Source of the DNA: Anaerolineae bacterium
GTDB taxonomy: Bacteria > Chloroflexota > Anaerolineae > JAAEKA01
Direction: 5' to 3'
DNA length: 63,664 bases
Assembly (NCBI GenBank): GCA_032111745.1
Contig: JAULUH010000156.1
Location: forward strand, 1-63,664
Program-made: the position numbers and the translations under genes
Shown: positions 1 through 63,664 of the stretch, in pieces
Layout of the letters: each line of letters starts with the position of its first letter
Numbering within the stretch: position 1 is the first letter of the stretch
Notes under the pieces: generated by a model
The model's input: the letters and a program-made list of their open reading frames with translations, nothing else
Told to the model about the DNA's origin: nothing
Database searches by the model: none

Positions 1-203
1 TGCTCCACCGCAAACGCCTCGGCCACCGCCGTCGTCCGGTCTGTGCTGCCGTTCTCCACCACCAGCACCTCGGCCTCATAGCCCTGCCCCTGCAGGAACT
101 GGTCGATCTTCTCCAGGGACCCTGGCAGCCGATGCTCCTCGTTGTACGCCGGGATGATGATGGACAGCAGCGGCGTGGATGTTGGACCCTGATTGGACGT
201 CAT
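1..203 (-). CDS. Glycosyltransferase family 2, N-terminal part (CDS runs off left edge)
   Basis: Reverse translation from ATG at 203..201 gives MTSNQGPTSTPLLSIIIPAYNEEHRLPGSLEKIDQFLQGQGYEAEVLVVENGSTDRT..., the canonical GT2 N-terminal signature (IIIPAYNE ... ENGSTD). It is absent from the ORF track because the window edge truncates it. Confidence 0.75.
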   Translation of the reverse strand, partial: MTSNQGPTSTPLLSIIIPAYNEEHRLPGSLEKIDQFLQGQGYEAEVLVVENGSTDRTTAVAEAFAVE

Positions 204-327
204 AACCGGAGGATTATAAGCCCCAGAGAGCATTCCACAAAACCACGAAACGCCTCACGGAAGACCTGCTTCCGAACCTTTGGTGCCGCTAGGCGCCCTG
301 CAGCGCCCGCTACAGGAGATCGCTGGG

Positions 328-762
328 TCATCGCCCTCGTAGGCTTCTGTATAGCGGATGCATGACCTGGATAATCTCAGCCAGCCGGCGGGCGACCTGG
401 TCGAGATAGCCGGCGTCGTACGGCAAGAGGGGGATGGTATCGTACACCTTGGTCCAGCCCCGGTCCCACGGCTCGGCCTCAACCCCCTCACCCAGCTCGT
501 GCTTGAGCTCCAGCAGGTGGCCAGCGAAGCCCCGGAGCAGGCCCTGGTTGTCGGCGGCGCTGCGGCTCTCGAAGTGTAGCCCCAACTCGAGGCGGTCGCC
601 CAGCCGCGGGGGCACCCGGGACACCTCGTAGTGGAAGCGCGAATCGTCGTCATACAACTGGACGCCCCAGGGCCATACCCGGCCGCGCTGTAGGAGGGGC
701 CCCTCCGGCAGGTGGCGGCGCACGGCGTCGGGCACCGCGGCCATAAACTCACTGCTTCTCAT
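328..762 (-). CDS. Hypothetical protein (no family recognised)
   Basis: C-terminal 144 codons of track ORF 328..1263, starting at MRSSEFMAAVPD. The composition is protein-like. The upstream 166 codons of the track ORF are an out-of-frame overlap with the HD gene and look like a high-GC artefact. The start lies 33 nt after the HD-gene stop. Confidence 0.55.
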   Translation of the reverse strand: MRSSEFMAAVPDAVRRHLPEGPLLQRGRVWPWGVQLYDDDSRFHYEVSRVPPRLGDRLELGLHFESRSAADNQGLLRGFAGHLLELKHELGEGVEAEPWDRGWTKVYDTIPLLPYDAGYLDQVARRLAEIIQVMHPLYRSLRGR

Positions 763-794
763 TCGCCGTCTATACCAGGTTCGACATCCAGGGC

Positions 795-1400
795 CTACCC
801 AGGGGGATCCTGGGTACCGCTCGAGCCATCCAATCCCAGGTCGCCGGCCACACCCTGTAGCGCGGCCAGCACGAACCCGATGTGCTCGTCCAGGTCCTCG
901 CCCAGCTCGGCGGTAAATTCCTCGATCTCGTGGCGGTTGATGGCCGCGGCAAAGGCCTTGTCCTTCCACTTCTTGCGCACCGACCTCACGGTGACATCGC
1001 GCAGGTCCCGGCTGGGCCGGACGTAGCCCACGGCCATGATTAGCCCCGTGAGCTCGTCCACGGCCACCAGGGCACTGTCCAGGCGGGTAGTGCGCGGGAT
1101 GCCCAGGTAGGGCGCGTGGCCCTCCACGGCGTGGATCAGCTCCAGGGGGTAATCCAGCTGGCGGAACAGCCGCAGCCCGGTGCGGGGGTGGCCGTCGACG
1201 GGGTCGTCCATGTCGGGGAAGCGCTCGAAGTCCAGGTCGTGCAGCAGCCCGGTGATGCCCCACAGCGCCTCATCCTCGCCGTATATACGAGCATAGGCGC
1301 GCAGAGACGCCTCCACGGCCAGCACATGCTTGCGCAGGCTGTCGGACTGGATCCACTGGCAGAGCAGGTCCCAGGCTTCGTCACGGGTAGGCAGCGGCAC
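795..1400 (-). CDS. HD-domain metal-dependent phosphohydrolase
   Basis: 201-aa ORF with H...HD motif (LRKHVLAVEASL ... GLLHDLDFERF) and a later HAVEGH motif, typical of small HD/HDIG hydrolases. Confidence 0.8.
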   Translation of the reverse strand: MPLPTRDEAWDLLCQWIQSDSLRKHVLAVEASLRAYARIYGEDEALWGITGLLHDLDFERFPDMDDPVDGHPRTGLRLFRQLDYPLELIHAVEGHAPYLGIPRTTRLDSALVAVDELTGLIMAVGYVRPSRDLRDVTVRSVRKKWKDKAFAAAINRHEIEEFTAELGEDLDEHIGFVLAALQGVAGDLGLDGSSGTQDPPG

Positions 1401-1700
1401 AGGCTCATCGTCCTCCTGCAGTGGGATGTGGGTCGGCCGCCGCTATTCTAACACGGATAGGCTGAGAGAACAAGAGAATTGACGATCTGTTCTACCTGCT
1501 GGGCCGAAAAAGGGGGTGGCGACCGCCAGTGTGACGGTGCCGCACCGCCTCAGGTTCTGCTCGACTGTAGGTATGCACCCAACTCAACATGGTATCGTCC
1601 GTGTGCCCTGTGTCCTTTGGCCACTGCGGCGCATTTCTCTGACGAGCAGCACAAGGCCAACGGCCAAAACGATCAGAGGCCGGGGGAGCCCCTTCATGTA

Positions 1701-2753
1701 TCAGCCCTTTGCGCGCAGCACCAGGACTACCATGGCCGCGATGACCAGCAGGGCGGCTACCAGCGAGCCGATGGCGATAATCGCCAGTAGCCCGCCCCGG
1801 CTGAGGCCGTCCTGCGTCGTCGGGCCACGGGTGGGACGCGGCACGCGCAGGGGTGGCTCAGAGCGGGGTTCTGAAGTCGCTGTAGGCGCTACCAGCGCCA
1901 GGGTATCGGGGGTGGGCGTTGAGGTGGTCGCCTGAGCAGCCGGCTCGACGCCAGGTGCGGTAGGCTCAACCGCTGCCTGGAGCTGGGCAGGTGGGGATGG
2001 TGACGTGGCAGGTTCCGGCTGGGGCAGCGCACTGCCTGGCAAGGGATTGGTAGCTGACGGCGTGGTTGACAGTGGCAAGGTGGCCACTACTGGGGCCGAG
2101 GTAGGCGTGCCCGCGGTGGGAGGAGTGGGCGACGGCGCTGCCGGGATCGGCGTAGCCGGCACGAGCGTGCTGGTGGCGGGAACCGCGGTCGGCAGCGGTG
2201 TGTTGGTGGACGCCTGCACAGCCGACGTGGGCGACGGATTGACTGCAGGCGTCTGGGCCGGCTGCTGCGTGGGGGTGGACGTGGGCACGACCACCACCGG
2301 AGCGACAGTAGCCGTGGCGGTGGCCGTGGATGTTGGCGGAGTCTCCGCTGCCACTCTGAGGTTGAGTTCTGTCACGACTCCAGCTTGATACGCATAGCTG
2401 TCCTGCCATTCGCCGCCAGGCACGGCGACCTGAGCCTTCACGCCGTCAACAAAGAACTCGATGGGGGCATTGGTCTGGATACTGCCCTGGACCCCTAGCT
2501 TTGGCTCAGCGATGGTGCGTCCACCGTAGCGGCCGGCCACTGTCACTTGAATGGGATTGCCCTGGATGCCGACCTTGACCCCGGCGCCTCGTGCCTCTAC
2601 CTGGGCGCCGACTGGCGCCGGACTGCCGTTCACTTCGGCAGTGCCGTAGAAGGCCTGGGGTGGCTCGGGAACTTGCGCAATCGCCGGAGTCGCAGTGAAG
2701 GTCGCAGCCAAGACCGCGCCGAAGATCAGCAATATGGTGGTGCACCTGTTCAT
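1701..2753 (-). CDS. Secreted Pro/Thr-rich surface protein with C-terminal membrane anchor
   Basis: Start moved to ATG MNRCTTILLIFGAVLAATFTATPAIAQ (signal peptide), because the track GTG start at 2774 lies in the U-tract of the upstream terminator. Architecture: ~110-aa N-terminal 'FYG' domain, long P/T/A-rich linker, then C-terminal GGLLAIIAIGSLVAALLVIAAMVVLVLRAKG (TM helix plus basic tail). Confidence 0.7.
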   Translation of the reverse strand: MNRCTTILLIFGAVLAATFTATPAIAQVPEPPQAFYGTAEVNGSPAPVGAQVEARGAGVKVGIQGNPIQVTVAGRYGGRTIAEPKLGVQGSIQTNAPIEFFVDGVKAQVAVPGGEWQDSYAYQAGVVTELNLRVAAETPPTSTATATATVAPVVVVPTSTPTQQPAQTPAVNPSPTSAVQASTNTPLPTAVPATSTLVPATPIPAAPSPTPPTAGTPTSAPVVATLPLSTTPSATNPLPGSALPQPEPATSPSPPAQLQAAVEPTAPGVEPAAQATTSTPTPDTLALVAPTATSEPRSEPPLRVPRPTRGPTTQDGLSRGGLLAIIAIGSLVAALLVIAAMVVLVLRAKG

Positions 2754-2781
2754 GGGGTTGCCGGTGAGGAGCACAAAAGGA

Positions 2782-2810
2782 AAGCAGGGGGTTACCCAGA
2801 CCCCCTGCTT
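2782..2810 (-). terminator. Intrinsic terminator after CDS 2819..3766
   Basis: Perfect 10-11 bp GC-rich stem (aagcaggggg / ccccctgctt). On the minus strand it is followed by TCCTTTTGTGC (U-rich), 9 nt after the stop codon. Confidence 0.7.
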
Positions 2811-2818
2811 CTCGTGTA

Positions 2819-3766
2819 TCAGTATACTTCGATGAGAGTGAGGTACTTCAGGTAGATTACCTTGCTGAACGTCACCTCGATGGTGTGGTTGGCCGTGACG
2901 TTGGGGAAGGTGTAGCTTGTGATCGGGCCCTGCGAGACGCCATCTACTTTCACGTCGGCGACGGCGTAGCCGGTGCTAGGCGTGATGGTGAAGGTCTGGT
3001 CCGCGCCGTACTCCACACTGACCGCACCCGACGGGGATATGCTCCCGCCTGGCCCTGCCGTTGCCGTGATCGTGTAGAAGATCCTCGCGAAGGTGGCCTC
3101 GATGGTGTGATTGGCCGTGACGTTGGGGAAGGTGTAGCTTGGGATCGGGCCCTGCGAGACGCCATCTACTTTCACGTCGGCAATGACGTAGCCGGTGCCA
3201 GGTGTGATGGTGAAGGTCTGGTCCGCGCCGCAAGCCACGTTGACTGAGCCCGATGGAGATATGCTCCCGCCCGGCCCAGCCGATGCCGTGATCGTGCTGC
3301 CGACTACAATCATCAGGTCCAGGTTGGTACTTCCGGCGTCCTTGAAGGGATAGGTGTCTGACCATGTCCCCGTAGCTACATCATACAGCCGCGCCCACAC
3401 ACCGCCCACGTAGAACGCGATGGGCTCACCCGGTACGGCGCCGCTGCCCGCAGGGTCCGAGCCGCGCCCGGGAACGTAGAAGGCGGAATCATAACCGTAC
3501 CTGCTCAAGGAGTCCACGGTGGTAGTGGCCTCGCCGGTCCAGCCCGGCTCGGTCGACCGCGCCGTGACCAGCGTGCCAGCCGGCAGCGTCCTGCCGCAGT
3601 CCGTGCGCACGTTGCCATAGAACCAGTGCGGGCGGCCGGGAATCTCTGGACCCACGGCCTCCGATGACCATGCCGACGCAACCGTTGCCAGCACGAGCAT
3701 CAACACGACGGCCACTACCAGGGTCAGCCCCAGTTTCCTAGTAAGTGCAGCATCCAACCGTCTCAT
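2819..3766 (-). CDS. Secreted protein: N-terminal 'FYG' domain plus two tandem Ig-like (divergent InlB B-repeat-like) modules
   Basis: AAGGAG SD before ATG and a signal-anchor LTLVVAVVLMLVLATVASA. Two ~75-aa repeats: TITA(S/T)AGPGGSISPSG..V..GADQTFTITP.TGY..ADVKVDGVSQGPI.SYTFPNVTANHTIE.TF. Confidence 0.8.
   Translation of the reverse strand: MRRLDAALTRKLGLTLVVAVVLMLVLATVASAWSSEAVGPEIPGRPHWFYGNVRTDCGRTLPAGTLVTARSTEPGWTGEATTTVDSLSRYGYDSAFYVPGRGSDPAGSGAVPGEPIAFYVGGVWARLYDVATGTWSDTYPFKDAGSTNLDLMIVVGSTITASAGPGGSISPSGSVNVACGADQTFTITPGTGYVIADVKVDGVSQGPIPSYTFPNVTANHTIEATFARIFYTITATAGPGGSISPSGAVSVEYGADQTFTITPSTGYAVADVKVDGVSQGPITSYTFPNVTANHTIEVTFSKVIYLKYLTLIEVY
2867..3298 (-). repeat. Tandem in-frame coding repeat, 2 copies, period 225 nt
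   Basis: Residues ~157-226 and ~232-300 of CDS 2819..3766 are near-identical. The DNA is also visibly repeated (e.g. gtgattggccgtgacgttggggaaggtgtagcttg occurs twice). Confidence 0.85.
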
Positions 3767-3867
3767 CGATTCATCTCCTTACAAGGTCGAAAAGGCCCTG
3801 CGTTGCCTTCTCGGTGAGACTGTAGCGTTCACCCATTCAATGGATGACTGCCATGTGCTTACCGCAG

Positions 3868-3899
3868 AACTGGCAGGAGCCCACCGGCTCCTGCCAGTT
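3868..3899 (-). terminator. Hairpin (putative terminator) after CDS 3953..5287
   Basis: Perfect 14-bp stem aactggcaggagcc / ggctcctgccagtt with a 4-nt loop, ~55 nt downstream of the stop. There is no clear U-tract. Confidence 0.5.
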
Positions 3900-3952
3900 C
3901 CCAGACAACCTCGGTATTCAAGTCCTAATCGAGATCGTCAAGTGAACCGACC

Positions 3953-5287
3953 TTACGGGTTGATGGTCCCGTCCTCGGAAACTGCCAACCAGTAGCCGGC
4001 ACCCGGGACCATCGAGGACCAATCGTACACCTGAACCCACACCTCGCTCCAGGCGTCGTAGCGCCAGAACGATTCGACCGACTGATAGAGGGGGAAACCG
4101 AGATAGTCGAACGCGCTGTTGCAGCACCACCAGGTTGGCTCACCCCACTGGGTGTAGCCGATGAGATTCCAATCCTCGTACACGCGGTACGTAGGCGGCA
4201 TCCCCTCGCTCCAGGTGCCGACGAAGGTCAGGTCTTCCGCTGCTGCCATCTCGATCCAGTAACCCTTGCCATCTTCGATCTTGGTCAAGGTATCCCCTGG
4301 AGCACCCGCGGGCGCAGTCCACTTGTGCCAGGTGCCGCTCGGGCGATCGTACGTCAGTACCTGCTTCACACTATTGTGTGCGATAAGGTGAAGCAGGACG
4401 TCCTCGATGTCTTCGTCGTAGAGCACCAGCGGCGTCGAGATCAGGTTCCAGCCCGGCCGCAGGCTGGTGGTGTAGCGGTTCTGCACATAGACCAGATTCC
4501 AGTCACATGCCGTGAGGCCGACAAGGTTTGTGGCGCAGATGCGAACATAACCCTCGTCGTCCGGCACCTGGCTCGTATCCCAGCGGGCCTCATACTGGTG
4601 CGGAATGCCAGGGGTCGGCACGCCGTCCGCAATCCAGACCCAGTCCTCATCGGTAAGCCCGCACCAGCCTTCCGGAGCCCGCCAGTTGCTGAGGACGCAG
4701 TACTCGAACACGACCGACACGATATCGGTGCCGTCGAAGGCCCAGTCATCCTCGGCTGTGCCAACCATCAAGTAGTCCTGGCCCGTCACCCAGGCTCCAT
4801 AAGCTGGCTTGACCAGCTCGACCCACGGAGAGGTGTCGTCAACAAGCACTGCGCTCGAGACCTTGTCGCAGAAAAGCGGCGGCATGTCCCAGTCATAGTC
4901 CATGACGCAGACTACGATGTCGTACCAACCGCTCGCCAACCACCACGGAACGTAGATCGAGGAAGTGAGATCGTTGGGTCCCGTGCCCAGTGTGGGAGCG
5001 TCAACGATCTCTTGGACTTCCGATATCACAGAGTTGTACTTGTCCTGCAACCGTACACGGACCCACACGTCGTCCACCTGGGTGCCCACGATAGCGACAG
5101 TGTAGCCAACCTCGAGGCTACTGTCCGGTTGGACAAATGCTGGGTCGTCGGCAGTCGGCGACGTGATCACGACCCCATGCACCCATTCCGGGGCAGCAAC
5201 CGCAACCGGAGCCAGCATGGCCAGCATGATGAACACCGTGAGCGCTAAGGTTAGCAGGGGACGAGTTGACCTGTGAGAACGAGACAT
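3953..5287 (-). CDS. Secreted Trp/Asp-rich hypothetical protein
   Basis: AAGGAGG SD 5 nt before ATG and a signal peptide LLTLALTVFIMLAMLAPVAVAAPEW. 444 aa with many W residues (PWWLASGWYD, DYDWDMPP, EPTWWCCN). No family recognised. Confidence 0.75.
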   Translation of the reverse strand: MSRSHRSTRPLLTLALTVFIMLAMLAPVAVAAPEWVHGVVITSPTADDPAFVQPDSSLEVGYTVAIVGTQVDDVWVRVRLQDKYNSVISEVQEIVDAPTLGTGPNDLTSSIYVPWWLASGWYDIVVCVMDYDWDMPPLFCDKVSSAVLVDDTSPWVELVKPAYGAWVTGQDYLMVGTAEDDWAFDGTDIVSVVFEYCVLSNWRAPEGWCGLTDEDWVWIADGVPTPGIPHQYEARWDTSQVPDDEGYVRICATNLVGLTACDWNLVYVQNRYTTSLRPGWNLISTPLVLYDEDIEDVLLHLIAHNSVKQVLTYDRPSGTWHKWTAPAGAPGDTLTKIEDGKGYWIEMAAAEDLTFVGTWSEGMPPTYRVYEDWNLIGYTQWGEPTWWCCNSAFDYLGFPLYQSVESFWRYDAWSEVWVQVYDWSSMVPGAGYWLAVSEDGTINP

Positions 5288-5308
5288 TTGATCCTCCTTG
5301 ACTGATTG

Positions 5309-5959
5309 TCATGACAATGATCCCGCTGGCTTCAATACCGGCCTGCGGTGGACCCACATCTGAAACCGTGCATCAACGATACGCCTGTAGCCTTCAGCCA
5401 AATCACCTCCTCTCGGATAATTGCACTGTTGATAAAGGTACCCGACACCGCGGATGGTGCGGATTAAGCGTGGCTGACTGGAATTGAGTTCCGCCTTCCG
5501 GCGCAGCCGTGGATTAGATGAGTCGCCGCGCTCCACACAGACTACGAATGGATCATAACACACGAGGCCCCGCCTGTCAAGCATTTGTACAGGGCTTCGC
5601 AAAAGTCGCAGACCATCATGATCGACCAACGCTCAAGTAGTTTCGCAGGTAACCGATCAGACATAAGACCAGCCTTCGCATACCATTTGCGCAGCTTCTC
5701 GGCGCTAGTCCGAGGTCTGAATGCTGCAGAAGGCTCATCCTTCAGGACTCTTGAGAAGCCCTATCAGGTGCGTCACCACGCTCCGCACTGACGCTCCCTC
5801 TACTGGCACCCCGGTGATCGCACTGCCGAGGTCCTCCATCGCCAGGACCTGACCGGCCCGCACCACCATGGCCGAAAATACTACAACCTCTCCGGGGGTC
5901 AACCATTGGGCGTGTTCACATCGCACGCGCCGGTTGAACCAGAGCGGCGAAACGTTCAA
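5309..5959 (-). pseudogene. Decayed OmpR/PhoB-type winged-helix (Trans_reg_C) regulator, two non-contiguous remnants
   Basis: ORF 5735..5959 reads LTPGEVVVFSAMVVRAGQVLAMEDL...SVRSVVTHLIGLLK (helix-turn-helix part). ORF 5309..5629 reads NPRLRRKAELNSSQPRLIRTIRGVGYLY (recognition-helix end plus wing). They are in different frames, no receiver domain is present, and no intact ORF joins them. Confidence 0.35.
5552..5580 (-). promoter_or_regulatory. Sigma70-type promoter, TTGACA-17-TATGAT, reading toward CDS 3953..5287
   Basis: Minus strand reads TTGACAggcggggcctcgtgtgtTATGAT. The -35 is perfect, the spacer is 17 nt and the -10 matches 5/6. This implies a ~255-nt leader. Confidence 0.55.
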
Positions 5960-6264
5960 GAGGATCGAACCAATAATAGTATATCACAACAATGGACAGA
6001 GCAATATGATCTGCGTCATATTTTTGCGGCAATGTGGCGTTGTCAGCCCATTCGCTGTCCTGTTGCCAATACCCTAGGCAGTGCTCACACCAAGATACTC
6101 ACGTGAATTACCGACAACGGTGCCATCAATCTCATTCGCCGAGCCGGCTATCGTTACATCCCGGGTGCCAAGCGCTTTCTGTCAGCAAGACCCGACCGGA
6201 GCCCTGCCCTTCTGTATGCCCCGTAATCGTCAGAGAACTGAGAACCCTACCCCTGACCCCTGTA

Positions 6265-6293
6265 TTGACACCCAGAACACTTGTTCGTATAAT
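6265..6293 (+). promoter_or_regulatory. Consensus sigma70-type promoter TTGACA-17-TATAAT
   Basis: TTGACAcccagaacacttgttcgTATAAT. It is followed by AGGAG and the ATG at 6312, giving a very short leader. Confidence 0.7.
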
Positions 6294-6311
6294 AGAATCA
6301 GGAGCCGTTCC

Positions 6312-7493
6312 ATGCACATCCAGCGTACCCTCGACCTGCATGAAAAAGTTGGCCTGCTGGGCCAGCAGGCCCAATATGACCTGTGCGAGGTGGCCGGCCA
6401 GCCTACGCCGGTACCGGGCGCGGCCCCAGGGAGCCGGGTGCCGGACGTGAGCGATTCCGTGGCCACCGTGATCGGTAAGGGTGGGCGTCGGGTGCCCCTG
6501 CTGCGCATCATGCAGACCAGCGCCTGCGAGAAGAACTGCTACTACTGCCCATTCCGCGCCGGCCGCTCGCTGCGCCGGGCCACGCTGCAGCCCGAGGAAC
6601 TGGCGGCGGCCTTCGACCAGATGCAGCGCCGCGGCCTGGTGGAGGGACTCTTCCTGAGCTCCGGCATCATCGGCACCGCCCGCACCATGGATCGCATGCT
6701 GGCTACCGTGGAGCTGGTGCGCCAGAAGTACCAGTGGCGCGGCTACATCCACCTCAAGATCATGCCCAACGTCGAGGAGGCCCAGATCGAGGCCGCGGTG
6801 CGGCTGGCGGACCGGGTGTCGGTGAACCTGGAGGCGCCCAACGAGCAGCGGCTGGCTGCGCTGGCCCCCAAGAAGGAGTTCGCCCACGGCCTGGTAGAGC
6901 CGCTGCAGCGGGCCTGGGCCGTGGTACGCCGCCTGCGCCACGCCGGCTATCACGTGGCCGGCGCCGGGGCCAGCACCCAGTTCGTGGTAGGACCGGCCGG
7001 CGAGAGCGACCAGGAGCTGTTGGCCACCAGCCAGATGCTGTACCACCGGATGGGCGTGCGCCGGGCCTATTACTCGGCCTTCAACCCCATCTCCGACACG
7101 CCGCTGGAGGGCGCCGCGGCCACCCCGCCCCTGCGAGAGCACCGCCTCTACCAGGCCGACTTCATGCTGCGCCAGTACGGCTTCGACGTCGCCGAGCTGC
7201 CCTTCGACGCCGCGGGCAACCTGGCCGCGGACCGGGACCCTAAGGTGGCCTGGGCACAGGCCCATCCTGAGGCCTTCCCGGTGGAGGTAAATCAGGCCCC
7301 CCAGGCCATGCTGCTGCGGGTGCCGGGCATCGGCCCGCTGGGCGCGGCGAGCATCGTACGCGCTCGCCGCCAGGGCAGGCTGGCGTCCCTGTCTGACCTG
7401 CAGAAGCTGGGCGTGCGCGCCAGCCACGCCGCACCCTACATCCTCCTCGACGGCCGGCGGCCGGCGTACCAACTCAGTCTCTTCGCCACGTAG
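6312..7493 (+). CDS. Putative DNA modification/repair radical SAM protein (HhH-containing family)
   Basis: Start set at MHIQRTLDLHEKVGLLGQQAQYDLCEVAG, matching the usual N-terminus of this family, with an AGGAG SD. It has the radical SAM cluster CEKNCYYC and a C-terminal helix-hairpin-helix LLRVPGIGPLGAASIV. The upstream 77 codons of the track ORF overlap the promoter. Confidence 0.85.
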   Translation: MHIQRTLDLHEKVGLLGQQAQYDLCEVAGQPTPVPGAAPGSRVPDVSDSVATVIGKGGRRVPLLRIMQTSACEKNCYYCPFRAGRSLRRATLQPEELAAAFDQMQRRGLVEGLFLSSGIIGTARTMDRMLATVELVRQKYQWRGYIHLKIMPNVEEAQIEAAVRLADRVSVNLEAPNEQRLAALAPKKEFAHGLVEPLQRAWAVVRRLRHAGYHVAGAGASTQFVVGPAGESDQELLATSQMLYHRMGVRRAYYSAFNPISDTPLEGAAATPPLREHRLYQADFMLRQYGFDVAELPFDAAGNLAADRDPKVAWAQAHPEAFPVEVNQAPQAMLLRVPGIGPLGAASIVRARRQGRLASLSDLQKLGVRASHAAPYILLDGRRPAYQLSLFAT

Positions 7494-7565
7494 GAGTCAC
7501 AAAGGCGTGTGAAGGCCTACACTCTCATCTAAATCTCGCGTCCGAAGTCAGGCACGAAGAAGCAC

Positions 7566-7594
7566 TTGACAATATTAAAGGTTTATGGTAAACT
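7566..7594 (+). promoter_or_regulatory. Sigma70-type promoter TTGACA-17-TAAACT
   Basis: TTGACAatattaaaggtttatggTAAACT in a locally AT-rich patch. It is the only plausible promoter upstream of the giant CDS. Confidence 0.6.
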
Positions 7595-8028
7595 AGTGAC
7601 ATCAGCAACGAGCCAGTGATCTGGCAAGGGCCAGAGTACGCTGACTCCTGGTATCGGAGATGTCCTATCTACAGGGCATCGCCAGTATTGTGTGAATGAT
7701 CAGTTCATCGTGGCTGCACTGCGTCGATGCTGAAGGAACTGAGCATGGCACGGCCGAGACGAGGGCATACTGCAAGCCCTCTTCCCCTCGAATGCTCCGC
7801 AGGTATCTGGTCCGCAGGGGATGCCTCTTGCAGAGGGCATAGCATCGCGGCGAACGCCTACCTCCCTTCCACCGTTGGTCATGGAGCCGGGAGCTGGCCA
7901 TTGCCGGCAATGGTGGCCCGAGATTGTCGCAAGACCCGACTGATGCGCACCACGCAAGCTGATCCCCCTGGCCGGTCAGGCCATTTCATGAGAACAGCGT
8001 TATAGGGTCATTGACCAGAGGAGGAGTC
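7595..8028 (+). promoter_or_regulatory. Long (~430 nt) 5' leader of the giant CDS; possible cis-regulatory RNA or uORF
   Basis: No convincing CDS lies between the promoter and the GGAGGAG-ATG at 8029. Several local hairpins occur (e.g. gagggc-N9-gccctc). No riboswitch class was recognised by eye. Confidence 0.3.
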
Positions 8029-11000
8029 ATGTCCTGGACCACTCAATTCGGAAGCCCCACGCGCACTAGCTACACCTCAATTGACCGGGCGGACACAGCG
8101 ATGGTCGGACACGCCTACATGGAGTTTGAGCCGTATATCGGGACGTGGGTACAGCCCGTTTCCAACGCAACTGGAACGGTTGTGTTTTTTCCAGCCGCCG
8201 ATGGTGTGCGGGCGATCAACATTGACCCCGGGAACTCTCCCTACATGAGCGTGCGGTGGGGCTTTCCGACAAAACGCCCGGTCGAGGATACCGTGACGTT
8301 TCACAACGGGTACGTCTACTTCACCTGTTTGGATCATCGCATTTACAAGGTGAACGCAGATACAGGAGCGGAGGTCTGGTCCTGGGAGGGACCGGCGGGC
8401 TTCTCCGTCAACCCATTGGTTGTGACAGTGGGCGGAGACGTAATGGTTTTCGCAGGGTGCCGCAACGGAGTTTTCTACGCGTTAACAGATCACGGGTCCA
8501 GCGCGTCAGTGGCGTGGGAGTTCGATACCGGCTATCCCGTTCTCAACAGCGCCACGGCAAATGCGAATTCAAATACTACCGTCGTGTGGTGGTGTAGCAT
8601 GGACGGACACGTCTATCGGGCGAACGCGGCGAACGGCTCGAGCCGCGTGCAGTCCGCCAAACTCCTGACCGCTGGCTTTCGCATGGCGCCGGTTGTGTAC
8701 GACTCCTCCAACGACCTGCTATATGTTTCAATTGAACGTAACTGGAAGCAGGCTACGGAGCGTGGCCCTGGAACCTGGGACGCGTCGCAAATGGTCATCG
8801 GCCCCAGCATTGAAAGCTGGTGGCTCCGCCAGGGGGAAGCCGATGAAAGCAACAACGGCATATGGTTCTGGAAACGGGTAACTGGCGTGAACGGGCCATG
8901 GCCCGGAGGCGCGTCGTCTACGGTGATCGACTTCCTGCAAGACCCGGATGATACTAGATACAGGCGGTCACTAGGAATGTTTGATGATTCGCCTAACGGG
9001 GACGGGAAAGCGGAGTATCGCAACCTGATTATCCTCAATGGCACGACTATGGCAGAAAAGACCTGGGACTTTGGCGATGGTGTGCAACGCAGAGCGCCGA
9101 TCCTTAACCACGACGGACACACCCGCCCGCGGCCAGGGATTGCTATACTGCCAGACGGCACGGCTGTTTTCTACATGCTGTCGGTTGACAACCAGTATAT
9201 CTCTGTGGCCTACCTCTATCGCTGGGTACCGGGATCCCGATACGCATGGCCTGTGCCTGGAAGCGCACACAACCAAGATGAAGCGATGCAACCAACCGTG
9301 GGTCCGGTGTGGGCAGACGCCCCCTATGGGTGGGAGCACGGCACGGACGGGAACAAACACTCTAGCGCCAGCGGCGGTAAGGCGTCTTTCACTAACTTTG
9401 ACGCCTTTTCCCCTAGATGCGGGGCTGACTCGTATTTCCAGGGCCCCTACGATGCGTCGATGGGTGGGGCATATTTGGCGTTCGGGGGATCGAAGGGAAT
9501 ATACTGCCCACTGCAACCATATGGTCACCAAGTAATCTTGAGCGAAACCTGCGTGGTATACCTGGCATATAATTGCCTGATCATGTGGACCACTACGGGG
9601 ACCGACGAAAAGGCGCGAGTGGGCAACGTGGTGCCGCGCATGGACACATCCACAGCGCATCCCTTGCCATCTGTCAGCGTCGCAGATGTCCAGGCGCGAC
9701 TTGAGGCGGAAGTAGCCAGTGTGCTATCGCTCAGTGGGGGAAATAAGCTGCTACGCCCTGCGTATGTCTCTCATTCCAACCTGGACAGGACGGCTGAGAA
9801 TGAAACAGCCAATATCCCCTACAACCTGCAATACGAACGCGATTTGGCGCGGACGTATGTGGCGCTCTGCAGCGCCGCCGAGCACGTAGGCAACCCCGCG
9901 CCGATCAAGGCATACATCAAGTGGCTGTGGCAAAACTACCCGCCATATAACCAGCCCGGCCTGATCGCATGGACAGGAGAGGCCCGCGAGTGGAGCACAA
10001 TCCCCGATGGGGCATGGAAGGACGGGGACGGGAATAGTCGCAATTTGGAGACGGACTGGGTGACCTATGAGCAAGGTCCGTGGGGCTGGAACCCGTACAG
10101 GGTGTACGCAACCATGCGAGTCTGCCAAGTCCTGGCAGACGACCCTGACATTGACCCAGCAGACGCATGGGATTACCTGTTTGAGCACTGGAGCGGGTCC
10201 GGTGTCTTTGCGGACACGTTCGCCTACAAGGATACTCCCTACGAGACAGATCAGATTGACAAAAAGGATGCTCTGATCGCCTGCTACGCGGCGGGCATGA
10301 TCGGGGCAAAATGGATATGCGAGCAGGTTGGGGACACCGTGCGGGCGGCTCAGTGCGATACCAAGCTTGCCGACCTGGCACAGAAATATGATGACGCGTG
10401 GACAAATCCGTTTCGACCTCTAGGGGTTGCGGGCACGGATGACCCTTACCCTATAACAGGTCTGGGATCACAGATCCCGTGGAAAACCGGCAGGATATGG
10501 AATCTGTCCCGCTGGTGGTACTGGATGACGCCTGAGTTCGCAGAGTACCTACAGGACAACCACGCCGACATTGTAGCAACGATGCAAAACGGTATTGCCG
10601 AATATTGGAGCCTGGCCCCGTACTGGTACTTGACTCACTTCCACGCATCGATGAACGAAGCGACTATGGGGCCGCTGCATGACAGGTCGATGCTCCAGGG
10701 AGAAGCACTGTTTGGCAGGGAGTCTCAGCAGGACTTGTTCTCATTGTTAGATATCCCGGCCTACACCGGAGATATGCTGTACATTCAGAACTTGGTTATG
10801 GCACTGGAGGCATCGAGTCCTCCTTCCGCTCCAACCTTTGGAGCCATCTCTGTTCCGAGCGCGACACCTCAGTACGATACCGTAGAGATCGACTTCGATC
10901 TGTCAACCGTAGCCACAAACCTGTTTCTACCCTATGACTCAGCGCCGCCCGCTGGCCAGGTTACTGTTGGCGTCACCGTGGACGCCCATTTCACCGATCC

Positions 11001-13614
11001 CCATGGTGAGATCCACACTGTGCCCGCATTCTACTACCGGCACTTCACCACAGAGCGGCGCAATAATCGGGATTGGGTCTATCCGGATCCATCTGGAGAC
11101 ACCTGGAAGATCCGCTTCACACCACCCCTGCCCGGAACCTGGAGCCTGGTCCTCTCGGCGGAGGATGCGGGTGGCTCAGCCACCTCTGAGGTCTATACCA
11201 TCGAGGTGCCAGAAGCTGCGAAACCCGGCTTCCTCGAAGTTAGCCCCACCGATCCTCGCTACTTTCAACGGGAGAACGGCACCTACTTCTCAGGCCTGGG
11301 CTTCAACACAGCCTGGCAGGAATTCGACTGGAACAATCCCACCACCGCCGAGGCGCGCATACGGTCGAACGCCAACTACGGCATCAACCTGTTGCGGTAC
11401 TGGCCCAGCGAGATGCCCCTGTTCGGCGGCCTGATCAACCCGTTGCGCCAATGGGACGCCGACCAGACCGGCGATACCGAGCCAGCCATCAGCCTGTTCG
11501 ACGCTGATAACCAACCGGGACCCGGTTACTCCGCAGAGGTCTTGTGGCGCCTACACACGACCCGGGGCAGCAATTTCACACGCTTCCTAGCCCTGGGTTG
11601 GTTGACCGAACCGCTGGCGGTCAAGCCCGACACCACCTACCGCGTCTCCCTGAAGCTGCTCATCCCGCAAGACCTGCTGCCCGCGGCAGCCGGTGACGCC
11701 GGTTTCGTGATCAAAAGCCATCCCGGCTGGCTGGATGCCGACCAGGGGGTTAGCAACATGTTTGGCCAGCCCCAATCTGCCTACCATCTCTCGACCGAGG
11801 AGCGGTGGCAGACTGTGTCCTGCCTCTATACCACGGGCAGCGCCGAATACTACCTGCCCTGGCTGTATTTCGCGCTGGTGAATGTGGCGGCCGACGAGAA
11901 GATCGTCTACTTCGACGATGTACAAATTGCGGAGAGCCTCGGGGGAGGACGCTACGGGCCCAACCTGTTCGACAAGGGCGTGGCGTCTCAACATGAGTAC
12001 GTCAGCCAGCGCTATTCATGGGCCCTGGATCACTTCCTCGACTACGCCGGGCACCAGGGGGTTGCGCTCAAGCTAGTGCTGTTGGAGAAGAACGACAGCA
12101 TCTTCTGCCGGATCGGGGAGGATGGATCTGTAGGTGTAGACTACAGCAATGACAACTTCTACGGTCCGGCGGACCAGAGCGTGACCCGGAGCCGTTGGCT
12201 GCAGCAGGCGTTCTGGCGCTACTGTCAGGCCCGCTGGGGCTATTCGACGGCCGTCCATTCCTGGGAGTTGTGCAACGAGGGTGACCCAGGGAGTGTGCGC
12301 CACTACAATCTAGCCCAGTTCATGGCTGCCTACTTCAACACATTCACAGCCAACCATCACCCCAGCACCACCTCCTTCTGGGCCGGCTTTCCGGCCAAGG
12401 AGTTTTGGCAGAACAACGACTACCCCGATGTGGGCTATGCCGATCTGCACCGCTACGTCTTTGAAGCCGAGCCTGAATGGAACGATACGGCCCGCGCCCA
12501 CATCAACCACGCCATGCAGCTACCTTTCACCGGCCAGCCAGTCATGCGCGGCGAGACGATGGTCGTCGAAGGCGACACCTCCTCCTATGCCAAGCTACTG
12601 CTGAAGGATACCGGAGGCATCTGGTTGAAACACTGGCTGTGGTCGCAGCTACACTGGGACCAGCTCTACGAACTGTTCTGGTATGCCCGCCAGGTGATCA
12701 CCCAGGAGGACCCGCCGGGCAAGGACCAGCGGAAGCACTTCCTGGCACTGGCACGTTTCCTGGAGGGGATCCCCATCCACAACGGCAACTACGAGGATCT
12801 CGGTGCCACGGCCCGGGGCTATCTCGTGGTGGGCCAGAAGGACCGTATCAACGACCGAGCGCACTTCTGGGTCCGCGCGGATGGAAAGGTGCCCTACACC
12901 TGGGTGAACGTCGTCAACAAGGCTGCCATCACCAAGGTGACGTCGGACATCATCATACCGGACATGACTCCCAGGAGGAAGTACGCCGTGTCCAGCATCG
13001 ACACCAGCAACGGGGTGTCGGTGATCGACAGTGTGATGGTGTCCGCCAATAGGGACGGTATTTTGATCCTGAGGAGCAGCCAGTTCAAGGCGCTGCGCGG
13101 CCTGACAGGCGACGTGGCGTTCAAGGTCGAGACCGGTAAAGGAGCCAAGAGAGAGGTCACGGTGAGCACGCACAAGTATCACCAGCTGGGTACCTTGAGG
13201 ACCTACATGAACGCCGAACTGGATGGCCTGCCTGAAGGCGCTAACCGGGCCGGCCAGCCAGTCAACTTCACCATCGATCGAGCCATGTACATGGCGGTGG
13301 AACTGTCCGTCGCCAAGCAGGCCGGCCCCCGGGCTCCTGGGGCCCAGATCGCCCTCTATGCCATGCGTTCCGTGGACGACGTCAACTACGGCTATGGGGG
13401 CGACGACCTGGATCCCCCCCCTACCGACCTACTATGCACGTTGGCGTTGGATGCATCCCCCGAGGCGCGCCTGCTCACCATGGACGGGCTGCGCGCGCCA
13501 GCCACCCGAGCCAAAATCCTGGTGAAGAACCTCACCGGGCAACCGCTGGCAGACAGTGGCAACATGCTCCGCTACCGCCTGTATACAACAATCAGCGAGA
13601 CCGAGGCGTCATAA
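8029..13614 (+). CDS. Giant multidomain glycan-active protein. Domains: PQQ-like beta-propeller, helical region, DUF5060-like Ig domain, GH5-like TIM barrel with CBM-like insert, C-terminal beta domains
   Basis: GGAGGAG SD before ATG MSWTTQF; the track TTG start at 8011 is unlikely. Propeller motifs: HNGYVYFTCLDHRIYKVNADTGAEVWSWE, GVFYALTDHG, MDGHVYRANAANGS. DUF5060-like: HFTDPHGEIHTVPAFYY...WKIRFTPPLPGTWSL. GH5-type acid/base motif: HSWELCNEGDP. CBM4/9-like: VYFDDVQIAE. No N-terminal signal peptide. Confidence 0.85.
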   Translation: MSWTTQFGSPTRTSYTSIDRADTAMVGHAYMEFEPYIGTWVQPVSNATGTVVFFPAADGVRAINIDPGNSPYMSVRWGFPTKRPVEDTVTFHNGYVYFTCLDHRIYKVNADTGAEVWSWEGPAGFSVNPLVVTVGGDVMVFAGCRNGVFYALTDHGSSASVAWEFDTGYPVLNSATANANSNTTVVWWCSMDGHVYRANAANGSSRVQSAKLLTAGFRMAPVVYDSSNDLLYVSIERNWKQATERGPGTWDASQMVIGPSIESWWLRQGEADESNNGIWFWKRVTGVNGPWPGGASSTVIDFLQDPDDTRYRRSLGMFDDSPNGDGKAEYRNLIILNGTTMAEKTWDFGDGVQRRAPILNHDGHTRPRPGIAILPDGTAVFYMLSVDNQYISVAYLYRWVPGSRYAWPVPGSAHNQDEAMQPTVGPVWADAPYGWEHGTDGNKHSSASGGKASFTNFDAFSPRCGADSYFQGPYDASMGGAYLAFGGSKGIYCPLQPYGHQVILSETCVVYLAYNCLIMWTTTGTDEKARVGNVVPRMDTSTAHPLPSVSVADVQARLEAEVASVLSLSGGNKLLRPAYVSHSNLDRTAENETANIPYNLQYERDLARTYVALCSAAEHVGNPAPIKAYIKWLWQNYPPYNQPGLIAWTGEAREWSTIPDGAWKDGDGNSRNLETDWVTYEQGPWGWNPYRVYATMRVCQVLADDPDIDPADAWDYLFEHWSGSGVFADTFAYKDTPYETDQIDKKDALIACYAAGMIGAKWICEQVGDTVRAAQCDTKLADLAQKYDDAWTNPFRPLGVAGTDDPYPITGLGSQIPWKTGRIWNLSRWWYWMTPEFAEYLQDNHADIVATMQNGIAEYWSLAPYWYLTHFHASMNEATMGPLHDRSMLQGEALFGRESQQDLFSLLDIPAYTGDMLYIQNLVMALEASSPPSAPTFGAISVPSATPQYDTVEIDFDLSTVATNLFLPYDSAPPAGQVTVGVTVDAHFTDPHGEIHTVPAFYYRHFTTERRNNRDWVYPDPSGDTWKIRFTPPLPGTWSLVLSAEDAGGSATSEVYTIEVPEAAKPGFLEVSPTDPRYFQRENGTYFSGLGFNTAWQEFDWNNPTTAEARIRSNANYGINLLRYWPSEMPLFGGLINPLRQWDADQTGDTEPAISLFDADNQPGPGYSAEVLWRLHTTRGSNFTRFLALGWLTEPLAVKPDTTYRVSLKLLIPQDLLPAAAGDAGFVIKSHPGWLDADQGVSNMFGQPQSAYHLSTEERWQTVSCLYTTGSAEYYLPWLYFALVNVAADEKIVYFDDVQIAESLGGGRYGPNLFDKGVASQHEYVSQRYSWALDHFLDYAGHQGVALKLVLLEKNDSIFCRIGEDGSVGVDYSNDNFYGPADQSVTRSRWLQQAFWRYCQARWGYSTAVHSWELCNEGDPGSVRHYNLAQFMAAYFNTFTANHHPSTTSFWAGFPAKEFWQNNDYPDVGYADLHRYVFEAEPEWNDTARAHINHAMQLPFTGQPVMRGETMVVEGDTSSYAKLLLKDTGGIWLKHWLWSQLHWDQLYELFWYARQVITQEDPPGKDQRKHFLALARFLEGIPIHNGNYEDLGATARGYLVVGQKDRINDRAHFWVRADGKVPYTWVNVVNKAAITKVTSDIIIPDMTPRRKYAVSSIDTSNGVSVIDSVMVSANRDGILILRSSQFKALRGLTGDVAFKVETGKGAKREVTVSTHKYHQLGTLRTYMNAELDGLPEGANRAGQPVNFTIDRAMYMAVELSVAKQAGPRAPGAQIALYAMRSVDDVNYGYGGDDLDPPPTDLLCTLALDASPEARLLTMDGLRAPATRAKILVKNLTGQPLADSGNMLRYRLYTTISETEAS

Positions 13615-13654
13615 CAGGGAAACGTGGGTGTGGACAGAAAGGGGAGATATCAAA

Positions 13655-13682
13655 GGGCGGGTGCTTTGCGAAGCACCCGCCC
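13655..13682. terminator. Bidirectional hairpin terminator between convergent genes
   Basis: Perfect 12-bp stem gggcgggtgctt / aagcacccgccc with loop tgcg, 41 nt after the giant CDS stop. A second GC hairpin with a 17-nt tandem repeat (ggcctccgtgcccgcc x2, 13705..13737) sits next to the BY-kinase stop. Confidence 0.7.
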
Positions 13683-13763
13683 TTACCATCACGTCGTAGG
13701 GGCGGGCCTCCGTGCCCGCCCGGCCTCCGTGCCCGCCTAGCCCTGGCATAAACGCCGCTGGGA

Positions 13764-15422
13764 CTATTTGGCGCCCGTGCCAGCCCCTGGTAATAGCCGG
13801 CGCCAATCCTGCGGCTTGCTCCGGCGGCCCTGGCTGCCGCCAGTGCCACCATCACCACCGCCGCCCTCTTCATCCTGGCTGTAGTACTGGTGGTAGTAGT
13901 AGTAGTAGTATGAGCCACTACCGCGCGGCTGTATGCGGTTCAGCGACACGCCCAGGATATTCGCACCAACCTTCTCCAGCGCCTCCTTGGCGTTCTGAGC
14001 TATCTGGCGCCGGGTGATCCCGGCCTCGACCACCAACACCACACCGTCGGTCTGCCGGGCCAGGATGGCCGCATCGGTCACGGCCAGCGTCGGCGGGCTG
14101 TCCAGCAGAACTACATCGGCGCGATCCGCCAGCTGATGCAGCAGGTCGCGGAAGCGCTCCGAGCCCAGCATCTCCGCCGGGTTAGGGGGTAGTGGCCCCG
14201 TGGTAAGCACCTGCAGGTTTTCGTAGCGCGTATCCTGCAACAGGCTGTCCAGGTCGGGCTGGACTTGCAGCAAGGCGTTGGACAGGCCGATGCTGTTGGG
14301 CAGCTGGAACAGCCGGTGCAGGGTCGGCCGCCGCAGGTCAGTGTCCATCAGGATCACGCGCTGGCCCTGCTGGGCCATCACCAACCCCAGGTTGGCCAGG
14401 GTCGTGCTCTTGCCCTCACTGGGGCTGGAGCTGGTGATCATCAAGGTGCGAGGTGGATTGTCCAGCGCCGAGAACTGGATGTTGGTGCGCAAGATGCGGT
14501 AGGCTTCGGCAGTGGGAGACTTGGGCTGCAGCCCGGCCACGAGCTTCTGCTCCGGCGACTCGCCCTCGATCTGCGTCACGGCACCCAGGGTGGTTAGATC
14601 CAGCGAGTTCTTAATATCGTCGGGATTCTTCAACGTGTCGTCGAGGTAGTCCAACAGAAAGGCCGCCCCCAGGGCCAGCAGCATGCCGATCGCCGCGGCC
14701 AGCACGATGGTCAGGGCTTTGTTGGGTCCAATAGGCTCCGTGGGCAGCTCGGCCGGCGCGACGACGTTGACGGCATTGATGCCGCCGCCTACGAAGCCCA
14801 GGAGCTGGGCATAGTTGGCCTGATAGGTGGTCAGTTTCTGTTCCAGGGCTTGGATCTGGGTCTGGGTGTCGGCGATCTGGCGCGCGCTGAACATATTGCC
14901 CAGCTGCTGCCTGAGCTCGTCAACTCGAACGGTGGTTTCGTCGATGTTCCGTTCCAGGTCCTGCAGCTGCTTGGTCACGAAATCACGCCGATCCTGGGTT
15001 ACCTTGGCAACGCCGCTGGGGCTCTGCTCGATCAACTGGTTCGCCAGCTCGTTGGCTACGGCCTGCGCGCGCTGGGGGCTGGTGTCCGCAACGCTAATCT
15101 CGATCAACTGCGTGTTTGGCACCAGAGACACCGAATAGTTGGGCAACCATTTCAAGCCCAAGGCCTGCATCGTCGCCAGGCGCACCGTATCGCGACGAGC
15201 CAGCTCGGCGTAGGTCTGGGCCAACTGCTGGCCCAGCCACAGGTCGTTGGCTACCGGGTTGGGGTTCTCGATGGTGCTGCCGATCATCAGCGTCGTCTTG
15301 GCGCTGTAGACCGATGGTTGCTGGCGCGTAGCGATAAAACTGGCTGCCATCGCCACCAGGGTCGACAACAGGATAAGCCACAGCCATTTGCGAATGGTTT
15401 GAAAGTACTGGCGAAGTTCCAT
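13764..15422 (-). CDS. Polysaccharide co-polymerase (Wzz domain) fused to BY tyrosine autokinase
   Basis: N-terminal Wzz-like TM plus coiled-coil region. Walker A SSSPSEGKSTTLANLG, DTDLRRP, Walker B VVLLDSPP. C-terminal Tyr cluster GSGSYYYYYYHQYYSQ. Confidence 0.9.
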   Translation of the reverse strand: MELRQYFQTIRKWLWLILLSTLVAMAASFIATRQQPSVYSAKTTLMIGSTIENPNPVANDLWLGQQLAQTYAELARRDTVRLATMQALGLKWLPNYSVSLVPNTQLIEISVADTSPQRAQAVANELANQLIEQSPSGVAKVTQDRRDFVTKQLQDLERNIDETTVRVDELRQQLGNMFSARQIADTQTQIQALEQKLTTYQANYAQLLGFVGGGINAVNVVAPAELPTEPIGPNKALTIVLAAAIGMLLALGAAFLLDYLDDTLKNPDDIKNSLDLTTLGAVTQIEGESPEQKLVAGLQPKSPTAEAYRILRTNIQFSALDNPPRTLMITSSSPSEGKSTTLANLGLVMAQQGQRVILMDTDLRRPTLHRLFQLPNSIGLSNALLQVQPDLDSLLQDTRYENLQVLTTGPLPPNPAEMLGSERFRDLLHQLADRADVVLLDSPPTLAVTDAAILARQTDGVVLVVEAGITRRQIAQNAKEALEKVGANILGVSLNRIQPRGSGSYYYYYYHQYYSQDEEGGGGDGGTGGSQGRRSKPQDWRRLLPGAGTGAK

Positions 15423-15439
15423 AGGCCTTTACGGGTTCC

Positions 15440-17752
15440 TCACTTGATCCAGACCGGTTCCCAATCGTTGTGTTGATTGCTACTCACGTTGCGCAGGCTG
15501 GTACCGTTGGCGTTCATCACCCATAGCTGACGCCGGCCCTCACCGCGGTTGGAGTAGAACAGAATCTGGCTGCCGTCGGACGACCACGCCGGGGAGCGAT
15601 CCCACTCCCAGGTGTTGCGCGTCAGTTGGCGCAGATCGCTGCCGTCGCGTGCCACCAGGTAAACCTCGTCGTTGCCGGAGGAGTTGGAGACCAGGGCCAC
15701 GGTCTCGCCGCCAGGCGACCATACGGCATCAAAGGTGGCGCCTCGCACGCTGACCAGGCGCCGCCGGGAGCCGTCGATCTCATTCTGCACGATGACCTGG
15801 GGCCGGCGAGCCAGGTCCAGCTCCTCGAGCAGGCGCTCGGTGCCATCAGGCGATAGGGCCTGGCGAGCCACCGCGGCCTGGTAGGCCGGCAGATCCTCTG
15901 CCAGCAAGGGCTCTGCCTGGGTGCAGCCTTCCGTGCTGTTGACGCAAGCCGCATCGGCCACGAAGAGCTGGGGGGCTCCCAGCCGGTCGGACAGGAACAC
16001 GATCTTGTTGCGTAGCCGGTCCGGCACATCGCTCTCCGCCGGAATCGTGGGCAGCGGTGTCGCCGTGGGCACCTCCACCGCGACCTGGTTGGCCGGCGGC
16101 GTACCTGTGGTCAACGCACTGATGGTGGCATAGGCCGCCTGGGCCACCGCCGTCTGCTCGTTGGCTGCTGGCCCCAGGGACAAAGGCGTGGGGGTGGCCG
16201 TAGTGACCCCTGGTAGTGACACCACGGGCGGGCCCGCCTCCACGGTACGGGTAGCCTCGGCGATCGCATAGGCCAGTTGCGTAGCCACATTCTCCGCCGT
16301 CGGCGTATTGGTTACCACAGCCAGAATCGGCGTGGGCGTGGCGGTCACAGCATAGTCCGGAATCGGCGTCCACGTGCCTGTAGTCAGGGCCTGGGCCGTC
16401 GCGTACACGGCAATGGCCGTGGCTGTGGCATCATTGGCCGGCACGAGGGTCGGAATCACCACAGGCGGCAACCCCAGGGACTGGCGCTCTGCGTCCGCGG
16501 TTTCCTGGTTAACCGGTGTGGGCGTTGCGGTTACCATCGCGCGTGGGGTTGGCGCCGGTGTGCCGACCTCCATCGCAAAAGCGGTGGCGCTCAGGGCAAT
16601 AGCCGCGGCCGTCAACACGTTCTCCGGCGTTGGGGTGCTGGTCACCACAATGAAATCCCGGGTCGGAATCGGCGGCGGCGTGGCCGGAGGTGGGCCGTTG
16701 ATCACAATCAGCCTCGGGCTATTGCCCAGGGTCTCGGGTCCCTGGCCCGAGTCCCACGTGAACAGGTTATCAGGACCAGTCTCCGGGCCATCCAACCGAA
16801 ACACCAGCTGTGTCTTCTGATCGACGACCGCCTGCTCCAATACCTTCAACTGCTCTTCGCTGAGCACGAAGCGATTGGAGACCAGCGGCTTCACCTCTGT
16901 CTGGGCCACAGGAGGAACCAGGGACTGCACAACCGGGGCGTTGTGTAGTTCCTGATAGGTCAGCTGGCTCCAGCTCTCACCAACCTGGGGGGCCATCAAC
17001 TTGACCTCCCAGATGCCGTTGGCGCCTGGTTCCAGCCGGCTGTCGTCCAGGCCGGTGATCTCCAATGCCACATAGCGGATGGGCGCGCCGCGGGGGAGAC
17101 GGGACAGGTCAAATAGGATGGCACTGTGGATCAGGGCCTCCTGATACTTGCCGGCGTGCAGGAAAGAGTCGCCAAAATAGCTGTCGCGCGAGTCAAGGCT
17201 GCCGAACCATCCCACCCCAGCGGGCGATGGTGTGATCTCCACGCGAACCTCATCGCCGGCGATGGTTGGCACTGCGCCAGGCGCTTGGGCCACTGGCACC
17301 GAACCTGGCGCGTCCGCCAGTAGGGGCGGGGGTGGGGTTGGGATTGCACTGGTCGTGCTCGGGGCTGGCGCTGTCTCCGCCACCGTCGCCGGCGTGGGGG
17401 TGGAGGCACCAGGGGCAGCCAGCAAGCGTATCAGCTGCCATCCGGCGAGGAGCGCCACGACGCCGACCGCAGCCCATAGCACCCACCGCAGCCACGGCAC
17501 AGCCCGCTGCGGAGTTGCTGATTCGTTTTCATTATGCAAGGCGACGGGAGAGCCCTGAAGGCGCGCCTGAAAGCGCGGGCAATTGACGTGCTCTGCCGTC
17601 AAGCAATAATGGCTTTGGTGCTCTGCACTGGGCGAGTGCTCCCCGTCGCTGGGGAGAGCAAAACAGCGATGGCTCTCGCTGGCATAGCTGTAGCGCAAAG
17701 CCGGGTCGCTCTTGAGGCCCACATAGGGGCATACAACATCACCAGTTGGCAT
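15440..17752 (-). CDS. Membrane protein: Cys/His-rich cytoplasmic N-terminus, TM helix, Pro/Thr-rich region, TolB-like (PD40) beta-propeller
   Basis: Start placed at ATG MPTGDVVCPYVGL; the track start 17836 is a TTG. N-terminal motif: CPYVGL...HRCFA...HYCLTAEHVNCPRF. TM helix: WVLWAAVGVVALLAGWQLI. C-terminal PD40-type repeats: VWSPGGETVALVSNSSGNDEVYLV, PAWSSDGSQILFYSNRGEGRRQLWVMN. Confidence 0.75.
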   Translation of the reverse strand: MPTGDVVCPYVGLKSDPALRYSYASESHRCFALPSDGEHSPSAEHQSHYCLTAEHVNCPRFQARLQGSPVALHNENESATPQRAVPWLRWVLWAAVGVVALLAGWQLIRLLAAPGASTPTPATVAETAPAPSTTSAIPTPPPPLLADAPGSVPVAQAPGAVPTIAGDEVRVEITPSPAGVGWFGSLDSRDSYFGDSFLHAGKYQEALIHSAILFDLSRLPRGAPIRYVALEITGLDDSRLEPGANGIWEVKLMAPQVGESWSQLTYQELHNAPVVQSLVPPVAQTEVKPLVSNRFVLSEEQLKVLEQAVVDQKTQLVFRLDGPETGPDNLFTWDSGQGPETLGNSPRLIVINGPPPATPPPIPTRDFIVVTSTPTPENVLTAAAIALSATAFAMEVGTPAPTPRAMVTATPTPVNQETADAERQSLGLPPVVIPTLVPANDATATAIAVYATAQALTTGTWTPIPDYAVTATPTPILAVVTNTPTAENVATQLAYAIAEATRTVEAGPPVVSLPGVTTATPTPLSLGPAANEQTAVAQAAYATISALTTGTPPANQVAVEVPTATPLPTIPAESDVPDRLRNKIVFLSDRLGAPQLFVADAACVNSTEGCTQAEPLLAEDLPAYQAAVARQALSPDGTERLLEELDLARRPQVIVQNEIDGSRRRLVSVRGATFDAVWSPGGETVALVSNSSGNDEVYLVARDGSDLRQLTRNTWEWDRSPAWSSDGSQILFYSNRGEGRRQLWVMNANGTSLRNVSSNQHNDWEPVWIK

Positions 17753-17870
17753 CAGAAGCTTTGTTTTTCCTTTTTTCACCTGTGGAGTCGACACTCGGTG
17801 GAGCGCGATTATACCACCTTCACAAGGCCGGGACAATTCGGGCGGTCGAGCTTGCGCCCCTTCATGCCCG

Positions 17871-18731
17871 TTACCCTTCCATCTGCCCCCTTGCTGCGGA
17901 CAAGGCCTCCAACAGAAATGGCCACAGGTCCGTTGTAGGACGATAACGCAGGCGGTACGCGGGTACCTGCGCCGCCAGGCGTTCCACCACGGCCAGCCAG
18001 GCCAGGGCGCTGGATACCCGCTCTACGGCCACCTTTTCGGTCGCCAGCAGGCCCAGCGCGGCCTGGCCGGGATCCAGCGGCTCCAGCGCAAACTCTGGCC
18101 CATGTTCCAGTAGCAGCAAGGCCTGCAGAGGCAGGCGACGGTTACGGCGTTGCACCATTTCCGGCGGCGTACTGGCGCCCCAAAATGGCGTGCTCGCCAG
18201 CATGGGCTGCGTCCCGGCCAGTGACACCACCAGGGTCTCGTCCGTCAACACCTCCGCATATCCCGCCGCCAGCCGCGATAGCGTGGTCTTGCCTGCACCC
18301 GATGGCCCGCAGCAGGCCAGGCCCATGCCGTCCAACACGATCGCTGCGCCGTGCAACAGCAGCCCCTCATGTTCCCGGGGTAGGGCCTGCATGCAGATGA
18401 AGCCCAGCACCCGATCCAGGGCCGATGGCGCCCGTTCCGGCGACGGCGTGCTGACCTCAGCCCGTCGCTCGACCAGGTCGATCCATCCTTCGTGTGCGGA
18501 GACTCCGAAGCGAGTCACGTCGCCCTCGTGCACAACCCAGGGCGCGTCCTGGTCGGACCGGCTGGCAGCGTGGATCACGGCCACATCCCAGGGAGGCATC
18601 TCGCCCGCCGGCGCGCCTACCGGCAGACCAAATTCAGCATAGCGCGCGACCAGGGCCGCCAGCCAGGTGCGCTCCGGCACGTGCACCACGCAGCGCACGC
18701 CGGCGATGTCAACGGTGAAGTCGTGGAACAT
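17871..18731 (-). CDS. HPr kinase/phosphorylase-like (HprK-related) P-loop protein
   Basis: 286 aa. The C-terminal half has LLLHGAAIVLDGMGLACCGPSGAGKTTLSRL, matching the HprK C-terminal P-loop. No HPr or PTS context is present. Confidence 0.75.
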   Translation of the reverse strand: MFHDFTVDIAGVRCVVHVPERTWLAALVARYAEFGLPVGAPAGEMPPWDVAVIHAASRSDQDAPWVVHEGDVTRFGVSAHEGWIDLVERRAEVSTPSPERAPSALDRVLGFICMQALPREHEGLLLHGAAIVLDGMGLACCGPSGAGKTTLSRLAAGYAEVLTDETLVVSLAGTQPMLASTPFWGASTPPEMVQRRNRRLPLQALLLLEHGPEFALEPLDPGQAALGLLATEKVAVERVSSALAWLAVVERLAAQVPAYRLRYRPTTDLWPFLLEALSAARGQMEG

Positions 18732-18773
18732 AGGACTAGATGGCCAGTTCGCAGGGCGCGCTTCAGAGCGCCG

Positions 18774-19961
18774 CTACGAGCTAGGAGGCTTGGAGGACTG
18801 CGCCTGGCTGGTGAGCAGCTCCCGGAGGCCCAGCACCCAGCGGTAGGGATAGGCCAGGGGTACCAGCCAGTCGCTGTCAAGGGCGTAGCGCTGCCGCATA
18901 TAGTTGCGTGATGGAAACAGATGGGCCAGGGCAAAGGGCACTCGGGCCCGCCAGCCTGGTAGGCCGGCCAGGTCGGCCCAGAAGCGCTGGGCCACCGGTC
19001 GCTCCGGCGCAGTGAGCCAGCTCACCACGCGCTGCTCCACCGGCGATACCGGCAGGGCCAGCGCCTCGGCCAGCTGCGCCTCAGGAATGGGTACCGCCCA
19101 CTCCCCGGCCAGCTCTGCCAACACGCGCTGCACGGGCGTCACCAGGTGAAATGCGCCGGCCTTCTCAAGCAACATATCCCAATCGATCAGGGCGCCGGAC
19201 AGTGCCACCAGGGTGGCGATGTCATAGAACCAGCGCAGCCCCACCCCTTTGTGATGCAGCACCAGGTGCGCCGACAGATAGAGCAGATTAGCCTCCGGGC
19301 TCAGCACCTGCGCAGGCCGCCCGGCCAAAGTGAGTTCTCGGGCCGTCTGCCAGAACCAGTCCGTGGCCAGCCTCTCCTGGTAGTAGGGTGCATCTAGTAG
19401 ATACCAGTGGATTTCCAGGGTCACCGGCACCACGCCCGGCCGCCGCAGGGTGATCTCGTTCTCGTACGCCAGGGTCAGCCCGGGGTGCGGCTCATCGTGA
19501 ACCCGCCCGTAGCCCAGGGCCTCCAGCTGCGCCACTGCGGCCAGAACGTCGTCAGCGCGAAACAACAGATCGACGTCGGTCATCGGGCGCAGGGCAGCGT
19601 TGCCGTATAATTCCTCGCCCAGAGCTGCGCCCTTGAGCACGATCACAGGTAGGCCTGCGGCGGCCAGCGAGTCCAGCGCCTCGGCCAGCCCCATGCCGAC
19701 ATAGGCATTCTGGATCGCGGTCTGCTGGTAGATCCACAGCAGTGCTTCCTCCACCGGGGCTGGCACCAGGTCACGACCGCGCACTGCGTCGTAAAGCAAT
19801 GGCCCCACGCCCACCGGCCCGACATGTTCCAGAAGGCCAGGCCAGTCCAACTCGGGTCTGGTGGCCTCGCTGCGCGCAGCGTCCAGCGCCGCCGGTTCCC
19901 AACGGCTACGCAGGCATTGCACGAGGAAATCCCAGGTTGGTTGATCCAATTGAGCAGGCAT
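18774..19961 (-). CDS. Uncharacterised nucleotidyltransferase family protein (NTP_transf_5-like)
   Basis: VIVLKGAALGEELYGNAALRPMTDVDLLF and TLEIHWYLLD motifs typical of this family. The start is 9 nt after the C25 gene stop. Confidence 0.7.
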   Translation of the reverse strand: MPAQLDQPTWDFLVQCLRSRWEPAALDAARSEATRPELDWPGLLEHVGPVGVGPLLYDAVRGRDLVPAPVEEALLWIYQQTAIQNAYVGMGLAEALDSLAAAGLPVIVLKGAALGEELYGNAALRPMTDVDLLFRADDVLAAVAQLEALGYGRVHDEPHPGLTLAYENEITLRRPGVVPVTLEIHWYLLDAPYYQERLATDWFWQTARELTLAGRPAQVLSPEANLLYLSAHLVLHHKGVGLRWFYDIATLVALSGALIDWDMLLEKAGAFHLVTPVQRVLAELAGEWAVPIPEAQLAEALALPVSPVEQRVVSWLTAPERPVAQRFWADLAGLPGWRARVPFALAHLFPSRNYMRQRYALDSDWLVPLAYPYRWVLGLRELLTSQAQSSKPPSS

Positions 19962-19970
19962 GCATTGCTC

Positions 19971-22898
19971 TCAGTGCGCCGCTGCCGGCACCAGAGCCCA
20001 ACCTTTCGTCACGTGGGGCAGGTACATCCTGCCTCCAGACGGCACGCGCAACCGGAGCGCAGGATCACCCAAGAAGACCGTGGTGTCCACGACGTCGCGT
20101 GAGCTACTGCCACCGGCGATGAAATAGGCCTTCGCCGCGTTAACCGCGAGCCCTGCCCGGTCTGTTCGATCCTGGAAGATGGCCCTCGACAATCCCTGGT
20201 CCAGCCCCAGCAGGGAACCGCCTACGTGAAGCCCGGTAGGCGACAGGTCAGCCACCACACCCCGGCCTGGAGTGAGCAGCAGCACTTCGCCCAGGGAGCG
20301 CTCGTCAAAATTGTACGTGGCGATGCTCTGAATGCCGACGAAGTAGCCGGACCAACAGGTGTAGTGGGCGCTGAAAGGTAGGCCCGCCCCAGGGGCGAGG
20401 GTAGCAGGATCGAGAGTGTTGAATACGTCGACGGTTCCCCAGCGGAAGCGCGAGGCGTGGCCGTACCACTGCAGGTAGAGGGCACCTTCGGCAAACGCGG
20501 TCTTGATGGCAGCACGTACCTCAGGGCCCGAATCGTGGGCACTATCCATGTTGAAGTAGATCGCCCGGCTCTGTGTGCCGGGGGGCAGGGCCAGGCGCAC
20601 CGTGTCGCTGAGCCGGTGGAAGTTGCCGGCAGGATCTGCGTTGTTGTCGGCCACGAACACTGCCCGGCGCTGCCAGCTACCCGCTGGCGCAGTCTTTTCG
20701 TAGGCGATGATCTTGTCGACCACGGCCGTGACGTCTGCGGGGGTCTTGGCCGGGATGCGGCCTAGCGCCATGTCGGGCATGTAGTCATTTGGGCCGTCCA
20801 CGCTGACATAGCGGTTGTCTGCAGCGGTCTCACCGATGAACGGATCGATGTGCAGCAGATAGGGAGGGAGAAGGTTGGGCAGGCTGGGAGCCACCGCACC
20901 CTTGAAGTCGATGTGGCCATCTCCCACCAGTAACACGTACTGCGGCGGCGCTTGGCCCGCATTCCAGTTGCGGTAGGCGTAGGAAAGGAAGGAGCGGATC
21001 GCCTCCGGATCCACACGGCCGAAGCTGAACTCGTCGTAGATGTCCTGCACGTCCACCTTGGCCACCCGCAGCCCTTCGGCGGCCCGATGGTTCAGTAAGG
21101 GCTGGACAGCATCCCAGAGGGAGAAGTGGACGATGGCGATGTAATCGGCCCGGTTGCCCGGGGCGCGCCAACTCGAGGGCTGGTCCACTTCCACCGCCCT
21201 GGGCGCCAGCAGGCCAGCATCGCTGCTAAGCACGTAGCGAGGCGCGGCATCCGCAGCCTGCCAGGCATCCCAGAAGCGTATCGTGGTGCTGCCGCCCACG
21301 GCCTCGGCCTGCACGGTGCCCAGCTGCACCGGGCGCAGGGGATTGCGCACGTCCAACACCCGCACGGCACCGGTGGTGAACCCGGTGACAGACACCTGCG
21401 CGCGCTGGCCAGTGACGGCCAGGCCGTCGATCCCGATTTGGTCGTTCTCGGCGTCAGCGCGCGCTGGATATGTGATCTCCACCCAGTCAGGCGAGACCCA
21501 ATAGCTGGAAACAGTGGGCAGCTGGGCTAGCGCGGCCTCCAGGGTAATACGGCTGGGGGAGGTGTCGAGCCAGGCCGCGGGCACCGCGGCCTGGGCTACG
21601 AACGGGGTGCTGCCATCCCAGGTGAACACTCCGGCTGGCTGGCCGTTCACCTGCAGGGCCACGGACTGGTCGGGCGCCGCGGCCTGGGACTGGCCGCCGT
21701 GCAGGCGAGCACGGATGGTGGCGGAATTGGACTTAGAACTTAACGGCGAATGGGTAGAAGGCGGAACGGATAGCGCTTGCGGGGCCAGGTCATCGAGGAC
21801 AAAGTCGTAGGTCACACGGGCGGTGGGGGACTGGGTGTTGACAGAGAGCGGGTTGTCGAAGAAATGGTCGACGTCCCTGGGAAGGGGGTAGGTACTGTAG
21901 TAGATCCGGTCGAACTCGACCCGCGCGGTTTGGAGGATGGTGATGACGAGAGGCTCGGAACCGGTGGGGGGCACGTCGCGGCGTTGCACACGGCCGCCGG
22001 CCGCGCCGCCATAGGCCAGACGGTAGACGTTGCGCGTCGTATAACGGCCCTCGTAGGGCTCGCCGTAGAAGACCACCAGGTCACCAGCATCGAAGCGGCC
22101 ATCGTCGCTGCCGGTCACCAGGATATCCACTGGCTGGCCCAGATAGGTCATGGAGAAAGTGGCCGGGTTCAACGAAGCCACGGGCACGCCCGCGGCCTGC
22201 AGCTCGCCATAGGTCAGGCGATACAGGCCGCCGCGCCCGGTGTAGACACGCACTGCACCCTGCTCCGCGGCGGGTTGCTGTGCAACCGCGGTAACGGGCT
22301 CGAGTGCCTCCGGCTCCGGGGCCACAGGCGTAAACGACAGGGTAATCCCTAGGTCGGGATGATAACGCAGCTGGCCAGATACAGGGTTAACCTGGAACGG
22401 GAACACGGTTACCGGCAATAGTCGCCGGCCGCGCTGGACCAGTTCGGGGCCGGTCACGACCGGGCTGGCGGGGTAAAAGGCATCGGAGGTGTAGATGACG
22501 GGGTCAGGCCGGTCCACCAAGGGTACCGATCCTGGCAGGTCGGGTTGGGTCGTCCAGCTCTCTGGGTAGTTAAGGTCCAGCTCCGGCACGGGTACTGCCG
22601 GTAGCGTGCCGGGAGCCGCCAGCACTTGCGGGCCGGTCGACTCATAGACCAGGTGCCACTGGCCCTCGGGCGGCAGCTCCACCAGCGTCGACCACACAGG
22701 CAACGCCGGCGCGCCGGGCGTGTCGTGCGCGGCGTAGCCCTCCACGCGCAGGCCATCACCGTCAAGGTGGTAGGTGGGAGTCTGCACGCGCAGGGTGATC
22801 GGCTCAGGCTGTTCAGGCCTCGCCGCAGCGGGCGTCACAGAGGCCAAAAGCACGCCAACGACCAGTAAGAGGGCTAAGGCTTTCGTACGAATCGACAA
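19971..22898 (-). CDS. Secreted peptidase C25 (gingipain-like) family protein
   Basis: TTG start with GAGGA SD and signal peptide ALALLLVVGVLLASVTPAAA. C25 core: YVLLVGDGHIDF...DNRYVSVDGPNDYMPDMALGRIPA. Putative catalytic His in LQWYGHASRF and Cys in SAHYTCWSGYF. Confidence 0.8.
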   Translation of the reverse strand: MSIRTKALALLLVVGVLLASVTPAAARPEQPEPITLRVQTPTYHLDGDGLRVEGYAAHDTPGAPALPVWSTLVELPPEGQWHLVYESTGPQVLAAPGTLPAVPVPELDLNYPESWTTQPDLPGSVPLVDRPDPVIYTSDAFYPASPVVTGPELVQRGRRLLPVTVFPFQVNPVSGQLRYHPDLGITLSFTPVAPEPEALEPVTAVAQQPAAEQGAVRVYTGRGGLYRLTYGELQAAGVPVASLNPATFSMTYLGQPVDILVTGSDDGRFDAGDLVVFYGEPYEGRYTTRNVYRLAYGGAAGGRVQRRDVPPTGSEPLVITILQTARVEFDRIYYSTYPLPRDVDHFFDNPLSVNTQSPTARVTYDFVLDDLAPQALSVPPSTHSPLSSKSNSATIRARLHGGQSQAAAPDQSVALQVNGQPAGVFTWDGSTPFVAQAAVPAAWLDTSPSRITLEAALAQLPTVSSYWVSPDWVEITYPARADAENDQIGIDGLAVTGQRAQVSVTGFTTGAVRVLDVRNPLRPVQLGTVQAEAVGGSTTIRFWDAWQAADAAPRYVLSSDAGLLAPRAVEVDQPSSWRAPGNRADYIAIVHFSLWDAVQPLLNHRAAEGLRVAKVDVQDIYDEFSFGRVDPEAIRSFLSYAYRNWNAGQAPPQYVLLVGDGHIDFKGAVAPSLPNLLPPYLLHIDPFIGETAADNRYVSVDGPNDYMPDMALGRIPAKTPADVTAVVDKIIAYEKTAPAGSWQRRAVFVADNNADPAGNFHRLSDTVRLALPPGTQSRAIYFNMDSAHDSGPEVRAAIKTAFAEGALYLQWYGHASRFRWGTVDVFNTLDPATLAPGAGLPFSAHYTCWSGYFVGIQSIATYNFDERSLGEVLLLTPGRGVVADLSPTGLHVGGSLLGLDQGLSRAIFQDRTDRAGLAVNAAKAYFIAGGSSSRDVVDTTVFLGDPALRLRVPSGGRMYLPHVTKGWALVPAAAH

Positions 22899-22993
22899 AG
22901 TAGTCTATCCTCTGATCAGGATGCATGGGCAGGTTTGTCGCGCGCACTGAAGTGCGCTACGAACCTATTATACTCCTGGACCGGGCGACAAAG

Positions 22994-23028
22994 GAGACGC
23001 CGGGCCCCGGTGAAGGGCCCGGCGTCTC
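22994..23028 (-). terminator. Intrinsic terminator after CDS 23054..24622
   Basis: Perfect 14-bp stem gagacgccgggccc / gggcccggcgtctc with a 7-nt loop. It is followed on the minus strand by CTTTGT, 26 nt after the stop. Confidence 0.7.
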
Positions 23029-23053
23029 TGCCTTGCGTGGGTATCGAGGTTGG

Positions 23054-24622
23054 CTAGCGCTTGCGGCGCTGCGCCACGAACGCTGCGGCCATGGCCAGGC
23101 CGGCCGTGACCGGGACAGCCACCAGCGGCAGGCTCGCCGCGGCAGCACTACCGGCGTTCGCGCTCTGGCTGGAGAACTCGCTCAGGGTGACCGCGGTGGG
23201 ATCCAGGCAGGCGGCGCCGGCCGGCCCGCTGAGAGCAGTGGCTCCGCCGAGGTCGACGCTCTCGACCCAGTAGTAGTATGTATTGCCGGTAACGGCCGTG
23301 CTGTCCACGAATTGGTAGGCAGCACCAGTGGTGCTACCGGGGACCTTGGACGGGATCAACGCGGCGTTGACCTGCTCCCGGGCACCGTCAACCGCAGTGC
23401 TGCGGTACACGTTGAAGCCCTGGTTATTTACCTCGCTCACCGTCTCCCAGGAGACCGTGGCGACGCCGGCGGAGCAGGTGGCTCCCAGGCTGGACATTTC
23501 CAGCGCAGTCGGACCTGCGGTATTGGTGAAAATGCACGTGGTGATCTCGCCCAAGGCCACATCCACCGTGACCTTCCGGTTGGTCAGGTCAACGTTGCCT
23601 GTGGTCTGCCCGTTCCTGGTGCACACCAGGCTGGACAGGGTCCAGCCCTCTTCGCCAAGATCGAACACCTCCTCCACCGTGTAGCTGCCGGCTTCGGCGA
23701 TGATCAGCTTTTTGGGATCCTGCGTATCGGTCAGAGAAAAGGTCTGGGTGTAGTCATTCGGGCCTGTGACGCCGAAGTCGAACACGTGGTTGGCACCCGG
23801 TGGATTGGTCACCTTGTCGACGATGATTTGCCCCGGCGCAATAATCTTGCCCCACAGGCAGGCCACGTTGTCGGTGCGTTCCTCGGTGATGAACTCCGTC
23901 TTCGTGCTGTCTTCGCCGGGGAACACCTGCTCAAGGCAGTTGCCGTTGGGCGGATCGGGGACGAAGCCCAGAATCTGCAGGGTGTATTCGGTACCTTCGC
24001 ATACGAAGGTAGTGCTGGGCACGCTGTCCACGGTCACCCTGTCCGGACATATCGTGTCTCCCTCATATTTGCACGGTTCCTGGTTAAAAGTCTCCTCGAG
24101 GTTGAATCGGTAGACCAACTCCGGTGTCACCGTGGAGTTGTCATTGCAGGTCACTGGTACCTTCACGGTCAGGTCCACGTAGTTGAGCGGATTCGGGAAG
24201 TTCAGCAGCGGGTTATTGTAATGAGTGAACTGGCCGAGGTAGAAGGGGGTCTGGGGAGCCAGATCGCCAACATCGTTATTGCCGTCGAAGCCGAAGCCGC
24301 TGCGGTCGCCAATGGGGCCGCAGTTCTCTCCAACCTCGCCATAGCGCACCTGGTTTTCGTCAGTGTCAGGCGGTGTCTGTATGGCTGGATCAGATTCGCT
24401 GCTTGCGGTCGGGAAGTCTCCCGGCCCAGTGGCCCAGGCATCACAGGTAGCTCCCTCTTCGTGAATTCCTGGCTTGGCATCTGGGATACCCCACACGCCG
24501 TCGACATTGCCCACGGCCAGAGCCGAGGCCACGGCGACGAGCAGCAACGTGATCACTGTAGCCAGCGTCACGGCTCTCGCTCCAACCGGTAGATGTCGCG
24601 ATATTCGCTTGCGAAAGGACAT
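23054..24622 (-). CDS. Secreted multidomain surface protein with C-terminal anchor-like tail
   Basis: Start set at AAGGAGG-ATG MSFRKRISRH (track start 24712 unlikely) with signal peptide VTLATVITLLLVAVASALA. A prealbumin/SpaA-like module (IIVDKVTNPPG...CIFTNT) is followed by an FN3-like 'WETVSEVNNQGFNVYRS...YYYWVESVD' module. C-terminus: AVTLSEFSS...LPLVAVPVTAGLAMAAAFVAQRRKR. Confidence 0.8.
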   Translation of the reverse strand: MSFRKRISRHLPVGARAVTLATVITLLLVAVASALAVGNVDGVWGIPDAKPGIHEEGATCDAWATGPGDFPTASSESDPAIQTPPDTDENQVRYGEVGENCGPIGDRSGFGFDGNNDVGDLAPQTPFYLGQFTHYNNPLLNFPNPLNYVDLTVKVPVTCNDNSTVTPELVYRFNLEETFNQEPCKYEGDTICPDRVTVDSVPSTTFVCEGTEYTLQILGFVPDPPNGNCLEQVFPGEDSTKTEFITEERTDNVACLWGKIIAPGQIIVDKVTNPPGANHVFDFGVTGPNDYTQTFSLTDTQDPKKLIIAEAGSYTVEEVFDLGEEGWTLSSLVCTRNGQTTGNVDLTNRKVTVDVALGEITTCIFTNTAGPTALEMSSLGATCSAGVATVSWETVSEVNNQGFNVYRSTAVDGAREQVNAALIPSKVPGSTTGAAYQFVDSTAVTGNTYYYWVESVDLGGATALSGPAGAACLDPTAVTLSEFSSQSANAGSAAAASLPLVAVPVTAGLAMAAAFVAQRRKR

Positions 24623-25095
24623 GGATTCCTCCTTGCCACTGGGGCAACTTGTGCGGAGATGTCTCACACACTCAATGAACTGCAGCACGGAATGTGCGCT
24701 GATCCGACTCAAGAGATGGGCTGGCGTCCATCACGGGCCTACCGATGGAGAACCCTTGGCTTCATGTGCTGCTAGCCAACCTTCCGGCCACGTGATCGAG
24801 GACCGGGCTGGGCGCCCGGGACAGGACCTTGGCTCCATCCGATCCAAGGGCTGAAGTCGAAGGAAGCCGGGAGGGATGCCCTGAACACAGCAGCATCCGC
24901 ATCATGGCCGTGACGTGATGCGACCGCGGCCATGATGCGAGCTTCTTCAGGGGTGACAACGGATCAAGCCCGGTTCCCACCAGGCAGGCCCTAACGGCCA
25001 GAGAGCACGGTTCTGGGTCGGCACAGGGCCAGCTACCATCCATGGGACAGCAGGCCGTGAAGCGCCAGATGGATCCGTTGATCGTCAGGAGTGCT

Positions 25096-25290
25096 CTAGC
25101 AAACGCCGGTATCGCCGGCAGATGTGGCCAGAGGGCCCAGGAAGTTCTGCGGTCCCTCGATCGACTGCGGAGGGAAGCTCTCCTGGGCGCGAGCTTCCAG
25201 CGTTCGCTCGAACACGATGGATGGCTTCTCCCACGAGCGGCGGCTCGGGGATGCGATGGTCGTCGACGTCAGTCTGGACGGAGTCTGCAT
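25096..25290 (-). CDS. Candidate precursor peptide (64 aa) of the adjacent radical SAM/PqqD cassette
   Basis: AGGAGG SD 5 nt before ATG, 43 nt downstream of the rSAM stop on the same strand. Third-position GC is high, as in neighbouring genes. Sequence: MQTPSRLTSTTIASPSRRSWEKPSIVFERTLEARAQESFPPQSIEGPQNFLGPLATSAGDTGVC. Confidence 0.55.
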   Translation of the reverse strand: MQTPSRLTSTTIASPSRRSWEKPSIVFERTLEARAQESFPPQSIEGPQNFLGPLATSAGDTGVC

Positions 25291-25333
25291 GAAATCCTCC
25301 TATGAGTGGTCAAACTGATAGCTTGGTCGCGGT

Positions 25334-26560
25334 CTATCCGTTCATCGGCAGTGCAAACCCGTCGATTCCGTCCAGTAGAGGGATCGGCTGGGCGAACGGC
25401 GTAGAGTTGGCTGCCGGCGGGTTGATGCGCAGGCGAGCCTGCAGAGGTGTCTCCGGGATCGCTTCTCCCGGATGCAGCTGGGCAAAGCGAGCCTGGGCCT
25501 GCTGGCAGGCCAGTGAATGGCCGCCGTACAGGTCACCGTGCTCTTTCCAGGCCAACCCGGAGCATCGTCCTTCGCAATAGGCGTTGATCGAGCACACCTG
25601 GCACTCGGGCAGGCTCTTGAAGGTGTGCCGCGCCTGTAGCTCTTGCAGGATAGGTGCGTTGGCCCAGATATCGCCGAAGCGTTGCTGGCGCAAATTGCCA
25701 GCCGGGATGCGCAATTCCAGGCACGGATAGACATCACCGTACGGGCTGATCAGGCACGACGATAGGCCCACCGAACAGGTGCGACTCTCAGGCTGCCGCA
25801 CGAGAGGCCTGAACTGGCCGCCGTCGGCGAGCATCGCTGCGGTAATCTGCAGGCGATCCAGCTGATGCTGGCCTGCCTTGTCGGTGCCATCGTCGGCCGT
25901 GGAAATCTTGAATACCTGCTCATAACGCACACCCAACTCCTGCGCCAACTTGATCATCTGCTGGCGCTCAGCGATGTTCAGATCCATCAGCAGGGTGTTG
26001 AGCTTCACCGGCACCCGCCGCTCCTGCAGGAGCTGGACTCCCCGCAGGACACGGCGCAGGGTGTCCTGGCTACGAGCGATGGCATCGAAAGTAGCCGCCG
26101 AGGCGCCCAGAAGGCTGATATCCACCCGAGACGGTGCCAGGGAAGCGATGCGATCGGCCCGCTCCGGTGTGATCAGCGTGCCGTTAGTCTTGAGATTGAC
26201 GTCAAAGCCCAGGGCCCGCGCTCGTTCGGCGATGCTGAAGAAATCGCGGCGGGCCAGAATCTCGCCACCGGTCAGGGTGAGCCGCAGGGTGCCGGCCTCC
26301 GCCAACTGGTCCAGCACGTGGAGGCACTCCTCAGTGTCCAGCTCCGGTTGAGCCAGAGGCACATTATAGCACATGATGCAGTCCAGGTTGCAGACGTGAG
26401 TCAGCTCCCACAGGACTGTAAACGGCACGTGCTCGCGCTTCAACCGAGACAGCAGCGCCTCGTACGGATCCGCCGCGCTATCGGGCACAGCGCAGCCATC
26501 GAAGCTGCGGTCCACGGGATCGGCGACCTGGGGTACGGCCAACGGGATCATCGTCGTCAT
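25334..26560 (-). CDS. Radical SAM enzyme with C-terminal SPASM-type auxiliary-cluster domain (peptide-modifying type)
   Basis: CNLDCIMC (CxxxCxxC) near residue 60. C-terminal Cys-rich region: CSVGLSSCLISPYGDVYPC ... CQVCSINAYCEGRC. Start taken at ATG 26560; the track TTG at 26566 is also possible. Confidence 0.9.
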   Translation of the reverse strand: MTTMIPLAVPQVADPVDRSFDGCAVPDSAADPYEALLSRLKREHVPFTVLWELTHVCNLDCIMCYNVPLAQPELDTEECLHVLDQLAEAGTLRLTLTGGEILARRDFFSIAERARALGFDVNLKTNGTLITPERADRIASLAPSRVDISLLGASAATFDAIARSQDTLRRVLRGVQLLQERRVPVKLNTLLMDLNIAERQQMIKLAQELGVRYEQVFKISTADDGTDKAGQHQLDRLQITAAMLADGGQFRPLVRQPESRTCSVGLSSCLISPYGDVYPCLELRIPAGNLRQQRFGDIWANAPILQELQARHTFKSLPECQVCSINAYCEGRCSGLAWKEHGDLYGGHSLACQQAQARFAQLHPGEAIPETPLQARLRINPPAANSTPFAQPIPLLDGIDGFALPMNG

Positions 26561-26575
26561 GTCCAACTGCTCAAC

Positions 26576-26848
26576 TCATTCTACCCAATCCACCAGGCCC
26601 CTGGTCTCCAGGTCAGAGAGAAACTCCGCCACCTGCTGTCGGGCCTCGGACAGCGACACCTCAAAGTCCTGGGTCAGGAGGGCGGCAATCTCATCCATGG
26701 TGCGGCTGCCGTCGGCCAGTTCCCAGATGCGCGACCCGGTGGGATTCAACATGCGCACCGTGTTCTCGGCCGGGCTGATGATAACGGCGTCCTGGCCGAA
26801 GACTCGCGAGGCCGTGCGTGGGCTGTGTAGGGGCTTGCGCTGATCCAC
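26576..26848 (-). CDS. PqqD-family protein (RiPP recognition element-type peptide chaperone)
   Basis: 90 aa with AGGAG SD and a GTG start. VIISPAENTVRMLNPTGSRIWELADGSRTMDEIAALLTQDFEVSLSEARQQVAEFLSDLETRGLV is a textbook PqqD/RRE pattern. Confidence 0.85.
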   Translation of the reverse strand: MDQRKPLHSPRTASRVFGQDAVIISPAENTVRMLNPTGSRIWELADGSRTMDEIAALLTQDFEVSLSEARQQVAEFLSDLETRGLVDWVE

Positions 26849-26876
26849 AACACTCTCCTAGGCGAATGTCCTAGAC

Positions 26877-26905
26877 ATTCTAAAGCAAGTCTAAACGGCT
26901 GTCAA
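26877..26905 (-). promoter_or_regulatory. Sigma70-type promoter TTGACA-17-TAGAAT for the PqqD-rSAM-peptide unit
   Basis: Minus strand reads TTGACAgccgtttagacttgcttTAGAAT in the 92-nt gap after the sugar-transferase stop, ~22 nt upstream of the PqqD start. Confidence 0.6.
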
Positions 26906-26940
26906 CAGGCAAATTGTCCAAAACACCAGCGGTCTTACAC

Positions 26941-28443
26941 CTATTGACCCTTCAGTTGTAGCATCACAGAGATAGTGCGCAAGATGATGCGCAGGTCCAG
27001 CAGCATGTTGGCGTTCTTGACGTAGTACAGGTCATATTCCAGCTTGATACGCGAGTCGTCTACGGTGTTCCCGTAGCGATACTGCACCTGGGCCCAGCCG
27101 GTGATCCCTGGCCGCACCGCATGCCGGGCCCGGTAGAGGGGGACGGTCTTGGCCAGGCTCTCCACGAACTCGGGCCGCTCCGGCCGCGGGCCGATGAGGC
27201 TCATCTCACCGCGCAGCACGTTGATGAACTGGGGCAACTCGTCAATACGGGTCTTGCGCATGACACGCCCGGCCGGCGTGATGCGATCGTCGCCCGATCT
27301 AGCCCACACGGCGCCGGTGTGCTTCTCGGCATCCGGCACCATGGAACGAAACTTGATACAGTGGAAGGGCCGGCCACCTGCGCCCACGCGCCACTGGCGG
27401 TAGAACAGCGGCCCAGGAGAGAACATCCGGTTGGAGATAGCCACGAATGGGATCACCAACGCCAGCACAGCCATGCCGGCCAGGGAGGCGGCAAGGTCCA
27501 CCACCCGTTTGGCGACCAGGTACAATCGGTGGCCTGCGTCCTCATCCATGGGCAATGCGTCGCTCAAGTTGCGCCCCACGTGTTGCACGGGCACCCGCGC
27601 CAGCAGGCGCTCGTAGATGGTCGACATGGTGGTCACACGCAGGCCCAGCTCCCGGCAGCGCAGCAGTTCGTCGAACAGCCCGTCGACGATGTCATGCCGG
27701 TGGGTGATGGCCAGGATGATCTCATCCACATCCAGCGCCTGGGCCATGGGCACCAGCACACTGTGGCCTCCTAGCACCGGAATGCCCCGGACATCCTGAC
27801 CGTTCAGCTGCACCGAGTCGTCGACAAAGCCCATGATCTGATAGCCCGTGCCTCGATAGGGGTTGGCATCGTCCGGAGCCGTCCTAAACATATCCACCAA
27901 CGTGCGGCCCGCCAGGCCTGCGCCCACCACCAGGGCGCGCTGCGTGAAGCGGGGCTGCGCAAACAGGTTGGCATAGACAACGCGCCAGGCGGCGATGCTC
28001 ACCAGCGCCAGCCCGCCAAAGATGAAGATGATGCCCCGAGAGATCAGAGGAGGGGTCAGCTGCGGGATGAAGGTATAGACCAGCACCGTAGTTGCCACTG
28101 CAGCCGCCACGTTGCGAATGCTGTTCATGGTGCTGGCGGCGCGCGCCAGATCATACACGTCGAAGAACAGAGCTACCAGCCCCCATACCACCGTCAGGGT
28201 AATGTACCATTTGAAGGGGTCCAACAACTGGGCCAGCGTATCGGGCGTATCGTTGCCCAGGGCCCAGGCCACCATCAGCGCAGTGTTGAGCAAAAGAACA
28301 TCTATTATGAACAACAACACCTTGCGCTCTGAATTGCGCAGGCGCAAACTGGCCCCAGCCCCGCGTTTGGGTGACGTCAGAACGTAATCGGCCTTGCTCC
28401 GGTTGGATAAGCCTTCGTTGAAGCCTCTGGAGTCGAGACTCAT
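26941..28443 (-). CDS. Exopolysaccharide priming polyprenyl-phosphate sugar phosphotransferase (Bac_transf family, WbaP/EpsB-like)
   Basis: N-terminal TM bundle, a central nucleotide-binding-like domain (ALVVGAGLAGR) and the canonical C-terminus: GPLFYRQWRVGAGGRPFHCIKFRSM...DDRITPAGRVMRKTRIDELPQFINVLRGEMSLIGPRPERPEF. Confidence 0.9.
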   Translation of the reverse strand: MSLDSRGFNEGLSNRSKADYVLTSPKRGAGASLRLRNSERKVLLFIIDVLLLNTALMVAWALGNDTPDTLAQLLDPFKWYITLTVVWGLVALFFDVYDLARAASTMNSIRNVAAAVATTVLVYTFIPQLTPPLISRGIIFIFGGLALVSIAAWRVVYANLFAQPRFTQRALVVGAGLAGRTLVDMFRTAPDDANPYRGTGYQIMGFVDDSVQLNGQDVRGIPVLGGHSVLVPMAQALDVDEIILAITHRHDIVDGLFDELLRCRELGLRVTTMSTIYERLLARVPVQHVGRNLSDALPMDEDAGHRLYLVAKRVVDLAASLAGMAVLALVIPFVAISNRMFSPGPLFYRQWRVGAGGRPFHCIKFRSMVPDAEKHTGAVWARSGDDRITPAGRVMRKTRIDELPQFINVLRGEMSLIGPRPERPEFVESLAKTVPLYRARHAVRPGITGWAQVQYRYGNTVDDSRIKLEYDLYYVKNANMLLDLRIILRTISVMLQLKGQ

Positions 28444-28519
28444 GGCTACACCTTTCTGCCACGTCTACCGTGAAAAAAGCGCCAAATTCTTTGAGTCTGT
28501 TGTTAGTGGCCGGCAACGG

Positions 28520-29665
28520 TCAACCGGCGCCAACCGTTGGCCAGCCAGAGCTTACTGTCTTGTACATAGTGTGCAGGATGTCTTGCTCGCGGCGGCGCTG
28601 CTGATCGTACCACACCCGTCCGGCCTGGCCCATCGCGGCCAGCCGATCTGGATCCGAAAGCGCCTCGCTCAGGCATCCGGCCAGAGCCTGGGCATCACCA
28701 GGGGGCACGATCCAGCCTGTATGGCCCGGTTCCACGTATTCAGGCAACGCGCCCACGCGCGTTACGATTACGGGCTTCTTGAAGAAGTACGCAGCAGCTA
28801 CCAGGGCCGACTGGGTGGCATCTACATAGGGCAATACTACCAAGCCACAACGGCGGAACAGATCTAGGGCTTCTTGATCGTCGATTCGCCGGTTGAACAC
28901 CTCAATTTGAGGCGGGATCCGGTCTACCCACTCTTCTGGAAGGGATCCTGGCCCGGCCATTGTCAAGAATGGAAGCATGCGATGCTGGCGTGCCAAGGCC
29001 TCCCCAGCCTCAAACAGATACGCCACCCCTTTGTAGCGCTCGAGGCGACCGAAAAACAAGGCCCAAGGTTCGTGGACGATCTCCAGGGCTGAAGACCCTT
29101 GGGCTAGTTCTAGTGTATCATGACTCAGAAACAAATGCAATAGTGGTGTGGCCCAGATTCGCTGCGCTGGCAGACCTTTAACAAGTAAGCGTTGCCGGTA
29201 GACCTCGCCGTGCACCAGGATGTGGCTCGACCACCTCAGCACCGCCCGATTCCACAGGCGGATGAGCTCGCCAAATCGCACCCCTACGTGCGGGTCCAGG
29301 TCATGTAGCGTATGGATTACCGGGACTCCTTGCCGGCGCAACTCCCGGACCAGGGCTGGGTTCCACAGATGCACACCCGTAAAATGCACCACGGCCGGCT
29401 GGCCGGCGCTGCGCGCCAGGTCCAGTACAGTGCTAAGGACCTGACGTCCAGCCGGCACATCCAGCCCCTCGGCGGTGAAGCCGGTACTCTGCATCGTGAC
29501 CGGCGTGTGAATCGCCACATCAGGAGAGTAGCGATCCCGTACCAGTGTGGAGGTGGACACCAGGTGCACATCATAGCGACCATCGCCGGCCAGGCGATTG
29601 GCCAGGTCGGCCGTATACTGATGCATGCCGAAGGTAGGCGACAGCAGGACGTAGATTATGCGCAC
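28520..29665 (-). CDS. Glycosyltransferase family 4 (GT-B fold)
   Basis: Start placed at GTG giving MRIIYVLLSPTFGMHQY, a typical GT4 N-terminus; the track TTG at 29698 is possible. C-terminal donor-binding region: GLVVLPYVDATQSALVAAAYFFKKPVIVTRVGALPEYVEPGHTGWIV. Confidence 0.85.
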   Translation of the reverse strand: MRIIYVLLSPTFGMHQYTADLANRLAGDGRYDVHLVSTSTLVRDRYSPDVAIHTPVTMQSTGFTAEGLDVPAGRQVLSTVLDLARSAGQPAVVHFTGVHLWNPALVRELRRQGVPVIHTLHDLDPHVGVRFGELIRLWNRAVLRWSSHILVHGEVYRQRLLVKGLPAQRIWATPLLHLFLSHDTLELAQGSSALEIVHEPWALFFGRLERYKGVAYLFEAGEALARQHRMLPFLTMAGPGSLPEEWVDRIPPQIEVFNRRIDDQEALDLFRRCGLVVLPYVDATQSALVAAAYFFKKPVIVTRVGALPEYVEPGHTGWIVPPGDAQALAGCLSEALSDPDRLAAMGQAGRVWYDQQRRREQDILHTMYKTVSSGWPTVGAG

Positions 29666-29790
29666 GGGCTTCAGTATATAACACGCATCGTAGGGCAAGT
29701 GTTACATTTCATGCATAACGGGGAAGAAGTCGGTAAAGGTAGTATTGACGCCTCAGGGCCAGCCTCGTATTGCCCATGGACCGGTACACC

Positions 29791-31362
29791 TTAACGCCGA
29801 GGCAACAACTCCGCTACCAGACCTCCTGGCGGTTGCCAGGCGACCTCCTGGCTGCCCCAACCTTCCTGTTGCCAGGCGTCACTTCGGCTCAGCACCTCCT
29901 CCCACCATTCAACCCGGTCCGCTCGGGAATCGACCAGAAGCACCCGGGCCGGCGCATCAGCCTGCTGGGCGATAGAGGCCAGGATGGCATCCAGCCGCCG
30001 GCCATCGTTCACGACTACGGCCACCTGGCGCGGCCCAAAATAGACCAGGTAGAGGCCTACCAGGTCATCGCTGCGAACCAGCACCAGGTCGCCGGGTGAA
30101 GTCTCAGCCACCACCTGCGTCGCCAGCGCATAGGTCCGGTTACGTACCAGGTCATGCCTGGGCAACACCTCGAAGGCAGCGTTGGCAAAGGCTACAATGG
30201 CCACTGCTGCGGCCAGGCCAAATGCCCAGCGCCGGCTCTCCTCGCGGCGCGCTCCCGCCAGTAGCGCCATCAACAGCCACCAGGCCGCCAACACCTGCAC
30301 CCAGAAACTCACATCTCCAGGTACCCAGTAGAAGCCGAACGCGGCATAGAGCGTGGTCCACACGGCCAAGATCCCCAACGGGCGTCGCTGTGCCGGCCAC
30401 AGGCGCGCGCGCCATCGCCATGCCACAACAAGGGGAACCAGAGCTGCCGCCAGCACCGCCAGATAGGTGAGAGCAAACCCTACGCGGCCAGCCAGGCTAG
30501 CCTGGCTGAGAAAGTCCTGGGTGGTGCCCTCCAGGCTGAGGCCCGGAAACAGGATCAGGCCGCGCAAAAACGCGTAGACACCATGGGGCAGGCTGAACCA
30601 GGTTGGCTCACCGTAGACACTGCCACCGCTGAGCGCTGCCCGCAGGCGGTCCCCCTGGCCGCCAGACCACACGGCCAGGAACACCGCCAGGACCGGCAGG
30701 GTGGTGGCCGCCACGGTCCCGACGTAGCGCAAGGCATGGCGCCGCCACCTCGGGCCTGCCAGTTGGTCGTCCAGCCACAGGCCAGCCAGCACCACAGGCA
30801 CCAGGAACGCGCCCGTCAGATAGCTCAGGATGGCCAGGGTAGTGCCGAGGCCCAGCAGGATCGGATAGCCCGCATGCTGCCACTGTCCCGGTGAAACGGC
30901 CAGCAGGCCCCATAGCACCAGCAATGTGGTCGCCAGCGGGATGGTCACGAACTCGGCCTCGACGCTGAGCAGCCAGATCCCGCCGGACACGGCAAAACCG
31001 ATACCAATCGCGATCGCCATACCAATGGACCGGCTCAGATGCCGGGCCATGCTAGTGATCAGGCCAGCGGCCAGCGCGCCGCCCAGCGCGTTCAGCACCT
31101 GCAAGGGCAGCAGCGCCCGCCCGGTCCAACCGGCCAACCGCCAGGCCTGCACGAAGAGCCACCCCAGGGGATGCAGCAAGGGATGGTAGGGATCCAAGAG
31201 GTATGCTGGAACCCCCGCCTCGATGGCCAGGGCATAACCGATGCTGTCCCCTGTGTAGTAGCGCGACAGGGTAGCCACGTACAAGAGGAAGACCACTCCT
31301 GTAACGGCCGTGGCAGCCAGCCAGGACGGCCGGGACATGGATGGGGTTGGCGCAGCGCTCAC
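29791..31362 (-). CDS. Polytopic membrane protein, GT-C-like (DUF2723/PMT-like) with soluble C-terminal domain
   Basis: About 11 predicted TM segments. First-loop motif YYTGDSIGYALAIEAG. ~110-aa hydrophilic C-terminus. Family assignment is tentative. Confidence 0.6.
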   Translation of the reverse strand: MSAAPTPSMSRPSWLAATAVTGVVFLLYVATLSRYYTGDSIGYALAIEAGVPAYLLDPYHPLLHPLGWLFVQAWRLAGWTGRALLPLQVLNALGGALAAGLITSMARHLSRSIGMAIAIGIGFAVSGGIWLLSVEAEFVTIPLATTLLVLWGLLAVSPGQWQHAGYPILLGLGTTLAILSYLTGAFLVPVVLAGLWLDDQLAGPRWRRHALRYVGTVAATTLPVLAVFLAVWSGGQGDRLRAALSGGSVYGEPTWFSLPHGVYAFLRGLILFPGLSLEGTTQDFLSQASLAGRVGFALTYLAVLAAALVPLVVAWRWRARLWPAQRRPLGILAVWTTLYAAFGFYWVPGDVSFWVQVLAAWWLLMALLAGARREESRRWAFGLAAAVAIVAFANAAFEVLPRHDLVRNRTYALATQVVAETSPGDLVLVRSDDLVGLYLVYFGPRQVAVVVNDGRRLDAILASIAQQADAPARVLLVDSRADRVEWWEEVLSRSDAWQQEGWGSQEVAWQPPGGLVAELLPRR

Positions 31363-31381
31363 AAGCCAAACCGCCTGCGGG

Positions 31382-31657
31382 TCATGGCGGCGCAGGCGTG
31401 CTCATCAACCGCGCATAGACCTGGTCTATCTGGCGGTACACCACCTGCCAGGCATACGTTTCCTCCACCCAGGCCTGGCCATTGGCCCGCAGCGCTGCGT
31501 TTAGCCCGGGATCCCGCAACACGCGCACTGTAGCCGCCGCAAAGGCCGCGGCATCGCCGGCAATCCGGATGTTCTCCCCGTCCCGCACCTCGATGCCCTC
31601 AGCACCGATAGGCGTGGCAACGGTAGGCAGGCCCCATATCGTTCCGGCATTGTTCAT
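31382..31657 (-). pseudogene. 3' remnant of a GT4 glycosyltransferase (last ~83 codons only)
   Basis: WGLPTVATPIGAEGIEVRDGENIRIAGDAAAFAAATVRVLRDPGLNAALRANGQAWVEETYAWQVVYRQIDQVYARLM aligns to the C-terminus of CDS 32867..34111 (most residues identical by eye). Homology stops abruptly at ~31632, where the HEPN gene ends. Confidence 0.7.
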
Positions 31658-32175
31658 GGCCTGAACTCCTGGCTATCTGCCAGTTGGTCTGCCAGAGTAT
31701 AGAGCCATGCTACAAAGCGCTGGACGTCAGTTTCCACCTGGCTCCAAACCACCGGGTAGCGGCTCACCAAGCGCTCAACGCGTTCCGCATCCAATTCAAA
31801 CCCGTAGATGTTACGCACAACGTGGCGGAAAGCCAGGTACTCGCGCAGGTTCTGGACGGTAGCGGGAGCAAGCAAGGCAGGCCGACCCTGCCAAGCTGTT
31901 TCCATTCGCTCTAACAGACGCCGGTGCCAATCGAAACCCGTGGGAGCTCCTCCATTTAACTCTGATGCGACTATTTGAAAGATGCGCTCGCAACCCGTAT
32001 AGAAGTTGTGGAGTTTGAGGGCCAGGTTCTCGTAGAACAGAGCGGAGTGTCCAGGATCGCGGACTATCTCCTCCTGAACGGCAGCTACCTCGCCAACCAA
32101 CCTCCGGAGATGTCCCAAATCTGCGTTGATGTCAGCAGCCAGACCCCGCAATGCTTCCGGTGAAACTTGTTGCAT
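31654..32175 (-). CDS. HEPN-domain protein (HepT-like putative RNase toxin)
   Basis: 173 aa, all-helical, with LREYLAFRHVVRNIYGFELD (R-x4-H-type HEPN motif region). The start is coupled to the stop of the upstream nucleotidyltransferase (TGAGATG). Confidence 0.7.
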   Translation of the reverse strand: MQQVSPEALRGLAADINADLGHLRRLVGEVAAVQEEIVRDPGHSALFYENLALKLHNFYTGCERIFQIVASELNGGAPTGFDWHRRLLERMETAWQGRPALLAPATVQNLREYLAFRHVVRNIYGFELDAERVERLVSRYPVVWSQVETDVQRFVAWLYTLADQLADSQEFRP

Positions 32176-32176
32176 C

Positions 32177-32602
32177 TCAAATCTCTTCTCCGGTGATCAA
32201 AACCCGGGCTCTGAAGTGGGGTGCCAAGTCCTCCAAAGGTTTCAAATCGATTGGAAAGACGCTCAGCTTGGCGGCCAAAGCCAGCGCTGGAAAGTAATCG
32301 CCCGGTGCCAGGCCCTCGACTGCCAGGTCGATATCGGAGGCCGCGTGGAATCGGCCACGTACGAGCGAACCAAACAACACAACACGCGAGACACCGAAAC
32401 GGGCGCGCAGCATGCCGGCAATGTGCGCGGCATCGCCACGCGCCCGCTGCGCCAATCTCTCGTTGATTCTGCACGCAGATGCTTGCCGATCCCGCCAATA
32501 CGCCAGGTAAGTGTCGGCATAGTGCACACCCATTGGCTCGTGGCTTGTTGCCGCATCGATCTGAGCCGCTGCAGGAGCACCATCTGGTGGTTTTGTAGCC
32601 AT
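32177..32602 (-). CDS. Minimal nucleotidyltransferase (MNT/MntA-like antitoxin)
   Basis: VVLFGSLVRGRFHAASDIDLAVEG is the GS...DxD pol-beta NTase signature. It lies immediately upstream of the HEPN gene. Confidence 0.8.
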   Translation of the reverse strand: MATKPPDGAPAAAQIDAATSHEPMGVHYADTYLAYWRDRQASACRINERLAQRARGDAAHIAGMLRARFGVSRVVLFGSLVRGRFHAASDIDLAVEGLAPGDYFPALALAAKLSVFPIDLKPLEDLAPHFRARVLITGEEI

Positions 32603-32608
32603 GACTCA

Positions 32609-32637
32609 ATTATAAGCCACCAGCAGCAGACCGGCAA
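32609..32637 (-). promoter_or_regulatory. Promoter TTGCCG-17-TATAAT giving a leaderless or near-leaderless MNT/HEPN transcript
   Basis: Minus strand reads TTGCCGgtctgctgctggtggctTATAATtgagtcATG. The -10 ends 6 nt before the ATG and no SD is present. Confidence 0.45.
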
Positions 32638-32756
32638 TTGACCTGGACGCGAGCGGACATCGAACGGGCCTGGGGTCCTTGACGCCTGGCCATGCTCGCC
32701 TTGCTCCAGGGGGGAGCCGGTGGCGACACAAGTCAAGCAGCGATTGGAACTCAATA

Positions 32757-32842
32757 CCTCTTCCCACCACAGAGCCTAGTCCGCCCTGGAGTCAACCAGA
32801 AGCACCCAGGCCGGCGCATCAGCCTGCTGGGCGACATAGGCC
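32757..32842 (-). pseudogene. ~86-nt remnant homologous to the 3' end of the GT-C-like gene 29791..31362
   Basis: 32757..32842 aligns with 29895..29980, sharing accagaagcaccc(a/g)ggccggcgcatcagcctgctgggcga. It translates as AYVAQQADAPAWVLLVDSRAD* versus ASIAQQADAPARVLLVDSRADRVEWW in the intact gene. Confidence 0.5.
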
Positions 32843-32866
32843 CGGTGGCACCACCAGACCTGAGGG

Positions 32867-34111
32867 TCATGGCAGTGCCGGCGTGCCCATCAGACGCGCA
32901 TAGACTCGATCCACCTGGCGGTAGACCATCTGCCAGGCATAGGTTTCCTCCACCCAGGCCCGGCCATTGGCTCGCAGTGCTGCGTTTAGCCCTGGATTTC
33001 GCACCACGCGCACCGTGGCGGCGGCAAACGCCGCGGCATCGCCGGCAATCAAGATGTTCTCTCCATCTCGCAGCGCAATGCCCTCGGCACCGATGGGCGT
33101 GGCCACGATGGGCAGGCCCCACAGCCAGGCGTCCAGGATCTTGACCCGCATGCCCCCGCCCGAAAACAGGGGGACTACAAAGGCATCCGCAGCAGCCAGG
33201 TACGGCTGAGGGTCAGCCACGTAGCCTGTTACCTCCACGCGCGGGTCAGCGGCCAGGGCCTGCACCTCGGGTGGCGGGTTCTTGCCTACCACCACAAAGC
33301 GTGCTTCTGGTACTTCCTTCCACAGCAGGGGCATCACCTCCCTGGCAAACCATAGCACGCCGTTCACATTGGGTGGCCAGAACATAGTGCCCAAATGCAG
33401 AATGGTGGGAGGGTGGGGTGAGGAGGGAGCGATAGGAGCCACGGAGGTGGGATCCACACAGATGGGCACGGTGGTGAACTTCGTCGCCAACTCCAGTCGT
33501 TCTGCCGCAGGAAAGAGGGCCAGAAGATGGTCCTGGTCCGCTAGGGTGACGGTCAAGAGCGCATCATAGGAGCGCACCATATCCATCTCATAGCGCCGGA
33601 AGGCCCGGGCCTCGCGGTCGGTGACCAGGCGCCGCAGCCCGGTGGACTCACCGGCCATGCGTTCGGTAAGTAGATAGATGGCGTTATGCTCATCCAGGAT
33701 GGTACGGGGACGCCGGGGCGCAGCATCGGCGGCCAGCAGCCCCCATCCGGCCATGCTTAGTTGATCGGCATGGACAAAGTCAAAGTCCTGTTCACGCGCC
33801 AGGCGCTGGAGGGCGGCTGCCATCTCGGCCATCTCGTCGCGGGCAATGACCATGGGTTGGCCCGTGAGCAACCCCTTGGCACCCGCTCGCACATTGCGGG
33901 CCATGCTGCGCTGGATGGGCACGGGGTAGACGGCCTGGCAGAAGCTGCGCAAGTGTTCGACGTAGTTGGGGCGATCGTCAGGACGCACGAAGGAGACGAG
34001 GGTGAGCGCGTGCTGTGCAGCCAGGTGGCGTGCCATGTGATAAGCACGTACCTTGGGCCCGGCGTCCAGGGGATAGGGCAAGACCTGGGTCAGAAAGAGG
34101 ATGTGCGACAT
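32867..34111 (-). CDS. Glycosyltransferase family 4
   Basis: MSHILFLTQVLPYPLDAGPKVRAY N-terminus and FVVPLFSGGGMRVKILDAWLWGLPIVATPIGAEGI donor-binding motif. Confidence 0.9.
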   Translation of the reverse strand: MSHILFLTQVLPYPLDAGPKVRAYHMARHLAAQHALTLVSFVRPDDRPNYVEHLRSFCQAVYPVPIQRSMARNVRAGAKGLLTGQPMVIARDEMAEMAAALQRLAREQDFDFVHADQLSMAGWGLLAADAAPRRPRTILDEHNAIYLLTERMAGESTGLRRLVTDREARAFRRYEMDMVRSYDALLTVTLADQDHLLALFPAAERLELATKFTTVPICVDPTSVAPIAPSSPHPPTILHLGTMFWPPNVNGVLWFAREVMPLLWKEVPEARFVVVGKNPPPEVQALAADPRVEVTGYVADPQPYLAAADAFVVPLFSGGGMRVKILDAWLWGLPIVATPIGAEGIALRDGENILIAGDAAAFAAATVRVVRNPGLNAALRANGRAWVEETYAWQMVYRQVDRVYARLMGTPALP

Positions 34112-34147
34112 GAAAACGTCAGGATCGGAGAACGGATGGTTGGCGGC

Positions 34148-35578
34148 TCAACCCACCCTCTCGACCGGAACAGAGGAGTCCACGTGCCACACCCTGGTCT
34201 GCAAGCCCCTTAGCAGCTCACCTATCCCCAACGCTGCGAACACGATAAGCACCGCGTCCACCGGCAGGCGATAGCGAGTAAAGGCCCAGGTCAGGATGTG
34301 GAGGATGGTGTAGAAGACAATGAACAGGTAGAGCAGTCCGGAGTCCGAGGCCAGGATTGCCCCCGTTCGGGACAGGACCGAGCGCGTGGAGGCGGTTCCG
34401 CCAGCAGCCTGCCACTGAAGCCGCAGATCCACCACCAGCCCATACAGCATGAATGGCAGCATGAGTGCGAACGACCCCACCCGGCCCACGTTGTGGAGCA
34501 GTGTGCTGTCGGCAGTGGGCCAGAACTCGAAGTAGTCACGCACCCGGCTCAGGGATAACAACAGGTACCGCCCCGGATCCGCCAACACGAAGCCAATACC
34601 CCGGCGCAATAGCTCCCTATCCCACTGGGCTTCGTTTAATCCCTGACTTAACAACTCCCCTGGCAGAGGAGCCGCCTCAAACTCCCGAAAACTGGTGCCG
34701 TGCATGGGATGTTGGGCCGAGTACATGGCAAAACCAGTATTGGAGTTGAGCAGCAAAAAACCGCCGTAAACCCAGTAGTTGCGGATGGTGAAAGGTAGTA
34801 TGAAAAGGCCTAGGATCAGGCTGGAGCCGAACACCACACCAGCTGCCCGGCGCAGCACCTTCTGGCGATAGCCTAGCCAGAGCATCCAGATGAACATCAA
34901 TGCCAGCCAGGGCAAAATAGATTGGCGGAACAACGTGGCCACGCCCATCGCCACGCCCAGCAACACCACTTCCTTGACTAGCGATCCCTGGCCCCTGCGT
35001 AGCCCCTGGGCTACGGCGATGGCTCGCTCCAGTGACCAGAGAAGGGCGACAATGTAGAACGTCTCGGTCATCAATGTCGCCGCGTACAATATGAAGTAGA
35101 AATACACCGCGCCCAGTAAAGCCGCCGTCAAGGGCACGGGCTGAGAGATCTCAAGGCGCCCAACCCGCAGCCACGGGATGGCACCGGAGACGGTGCGCCG
35201 GGCCAGGAAATACAGGGCTAAAGGCAATAGAATCCCACCCAACACTGCCTCAGCCAGACGGGCCGCCAGTGGTTGCACGCCAAAAAGCCGGTACACAGCG
35301 GCAACGAACAGCGATTGCAGAAATGACCAATGAGCCGTCGGCGCATCGGCCAGGGTAAAGGGATACCACTGGCGCTCAAAGCTGAAACCATGGCCGGCGA
35401 TAAGACGTGCTCCAAGCGCGTGATAAGAGCGCTGGTCGGTAAGCAATGGCGGCGCATCGACCACGTTGCCCAGGTGAACAGCGATGCCAACTCGCAGTAG
35501 CACCGCCACCACCACCACGACTGTTAGCAGGATACGTCGATGTATAATCCAAGCTCGCTCTGGCAATGATTCGGGCAC
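34148..35578 (-). CDS. GT-C fold membrane glycosyltransferase (GT39/ArnT/PMT_2-like)
   Basis: About 12 TM segments. The first periplasmic loop LTDQRSYHALGARLIAGHGFSF is paralogous to CDS 37860..39257. Confidence 0.75.
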   Translation of the reverse strand: MPESLPERAWIIHRRILLTVVVVVAVLLRVGIAVHLGNVVDAPPLLTDQRSYHALGARLIAGHGFSFERQWYPFTLADAPTAHWSFLQSLFVAAVYRLFGVQPLAARLAEAVLGGILLPLALYFLARRTVSGAIPWLRVGRLEISQPVPLTAALLGAVYFYFILYAATLMTETFYIVALLWSLERAIAVAQGLRRGQGSLVKEVVLLGVAMGVATLFRQSILPWLALMFIWMLWLGYRQKVLRRAAGVVFGSSLILGLFILPFTIRNYWVYGGFLLLNSNTGFAMYSAQHPMHGTSFREFEAAPLPGELLSQGLNEAQWDRELLRRGIGFVLADPGRYLLLSLSRVRDYFEFWPTADSTLLHNVGRVGSFALMLPFMLYGLVVDLRLQWQAAGGTASTRSVLSRTGAILASDSGLLYLFIVFYTILHILTWAFTRYRLPVDAVLIVFAALGIGELLRGLQTRVWHVDSSVPVERVG

Positions 35579-35602
35579 TTCAATATCTCAAGAGAGGCGT
35601 GC

Positions 35603-36721
35603 TCATCCGGCTACTTGCCCGATAAACGCTGCCACCTGGTCGGCATGGGTCTCCAGACTCACCTCCCCAGCCGCAGCCACCAGGGCACCCCTGGCCAGGC
35701 TCTCCCGCCAGGTCTCCTCTGTCACGCACCTGGACAAAGCCTGTTGCAGGGCTTTGGCCTCCGGCTCCACTACCACACCAGTGCTGTCATGGCGCAGGGC
35801 ATCGGGCAAGCCCCGGGAATCGGTTGCCACCACAACTTTGCCCATGGCCATGGCTTCCAGAATCGTTGTAATTCCGGCGGCCTGGAGGGTGTCCCGTAGC
35901 GGCACCACCACCAGCAGCGCCCCGGCATAGAGCTGGCGCAGATCGCGATAGGACAGGGACTGGGTCATGACGGAGACTTGAGGCGGAATCCGGCCGATAC
36001 TGTTGCGCTGGCGGTGCATCCAGGGACTGGAGGGACGGACCAAGACGGGTACATTCATGGAGCGAACGGCGTCGAACAGCAGATCGTAGTTGCGCATCTC
36101 GGCCCCCACGGCGAGGATGTAGGGCGCCCTCCCCGGCAGGTGGGGTTCTGGCCGGTAGAACCGGGTATCCACACCCTGGGAGATCGAGGTCACCGGCGCG
36201 CTCGTGCCGCCGAGCGTCTTTTGGAGGACACTGCGCTGCCACTCCGTCACACAGATCCAGCCATCGATCTTCATGACCGGCCTCAGGATACGAAGCAAAG
36301 CCAACCAGTCAGGGGAAAACACCCGGTGCACGTATACCACGTGGGTATGGGGCAGGCGCGCCAGCCTGAGCGCCAGCGCCACGGGGATACCCCAAGTCTC
36401 GCCGGTGGAGTAGATCACACTCTCCGGGGGCAGCTCGCGCACTCTCGCCATCGCCCGCTGCAGGTTGGCCGATAGCGATCGAGCCACCCGGGATGGCTTT
36501 ATGCCCTGAATGCGCGCCGGTGACGGATACCATTCCTCGATGGTGGTACCAGGAAGACGCTCGGCGATAAGCCGGTAGTCCAGACGCGGCGCCAGCCCCT
36601 GCTCAGCTTCACGAACACGGGTCCTGTCCTCAGGACCAACTACAATGATCATAGACCCTTCAAGGCAACCCATGCAAACATAGTCAGTTGCTCCCGATAC
36701 CCTACGAAACCCCGGGGTCAT
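35603..36721 (-). CDS. Glycosyltransferase family 4
   Basis: LLVVVPLRDTLQAAGITTILEAMAMGKVVVATDSRGLPDAL motif. An alternative start MIIVVGPED at 36652 (GAAGGG SD) is possible. Confidence 0.8.
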   Translation of the reverse strand: MTPGFRRVSGATDYVCMGCLEGSMIIVVGPEDRTRVREAEQGLAPRLDYRLIAERLPGTTIEEWYPSPARIQGIKPSRVARSLSANLQRAMARVRELPPESVIYSTGETWGIPVALALRLARLPHTHVVYVHRVFSPDWLALLRILRPVMKIDGWICVTEWQRSVLQKTLGGTSAPVTSISQGVDTRFYRPEPHLPGRAPYILAVGAEMRNYDLLFDAVRSMNVPVLVRPSSPWMHRQRNSIGRIPPQVSVMTQSLSYRDLRQLYAGALLVVVPLRDTLQAAGITTILEAMAMGKVVVATDSRGLPDALRHDSTGVVVEPEAKALQQALSRCVTEETWRESLARGALVAAAGEVSLETHADQVAAFIGQVAG

Positions 36722-36886
36722 CGCCCTGGTCTCGCCACCGGTCTGAGGCTTTGCCGCCTACGGCCACAAGCAAGATGCCAACACGAGGTCATTCCCCATG
36801 CGGCCGAGGGACAACAGCAGATTGCGGTCCGTATCGACAATCACGAAGGCATCGACTCCGCTCTTCCCCTCTCTACCTCTCACCTC

Positions 36887-37081
36887 TCAGCCAGCCTCAA
36901 TCCACGGCAAGAATACCCCCGCCGGGTTGCCTTCCGCTAGCTTGAGGTGATGGTAGTCGCCGTCGCAATAGCTAAGGCAACGTCGCAATAACTGGGCCGG
37001 CCCCTGGGCATACCCGATTGCTGGCACAGCAGACAGACTCACCACCAGCGTCGCCAGGGTGGCCAGGCTGAGTTTTCGCAT
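36887..37081 (-). CDS. Small secreted peptide (64 aa, 2 Cys), hypothetical
   Basis: Internal ATG of track ORF 36887..37147 with a GAGGA SD. Signal peptide MRKLSLATLATLVVSLSAVPAIGYAQG. Mature ~37 aa: PAQLLRRCLSYCDGDYHHLKLAEGNPAGVFLPWIEAG. Confidence 0.45.
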   Translation of the reverse strand: MRKLSLATLATLVVSLSAVPAIGYAQGPAQLLRRCLSYCDGDYHHLKLAEGNPAGVFLPWIEAG

Positions 37082-37109
37082 GTGTCCTCGCCCCGGTACG
37101 CCTGGAACT

Positions 37110-37838
37110 CTATGGTTCGGCTGCATCATTCCTTGTCTTTCGTGCAACGGCTAGAAGAGAAATGCCGAAAGGTACAGGCAGGGCCCGCTCCAGCCGCTTG
37201 ACCGCCGGCACGACAAGGTTGAATAGACGCAGCTGGCCAGAAGGCGGAGTGTCCTGCTTGCGCACCCTGCCGTTAGCCCACCAGCCCAACGCACCCAAGG
37301 TGTTGATGTACTTCTGAGTCACGGTGTCCAGACCGACCTGCTGAAAAAGGTCGGCCATCATCTGTTTATCGTAGCGCCGATAGTGACCAATAGCCCGGTC
37401 GATGGTGCCATAGAGCCAGGCGTGAGCTGGCACGACGAGGATTAGATGGCCACTTGGCCGCAACACATGCGCTGCGTTGCGCAGGGCCGCCTCGTGATCC
37501 TCGATATGTTCGAACACGTTCAGTGAGAAGACAGTGTCAACGTCGAAACACGCGAACGCCGCAAAGGGGTCGCTGGTGGCATCGGCTTCGAAAACTTGCA
37601 CGTTGGGATAGGCTGTATAGAGCTTGCACACGTGGGTGACGCTCTGTGGCGAGGTCTCCGTACCCACGTACAACTCGCGGTTGACCAAGTAGCGGGCAAA
37701 GTTGCCCAGGCCGCAACCGATCTCCAGGATGCGTTGCCCGAGATAGGGCTCGATCTCCTCGTACAGCCATTGATCAACCTCGTCGATCAACAACCTGTCC
37801 TCACGGACTTTCTGCAGTGCGACCTCGTTGTAGTTCAA
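37110..37838 (-). CDS. Class I SAM-dependent methyltransferase
   Basis: Motif I ILEIGCGLGNFARYL and motif post-I/II FDVDTVFSLNVFEHI. TTG start with AAGGGGA SD. Confidence 0.85.
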   Translation of the reverse strand: MNYNEVALQKVREDRLLIDEVDQWLYEEIEPYLGQRILEIGCGLGNFARYLVNRELYVGTETSPQSVTHVCKLYTAYPNVQVFEADATSDPFAAFACFDVDTVFSLNVFEHIEDHEAALRNAAHVLRPSGHLILVVPAHAWLYGTIDRAIGHYRRYDKQMMADLFQQVGLDTVTQKYINTLGALGWWANGRVRKQDTPPSGQLRLFNLVVPAVKRLERALPVPFGISLLAVARKTRNDAAEP

Positions 37839-37859
37839 GCAGTCCCCTTGGCGTTCAGG

Positions 37860-39257
37860 TTAGGGTCCAGAATGCCTCTGTGCAGAGATAAGAGTTGGCG
37901 TCCTGGCCTTGGAAATGCGCATTGCCAGGTCATAGATTCCATGGGCAGCAAATAGGACAAGAAGAGCATCCACTGGGAGGCGATAACGCACATTGGCCCA
38001 AGAGGCCAGGTGGATCACGGTATAGATCATAATGAGACTCAAGAGCAGCACCACGTACTCGCGAGATAACAGTGGAAGCTTCTGGCCAGCCGGCAGGGAG
38101 GGAACCGGATGTCGCAGCCACTTCGCAGCCAGGTACAGGCCATACAACGCAAAGGGCAAGATAACCCCGAAGCTCAAGACACGTGCCACGTTGCTCACCA
38201 GTGTAGAATCCGCAGTGGGCCAGAAGAGAAAGTACACCGGAACACGGCTTAGAGATAGCATGAGATAACGGACCGGGTCATTGACAACGAACTGCACGCC
38301 CCGTCCCATCAATGCTCGATCGAGTTCTGCCTCATTGAGATTACGCAGTTCCTCCGGGATCAGATCGCCGTAGGTCACCCCAAGCTCTTCGGAGAGTACT
38401 GGCACGAAGCGAGTACCGTAGATGGGATGGTTGCTCCAGAAGAAGGTGAAACCAGCGTTTGTGTTGGGCATGCTCCAGCGCCCAAAAGCCTGGTAGTTGC
38501 GCCAGATGAAGGGTGAGATGGCCAGCGTGGCGACGAACCCGGCAACAGCGAGCGCCCCCAGTGTCGCGGTCAAGCGTTGCCGCGACCGCGACACGAGCAC
38601 CAGCCAGGGTACCAGGACGGCCAGGATGGCCGCTGCCAGCTGCCGCAACAACACGGTGACGGCCATCGCCAGACCTAGCTCCAGACCCAGTATCAGGTAA
38701 CGCCGGCCAGCAAGCGCAGGCCGGGCGGTAGCCTCGGCCAGCCGCATTGACACATCCACGATCCAGAGAATTCCGACGATATAGAAGGCCTCGCTCATTA
38801 GTGAGGCCCCATAGTTGACGAAGTAGAAATAGACGGCTGTCAGACCAGCCGCTATCAAGCCCACTGGCTGGCCAAAAGTGCGGAGGCCGATGCGATAGAT
38901 CAGCCAGGGCGTCAATACACCCACCGCCACCGCCTGGATCAGCCGCGCCACCAACGGATTGTGCCCCACCGTGGCATAGATCGCCGCCAGGAACAGCGTA
39001 TAAAGGTAGGACCAGAACGCAGTGGGCTGGTTAGCCCTGGCATAAGGCCACCAATCTATCGCAAAACTGAATCCATAGCCGTCGATGACCCGCTGGGCCA
39101 GCGCATCGTACGAGACTTGGTCGAAAGTGCCACCTCGGGTCTCTTCCAGGGCATTACCCAGGGCCAGAGCGAGAGCAATGCGTAGAAGCACCGAGAGCAC
39201 CAGAATCGTCGCCAGGATGCCTGCAGGTCTGGTAGCACGAATGCGAAGGGGGGGCAT
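37860..39257 (-). CDS. GT-C fold membrane glycosyltransferase (GT39/ArnT/PMT_2-like)
   Basis: Polytopic protein. TFDQVSYDALAQRVIDGYGFSF loop motif. Paralogue of 34148..35578, including the C-terminal RYRLPVDA motif. Confidence 0.75.
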   Translation of the reverse strand: MPPLRIRATRPAGILATILVLSVLLRIALALALGNALEETRGGTFDQVSYDALAQRVIDGYGFSFAIDWWPYARANQPTAFWSYLYTLFLAAIYATVGHNPLVARLIQAVAVGVLTPWLIYRIGLRTFGQPVGLIAAGLTAVYFYFVNYGASLMSEAFYIVGILWIVDVSMRLAEATARPALAGRRYLILGLELGLAMAVTVLLRQLAAAILAVLVPWLVLVSRSRQRLTATLGALAVAGFVATLAISPFIWRNYQAFGRWSMPNTNAGFTFFWSNHPIYGTRFVPVLSEELGVTYGDLIPEELRNLNEAELDRALMGRGVQFVVNDPVRYLMLSLSRVPVYFLFWPTADSTLVSNVARVLSFGVILPFALYGLYLAAKWLRHPVPSLPAGQKLPLLSREYVVLLLSLIMIYTVIHLASWANVRYRLPVDALLVLFAAHGIYDLAMRISKARTPTLISAQRHSGP

Positions 39258-39263
39258 GGCCGC

Positions 39264-40241
39264 CTACATTTCGCCCAGTTCCAGCAACAGACGCCGATAC
39301 GTGCGGGCGCGGCTGTCCCAAGCTGGAGAAAATCGGGCACCGGCCGCAGCAACGATCCATCGCGGCCAGTAGGCTGCACGCACAAGAGTCTTGAAGCGGT
39401 TGGCCTCGTGCTCACCGCCGAACTTCCGATAAAACTGGATCTTGCTGCGATAGAGCTGCAAGTACATTGCCTCTGCCACCTGCCGGCTGCTGGCTTCACC
39501 GAAGTGAGTAACCTCAGCTTCGGGCACGTACCACAATTCCCAACCGGCCTGGGCCAGCCGATAGCACAGGTCGACCTCCTCCGTATACATGAAATAGCGG
39601 TCATCTAGCACGCCCACCTGATCCAGTGCAGCACGCCGCAGCAGCAGGCAGGCCCCCTTGATCACGTCCACGCGCCGCGGTGTGTGTGTATCCCACTCAG
39701 CCTGAGGATACGTGGCTTGTGGGGAAAGCTGTTCGAGGTAACTCAGGCGCCAGAACTCCCGGCCGGGGGTCAGCATCGGCTGGCACGACAACTGTAGGCT
39801 GCCGTCGTCGTTGAGCAGCCTCGCCCCGGCAGCCCCGGCCTTGGGATTGGCGTCCAAAAACGCCACCAGGGTATGCAGCGCGGCCTCATGCACCTCGGTG
39901 TCGCTGTTCAATAGCAACACGTGGCGACCCTGGCATAGCGCTATGGCCTGGTTATTAGCACGCGCAAAGCCGACGTTGTGGGAGTTCTCGATCAGCCTGA
40001 CCCATGGGAAACGCGCCCGCACCGTCTCTAGACTGCCGTCGGTCGAAGCGTTGTCCACGACGAAGACCTCGGCAAATAGGAAGCCGCGAGCTGGCACCGC
40101 CAGGGCGCCACCGTAGTTCGCTGTCGACGGGATATTCGGGTCTATGAACTGGCTGGCCTGCACCGAATCCAGGCATTGCGCCAGGTATTCGCGCGTGTTC
40201 CAGTTCACGATCACGATAGACAGGTCAGGGCGTCCTGTCAC
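39264..40241 (-). CDS. Glycosyltransferase family 2
   Basis: LSIVIVNWNTREYLAQCLDSV ... VVDNASTDGS ... NVGFARANN motifs. Confidence 0.9.
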   Translation of the reverse strand: MTGRPDLSIVIVNWNTREYLAQCLDSVQASQFIDPNIPSTANYGGALAVPARGFLFAEVFVVDNASTDGSLETVRARFPWVRLIENSHNVGFARANNQAIALCQGRHVLLLNSDTEVHEAALHTLVAFLDANPKAGAAGARLLNDDGSLQLSCQPMLTPGREFWRLSYLEQLSPQATYPQAEWDTHTPRRVDVIKGACLLLRRAALDQVGVLDDRYFMYTEEVDLCYRLAQAGWELWYVPEAEVTHFGEASSRQVAEAMYLQLYRSKIQFYRKFGGEHEANRFKTLVRAAYWPRWIVAAAGARFSPAWDSRARTYRRLLLELGEM

Positions 40242-40245
40242 GCCG

Positions 40246-41652
40246 TCACCCCTCTTGCTCTCCCATATTGTCCAGAGCGACCAGCCCGCCCATGAACAGC
40301 CAGATCAGCACACTGGCCTGGAAGCCAGGAAAGCCAATATTGTAGACGAAGGGGAGGATCCAATCCGCAAACAACATGAGGATCAGCGCGCCAGCGCCAG
40401 CCGCTAGCATGCCGTTCACATAACCAGCCGTGAAACCAACACGGTACTTCCTGCGCAGACGCATACCGAGCAGGCCAATCTCCACGATGAGCCAAACGAA
40501 CAGCGCGAGGCCGACCAGGCCCATATGAGAAAAGACGTCAATATAGTTGTTGTGCGCCGAGAGCGCAACTGAGCTGTAGAAGAGCCTGCCGTAGCTAAGA
40601 GAACCGGTCAGCCCGTAGGGACGATAGGCGGCAGGACCCAGCCCAAGGATCGGATTGCGCATGGTCAGCTCGATGACGCGTTGGTTGAGGGCAAGTCGCG
40701 TGCCGCCGCTCAACTGCCACTCGGCATCACCGCCGGCAAATTCATACACGGCGGGGCCAAGCACGCCAGTAACCGCCAGGGCCACGATCAGCACGATAAC
40801 TAGCCAGCCTAGACGCGGATACCGAAGCCAGAGGAGTGTGCTCAACGCTGTTGCTACTCCCACCCAGTTGGAGACGGCATCTCGCTGATCGATGAAGACG
40901 TAGACTATGCTGGCGACCAGGACAGCCACCAAGAACAGGCGCCATGGCCCAGAGAGTCCCCGATGGAACAACAGCTGCCCGCCCGCCAAGGCGGCCAGCA
41001 GGGTCCATAGGGGCGCTCGGGTAAAGGCAATAGTGGTGAACTCACTTAGCCAGCCGTCTAGGCCAGGTAGGGTACGCAGGATGGCCACACTACCTGCCAC
41101 CAGGAAGAAGGTGGCTGTCAAGCGACGCAACCAGATCTCGTCCTTGACCAGGTTGGCACTCAGCCCGAAGGCAGCCGCAGACAAGGCAAAGATGCTCCAC
41201 TGAGCAATTTGCACTAATGCGAAGTTGCTTTTCCGCGGCACCAGCGGGTCCCAGGTGATGTTTCCAACGGCAAGGGCGAGCAGCCCAACCGCCAGGAACA
41301 GTAGCAACGGCCAGTTGACCCGCGAGGGCACCAGATGAATGCGTCCACGCACCATCAAAGCGAGCAACGCCAGGACCACCAGAGCCGGAATCAGCAGGAC
41401 CGTGAGGTTGAAATTGACCTCGGTGCCGGTACCAAACTCAGCTGGCACCACAAGTGGCACAACCACAAGAGCAAGCAAGCCCAACACCGGGGACTGTAGC
41501 ATGAGCAGTGCTGCCATAGCCGCTACCAGTAGCGCTAGCCATTGGAGGGACGCGCGCAGACCCAGAACGGCTGCTGCCAGCAAGACCATGGCGACGATAA
41601 AAACCGTCCACAAATCGACAGATGGTGCAGTGCGGCGGATATTCTTGATCAT
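40246..41652 (-). CDS. O-antigen ligase/polymerase-like membrane protein (Wzy_C domain)
   Basis: About 12 TM segments and the characteristic loop SAHNNYIDVFSHMGLVGLALFVWLI. Confidence 0.8.
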   Translation of the reverse strand: MIKNIRRTAPSVDLWTVFIVAMVLLAAAVLGLRASLQWLALLVAAMAALLMLQSPVLGLLALVVVPLVVPAEFGTGTEVNFNLTVLLIPALVVLALLALMVRGRIHLVPSRVNWPLLLFLAVGLLALAVGNITWDPLVPRKSNFALVQIAQWSIFALSAAAFGLSANLVKDEIWLRRLTATFFLVAGSVAILRTLPGLDGWLSEFTTIAFTRAPLWTLLAALAGGQLLFHRGLSGPWRLFLVAVLVASIVYVFIDQRDAVSNWVGVATALSTLLWLRYPRLGWLVIVLIVALAVTGVLGPAVYEFAGGDAEWQLSGGTRLALNQRVIELTMRNPILGLGPAAYRPYGLTGSLSYGRLFYSSVALSAHNNYIDVFSHMGLVGLALFVWLIVEIGLLGMRLRRKYRVGFTAGYVNGMLAAGAGALILMLFADWILPFVYNIGFPGFQASVLIWLFMGGLVALDNMGEQEG

Positions 41653-41716
41653 GGGATAGCCATCTTGTGCGCAGGAACTACCAGCTTGTCAGCGAATGCA
41701 TGGGATAGGCTACCGG

Positions 41717-42922
41717 TCATGGCCGGATCGCCTGCTCCACCAATCGCTCCACATGCCAGACAAATCGGCCAGCAATGAAGCGCCAATCATAAGTGGTTTC
41801 TACCAGGCTCCTGGCGTTCCTGACGAGGCGCTGTCGCAATTCCGAGTTCTCCAGTAGCGTAGTCACCTGGCGGGCGAACGATTCTGAGGTGTCTGCCAAC
41901 AGGACATGTTCACCGTCAATGGCCTCGATCCCCTCAACCCCTTTGGACGTCGTGACCACGGGCGTACCCAAGGCCATAGCCTCGAGGATCTTGAGACGGG
42001 TCCCACCGCCTTCACGGAGAGGCACGACGCAGACACTGGCCTCGCCTACTGGCCGGCGGATGTCATCGACATAACCCGTAAGCGCTACCGACTCGTCGAT
42101 TGCCAACCCGGAGAGGTCAACCCCCCGGGTCGAGCCGGTGATAGCCAGTGTTACATCTGGCACGACTTGCTTGATGCGCGAGTAGATCTCGGCCAAGAAG
42201 TATTGCATGGCATCATAGTTTGCATAGTAGCCGAGAGCACCGTTGTAGACCAGCGCTCGATCCCGCGGCTGGACCAGGCCAGGAACATTGTGTTGGCAAT
42301 CTACGCCGTTGGGGATCAGGACAATCCGATCGGCCAAGTGGGGCACCAGGGACCGACTAACCTGGCAATCCTGTTCCGATACCATTGAAATCATGTCGAA
42401 CTTCGGAAACAAGCCAGCCTCGTAGCGACGGGCCTTCTGCGCGCTCACCCAGGTTTGGCCTCGCAACCAAAGCCCGGACGACTGCCCGTGGCGGTCCTGC
42501 ATCCAACGTGTCAGAGAATTGTGTTCTTCCAGCACGCGAGCAATAGAGGAAGGCGCTTCCAGGGCATAGGCTGCCATGACCTCGGTTGAGGCGATAATGA
42601 CGTCAAAGGATTGCCTGTGTAAGGTCTGACGGACCAGCTCACGCATTGCCGGGATAGGACGGGTGAACAGTGGAACTGGCGACAGAAAACGCCTCAGCGT
42701 ACTGGCGCGATTCGTTGCGAAGGGATCCAGGGCAACGACCTGGATATCCCGACAGAACTGCTGTAATTCCCCGGCATCGTGCTCCTTAGCCATATCAAAG
42801 GCGAACGACAGCAGTGTCACCTCGTGGGACTGGCCCAGCGCCCATAGCAAGTGATAGACTCTGATCTTATACCCGATGTCGAGAGGAAAAGGAAACCAGG
42901 TAGCAAGAAACAGAACTCTCAC
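41717..42922 (-). CDS. Glycosyltransferase family 4
   Basis: MRVLFLATWFPFPLD N-terminus and CVVPLREGGGTRLKILEAMALGTPVVTTSKGVEGI. Confidence 0.9.
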   Translation of the reverse strand: MRVLFLATWFPFPLDIGYKIRVYHLLWALGQSHEVTLLSFAFDMAKEHDAGELQQFCRDIQVVALDPFATNRASTLRRFLSPVPLFTRPIPAMRELVRQTLHRQSFDVIIASTEVMAAYALEAPSSIARVLEEHNSLTRWMQDRHGQSSGLWLRGQTWVSAQKARRYEAGLFPKFDMISMVSEQDCQVSRSLVPHLADRIVLIPNGVDCQHNVPGLVQPRDRALVYNGALGYYANYDAMQYFLAEIYSRIKQVVPDVTLAITGSTRGVDLSGLAIDESVALTGYVDDIRRPVGEASVCVVPLREGGGTRLKILEAMALGTPVVTTSKGVEGIEAIDGEHVLLADTSESFARQVTTLLENSELRQRLVRNARSLVETTYDWRFIAGRFVWHVERLVEQAIRP

Positions 42923-42977
42923 AAAAGCACCTTATACCTTCCGTCCATCTGGCTCAGCACTGAGAAACCTAGGCCTG

Positions 42978-44165
42978 CTAGGCCAGTGCTATGCCACTCC
43001 TCTCTTGGATCGCTTGGTCAAGGCGGTCAAGCAACTGCTCGATGTGGGCGCCCGGCCTCCAAGCTACCCTGGCCTTGGCCAGCGCCGTGCGGCCCATACG
43101 CTCCTGATCTTCAGGTGACTCCAGAAGAGTGGACAGGCGCGTGCTTAACTGCTTCACATCACCCGGGGCAATCAGATACCCGGTCTGCTCGCTCTCCAAC
43201 CAGTCGGGCACACCACCAACGGCAAAGGCCACCACGGCGCGGCCACGTGCATATGCCTCGGGACCTATACGGCCATAGGGCTCCGGCCATGCGGACGGCA
43301 TGGCCACAAACGCACATTGCCGGTATAGGTCCTCCAGGTCAGCCTGGTCAACCCAGCCGGCGAATCGGATGCGACGGGCAATTCCTAACTCGCTGGCCAG
43401 ACCTTCGCAGGCCGGTCGCACCGGGCCATCTCCAGCCACGATCAGCTGCCAATCCACCGGCACATCTGCAAGAGCACGAATGAGTTCCAGCAGCCCTTTC
43501 TCTGCCGTCACTCGACCAGCATATAGAATAGTGCTGGGGTCCGAGGGAGACACGTATTCGGGCAGTGCATTGCCGATCAGCACAGGCGCCAGGATACTGA
43601 CTCGCTTCGGTGGCAATCCATTGAATACTAGATGACGGCGCATGAACTGGCTGCCGACAAAGATGTTGGTGTTGTGGTAGGCTTCAATCAGCGAGCGCAC
43701 CGTGCTCAGTTTGCGGATATGACCAACCGGATTGCGACCAAAAGAACATCTCTCGGCATACGCATTAACAAGGCAGCCCGGCCCTGCCTTCCGCTGACAC
43801 ACCTGCCTGGATCGACGCAGGTATAGGGCCAAACCCGGACAGACCAGGTAAGGGCTGTGAACATACGCCACGCTGGGTAGCCGATCGATAATCCAGCGAA
43901 CCACCTGCGGGTCATGCACTACGTGCATATAAGCAACCTCGGGCTGGAAGTTGGCAATCACCCGATCTATGCCCGCAAGAACGGCCTCAGTCCGTGGTTC
44001 CAAGACCTGTACTGTCCCCGGCATTAGGCTATCCGGCTCTTCCGCTGCGAAACTGACCAGATGCGATTCGTGGCCTGCCACCGCCAGGGCGTCAGACACA
44101 TCGCTGATGTAGCCCTCCGCACCGCCAGCGTTAGAACCGTACTGGTTGAAATGCAGGATCCTCAT
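42978..44165 (-). CDS. Glycosyltransferase family 4
   Basis: Start at ATG MRILHFNQYG, overlapping the upstream stop as ATGA. FVAMPSAWPEPYGRIGPEAYARGRAVVAFAVGGVPDWL. Confidence 0.9.
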   Translation of the reverse strand: MRILHFNQYGSNAGGAEGYISDVSDALAVAGHESHLVSFAAEEPDSLMPGTVQVLEPRTEAVLAGIDRVIANFQPEVAYMHVVHDPQVVRWIIDRLPSVAYVHSPYLVCPGLALYLRRSRQVCQRKAGPGCLVNAYAERCSFGRNPVGHIRKLSTVRSLIEAYHNTNIFVGSQFMRRHLVFNGLPPKRVSILAPVLIGNALPEYVSPSDPSTILYAGRVTAEKGLLELIRALADVPVDWQLIVAGDGPVRPACEGLASELGIARRIRFAGWVDQADLEDLYRQCAFVAMPSAWPEPYGRIGPEAYARGRAVVAFAVGGVPDWLESEQTGYLIAPGDVKQLSTRLSTLLESPEDQERMGRTALAKARVAWRPGAHIEQLLDRLDQAIQERSGIALA

Positions 44166-45400
44166 ACGACTATGTCGCTCAACCACGCCTCGATATCGCT
44201 AACCATACGATCCAGGGTGAAGCGCTCTTGGATCATGCGCTGAGCCGCCACCACCAGACTCCTGCCACTGGCCGGATCACTGATCACCCTAGTGATCTGG
44301 GCGGCCAAAGCTGCTGCGTCCTCCGCACCGAAGGTCAGCCCAGTAATACCGTCCTGTAGCATCTCCACCTGACCCCCGACCTCGGTACCGATCACTAACA
44401 GCCTGGCAGCCATAGCCTCCATGACTGTGCGCGCCATAGGCTCCGGCCAGGTCGACGTGAACAGGAACACGTCAAACCGACCCAGCCAGGACGGAATCTC
44501 CGGCTGCGGTACATGGCCGACGAAATCAACTCGCTCCTCAATGCCCAGCCGCCCGACCAGTTCGCACAACTGCGCCTCGTAGTCCGGGTGCCCCGCCCCG
44601 ATGATCGTCAGGCTCACCTGCTCAGCCATACCCTGCTGCCGGAGCTTACCAACCGCCTCGATCGCCGTGTGCACCCCTTTCTGAGGCAGGAGACTGCCGA
44701 CATACACAAGCCGCAATGGGCGGCGTCCATCGTAATCGCCGAGCGCAGCATACCGCTGGAAGGACTCCAGGTCGATGCCACCGAATAGGACACCGGTTGA
44801 GGGAGGAAGTTTGCCTGTGGCCACTAAAGCATCGCGCACATACTGGCTGCAACACAGGGCGCGTTCAAAGCGCAAGCTGGGCGGATAGCCCTCCTGTCTA
44901 AGGCGGCGTAGCGCCCACCCACGCACTGGCGCCTTAATAAGCTCACCAACCTTACTTCCCCCGGGCAACCGCCAATACTCGACGTGGATGTCGGGATCCT
45001 GCGGCCAGTAGGATGAGACAAAATACGCCACCCGGCTGGGCATCCACTGTTCAAGCCAGTAAGGGAGATTGCGCGACAGGTCATACATGCCCCACACCAC
45101 TGCCACATCTGGCTCATATGTGTCCAGCACGCGCCTTAGCTCCTCCTGGTTCTCTCGTTCGTGCCGGCGATGATAGCGCAGGAAATCAATGGACCGGTAG
45201 TGATACAAGTCCGCCTGGAGATGCAGTGTGCGCGCGACGTCGGGTTCAACTGGCTCAGTTCCGTTTACCCCATGTTGGCTGGTCAAGACGAACACCTGAT
45301 GCCCCCGGTCGCGCAGCCTCACGGCTACCTCCTGGCACCACTGTTCGTAGCCGCCCAACTCATATGGTGGATACAGATTGGTCAGAAACAGAATCCTCAT
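44162..45400 (-). CDS. Glycosyltransferase family 4
   Basis: Start at ATG MRILFLTNLYPPYELGGYE. VFLFTSTWPEPMARTVMEAMAARLLVIGTEVGGQVEML. Confidence 0.9.
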   Translation of the reverse strand: MRILFLTNLYPPYELGGYEQWCQEVAVRLRDRGHQVFVLTSQHGVNGTEPVEPDVARTLHLQADLYHYRSIDFLRYHRRHERENQEELRRVLDTYEPDVAVVWGMYDLSRNLPYWLEQWMPSRVAYFVSSYWPQDPDIHVEYWRLPGGSKVGELIKAPVRGWALRRLRQEGYPPSLRFERALCCSQYVRDALVATGKLPPSTGVLFGGIDLESFQRYAALGDYDGRRPLRLVYVGSLLPQKGVHTAIEAVGKLRQQGMAEQVSLTIIGAGHPDYEAQLCELVGRLGIEERVDFVGHVPQPEIPSWLGRFDVFLFTSTWPEPMARTVMEAMAARLLVIGTEVGGQVEMLQDGITGLTFGAEDAAALAAQITRVISDPASGRSLVVAAQRMIQERFTLDRMVSDIEAWLSDIVV

Positions 45401-45457
45401 GCCCGGCAACCTGCTGTCATGACGCCGCCGCGACCTCACTACCCCTGGCGCTTCACC

Positions 45458-46993
45458 CTAGTGCCTCCGCCACAGATGCCATGCCACCGCACCCAGCACT
45501 AGCATAAGCGCTGGAATGATGCCGGCCAGGCTTCCTACGAAGGGGTTTGATACCGGTGCACGACCGTCATCAAGTGCGGCGATCGCTTCTGTAGAGACAC
45601 CCGAATCCGTAGTAGCAGAGTGGTTCAGATCATCGCCAGCCCTTACCTGCTGGCTGGATTGATCATCCACTGGCTGCACGGCTGTGGTCCCACCGGTGGG
45701 CAAAGGTACTGGCGTGCGCGCAGGTACTCCGGGGATGGTACCGGACACATGCCAGATCTCGCCGGCCTGGTCGCTCAGGTTCGTATTCCATAGCGCGTGG
45801 ATCTCGTTTCCAAGCCGCACCGTGGCCGCTGTCCAGTGCCCACCCGGTCCCGTAATCTCGGTTTCGATGTTTGCCCACTGCCATAACGACCAACCACCGT
45901 CGAGCAACCGCCAGTAGAAAAGCCCGCCAACCTGATCGCGGGTACGCATGTTGGAGAGCACATGAAGGTTGCCATTATCATCGGTGACATTAACGTTGAA
46001 CCCTGCAATTCCCTCCAGGTCAGGGTAGATAGTCTGCGGCGGTCCCCAGGTCTCCCCTCCATCCAATGATGTACGCACCTGCCGGCCTACGTTAGCCGGG
46101 TAGACATAAGTTAAATGCAGTTCAGAGTCGCCAACAATGCCAAGGGATGGGTATTGCGCGCTGGCCTTACCCTTCTCTCCCTGGGCAAGCTTGACCGCTT
46201 TGCTCCAGGTCTGGCCGCTGTCCACGCTGCGCGCATAATAGATGGCAGGGGCGAATCGAGCGCTGGCTTCCACTGTACCCCAGAGTGCATGCATGCGTCC
46301 TTTGGGATCGATGGTGAGCGAAAGGTGCAGCAACGCGTCTTCGTCTGGTTCGAGTCCGGGCGACAACCGTACCGGCGTGTCAACGACTAGACCCTGGTTG
46401 GTGATCCTGGTGTAGTACACCGCAGGGTCATCGCCGCGCGTGGCGAACAAGATATGGGGAACATCTTGGGCATCCACAGCGATGTCGGATTCCCAAGCCG
46501 TGCGGGCGCTATTCCCCACTGGAACGGCCGGAAGCCACGCCTGCGCTGATCCTGCTTCTTGGGCCGGTGCGCGACTATAGTAGATCGTTGACACCCCAGT
46601 CCAGACCAGGTGCAGAATCTGCTGGGAATCAATGGCCAGAGAGGGATACTCGGCGATATTGTCGTTGGACAACGCAATGATATCGGCCGGGTCCGACCAT
46701 TCCGAGCCGTCCCACCGGGTGTATACCAGGGTATTGCCATCTAGATTCAGCTGGCCAGGAATGCCTAATACTGACTGACCACCCATTTCCTCAGCCCAGA
46801 TGACGTGCACGTTGCCAGCTGAGTCGGCCGCCATAGTCGGACGATTGGAGCTTGTCGGTGTGTTGGAGATATTGCGAGCAGGAGACCAGGCAATCCTCCA
46901 GTCCTGTGCCCTTGCATGCCTGGAACCTCCCAGGCCGGCGACCAGCACTATCCCAGTCAGTACGAGTGCCAAGTAGATTCTCACAAGTGTCAT
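45458..46993 (-). CDS. BNR/Asp-box (sialidase-like) beta-propeller protein with N-terminal signal/anchor and C-terminal TM tail
   Basis: Start at ATG MTLVRIYLALVLTGIVLVAGLGG. Asp-box motifs SVDSGQTWSK and SLDGGETWGP. C-terminus SLAGIIPALMLVLGAVAWHLWRRH. Confidence 0.75.
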   Translation of the reverse strand: MTLVRIYLALVLTGIVLVAGLGGSRHARAQDWRIAWSPARNISNTPTSSNRPTMAADSAGNVHVIWAEEMGGQSVLGIPGQLNLDGNTLVYTRWDGSEWSDPADIIALSNDNIAEYPSLAIDSQQILHLVWTGVSTIYYSRAPAQEAGSAQAWLPAVPVGNSARTAWESDIAVDAQDVPHILFATRGDDPAVYYTRITNQGLVVDTPVRLSPGLEPDEDALLHLSLTIDPKGRMHALWGTVEASARFAPAIYYARSVDSGQTWSKAVKLAQGEKGKASAQYPSLGIVGDSELHLTYVYPANVGRQVRTSLDGGETWGPPQTIYPDLEGIAGFNVNVTDDNGNLHVLSNMRTRDQVGGLFYWRLLDGGWSLWQWANIETEITGPGGHWTAATVRLGNEIHALWNTNLSDQAGEIWHVSGTIPGVPARTPVPLPTGGTTAVQPVDDQSSQQVRAGDDLNHSATTDSGVSTEAIAALDDGRAPVSNPFVGSLAGIIPALMLVLGAVAWHLWRRH

Positions 46994-47144
46994 ATCTGAC
47001 AGACCTTTTTTCCTGTTGAATTCTCTGCTACTCAGCCATTGCGGGCTAGCCCATAGGGAACTACGGAAAGGCAAAGTTTGCCAATAGCATTGAAACAAAC
47101 GCGCCCTAGATACCCAATGGCAGCAATGCTACGCCAGAAATCAC

Positions 47145-48371
47145 TCAACCGGTCGATATTGCCCTGTTCCCAAAACGCTTTCGCAGATCATTCAGAACCC
47201 GATCACCAAGCAGTGACTTCAACCAGCGGGAGGCCACCTGTGGCTCCCTGGCTAACGTCGGATGGTAGCGAACCGCTTTCAGAAAATGCCGACGACTATC
47301 TGCCATGCGACCGCTACCATAGGCTAACAGACCGAGAGCCAGATGAGCGTTGCCATATGCAGTGTTGCGAACCTGGACCAACTCACTCCCAGTTTCCTCG
47401 CTGTCGAAGATTAGGTCCAGGCTCTCCAGCAACGTTGTCCGATTCGTTTCGAAATCATAGTCCAAGAACTGGCCACGCCATCCACGCGGCTGATTACCGC
47501 AGGCCAACTCGTAGAAGACATCCAGTCGAGATGACAGATCAGGATAGATGCAAAAGGCTTGTGTCAGGTACTCTCGGGCCGCCTTCCGATCATTTCGCTG
47601 GAAATAGGAAAGCGCAGCAGCAAAATATGCTGACGCATAGGCGCGCCGTCGTAGAATTGGCCACTGCGAGACAGGACCCTCTGGGGGCCCAAAATGCTTA
47701 GCGGCGGCGCGCATGTTGTCTTCGAACATGTGCTCGACATTGGATGACAAGCCTCCGTGATGTACCCTATAGCGAACCAACACGCGTGGAATCCCGACGA
47801 TGCGAAAGCGGCGCGAGATGCGAAGCCACATGTCCCAGTCAGCATACCCTTGGAGGTTTCGATCGAACAACCCAACTTCGTTCAAGCACGTCTTGCGGAC
47901 CGTCACAGTTGACGGTGGAAAAAAACCGCCGTGTAATAGAACGTCGTATAGGGTGCCGGAAAGCACGGTCTTCGTGCTCACTTGAGAGAGAAGCTCGCCA
48001 TCTCCATCGATAATCTGGACACCAACATAGCAGGCGGCGATCTCATGATCGGATTGCATGATCGACATGACTTCGGCAAGATAGGTAGGCTCCCACAGAT
48101 CATCGTCATCCAGGAACCCGATGAATTGCCCACGCGCCGCCTGAATGCCCGTGTTCCTCGACCCCGCCATGCCGGAGTTAGCTTGACGGATATATCTGAT
48201 CTCCTCTCCAAACGAGGCTGCGACATCAGGTGTGTCATCCGAAGAGCCGTCGTCAACCACAACCACCTCAAAGTCTCGAAAAGTCTGGTTGAGGGCACTG
48301 CGTATTGTCTCAGTCAAGTAGGCCGCATGGTTGTACGCAGGAATCACTACACTCACCAACGGTGAAGGCAT
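47145..48371 (-). CDS. Glycosyltransferase family 2 with C-terminal helical (TPR-like) extension
   Basis: VSVVIPAYNHAAYLTETIRSALNQTFRDFEVVVVDDGSSDDT and DDDDLW motifs. Confidence 0.85.
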   Translation of the reverse strand: MPSPLVSVVIPAYNHAAYLTETIRSALNQTFRDFEVVVVDDGSSDDTPDVAASFGEEIRYIRQANSGMAGSRNTGIQAARGQFIGFLDDDDLWEPTYLAEVMSIMQSDHEIAACYVGVQIIDGDGELLSQVSTKTVLSGTLYDVLLHGGFFPPSTVTVRKTCLNEVGLFDRNLQGYADWDMWLRISRRFRIVGIPRVLVRYRVHHGGLSSNVEHMFEDNMRAAAKHFGPPEGPVSQWPILRRRAYASAYFAAALSYFQRNDRKAAREYLTQAFCIYPDLSSRLDVFYELACGNQPRGWRGQFLDYDFETNRTTLLESLDLIFDSEETGSELVQVRNTAYGNAHLALGLLAYGSGRMADSRRHFLKAVRYHPTLAREPQVASRWLKSLLGDRVLNDLRKRFGNRAISTG

Positions 48372-48372
48372 G

Positions 48373-49233
48373 TTAACTCTCCACAGCCAGCTCAGTGATG
48401 TATTCCTGAAGGGCTTCCCGCCAGGGTCGCATGTGGTTCAGTCCTAGTAGATCCAGATGATAGTTGCGCGCGGCTTCCATACGCGGACGAGGCGCAGACA
48501 GAGGAAACTGTGCTGAGCTAACCGCAGTGATTTGGCAGGAGCTAATTCCTGCAAAGTCCAGAATCGCCTGGGCGAATTCAAGACGGCTACAATGGCCACC
48601 GCTTCCAACTGCGTGATATAAGCCATACAGTCCCGTCGGCAATAGCCTCAGGATTTGCTCAGCCATGTCCGCCGTGTAAGTCGGGGATCCAAACTTGTCG
48701 TTCACGATCCGCAACTCGGATCGTTCCCTCGCCAGCGCAATAATCTTCGCGACAAACTTCTTGTCCTGTGAGTGTCCCCCGAACATCCACCCTGCGCGAA
48801 AGATGAAGTAGTGGCTCGCAAGGCTTTGGACGATCTGCTCGCCCGCAAACTTGGACTTGCTGTAGTGGCTCTGCGGATTTGGAGCATCAAACTCCGTATA
48901 GGCCTCACACTTTGTACCATCAAACACGCTAGCAGTGCTGATGTAGATCACCATGGCCGATACCGCCTGGCTGCCAAGGACCACGTTTCGCGTACCAATA
49001 GCGTTGGTCAGATAGGCCAGATCTGGGTTACGCTCGCATTCGTCCACATCTGTTGCTGCAGCTAGGTGAACAACCGCCTGCGGTTGCACATCTATACAAG
49101 CACGCATGACAGCGGCAGCATCTCGAACGTCCAAATCCTCGATATCTGTGGCCACAACCTCGTGCTCACGGGCAAATATCCGACATAGATCGCCTCCAAG
49201 CATGCCGGCTGCGCCGGTTACAAGAACTCTCAC
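48373..49233 (-). CDS. rmlD: dTDP-4-dehydrorhamnose reductase-like SDR (RmlD family)
   Basis: Start at GGAGGA-GTG giving VRVLVTGAAGMLGGDL. Catalytic YSKSK. RIVNDKFGSPTYTADMAE is typical of RmlD. No rmlABC genes are in the window, so the substrate is uncertain. Confidence 0.75.
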   Translation of the reverse strand: MRVLVTGAAGMLGGDLCRIFAREHEVVATDIEDLDVRDAAAVMRACIDVQPQAVVHLAAATDVDECERNPDLAYLTNAIGTRNVVLGSQAVSAMVIYISTASVFDGTKCEAYTEFDAPNPQSHYSKSKFAGEQIVQSLASHYFIFRAGWMFGGHSQDKKFVAKIIALARERSELRIVNDKFGSPTYTADMAEQILRLLPTGLYGLYHAVGSGGHCSRLEFAQAILDFAGISSCQITAVSSAQFPLSAPRPRMEAARNYHLDLLGLNHMRPWREALQEYITELAVES

Positions 49234-49319
49234 AGTGCTATCCTCCAAGTGTAGGACTTGACTTGCTGGGTCTAAGTTGGTGCCCCGAATTCGCCGATCA
49301 GACGTAGGCATTTCACCCA

Positions 49320-50852
49320 TCACGAGCGGCAATCGTACAAGTCGTAGAAACCGATAGACTTGACCAAGCTGCACTCCTGTTCTATGTAGTCAGCATAGAC
49401 CAATATGGTCTTGCTCATTGGCCCGTCGAGAAGATAGTCGGGAGAGGCCGGGCCGGGAGAGTACGGAGCGCCGCTCGAGGCCAACCCCAGTTGGTCACGC
49501 CTGACCGCTTCTTCTAGAACCTCAAAAGGAGGATGGTGGAAGCGATTCTGGGCCAGGAAATCAACCTCCCACTCCATGGTTTCGATCAATTCATCCGGCT
49601 GTACCTGGGATGTCAAGTAGTCGGCCATCTCCTGAGCGTTTTGGCTAGATGCGTTGAACAGGCGATCCACATGTGCTACTACCCCGTACGCAATGATAGC
49701 CATCGGCACCAATGCGACAGCCAGGCGAGCCAGGTAAGAGCCATTGTCTGCGCCCAGCTGAAGCGCCTGCCACAGCTGATCGCGGCTCAAATGGAAGTCG
49801 TTGGTGAGATCTCCGAAGAGCTTGGCCAGGAAGAGGCTGCTGAGCGAAATCGGCACGAAGGCATATCGAATCCAGCCCACGCTGCCAGCCACGAACCATA
49901 ACAGCCAGACACCGACAAGCGCAAGCAAATGGAACTCTTTGATCCCATCACGCCTCCGACGAATCACATCAAGACCAGCATAGAGAAGAGCCGGGCCTAC
50001 CCAAAGTAGGTAACCGGTCTTGGCCAGATTGTTGAAGTTTGCCAGGATGCGGCCGGGCCGGTACAGGGTTGCCAACGCACGGCTGACCGTATCGCCGCTT
50101 TGCAGGCGCCACCCGTATTCAGCCGCCCCCAAGACCAACAACTGGAGACCCTGCCATCCCACATACATCAGCGCGGCTATCGCCAAAGGGAGCAGCCATC
50201 GCCTGAGACCGGCCCGGCGATAATATGCCACGTCGGCCAGGCCCACCATGCCCAGGACCACTAGCGCAATGATATTCTGCGGCTTGGTGAGGAAGGCCAA
50301 ACCCAGAACTACTCCGCAGCCCACGGTCCACCAGACCGAGGCGCGGTCCAGGCTTCGCTGCCACAGGATGATGCTCCCGAGAATGAGCATCAGCGAGGCC
50401 ATTTCACCCATGGCGAAACGGCCATAAAGGAGAAAATCACCCCATGGCGCCAGCACGAGTAGCCCAACGGCGACGAGTGAGGAACGAACACCCATGAGCC
50501 CCTGAGCAACGCCAAAACAAAAACAGACCGCTGCCAAAGCATACACAACCGAGATAACTCGGCCCTGGACGAGGCCGATTCCAGCCACCTGAAACCAGGC
50601 GGCTATCGGCAACAATAGCACGGGCCCACCACCGTTGAGATAGGGGTCAAAGCGTGCGAATTCGCCAGCGCTCAGAACAGCATACTCACCGTAGAGGGCG
50701 ATGTTTTTGGCCCCGTGCAGGAATACCCCTTCGTCAAACCATGTAGCCGGCCACGAGCCAAGTTCCACCCACAGAAGGAGCACGATCACCAGCAGAAGCG
50801 CGATTATGAGCACATGCTCCTGGCGTCGGAAGCGGTTTGACATGGCAGTCAT
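49320..50852 (-). CDS. GT-C fold membrane glycosyltransferase (GT39/ArnT-like)
   Basis: Polytopic protein. First-loop WFDEGVFLHGAKNIALYG motif and a soluble C-terminal domain. Confidence 0.75.
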   Translation of the reverse strand: MTAMSNRFRRQEHVLIIALLLVIVLLLWVELGSWPATWFDEGVFLHGAKNIALYGEYAVLSAGEFARFDPYLNGGGPVLLLPIAAWFQVAGIGLVQGRVISVVYALAAVCFCFGVAQGLMGVRSSLVAVGLLVLAPWGDFLLYGRFAMGEMASLMLILGSIILWQRSLDRASVWWTVGCGVVLGLAFLTKPQNIIALVVLGMVGLADVAYYRRAGLRRWLLPLAIAALMYVGWQGLQLLVLGAAEYGWRLQSGDTVSRALATLYRPGRILANFNNLAKTGYLLWVGPALLYAGLDVIRRRRDGIKEFHLLALVGVWLLWFVAGSVGWIRYAFVPISLSSLFLAKLFGDLTNDFHLSRDQLWQALQLGADNGSYLARLAVALVPMAIIAYGVVAHVDRLFNASSQNAQEMADYLTSQVQPDELIETMEWEVDFLAQNRFHHPPFEVLEEAVRRDQLGLASSGAPYSPGPASPDYLLDGPMSKTILVYADYIEQECSLVKSIGFYDLYDCRS

Positions 50853-50908
50853 GTATATATTGCTAGTGAATAGCGCCGGGGAGCCGCTTCGCTACTCTTG
50901 CTCAGATT

Positions 50909-50993
50909 TAGGGCGACCAACATGCAGCGGCTCACAAAAAGAAGGCCAACCGCCCAGCAATGCAAGATCCTCAATGCTACTCTTGCTGCTCAC
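50909..50993 (-). pseudogene. 5' remnant of a DegT-type aminotransferase (first ~28 codons)
   Basis: Immediately after the acetyltransferase stop, the sequence reads VSSKSSIEDLALLGGWPSFCEPLHVGRP, then diverges to a stop. Compare MSSKSSIEDLALLGGQPSFCEPLHVGRP at the start of CDS 55404..56624. Confidence 0.65.
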
Positions 50994-51025
50994 TGATCCA
51001 ATGTCCTCTTGACCCTGGCCGGTAC
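50909..51025. repeat. Direct repeat copy 1 (~117 bp) of the acetyltransferase-3'/aminotransferase-5' junction
   Basis: Aligns base-for-base without gaps to 56540..56657 until the last few bases, with roughly one mismatch per 8 nt by eye. Confidence 0.8.
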
Positions 51026-51667
51026 ACCGTAAGCCACCACGTGGTCCGGAATGTCACGCACAACCACAGCGCCAGCGCCAACGATGACACCTGCCCCAAT
51101 TTGGATCCGCTCTATTACCCTGGCGCCGATCCCTATTTGCGTTGCCTCACCAACAGTCACCCGTCCTGCCAGGTTTGCGCCAGGGGAGATATGAGCCGCA
51201 TCACCGATGCTGCACTCATGACCAACGCTAGCCAAGGTATTGATGATGACACTTCTCCCAATCCTGGCACCAGGATTCACAACCGCGCCGGCAACAGTCA
51301 CCGTGCCGGGACCCAACACGGCGTCAGCTGCCACGGTCGATCGAGGATGTATCGCCACGGGAAGGGAGAAACCCCAGGACCGGAGGGTTTCCGTCAGTTC
51401 CAGGCGCATTTTGCAGTCTCCAAATCCCAGGAGAACGTGCCTGACACCTCGATCCCATAGCGGTCCCAGCTGTTCTTCGCCGCCCAGAATCGGTGCACCG
51501 CAGAACTCAGTGCCATGACGACCAGGATCAACGCTATCAAGGAAACCAAGGATGTTGTAAACACCTCCCAGCCGCACGATGTCGGCCACGACCATTGCGT
51601 GTCCCGATGCACCCCAAATGACGAGATCCAGAAGTTGAGAACTTGACGTCATTGGACTTTGGTCCAT
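50990..51667 (-). CDS. Sugar N/O-acetyltransferase, NeuD/PglD family (left-handed beta-helix)
   Basis: N-terminal Rossmann-like LVIWGASGHAMVVADIVRLGGVYNILGFLD and C-terminal hexapeptide repeats (IGDAAHISPGANLAGRVTVGEATQIGIGARV). Confidence 0.85.
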   Translation of the reverse strand: MDQSPMTSSSQLLDLVIWGASGHAMVVADIVRLGGVYNILGFLDSVDPGRHGTEFCGAPILGGEEQLGPLWDRGVRHVLLGFGDCKMRLELTETLRSWGFSLPVAIHPRSTVAADAVLGPGTVTVAGAVVNPGARIGRSVIINTLASVGHECSIGDAAHISPGANLAGRVTVGEATQIGIGARVIERIQIGAGVIVGAGAVVVRDIPDHVVAYGVPARVKRTLDQ

Positions 51668-51824
51668 GTGCTATTCCAGCTTGATAGCTGAAGGACGACG
51701 CTGGACGCCCGGTCGCTTACTTCGGAGCGACGTGACATGTGCATAGTGATCGCTTCGTCGTGCTACCCATTCTCAAGCCAAGCCGAAGGGCTACATCTCC
51801 TCATACTTCTGCGCATAGAGTAGA

Positions 51825-53123
51825 TTACGGCAGCGTGTCTGATATCTGATCCGGAATCTCCCAGAAATGATCCAGATACACCGAGCCAAATCCGAAGCTT
51901 TGCTCGAAAGAATAGCCTGTGTTGCCGGGATCACTAAGCTCGACGTCGAGACAGCGATCGATTTCGACGTAGTCTAACCATTGTATCTGCGGGATGGTGA
52001 TACCGATGTCCATCCCATAGGTTCCACGCGCCAGCGGCAACTTAGGGAACACCAGATCGATCACGTTTTCTCTATGCGGCTGGGCGTCCACCAAGAGGCC
52101 GTGAAGATTGGCCGAGGCAAAATAGGCGATCTTCTCCAGTATTCTGCCCTTCAACATGGCTTCTACAGACACACGCACGGGCCTGGTCACTTCAAACACG
52201 ATCCGGACGCGCAACAGGTCACCGTAGTGATATCCCGTACACGGCTCACCTGCTGCGTTAAGAAAACTGACTTCCGTCAGACGGGCAAGATCCGACTTGT
52301 GAATGCGATCCAAGTCCCGCAACGACAGTTTTGTCTTCAGATTACTCTCCTGAGCAGCAGCATCCCGTGCTTCGCCCAGGTATGTTCTCACGACGTCTTC
52401 TGCTCGGCCGCGATCCGTCAATCTGCCGTTCTGCAGCATAATAGCGCTGGTACAAAGGGCAGTGATGGCACTCATGTTGTGACTCACGAACAGAACCGTG
52501 CGCCCTTCTTTGGTCACGTCCTCCATCTTGCCCAGACACTTGCGCTGGAACGCAGTGTCGCCCACCGCCAGGACCTCATCGACGAGCAGGATCTCAGGCT
52601 CGAGGTACGCCGCAACTGCAAAGGCAAGACGCACATACATGCCACTGGAATAACGCTTGACGGGTGTATCCAGGAAGCGCTCCACCTCCGAAAAATCCAC
52701 AATGGCGTCGAACTTGCGCTCGATTTCGGCCCGACGCATTCCCAGAATAGCCCCGTACATGTATATGTTCTCACGCCCGGACAGCTCGGGATGGAAGCCG
52801 GTACCCACTTCCAGCAAGGAACCAACCCGGCCCAGTAGGCGCACGGTGCCGCTTGTGGGCTCTGTGATGCGTGACAAGATCTTCAAAAGCGTGCTCTTGC
52901 CTGCACCATTACGTCCGATGAGTCCTAAAACCTCACCCTGCTTGACGTTGAAGGAGATGTCCTGCAGTGCCCAAATCGTATCCTCGGTGCCATTCCCTCG
53001 GGTGCCAGCCTGAGAGCGCTTCAAGCGAGCGGTTAGGGCATCGCGCAGGGTATCATGGCGGTGTAATACGCCAATGTGAAATTGCTTGCTGAGATTCTCG
53101 ACCTGGACAGAAATATCAGACAT
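51825..53123 (-). CDS. wzt: Polysaccharide ABC exporter ATP-binding protein with C-terminal glycan-binding-type extension (Wzt/TagH-like)
   Basis: Walker A GRNGAGKSTLLK, signature YSSGMYVRLAFA, Walker B ILLVDEVLAVGD, plus a ~180-aa C-terminal beta-rich domain. Confidence 0.9.
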   Translation of the reverse strand: MSDISVQVENLSKQFHIGVLHRHDTLRDALTARLKRSQAGTRGNGTEDTIWALQDISFNVKQGEVLGLIGRNGAGKSTLLKILSRITEPTSGTVRLLGRVGSLLEVGTGFHPELSGRENIYMYGAILGMRRAEIERKFDAIVDFSEVERFLDTPVKRYSSGMYVRLAFAVAAYLEPEILLVDEVLAVGDTAFQRKCLGKMEDVTKEGRTVLFVSHNMSAITALCTSAIMLQNGRLTDRGRAEDVVRTYLGEARDAAAQESNLKTKLSLRDLDRIHKSDLARLTEVSFLNAAGEPCTGYHYGDLLRVRIVFEVTRPVRVSVEAMLKGRILEKIAYFASANLHGLLVDAQPHRENVIDLVFPKLPLARGTYGMDIGITIPQIQWLDYVEIDRCLDVELSDPGNTGYSFEQSFGFGSVYLDHFWEIPDQISDTLP

Positions 53124-53363
53124 GAGGCTTAGATTTCAGAAACTCCGTATGTAGTTTAGCATGCGCCAGGATGAAATTTCTGGGCATCGAAATTGCACCG
53201 TTGGGTGCACCCACCCGTGAAGCGGCAAGGCGGAATGCTAGCTCTCAATGACACGACGTTGGACAACCTGAAGCTCCCAGATAGAGCGCTTACGGAGGTT
53301 CGGCCAGGACCGACTCTCTGTCACGATTCTGACGTCAAACCTGCATCCTGATTAGCATCCTGA

Positions 53364-54242
53364 TTAGATGATATCTGCAAATGTCTGCTCTGTGGAACGG
53401 AAGTAGAACAGCCCGCCCATGAGGACGGTGACCATGATCACCAAAGAAACCACAAACAGGCCTCCTGGCGGCTGGGCATCGGTCATAACGTTGCCAAGCA
53501 AGGCCCAGCGGAAGCCCTCAACAACACTAGTCATCGGGTTGAGTGCGAGCAGTGGACGCAAAGATTCAGGGATCATGGTTGCGCTGTAGATGACCGGAGT
53601 CACATACATCCAAATCTGCACAACGAAGGGGACCAGTTGCTTGATATCACGGTAGCGGACGTTTAGAGCCGAGAACCATAGGCCAAACCCTAGAGCAGTG
53701 CCCATAGCCATCAAGAGGAACAAGGGTAGGAAGAGTACCGCCGGGGTGGGGGGGATCCGGTATAGCACCAACAACACAACCAACACCATTGCAGAGACAG
53801 CGAAATCGATAAGACCGGCAACTACGCCGCTGAGCGGAATGATCAGCCTAGGAAAGTATACTTTGGTGATCAAGTGAGAGCTATCTACCAGGTTCGTCGA
53901 TGCGCGGGTCAACGACGTTGCAAAGTACTGCCAAGGAACTAGCCCTGCCAGGGCAAATACCGGATAAGGCACGCCATTGGACGGCACACCCAGTAGTAAC
54001 CCAAAAACGCCAGAGAACACCAGAGTCGCCAGTACAGGTTGGAGAACGATCCAACCCACTCCCAGCGCCGTTTGCTTGTAGCGCACCTTGACATCGCGCC
54101 ACACCATGAAAAACAAGAGTTCTCGATACTCCCAAAGCGCACCGAGTTGTAGAGAACCCAGACCCTTTGATGGCTTGATGATGATGATCGGCGGTTCGTC
54201 AGCCTCTGCGCGCTGGGTTATGTGTGAAGAAGTGGAAGTCAT
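53364..54242 (-). CDS. wzm: ABC-2 type polysaccharide exporter permease (Wzm-like)
   Basis: Start at ATG MTSTSSHITQ; the track start overlaps the upstream GT2. It has LWEYRELLFFMVWRDVKVRYKQTALGVGW, the hallmark ABC-2 N-terminal motif, and 6 TM segments. Confidence 0.85.
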   Translation of the reverse strand: MTSTSSHITQRAEADEPPIIIIKPSKGLGSLQLGALWEYRELLFFMVWRDVKVRYKQTALGVGWIVLQPVLATLVFSGVFGLLLGVPSNGVPYPVFALAGLVPWQYFATSLTRASTNLVDSSHLITKVYFPRLIIPLSGVVAGLIDFAVSAMVLVVLLVLYRIPPTPAVLFLPLFLLMAMGTALGFGLWFSALNVRYRDIKQLVPFVVQIWMYVTPVIYSATMIPESLRPLLALNPMTSVVEGFRWALLGNVMTDAQPPGGLFVVSLVIMVTVLMGGLFYFRSTEQTFADII

Positions 54243-54279
54243 ATTTGTTCCCGATGCTATGCCAGTAGCAAAGCCATTT

Positions 54280-55404
54280 CTATTCGCCTGATAACAAGGT
54301 AGTAGCTTGAGCAAGTCTTCGCAGCCGATCAGAGAATCGCTGTCCGAGGATTGCCCGTGCGGTGATTGAGCGGACACCCCGACTTCGAAACCAAGAACGG
54401 TTATAGAGGGCAAACCCCAAGAGACTTTGCCTGACTGCGCGATAGTCGCCCAGTTCTGCCGCGCGAAAGAACCATACCCTATAGAATTGTTGCCGCAGTT
54501 TGCTCATCAAGTGCGGATCCAATTCGGCGTACTGCTTCAGCGTATCCAAGGCTTGTGCAGCCTTCCTTGGAGACGTGTCGACGAAGGACCAGGGACAGAG
54601 CGCCTCAGCCATTTCGATCACGTACTTCAGCTTCCCTTGCATAACGATATCATGGTACTTGAAGTCGAGGCCTCGATCAATCGCATCATAGGCTTGCAGC
54701 ATGTGCGGCAACCATTCCAGCGGAGGCGTCCCGGAATAGACCCCCCCTGAGTGAACCCGGTAAGCAGCCATGATCTCATCAAGATACCCCGCCTTTCCAT
54801 GCTGAGCCACCAGCACCCACAGGGGCCAGTCTCCCACGCCGAGATCGTGGTACCATGCGGGCATAGCGCTGAGCAAGTCGTTGCGAAATATGACGGAGGA
54901 AGTGGGCAGAGGATTCCGAAACACAATGTCCTCAATGGACAGAAAGGGCTTTTGGTCAGCTGGGACCACTGGAGTAGGTTCTATGGCGTCATCCTCGTGT
55001 AGACGCATGACATTGTGATAGCACAGGCTGCACTCAGGATGCGCCTCCAAGAAATCGACCTGCTTCTGCAACTTGAGTGAATCGGTCCAGTAGTCGTCAC
55101 CATCGCACAATGCCACGTAGTGGCCACGACATGCCGCCAACGTTGCGACAAAGTTGGCCATCATTCCCTGGTTGCGCTCCGGCAAGAGAAGTCGAATCCG
55201 CCCTGGATAGCGTTCCCTATAGGTACTAACAATCATGCGCGTGTTATCGGTTGAACAATCCTCGCCGATCACAAGCTCAAACTCGAAACCCGACTTCTGC
55301 ATGAGCACGCTCTCGATGGCCTGCGCGATATATCGTTCGTGGTTATACGTGATCATGACCACGCTGACTTTGACGCTGGCCGGGACATGGTCTGTGGCAT
55401 TCAT
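54280..55404 (-). CDS. Glycosyltransferase family 2
   Basis: VSVVMITYNHERYIAQAIESVLMQKSGFEFELVIGEDCSTDNT and CDGDDYW motifs. Confidence 0.85.
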   Translation of the reverse strand: MNATDHVPASVKVSVVMITYNHERYIAQAIESVLMQKSGFEFELVIGEDCSTDNTRMIVSTYRERYPGRIRLLLPERNQGMMANFVATLAACRGHYVALCDGDDYWTDSLKLQKQVDFLEAHPECSLCYHNVMRLHEDDAIEPTPVVPADQKPFLSIEDIVFRNPLPTSSVIFRNDLLSAMPAWYHDLGVGDWPLWVLVAQHGKAGYLDEIMAAYRVHSGGVYSGTPPLEWLPHMLQAYDAIDRGLDFKYHDIVMQGKLKYVIEMAEALCPWSFVDTSPRKAAQALDTLKQYAELDPHLMSKLRQQFYRVWFFRAAELGDYRAVRQSLLGFALYNRSWFRSRGVRSITARAILGQRFSDRLRRLAQATTLLSGE

Positions 55405-56624
55405 TAGCGCTGCCTCTCCCAGATGCCTTCTAGTCGCGCTATTAACTCCTTACTATCCTTAACAGCCAGGCGCATAATGGCACAGATAACTGCAATCTCC
55501 TCCGGTCCCACGGCCATACCAGTGGGTAAAGACATCACCCGCTTTGCCAGCATCTCTGTCTCCGGCAACAGCAGTCCGGCATGGGGAAAACAGGAACGAT
55601 ATGGCTGCATTTGATGGCAGCCGGGGAAGAAATAGCGTCTGGCTAGTACGTTTTCGGCGTGCAGCATGCGTACCAAATCGTCGCGGTTGATGCCCGCCAC
55701 CGCGTCGTCGACTTCGACGATCACATACTGGAAGTTGTTGCGCTCAGTCTCATCATAGGTGATCAGCTGAATACCCGGTATAGCCTGTAGTCCAGCCCGA
55801 TATGCCACATAGTTACGATGGTTGGCCGCAATGAAATGGTCCAGCGAGTCCAATCCGGTGAGACCCATGGCTGCCGCAACCTCGCTCATCTTGCCGTTGC
55901 TACCGATGTAGATGACACTGTCGAGGCCGTCAAAGCCAAAATTCTTCATTAGCCGTATCTTGGCCGCCAGGTCGTCATCGTTGGTCGCCACAGCACCACC
56001 TTCAAAGGTGTTGAAGAACTTGGTGGCGTGAAAACTGAAAACCTCTGCATGGCCGAAGCTGCCGATCATACGACCCGTGTAGGAGCAGCCAAAGGCATGG
56101 GCGGCATCGAACATCAGTTTGAGGCTGCGGCGTCGAGCGATCTCGCTCAGTTCCTCAATAGCACACGACCGGCCCCACACATGTACGCCGACGATGCCGG
56201 TGGTGCGCGGGGTGATCAACGCCTCCACCTTACCCGGATCAAGGTTGTGGGTGGTCGGGTCCACGTCACAGAAAACGGGCGTGATCTCTTGCCACTGCAG
56301 GGCGTGGGCCGTGGCAATGAAGGTGAAGGAGGGGACAATCACCTCGCCGCGCAGTCCGAGGGCACGAATAGCGATTTCCAGCGCCACGGTGGCGTTGCAC
56401 ATAGCGATGCAGTGCTTAACTCCCAGGAAGTCAGCGACCCGCTGCTCCAATTCTTGCACGAGAGGACCATTGTTGGTCAGCCAGCGGCGGTCCAACAGAT
56501 CGTTGATCCGGCCTAAGAGCGCAGCGCGATCGCCGATGTTAGGGCGACCAACATGCAGCGGCTCGCAAAAGGAAGGCTGACCACCCAACAATGCCAGGTC
56601 TTCTATGCTGCTCTTGCTGCTCAT
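55404..56624 (-). CDS. DegT/DnrJ/EryC1/StrS-family sugar aminotransferase (PLP-dependent)
   Basis: Start at ATG MSSKSSIEDLALLGG. DAAHAFG and SFHATKFFNTFEGG (PLP Lys) motifs. Confidence 0.9.
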   Translation of the reverse strand: MSSKSSIEDLALLGGQPSFCEPLHVGRPNIGDRAALLGRINDLLDRRWLTNNGPLVQELEQRVADFLGVKHCIAMCNATVALEIAIRALGLRGEVIVPSFTFIATAHALQWQEITPVFCDVDPTTHNLDPGKVEALITPRTTGIVGVHVWGRSCAIEELSEIARRRSLKLMFDAAHAFGCSYTGRMIGSFGHAEVFSFHATKFFNTFEGGAVATNDDDLAAKIRLMKNFGFDGLDSVIYIGSNGKMSEVAAAMGLTGLDSLDHFIAANHRNYVAYRAGLQAIPGIQLITYDETERNNFQYVIVEVDDAVAGINRDDLVRMLHAENVLARRYFFPGCHQMQPYRSCFPHAGLLLPETEMLAKRVMSLPTGMAVGPEEIAVICAIMRLAVKDSKELIARLEGIWERQR

Positions 56625-56657
56625 TGATCCAACGTTCTCTTGACCCTGGCCCAGTAC
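56540..56657. repeat. Direct repeat copy 2 (~117 bp)
   Basis: It contains the intact aminotransferase start. Upstream, in another frame, it retains ARVKRTLDQ*, identical to the last 9 codons of acetyltransferase 50990..51667, with an ATGA stop/start overlap. Confidence 0.8.
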
Positions 56658-56951
56658 CTCGACAGCAGCCTTGGACTGATCGCTGCGGAGCTGGCCGAGA
56701 CAGCGGTGTACTTGAGTGAGGACGTCAGTCTGGATACCATGCACATCATCGCTTAGGTGAGAGAGCAGTCACAAAACCTACATTAGCGCCCGCTACGCCA
56801 AGGCGAAACAGCCCAGGAACCTGTCCTGAGCGATGCCGAAGGGGCGATCCCGATTGCCGACTGGGATGCTAGCGATGTCACAACCAGCGGGCCAACCTAA
56901 ATTCCAACAGCCTCGACGCAGGTCGGCATGACTTTAGTTCTGGCAAAGGCC

Positions 56952-57692
56952 CTATGGTGCTTCTCTCCAGTGATCCTCTGTAGAACGCCTGATCCAACAG
57001 AGATTCTCGATACAGCCAGCAACAAACCAAGCGCCAGAGGACAGAGCCAGCCCGATGGTCTGGGAGACCCCTTGGTACCAGAGCGAGTCGTGAAATGCAA
57101 TAGTCGCGTCGTCAGCTAACCACGGTGTGATTCGCTCGAAATCCGACCTGACAGCCTCGAGACTGTGATCACCGTCGATAAAGGCCAGGTTGATCGGACC
57201 AGGTACGTCGTATCGCATCAATTGATCACTTCGCTTCCTCACCGTGATCAACTGGGGGCGTATCCCCTCGGTGTTGCACAGAAATTCGGAATAGGTATCA
57301 CGAATCCCATCAGGCATAGTCTCATTCTGCCACGTATCCACGCACACGACTTTACCACCTATCTTGGCAGCGCCGGCACCCAAATAGCAGGTCGATGCAC
57401 CCAAATAAGAGCCAATCTCCAACATGGTGGCACCCGGTGGACAATTCCTAGCAAGTCGATAAAGGGCTCTCAACTCTTGCTGGCTTGTGAATGTGAAGAT
57501 CTGCGAGGCTGCACCCACACCTGCCCTTCGTAGATTCGACTCGATTGCGTATGTATCAATTCTCTCGCAAAGGGTTCGGGCCCATCTGAAACCCACCTGA
57601 GTTGGAATCAGTGCTAGAGCTATCACGGGATTGCTGTATATTTCAAGACAGTTCTCGGTATGACGTGACCCTGGCCAACTGTATGGTAGCAT
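56952..57692 (-). CDS. Class I SAM-dependent methyltransferase (Methyltransf_24/TylF-like)
   Basis: MLEIGSYLGASTCYLGAG ... VVCVDTW ... LAFIDGDHSLEAVRSDFE motifs. Confidence 0.8.
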   Translation of the reverse strand: MLPYSWPGSRHTENCLEIYSNPVIALALIPTQVGFRWARTLCERIDTYAIESNLRRAGVGAASQIFTFTSQQELRALYRLARNCPPGATMLEIGSYLGASTCYLGAGAAKIGGKVVCVDTWQNETMPDGIRDTYSEFLCNTEGIRPQLITVRKRSDQLMRYDVPGPINLAFIDGDHSLEAVRSDFERITPWLADDATIAFHDSLWYQGVSQTIGLALSSGAWFVAGCIENLCWIRRSTEDHWREAP

Positions 57693-57923
57693 TCGACAGG
57701 CTCAGAAGCCAGTCACGTCAAGACGCAACCGGCACGTAATCGGGTGATGAGCTTGTTACGTTTGAACGTAATCGGGGTTGACACTGCCACGCTCAAATGC
57801 AACGGGCCCACAACAGACCAAAGCCTGTCCAACCCTATCCCAGACACAGGAGGTTGGCCACGATCATCGCGTGTCCCAATCCACCCCCGTTGAGGAGATT
57901 GGGAGAAGCACCGATCTCGACGA

Positions 57924-58898
57924 TCATGGCACTGGCTCGAGTTGTTGCATGGAAACAAGAGGGTACGCTAGCATGAAAGATGCTACAGTATGTCGCAGCC
58001 CTTCGGCCAGCGAGATGGTCGGCTGGTAGCCCAGCCGCGATTCGGCCTTGGCAATCGCTGCCGCCGAGTGCTTCACCTCACCCGCCCGCGCCGGCGCAAA
58101 GGTTGGTGCCACCGGCCGCCCAGTAGCCTCAGCCACCAGCGCCACCAGCTGCAACAGGGTAATGCTCTGGCCACTGGCAATGTTGAAGGTCTCGCCGGCC
58201 ACACCCTCAGCGCGGCACGCCAGGAGATTGGCCTCGGCAATGTTGCCGACATAGACGAAATCGCGCGTTTGCAGACTATCGCCGTAGATGACAGGCGCGC
58301 GGCCGGCCAGCATCAGGGTGATGAACTTGGGGATCACCGCCGCGTACTCGGCGTTGGGATCCTGGCGCGGCCCGAATGCGTTGAAGTAGCGCAGGCACAC
58401 CGTCTCCAGCCCGTACACCTCCGCAAAGGTCCGCGCGTACTGTTCGCCCGCCAACTTCGATGCTGCATAGGGCGACAAGGGGTCCGGTCGCATATCCTCC
58501 TGATGAGGCAATACCGGGTTGTTGCCGTAGGCTGCACTGGACCCGGCGTACACCACCCGCCGCACGCCAGCATCCCGGGCCGCCAGCAGCACATTCAGGG
58601 TGCCGGTGGCGTTTACCTCGTGATTGGCCCTCGGGTCGGCAATCGAGCCCACCACCGACGCCAGGGCCGCGTGATGCAGCACGTAGTCCACCCCGGCCAT
58701 GGCCGCCCGCACGGCATGGAGGTCACGGATGTCCCCCTCGACGAACTCAATCCGGCTCAACCAGGGCCGCAGGTTGTCGATCGTGCCGGTCAAGAGGTTG
58801 TCCAGCACCCGCACTCGGGCACCGTCTTCTTGCAGCAAACGCTCGACGATGTTGGATCCAATAAACCCGGCTCCGCCGGTTACCAAGAACAAGATCAT
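57924..58898 (-). CDS. NAD-dependent nucleotide-sugar epimerase/dehydratase (extended SDR; UDP-sugar 4-epimerase-like)
   Basis: VTGGAGFIGSNIV, catalytic YAASK, and RYFNAFGPRQDP typical of WbpP/TviC-like epimerases. Confidence 0.9.
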   Translation of the reverse strand: MILFLVTGGAGFIGSNIVERLLQEDGARVRVLDNLLTGTIDNLRPWLSRIEFVEGDIRDLHAVRAAMAGVDYVLHHAALASVVGSIADPRANHEVNATGTLNVLLAARDAGVRRVVYAGSSAAYGNNPVLPHQEDMRPDPLSPYAASKLAGEQYARTFAEVYGLETVCLRYFNAFGPRQDPNAEYAAVIPKFITLMLAGRAPVIYGDSLQTRDFVYVGNIAEANLLACRAEGVAGETFNIASGQSITLLQLVALVAEATGRPVAPTFAPARAGEVKHSAAAIAKAESRLGYQPTISLAEGLRHTVASFMLAYPLVSMQQLEPVP

Positions 58899-58942
58899 AG
58901 CCGCTCTTTCATCTACTCGCGTAGCTCAGTGTTCGTCGCAGC

Positions 58943-59338
58943 TCAAGCCCGCGCGCTCCGTGCCACCAACAGGATCCCGGCACAGATCACGCCGATGCCC
59001 ACCCAGCGCACCAGTGGAATGGACTCGCCCAAAATCAGCGATGCGGACAGGGCAACCAACACAAAATTCAAGGCCAGGAATGGGTAGGCCACGCTCAGGT
59101 CGAGCCTGGTCAGCGCCGCGATCCAGGCCAGGGCCGCCAGCACGTAACAGGCCAGCCCCAGCAACACTAGAGGCTCAGAGAAGATAATGCCCAGCACACC
59201 CAGGAGACCTGCGCCACCTTCGCCCAACCCGGCGTGATTCACGCCCAGCTTCATGGTCGTCTGCCCGACCACGCCGGCCGCGATAGACAAGGCAATCAGT
59301 CCGTAGGGAGCAAGGCTCTGTCGTTGGCTTATGGCCAT
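58943..59338 (-). CDS. Small 4-TM EamA/SMR-like transporter (ArnE/ArnF- or GtrA-type polyprenyl-P-sugar flippase candidate)
   Basis: Start at ATG MAISQRQSL, because the track start overlaps the upstream gene. 131 aa with 4 hydrophobic helices. LTRLDLSVAYPFLALNFVLVALSASLILGESIPLVRWVGIGVICAGILLV. Confidence 0.7.
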   Translation of the reverse strand: MAISQRQSLAPYGLIALSIAAGVVGQTTMKLGVNHAGLGEGGAGLLGVLGIIFSEPLVLLGLACYVLAALAWIAALTRLDLSVAYPFLALNFVLVALSASLILGESIPLVRWVGIGVICAGILLVARSARA

Positions 59339-59360
59339 CCTATAGCATTTCCGGTTTCTA

Positions 59361-61094
59361 TTATGGCGCATCGCCTGCGGCCCGCCGCACGTCCGCCGCA
59401 TGCCCTGGCTCGCCGATGTGCTCATACCACCAGGCGCGTATCTCAAGTTGGCCTTCGCTCAGCTCCAGCGGCTGCCACAGTTCCGCAGCCCGTCCGGTAT
59501 CTCCGGCGATGGCGTAGATTTCACCCAATAGCTGGCGGGTGACTCGCTGCCCTGGAGCCGTCTCATAGGCTGCCTCCAGGTGACGACGCGCACCCTCGTA
59601 GTCGCCGCGCGACAGCTCGATCTGCCCCACCCGGCGGTTCGCTGTGGTATTTGCCGGGTCGCGAGCCAGCGCGGCCTGGTAATGAGCCAGGGCCGGGCCT
59701 AGGTCGACCCGAGGCGAACGCCGCAACTCATCCTGAATCGGCCACTTGGGCCACTCATACACACCCAGCTCAGCCCTGGTCTGCGCCACTGCACCCAGAT
59801 TCGCCTGCAACGCCGCCTGCCCACCGGGCAACACCAACACGACCAGCACCAGGACCAGCGCTATCGCCAGAGCCACGGGTACCCACAGCCTCCCTGCCGA
59901 GGCAGCGAAGCTTCCGCCGCCAGCCAGTCCGGCTGCGCCCGCCGCAAAGCCGATGGGCAGGAACATCACCACGGCCAGCATGCTGCTGTAAGCGCCCACA
60001 TCGCTCAAGCCGTGCACCACCTCTGCGGCCAGCGCCGCGCCAGCGGCATAGCCAAACACTGGCGTGGCACAGGCCGGGCTGGTGGCCCGCAATACGCTCC
60101 ACGCGGCCAGCACCAGCAGGCAGAGGAACGCGACCAGGCCAAACACGCCCTGCTCCACGGCCACCTGCACGAACAGGTTGTGCATGTGGGTGATGAAGCC
60201 CACGTGCAGCAGCCGGCCATACGTGGAGTAGACCATCATGGTGCTGCCCAGCCCGCTCCCCGTGAAGGGGTAGTCGGACACCAGGTCCAGGCCATCCCGC
60301 CACAGGGTCGCCCGGCCAATGGCCCCCTGGCCTGCGCTCACCGAACCCATGGCATCCGCCAGGCCCGGCACCCGCACCACAGCCCAGAAGGCGGCCACCA
60401 GCGCGACCAGCGCCAGCACCGCCAACACGTCCAGGAGAATGCGCCGGGCCGGCTCGCGGTACCAACGACGGCGCAAACCCAGGTACACAACCGCCAGCAC
60501 CCCGGCCCCCATGCCCAGCCAGGCGCCGCGCGATACGCTCATCGCTAGCGCCACCGCACCCAATAGCCAGGCCAGCCCGGCCAGGACCACCAGCCACCGC
60601 CGCCGGCCACAGCGCCAGAGCCACCCCAAGCCGGCAGTGCCAAGCCACAGCAGGATGATTAGCCCGCTGGCGGCCACGTTGGCATTGATATCCTCGGGCA
60701 CCGGCAGCGCCGGACGGTTGGCCTGGATCCACTGCCCGGTTGCCAGCAAGGGGGCGAACTTGCCTGGCCCCGCGGTCCACTGGTAGGTCAGCAAGAAATA
60801 GGCACCCAGGGCACCCGCCAGCAGCGCACAGATCACGCTGGCGGAGGCCAGGCCCCGGGCGCCACCTACAGGTCCCATCCACGCCACCACCAAAGCCAGG
60901 ACCAGACCGGCAGCTAGCGGCCAGAATCTATCCCAGGCTGCCGCGCGATCGTAGGCTGCCCATACCCCGAGCAGCGTCGTGAGCAAGAAGGCCAGGACCA
61001 CGACGATAAGAACGCCGGTTGGCCTGGCCCGGATCTCTGTCTTCTGGTCTAGCTCGCCGCCACTGGCCCGCTCGGACAGTCCAGTGGTGGTCAT
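59361..61094 (-). CDS. O-antigen ligase/polymerase-like membrane protein (Wzy_C) with C-terminal TPR domain
   Basis: Polytopic protein with ITHMHNLFVQVAVEQGVFGLVAFLCLL loop motif. The C-terminal ~150 aa hold TPR-like repeats (ALAHYQAALARDPANTTANRRVGQIELSRGDYEGARRHLEAAYE). Confidence 0.8.
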   Translation of the reverse strand: MTTTGLSERASGGELDQKTEIRARPTGVLIVVVLAFLLTTLLGVWAAYDRAAAWDRFWPLAAGLVLALVVAWMGPVGGARGLASASVICALLAGALGAYFLLTYQWTAGPGKFAPLLATGQWIQANRPALPVPEDINANVAASGLIILLWLGTAGLGWLWRCGRRRWLVVLAGLAWLLGAVALAMSVSRGAWLGMGAGVLAVVYLGLRRRWYREPARRILLDVLAVLALVALVAAFWAVVRVPGLADAMGSVSAGQGAIGRATLWRDGLDLVSDYPFTGSGLGSTMMVYSTYGRLLHVGFITHMHNLFVQVAVEQGVFGLVAFLCLLVLAAWSVLRATSPACATPVFGYAAGAALAAEVVHGLSDVGAYSSMLAVVMFLPIGFAAGAAGLAGGGSFAASAGRLWVPVALAIALVLVLVVLVLPGGQAALQANLGAVAQTRAELGVYEWPKWPIQDELRRSPRVDLGPALAHYQAALARDPANTTANRRVGQIELSRGDYEGARRHLEAAYETAPGQRVTRQLLGEIYAIAGDTGRAAELWQPLELSEGQLEIRAWWYEHIGEPGHAADVRRAAGDAP

Positions 61095-61124
61095 TCAAGC
61101 TCCATGGGACAGCGCGCGTCGCGC

Positions 61125-62831
61125 TCAGCTCCGTACGAACTTCACCGTCTGCACGCCCACGCTGACCGCGCTCTTGAAGCCCTCCCAGGTGTTCAGGCCC
61201 TTGACAAAGGTCACCATCGGCCCAGGGCGGAACGACCACTCCCGCGTCGCCCGCTTCTGCCAATACTCCAGCTGCTCCGCCGTCAGGCCGCTCTCGTGGT
61301 AGTCCAGCACGGTCGACTGGTCCATATCCACCTCTTCCCACTTGGTGCCGGGGCGGAACCAGTTGTTCTCCACGACCTCGTAGAAGAAGGGGGTGCCAGG
61401 ATAGGGCGCCGCGATATGGAACAGGGCGATGTCCAGGGGCAGGCTCTTGCTATAGGCGATGGTCTCCTGGATCGTCTCCTCGGTCTCGCCAGGCAGGCCG
61501 ATAATGAAATAGCCCCAGTTCTTGATGCCGGCGGCATGGGACCAGGCCAGGGCATCGTAGGCCTGCTGCTTGCGGTAGCCCTTGCGGGCCCGCTTCAGGA
61601 TCTGCTCGTTGGAACTCTCAATGCCCCACGAGATCAGGTAGCAGCCAGCCTGGCCCATCAACTGGAGCATCTCCGCGTCCACGTAGTCCACCCGGCTGTT
61701 GCACGTCCAGTTCACCTTCAGCCCGTTGTCGACGATGAGCTTGCACAGGCCCACCACCTGGTCCCGGTTGACGGTGAACAGGTCTGCGTACATGTGCACA
61801 TTGTGTATGCCCAGGTCCGACAGCAACACCAATTCCTGGTAGATGTTCTCCGGTGAACGCAGCCGCACGCTGTTCTGGTAACTGACGTGTTTGATGCAGT
61901 ATTTGCAGCCGGCCGGGCAACCACGGCTGCTGACGATGAAGGTGAACGGCCCCTTGATCATGGGCATGCGCTGCTTGTCCAACGGCAACAGGTGATGCAA
62001 CGGCATCGGCAGGTCGTCCATATCCGGGAAAAAGGGCCGGTCACGATTGATGATGATGGTATCGCCATGGCGCCACGCCAGCCCCATGATGTTGGCCAGG
62101 GGAGAGGTCAGCGCCTCGCTCAACACGTCCTGCGGCACCCGCTCCAGGGTGCTGGACGCAAATGGGGACAGGAAGAGGTCCAGGCCGTCGCCATTGCGCA
62201 CCGTGGTGCCGCGGGCCATCCTGGTGTCCTCCACGATCTTGGCCACGCTGGGGTTGCTAGGAGACTTGCCCTCCAGGGTGTCCAAAAGCTCCCGCAACGT
62301 CCCCTCCGGCTCCCCGCGCAGCACAAAATCCAGCGCCGGGAAGGGCCGCATGGTCTCCATGGTCATTGGAGTCACGTGGGTGCCGAAGCCCATGGTCAGC
62401 GCCCCCACCGACTTGGCCACGAATACCCCATACATGTCGTTGCGCAGTGTCGGCGCGGTGACCTGGGTCAGGTAGTACCTGGGACGCTTCTCGTCGACCA
62501 GTTTCTCGAACTCTTCCCAGGTCATGCGCGTGGCGATGCAGTCCACCACCTCGACCGTGTAGTCAGGCACCAGCAGCGCCGCCAGCTGGGCCAGGCTGAC
62601 CTGGGGCCAGATCATGTTCTCACGGCTGCGCCGGCCCACCCGATGCTGGCTGCGGATCCAGATGCCGCCATCCGGGGAGGGCGGGTTCACCAGCATGATA
62701 TCGACGCTGCCGGCCGGCCGCGTGGAAGAAGTCAAGGTCTGCACCGCTGCACCAGCATCAGGGAAGTCCGATGGCCGCAGGGGAGGCACTCGCCGCGTGC
62801 CAAGGTTGGTTTTCACATCGCTTTCAGTCAT
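61125..62831 (-). CDS. B12-binding-domain radical SAM protein (class B rSAM)
   Basis: N-terminal cobalamin-binding-type domain (IMLVNPPSP...VEVVDCIA). Radical SAM core FIVSSRGCPAGCKYC (CxxxCxxC). 568 aa. Confidence 0.85.
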   Translation of the reverse strand: MTESDVKTNLGTRRVPPLRPSDFPDAGAAVQTLTSSTRPAGSVDIMLVNPPSPDGGIWIRSQHRVGRRSRENMIWPQVSLAQLAALLVPDYTVEVVDCIATRMTWEEFEKLVDEKRPRYYLTQVTAPTLRNDMYGVFVAKSVGALTMGFGTHVTPMTMETMRPFPALDFVLRGEPEGTLRELLDTLEGKSPSNPSVAKIVEDTRMARGTTVRNGDGLDLFLSPFASSTLERVPQDVLSEALTSPLANIMGLAWRHGDTIIINRDRPFFPDMDDLPMPLHHLLPLDKQRMPMIKGPFTFIVSSRGCPAGCKYCIKHVSYQNSVRLRSPENIYQELVLLSDLGIHNVHMYADLFTVNRDQVVGLCKLIVDNGLKVNWTCNSRVDYVDAEMLQLMGQAGCYLISWGIESSNEQILKRARKGYRKQQAYDALAWSHAAGIKNWGYFIIGLPGETEETIQETIAYSKSLPLDIALFHIAAPYPGTPFFYEVVENNWFRPGTKWEEVDMDQSTVLDYHESGLTAEQLEYWQKRATREWSFRPGPMVTFVKGLNTWEGFKSAVSVGVQTVKFVRS

Positions 62832-62964
62832 AGATGGGTTCCTTCTCCCTGTATCAATAATCGCTCAAATGCCGGTCTGGATTAGCCGGTGAATCCGAGG
62901 CGTTAGTAACAGGTCACCGGCGAAGTCGGCTAAGCCTACCACCATCTCGGCCGATCCACTGCAA

Positions 62965-63664
62965 TCAACTCTCCATTTGCGGCGCCGCGCGGCCAGCCCA
63001 GGCTCTGCCGCGCAGATCCTCGGCCGCCAGCATCTCGCGCTGGCTCAGATCATCCAGCACCCGCATCACCAGCCACGAAACAAAGAACTGCAGGCCAATC
63101 AGGAACGCCATGGCACTCAGCAAGTAGTAGAACCACATCCGGTCGGCAGTCCACCCGTTGAGAGCCATCACCAGGCTGATGACGCCGAGGATAAGCCCGG
63201 CTGCCATGCCCAGCAGGCCCATCCACCAGAAGTGCTGGTCCAGGGACGGGTCGAAGATCGGCTTGCCAAAGAGCCCCTGCTTGACTGGCCGCTGGTGAAA
63301 CAGCCCCACCAGGTAGTTGAAGGTCGCGCCCAGGTTGAACAGGCTGACGCCGGTCACCGCCAACACCAGCATGCTGAACAGGGCGTACGCGCCCAGCGGC
63401 CCGATGGTGGTGGTGCCGGTCAGGCGCGCCACCAGGGTAGCCAGGGCGATCAATCCTGCCAGCCCCAGGGCCGCCAGGCCCAGGCCGCCGAAGATGCGCA
63501 CCGGGTTGTAGTTGAGCGAGGTCCAGGTGATGGTCTGCGCATAGCGGGTGCCGTCCTTCACCACGCTCAGCTTGGAGCGGCCCACGCGCTCGCTGTACGG
63601 GATGGGTACTTCCACCATGTGCACATCCTCATGCAGCGCGCGCGTGCTCATGATCGGCGTGAAG
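62965..63664 (-). CDS. GT2 polyprenyl-phosphate sugar synthase-like glycosyltransferase, C-terminal part (CDS runs off right edge)
   Basis: The frame is open to the window edge. MVEVPIPYSERVGRSKLSVVKDGTRYAQTI is the conserved GT2 (DPM1/ArnC/GtrB-like) C-terminal catalytic motif. It is followed by 4 TM helices. Confidence 0.7.
   Translation of the reverse strand, partial: FTPIMSTRALHEDVHMVEVPIPYSERVGRSKLSVVKDGTRYAQTITWTSLNYNPVRIFGGLGLAALGLAGLIALATLVARLTGTTTIGPLGAYALFSMLVLAVTGVSLFNLGATFNYLVGLFHQRPVKQGLFGKPIFDPSLDQHFWWMGLLGMAAGLILGVISLVMALNGWTADRMWFYYLLSAMAFLIGLQFFVSWLVMRVLDDLSQREMLAAEDLRGRAWAGRAAPQMES

Follow-up and report, generated by a model that had tools for sequence, protein, structure and literature searches.

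A single-cysteine precursor-type peptide of an undescribed Chloroflexota family, probably matured by a PqqD/radical SAM/SPASM pair and encoded near a secreted C25 peptidase

Does the 64-codon open reading frame (ORF) that follows a radical SAM (rSAM)/SPASM gene in the window (the whole 63,664-nucleotide stretch of DNA analyzed) encode the precursor of a modified peptide, and if so, which residue would be modified? The original prediction was that it does, and that the extreme C-terminus, carrying the only cysteine, could be the modification site. The features first needed to address this question are the following.

25096..25290, minus strand: precursor peptide gene, 64 amino acids plus TAG stop (translation, third-position GC, synteny, dN/dS and family size)
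25296..25301, minus strand: Shine-Dalgarno sequence AGGAGG (read from the sequence)
25334..26566, minus strand: radical SAM/SPASM peptide maturase (PF04055, PF13186)
26576..26848, minus strand: PqqD-family RRE / peptide chaperone (PF05402, E = 4.5e-18)

Retranslation of the minus strand reproduced the predicted 64-residue sequence and its coordinates exactly, with a C-terminus of ...SAGDTGVC followed by TAG. The ORF starts 43 nt 3′ of the rSAM/SPASM gene, which is itself preceded by the PqqD gene. The strong Shine-Dalgarno sequence reported earlier is located 5 nt ahead of the ATG, and third-position GC content (GC3) is gene-like, as had been stated (0.785, compared with 0.76–0.81 for the flanking genes; an overlapping plus-strand ORF at 25042–25305 has a GC3 of 0.59). 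The closest homologues, at 86% and 77% identity, occupy the same syntenic spot. The dN/dS of the gene relative to its L001 counterpart is 0.19, and 0.065 when codons 19–64 alone are used, i.e., without the variable N-terminus. The ORF is thus a real gene under selection that encodes a precursor-type peptide. A chance open frame in GC-rich DNA, which the many overlapping ORFs in this 61% GC window might suggest, is refuted by the dN/dS value and by protein-level conservation at the same syntenic spot across Chloroflexota orders, and is also at odds with the Shine-Dalgarno sequence and GC3.

In about 30 loci from Chloroflexota, the genes for PqqD and rSAM/SPASM orthologues are followed by a homologous peptide gene, a synteny that supports its reading as a precursor-type peptide linked to the RRE protein PqqD as well as to the rSAM/SPASM enzyme. 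Almost all orthologous Chloroflexota loci examined carry a homologous small ORF at the same position, and a profile search for the peptide returned 101 clusters at 90% identity and 133 at 50% identity. Each peptide comprises a variable N-terminus of ∼18 amino acids, a leader motif, a variable Pro/Gly-rich spacer and a core. The consensus of the leader is W-x-x-P-x-I-x-[LF]-E-R-x-L-x3-A-Q and that of the core is G-Φ-Φ-G-P-L-x-x-S-G...G-x-C followed by 0–10 more residues. The corresponding parts of the window peptide are as follows.

25180..25233, minus strand: leader recognition motif W20–Q37 (WEKPSIVFERTLEARAQ), presumed PqqD binding site from its conservation
25099..25146, minus strand: core region N49–C64 (NFLGPLATSAGDTGVC), with the G-Φ-Φ-G-P-L-x-x-S motif and the single Cys (codon 25099–25101)

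Among 23 syntenic peptides, W20, P23, E28, R29 and L31 of the leader are invariant and I25 and A35 are conserved at ≥90%. In the core, G52, L54 and C64 are invariant, and P53 and S57 are conserved at ≥90%. The leader motif is retained in a Cys-less subfamily as well, and is presumed to be bound by the PqqD protein. Each of the 98 full-length peptides analyzed carries a single core Cys, and 89 of them have Ser three residues after GPL. Relative to the Cys, this conserved Ser is located 3–9 residues upstream. Position −1 varies, Gly occupies −2 in 67 of the 98 peptides, and −3 is most commonly G, S, T, A, P, Q, K or D, with Asn falling outside these eight residues. Cys-less family members often end in Ser or Thr. 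The general traits of a RiPP precursor are present, namely a small ORF co-oriented with and beside PqqD/RRE and rSAM/SPASM genes, and a leader distinct from the core. Note that the second conserved core motif, GΦΦGPLxxS, was overlooked in the original prediction.

Profile searches of Pfam, NCBIfam and the PDB with the peptide and 85 family members gave no match, and Rfam gave none for positions 24500–25500. No description of the peptide family, or of a link between C25 peptidases and RiPPs, was found in the full-text literature searched, and the C25 class goes unmentioned in a 2023 review of the leader proteases of RiPPs. No described family fits the peptide, as had been suspected, and it represents an undescribed Chloroflexota family. 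If our reading is right, the system is a widespread, uncurated one of RiPP type in Chloroflexota. Ca. Amarolinea is one example of the wastewater and sediment lineages in this phylum.

The rSAM protein carries the CX3CX2C motif and eight conserved Cys in its SPASM region, and its orthologues form more than 120 clusters at 60–92% identity. It scores below all NCBIfam cut-offs. Its best full-length matches are StsB and MftC, and its best N-terminal matches are the heme-pathway enzymes AhbD and NirJ. PqqE is the top sequence match in the PDB at E ≤ 1e-5, and SkfB and CteB are also found.

PqqD orthologues occur in cassettes both with and without the rSAM gene. All 29 loci with an orthologous rSAM gene encode a one-Cys peptide. 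In all seven loci with the peptide gene immediately after PqqD (L034, L035, L045, L048, L067, L116 and L118), the peptide is Cys-less; these loci were scored as rSAM-less on contigs several of which are short, such that an rSAM gene could lie elsewhere in the genome. An exact test on this 2×2 table (29 versus 7 loci) gave ∼1e-7 before any correction for phylogeny. The same pattern is seen in distant sister cassettes, whose cores are multi-Cys where rSAM is present (L059/L060 and L089, and tentatively L112) and Cys-less where it is absent (L071, L083 and L108). Relationships among cassettes were taken from a bootstrapped tree of the C25 peptidase encoded nearby (see below), since a neighbor-joining tree of the 85-amino-acid PqqD was judged too weak. 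In the C25 tree, all 40 bootstrap replicates place rSAM-less L067 inside an rSAM-containing clade, and a distant clade splits into one rSAM-containing pair and one rSAM-less pair. These two observations therefore correspond to at least three independent rSAM/Cys transitions. Because Cys and rSAM co-vary without exception across these transitions, the single Cys is very probably the rSAM-dependent site, and the proposed tie between Cys and enzyme is upheld. If this reading is right, the repeated gain or loss of the rSAM step along with a one-Cys C-terminal extension amounts to a natural experiment that pinpoints the target residue.

On balance, we consider the ORF to be probably the precursor of a RiPP-like family that is matured by PqqD and the rSAM/SPASM enzyme at the Cys-bearing extension, with C25 as the candidate processing enzyme. 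The discrete PqqD protein would bind the leader and present the core to the rSAM/SPASM enzyme, which is predicted to hold three Fe-S clusters and would modify the C-terminal extension carrying the single Cys. The likeliest reaction would be the formation of one intramolecular thioether from the Cys sulfur to a carbon of a nearby residue in the Ser/Thr/Gly-rich segment. Thioether formation has precedents among enzymes of the rSAM/SPASM type that act on Cys peptides, including the single bridge of NxxcA (PMC8326336). The partner would not be Asp, and chemistry that needs a free C-terminal Cys is not proposed. The GPL-S/T part of the core would be older than the rSAM step. It is common to Cys-less, rSAM-less relatives and is presumably served by other conserved partners.

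Several observations weigh against parts of this model. Across the 98 peptides, no functionalized acceptor residue stands at a fixed distance from Cys. Also, the rSAM protein is under every curated family cut-off, and the assignment of the kinase described below is based on weak similarity.

Further partners of the peptide are encoded downstream in the window.

17871..18731, minus strand: HprK-like (ScmC-family) P-loop protein, putative peptide Ser/Thr kinase (weak matches)
18774..19961, minus strand: NTP_transf_5 nucleotidyltransferase-fold protein, accessory tailoring candidate (PF14907, E = 6.3e-48)
19971..22898, minus strand: secreted Peptidase_C25 (PorU/gingipain-type) cysteine peptidase (PF01364, E = 1.3e-73)

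The C25 protein has one N-terminal hydrophobic segment. Its best PDB match is PorU (6za2), and the residues that align with His211 and Cys244 of RgpB are conserved. In most loci the C25 gene comes directly after the peptide gene; in the window, the gene at 23054..24712 sits between the two. Adjacency of peptide and C25 is tighter than that of rSAM and peptide, and is kept even where 7 kb of other genes part rSAM from peptide. The secreted C25 enzyme, usually encoded right after the peptide, is a candidate leader peptidase (i.e., a processing protease) or a transpeptidase. If the reading is right, a gingipain/PorU-type peptidase as the most tightly linked partner would be an unusual trait.

The HprK-like protein matches TIGR04249 ScmC (1.6e-7) and HprK_rel_A/B weakly, and profile comparison with the PDB gave marginal, P-loop-centered matches to HprK and PEPCK only. 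Its homologues immediately precede PqqD in L035 and L116 (where they are annotated as PF27840 ScmC) and in L009, L013, L014, L016, L018 and L023. NTP_transf_5 also occurs in cassettes L013, L023, L031, L043 and L047; it was rejected as a universal member since it was found in only about seven loci within the available flanks. By analogy with the tailoring of paeninodin and pseudomycoidin, the kinase might phosphorylate Ser/Thr and NTP_transf_5 might then decorate the phosphate, in the subset of loci in which they are found within the available flanks. The wider system comprises PqqD, the peptide and secreted C25, with the HprK-like kinase, NTP_transf_5 and an S24-like peptidase as frequent partners; the last of these was looked for in the window and not found. 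The C25 peptidase, HprK-like kinase and NTP_transf_5 make up half of the system and were overlooked in the original prediction. No exporter is conserved in the cassette, though C25 is secreted and the tailoring enzymes are cytoplasmic. Comparison of polytopic membrane proteins between cassettes detected no homology, and we claim no conserved GT-C partner.

The surroundings of the cassette bear on where the product would act.

13764..15422, minus strand: Wzc-like polysaccharide tyrosine autokinase / chain-length determinant (56% identity to its L023 homologue, which matches TIGR01007)
23054..24712, minus strand: choice-of-anchor K surface protein, possible C25 substrate (NF038131, NF038125)
26941..28443, minus strand: exopolysaccharide (EPS) priming polyprenyl glycosylphosphotransferase (TIGR03025, above cut-off), genomic context

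The glycosylphosphotransferase gene is also directly upstream of PqqD in L001, L007, L010, L020 and L024, and is upstream with three genes between in L035. The choice-of-anchor K protein ends in a sorting-signal-like PTAV...TM...RRKR tail, and its C-terminal module is common to proteins downstream of the cassette at other loci. The cassette is often inside EPS/surface-protein loci, with L031, L032 and L033 lacking upstream EPS context. Because the system sits in such a locus, the cell surface is the probable place of action of its product, and this setting hints at envelope or matrix building rather than antibiosis.

The same context suggests another reading, which we hold to be unlikely, in which the peptide is a ribosomally made, tailored linker or acceptor for the PorU-like C25 transpeptidase instead of a free natural product. 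Tailoring in the cytoplasm (rSAM-dependent Cys chemistry, Ser phosphorylation and glycosylation or nucleotidylation) would be followed by C25-catalyzed attachment of surface proteins with PTAV-TM-RRR tails, or of the exopolysaccharide itself, to the Chloroflexota envelope. The tight peptide–C25 adjacency, the sorting-signal-like tail shared by neighboring proteins and the position among EPS genes are consistent with this. So is the identity of the closest solved relative of C25, PorU, for which a sortase-like mechanism is documented (PMC4560394). On the other hand, it is not apparent how the peptide would be exported, the three loci without upstream EPS genes do not fit, and a plain role as leader peptidase explains the adjacency more simply. 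If true, the linker reading would describe a new protein-sorting system in monoderm Chloroflexota. The T9SS/A-LPS system uses an amino-acid-bearing linking sugar, of which the peptide would be a peptide-based counterpart.

Returning to modification at the Cys, it is possible, and in our judgment quite improbable, that the rSAM/SPASM enzyme oxidizes the Cys without forming a cross-link. A precedent is the Cα-formylglycine generated by anSME, a SPASM enzyme whose target is one Cys or Ser (PMC8326336). With EPS genes and C25 nearby, a reactive aldehyde handle near the C-terminus would suit a peptide that is attached at the cell surface, and a conserved acceptor residue is not evident. However, anSME structures are absent from the PDB matches at E ≤ 1e-5 listed above. 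Moreover, the 2–4 Cys in the Gly/Ser-rich cores of rSAM-containing sister cassettes resemble those of multi-thioether peptides. To our knowledge anSME uses no PqqD partner.

Quite improbable as well is a reaction at a non-Cys residue of GΦΦGPL...S (epimerization, or a C–C or C–O cross-link), with the Cys only assisting, e.g., as a ligand of an auxiliary cluster or in a disulfide. GΦΦGPLxxS is the most conserved element of the core, and rSAM/SPASM enzymes catalyze many reactions other than thioether formation (PMC8326336). Yet GΦΦGPL-S/T is equally conserved in rSAM-less cassettes, whereas the Cys-bearing extension comes and goes with rSAM.

Very unlikely, finally, is the proposal that the extreme C-terminal D-T-G-V-C itself is the site, either of an MftC-like oxidation of the terminal Cys or of a PapB-type thioether from Cys to Asp or Thr. 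The Cys is linked to the rSAM gene, it is terminal with Asp at −4 in the window peptide and its two closest relatives, and MftC is among the best full-length NCBIfam matches (124.6 bits over residues 47–337). This score is far under the cut-off of 265, and there is no Val-Tyr. The alignment of small ORFs downstream of orthologous rSAM genes, suggested at the outset as a check, revealed conservation of the ORF and its Cys; the terminal G-V-C and D-x3-C were not conserved. Only 12 of the 98 full-length peptides end in Cys. In the other 86 the Cys is trailed by 1–10 residues, usually one, which argue against MftC-like oxidative decarboxylation of a terminal residue as the family chemistry; the suggested oxidative chemistry on a terminal Cys is not supported. 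Asp is at −4 in seven of 98, and any Asp or Glu is present in the six residues before Cys (−1 to −6) in only 20 of 98. In addition, PapB acts on C-x3-D with Cys first, the opposite of the order here, and the D-x3-C arrangement is not supported as a PapB-like Cys–Asp link. The terminal Cys and the D-x3-C arrangement are lineage-specific details. What stands of the predicted C-terminal site is the Cys and its link to the enzyme; its terminal position does not.

The reading preferred here, thioether formation on the Cys of the extension, resembles that of sparsely bridged ranthipeptides and sactipeptides (NxxcA/NxxcB, SkfA/SkfB, the SCIFF maturases CteB and PapB, and StsB) in having an rSAM enzyme with a SPASM domain (a twitch domain in SkfB) and a Cys core after a leader. 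StsB is the best full-length match to a peptide maturase, at 131.5 against a cut-off of 625; the score for AlbA, representing sactipeptides, is 56.7 against 850. Unlike ranthipeptides, the family lacks N-x-x-C, C-x3-D and a Cys-rich core. The motif of NxxcA, in which a single bridge joins Cys to Asn (PMC8326336), is thus missing. Likewise, neither the repeated C-x3-D of freyrasin nor a SCIFF core is present, and the peptide has no NCBIfam match. Furthermore, PqqD supplies the RRE as a protein of its own, not as a fused domain, and the partners are C25 and the HprK-like kinase.

In the mycofactocin system (MftA/MftB/MftC), too, a small peptide is paired with a stand-alone PqqD-like chaperone and with an rSAM enzyme of the SPASM type (MftC, TIGR03962) that works near the C-terminus. 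The family here differs in that it has no C-terminal Val-Tyr and no Tyr at the end, its Cys is mostly non-terminal, and the operon genes scanned gave no NCBIfam match to other mycofactocin proteins. The PqqA/PqqD/PqqE system shares a discrete PqqD and a SPASM rSAM enzyme, with PqqE as top PDB match; here, though, there is no Glu-x3-Tyr core, and scores for PqqE and PqqD are below cut-offs. The start of PqqA resembles W-x-x-P-x-Φ-Φ of the leader, but the pairwise hhalign match spans only seven columns (E = 0.011, with a probability of 4%) and is a short-motif resemblance rather than demonstrated homology. PorU, the T9SS sortase, has the C25 catalytic domain with the conserved gingipain His/Cys dyad; the match to its model NF033707 is partial (198 bits against a cut-off of 420). 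In contrast to PorU, the C25 protein here comes from Chloroflexota hosts (the related loci are from Chloroflexota MAGs) and is coupled to a small RRE-dependent peptide.

A hairpin is present 3′ of the peptide gene. It is conserved only in part in L006, and we make no claim of a terminator or attenuator.

Phosphorylated and phospho-glycosylated lasso peptides (paeninodin and pseudomycoidin) are also acted on by an HPr-kinase homologue together with a nucleotidyltransferase and a PqqD-type RRE. In their tailoring, the kinase phosphorylates a C-terminal Ser and the nucleotidyltransferase adds hexoses to the phosphate (PMC8498205). Their leader and core are unrelated to those described here, and neither a lasso cyclase (Asn-synthetase-like) nor a B2 protease was found among the operon genes scanned. 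Like the window, the SynChlorMet cassette (ScmC/D/E/F) and the HPr-rel-A system combine an HprK-like P-loop protein with a PqqD homologue and an rSAM/SPASM enzyme. Both are NCBIfam/TIGRFAM systems defined in silico only, and HPr-rel-A also has a nucleotidyltransferase. Scores against cut-offs are 30.9 versus 125 for ScmC, 35 versus 100 for ScmD, 90 versus 400 for ScmE and 80 versus 400 for ScmF; for HPr-rel-A they are 26.9 versus 35 for PqqD_rel_X, and 18.3 and 21.3 versus 200 for HprK_rel_A/B. The window cassette differs from SynChlorMet in having one rSAM enzyme rather than two, an identified precursor and a C25 peptidase. If our reading is right, Haft's ‘orphan’ HprK-like/PqqD/rSAM cassettes gain in this peptide a candidate for their type of precursor.

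The 64-residue peptide gene lies among the following genes, all on the minus strand and listed in order, with the peptide gene directly after the radical SAM (rSAM) gene.

26941-28443, minus strand, EPS priming sugar transferase (first in order)
26576-26848, minus strand, PqqD, a clear PF05402 member
25334-26566, minus strand, rSAM/SPASM protein
25096-25290, minus strand, small ORF, 64 aa, ending ...SAGDTGVC and then TAG
23054-24712, minus strand, choice-of-anchor K surface protein
19971-22898, minus strand, Peptidase_C25 (C25)
18774-19961, minus strand, NTP_transf_5
17871-18731, minus strand, HprK-like P-loop protein
15440-17836, minus strand, PD40/TolB-like protein, 798 aa, with C-terminal β-propeller repeats
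13764-15422, minus strand, Wzc-like kinase (last in order)

The sequence, strong SD and high third-position GC originally read for 25096-25290 were confirmed by translation, by AGGAGG located 5 nt 5' of the ATG, and by a GC3 of 0.785 (0.76-0.81 in neighbouring genes; only 0.59 for the overlapping plus-strand ORF). Two near homologues (86% and 77% identity) occupy the same position 3' of the rSAM gene. Compared with related locus L001, the peptide gene has an overall dN/dS of 0.19; codons 19-64 alone give 0.065, and codons 1-18 are close to neutral. A near-consensus sigma-70-like promoter (TTGACA-17-TAGAAT, 11/12 matches, 26877-26905, minus strand) is found just 5' of the PqqD start, which suggests that PqqD, rSAM and peptide can be transcribed apart from the upstream sugar-transferase gene. 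Identity among the window, L001 and L006 is 78% over the ∼230 nt 3' of the peptide stop (24860-25095), a stretch that gave no match in Rfam. A strong hairpin in this stretch (arms 24900-24910 and 24927-37), partially retained in L006, may mark a processing or attenuation element. The PD40/TolB-like protein adjoins the Wzc-like kinase and the cassette both here and in L023 (107-1324).

Orthologues of the rSAM form >120 clusters (60-92% identity). A homologous ORF of 60-70 aa was found on the same strand 3' of rSAM in 20 Chloroflexota MAG loci (Anaerolineae, Caldilineae, Thermoflexales, Ardenticatenaceae), directly so in 19. In the exception, L017, and in the overlapping L119, rSAM and peptide are 7 kb apart, with the peptide still directly 5' of C25. 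In L119 (1-8210, Anaerolineales MAG) the inserted genes encode a 1030-aa GEVED surface protein and a two-component system (PAS/GAF histidine kinase and LuxR-type response regulator), and include a small ORF.

W20, P23, E28, R29, L31, G52, L54 and C64 are invariant in 23 aligned syntenic peptides, and I25, A35, P47, P53 and S57 are at least 90% conserved. Profile searches extended the family to 101 (90% identity) and 133 (50% identity) clusters. Members named in any source are “hypothetical protein”; the clusters contain no Pfam domain, and none of 85 members matched Pfam, NCBIfam or PDB. The original prediction was that the terminal D-T-G-V-C could be modified, by oxidative chemistry on the last residue or by a thioether from Cys to Asp/Thr. 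When homologous ORFs downstream of orthologous rSAM genes were aligned, the ORF and its one Cys were retained, but the terminal position and D-x3-C were not. Exactly one Cys follows the leader in all 98 full-length members; it is the last residue in 12, is followed by a single residue in 57 and by 2-10 residues in 29, and Asp is at −4 in only 7. Chemistry on the terminal residue and a Cys-Asp link thus do not correspond to what the family conserves. Asp or Glu occurs among the six residues before Cys in 20/98; position −1 varies, and Gly occupies −2 in 67/98. The Cys lies 6-12 residues past the Leu of G-P-L (most commonly 9), Ser is found at the third residue after that Leu in 89/98, and no acceptor residue stands at a fixed offset from Cys in these 98 members. 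The conserved elements are the leader, a GΦΦGPLxxS motif (Φ, hydrophobic) and one Cys near the end. The original interpretation is partly supported: its reading of the small ORF as a precursor with an important Cys stands.

An exhaustive profile search also recovered a Cys-less subfamily with the same leader and GP[LF]-S/T motif, ending a few residues after it (...FGPLTS, ...GPFSTTTT, ...DPFLGPLSTSGT). These loci, three of them (L045, L048, L067) detected by scanning metagenome contigs with PqqD, lack an rSAM gene: the peptide comes straight after PqqD, and C25 is next where the contig is long enough. Ser or Thr is the last residue of many Cys-less peptides, which in this resemble lasso precursors phosphorylated at the C-terminal Ser. 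In more distant sister cassettes (rSAM 35-40% identical), those with rSAM have multi-Cys cores (L112 tentatively) and those without have Cys-less cores.

Peptide genes of Cys-less and sister cassettes
L034 1013-1153, Cys-less, no rSAM
L035 8001-8165, Cys-less, no rSAM
L045 834-1046, Cys-less, no rSAM
L048 2184-2411, Cys-less, no rSAM
L067 5277-5477, Cys-less, no rSAM
L116 1923-2099, Cys-less, no rSAM
L118 1948-2127, Cys-less, no rSAM
L059 3142-3291 (= L060 3733-3882), sister, multi-Cys (...GGVCQASGTSASCSLGGCSCGLAS), rSAM
L089 6991-7137, sister, multi-Cys, rSAM
L112 2113-2274, sister, tentatively multi-Cys, rSAM
L071 1492-1668, sister, Cys-less, no rSAM
L083 5520-5699, sister, Cys-less, no rSAM
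L108 228-356, sister, Cys-less, no rSAM

Sister leaders are of the Y-x-K-P-x-[IV]-[IV] type, the rSAM-bearing cores are Gly/Ser-rich with 2-4 Cys, and C25 again directly follows the peptide in L059, L071 and L108.

Orthologous rSAM is present in 29 distinct loci, and all 29 encode a one-Cys peptide. In a C25 tree (939 columns, 40 bootstrap replicates), rSAM-less L067 joins rSAM-bearing L007, L010 and L020 in 40/40 replicates; a distant clade comprises an rSAM-bearing pair (38/40) and an rSAM-less pair (34/40); and the main rSAM-bearing clade excludes L034, L045 and L116. By this topology rSAM was gained or lost independently at least three times, and each time Cys was gained or lost with it. 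The tie between Cys and enzyme held up, and the co-variation argues strongly, if indirectly, that Cys is the residue required by the rSAM. The matched transitions also show the rSAM step to be an add-on to an older PqqD, peptide and C25 system. Note that such natural gain and loss yields a sharp, cheap experimental prediction.

The rSAM has CX3CX2C (C59, C63, C66), and the eight conserved Cys of its SPASM region indicate a full SPASM domain. None of the curated NCBIfam cut-offs is reached; its N-terminal matches are to AhbD and NirJ, its full-length matches to StsB (131 bits), MftC (125) and AlbA. PDB sequence matches were PqqE, BlsE, SkfB and CteB; anSME was not among them at E ≤ 1e-5. Cassettes share an orthologous PqqD whether or not they have rSAM. 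C25 has a single N-terminal hydrophobic segment, and its closest solved relative is PorU; the catalytic dyad is intact (residues aligned to RgpB His211 and Cys244). The gap between the peptide gene and the start of C25 is in most loci no more than a few hundred bases, and sometimes ∼20 nt. The HprK-like protein weakly matches ScmC and HprK_rel_A/B and, in a profile search, marginally HprK and PEPCK structures; in many loci its homologues, annotated PF27840 ScmC, immediately precede PqqD. Accessory genes in some cassettes are NTP_transf_5 and an S24-like peptidase.

We propose that PqqD would bind the W..P.I..ER.L leader and that rSAM would make one thioether from Cys to a nearby residue, as suggested by sacti- and ranthipeptide precedent, including single-bridge NxxcA (PMC8326336), and by the multi-Cys sister peptides. 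The conserved Ser/Thr may be decorated by the kinase and NTP_transf_5; in Firmicute lasso peptides, a homologous kinase acts on the precursor's C-terminal Ser, and the phosphate it installs then receives hexoses from a nucleotidyltransferase (PMC8498205). C25 would remove the leader or transfer the peptide. No exporter is conserved in the cassette, though tailoring would be cytoplasmic and C25 secreted.

The system would be a RiPP pathway of the rSAM/RRE kind, with C25 as its partner and an EPS context, working like an RRE-dependent rSAM/SPASM pathway. By membership criteria it falls outside mycofactocin, PQQ, SCIFF/PapB, NxxcA, AlbA/StsB, SynChlorMet, HPr-rel-A, lasso peptides and PorU/T9SS. 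Its parts list comes nearest to those of Haft's in-silico SynChlorMet and HPr-rel-A cassettes and of lasso peptides tailored by a kinase and a nucleotidyltransferase. C25, gingipain and sortase are all absent from a 2023 review of RiPP leader proteases. The family is large and uncurated, with an unusual protease partner; no description of it was found in a literature search with thin coverage of subscription journals, so the cluster may already figure among the uncharacterised groups of a bioinformatic atlas.

Dockerin-like repeats (D.DCDG.V...D...V..HWG...YD.DGD..I) form the C-terminus of several of the cassette C25 proteins, as would fit an extracellular enzyme bound to a scaffold (L007 7784-11566; L010 7815-11567; L020 7853-11632; L021 1208-4561; L031 11786-15508). 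Polytopic membrane proteins in or beside cassettes (L007 4047-5774, L010 4062-5789, L020 4021-5670, L024 3051-4628; L035 4886-6469) hint at extracytoplasmic glycosylation. One group, between PqqD and rSAM, has a weak AftB-like (GT-C) match; in L035 a PMT_2 protein is just 5' of ScmC; no homology was detected between groups. A common C-terminal module is found in surface proteins beside the cassette: YYYW[LV]EDVDL.G....HGPVS, then 4-8 aa, PTAV[TA]L, ∼12 aa, a TM helix and RRR[KA].

Surface-protein tail modules
23054-23300, window, C-terminus of the 552-aa protein
L001 13562-15217
L013 7737-9545
L014 7596-10685
L032 15461-17146
L031 15259-17316 and 18427-20640
L033 11493-12881 and 14314-16038

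This tail looks like a tripartite sorting signal, for which the adjacent PorU-like C25 could be the sortase.
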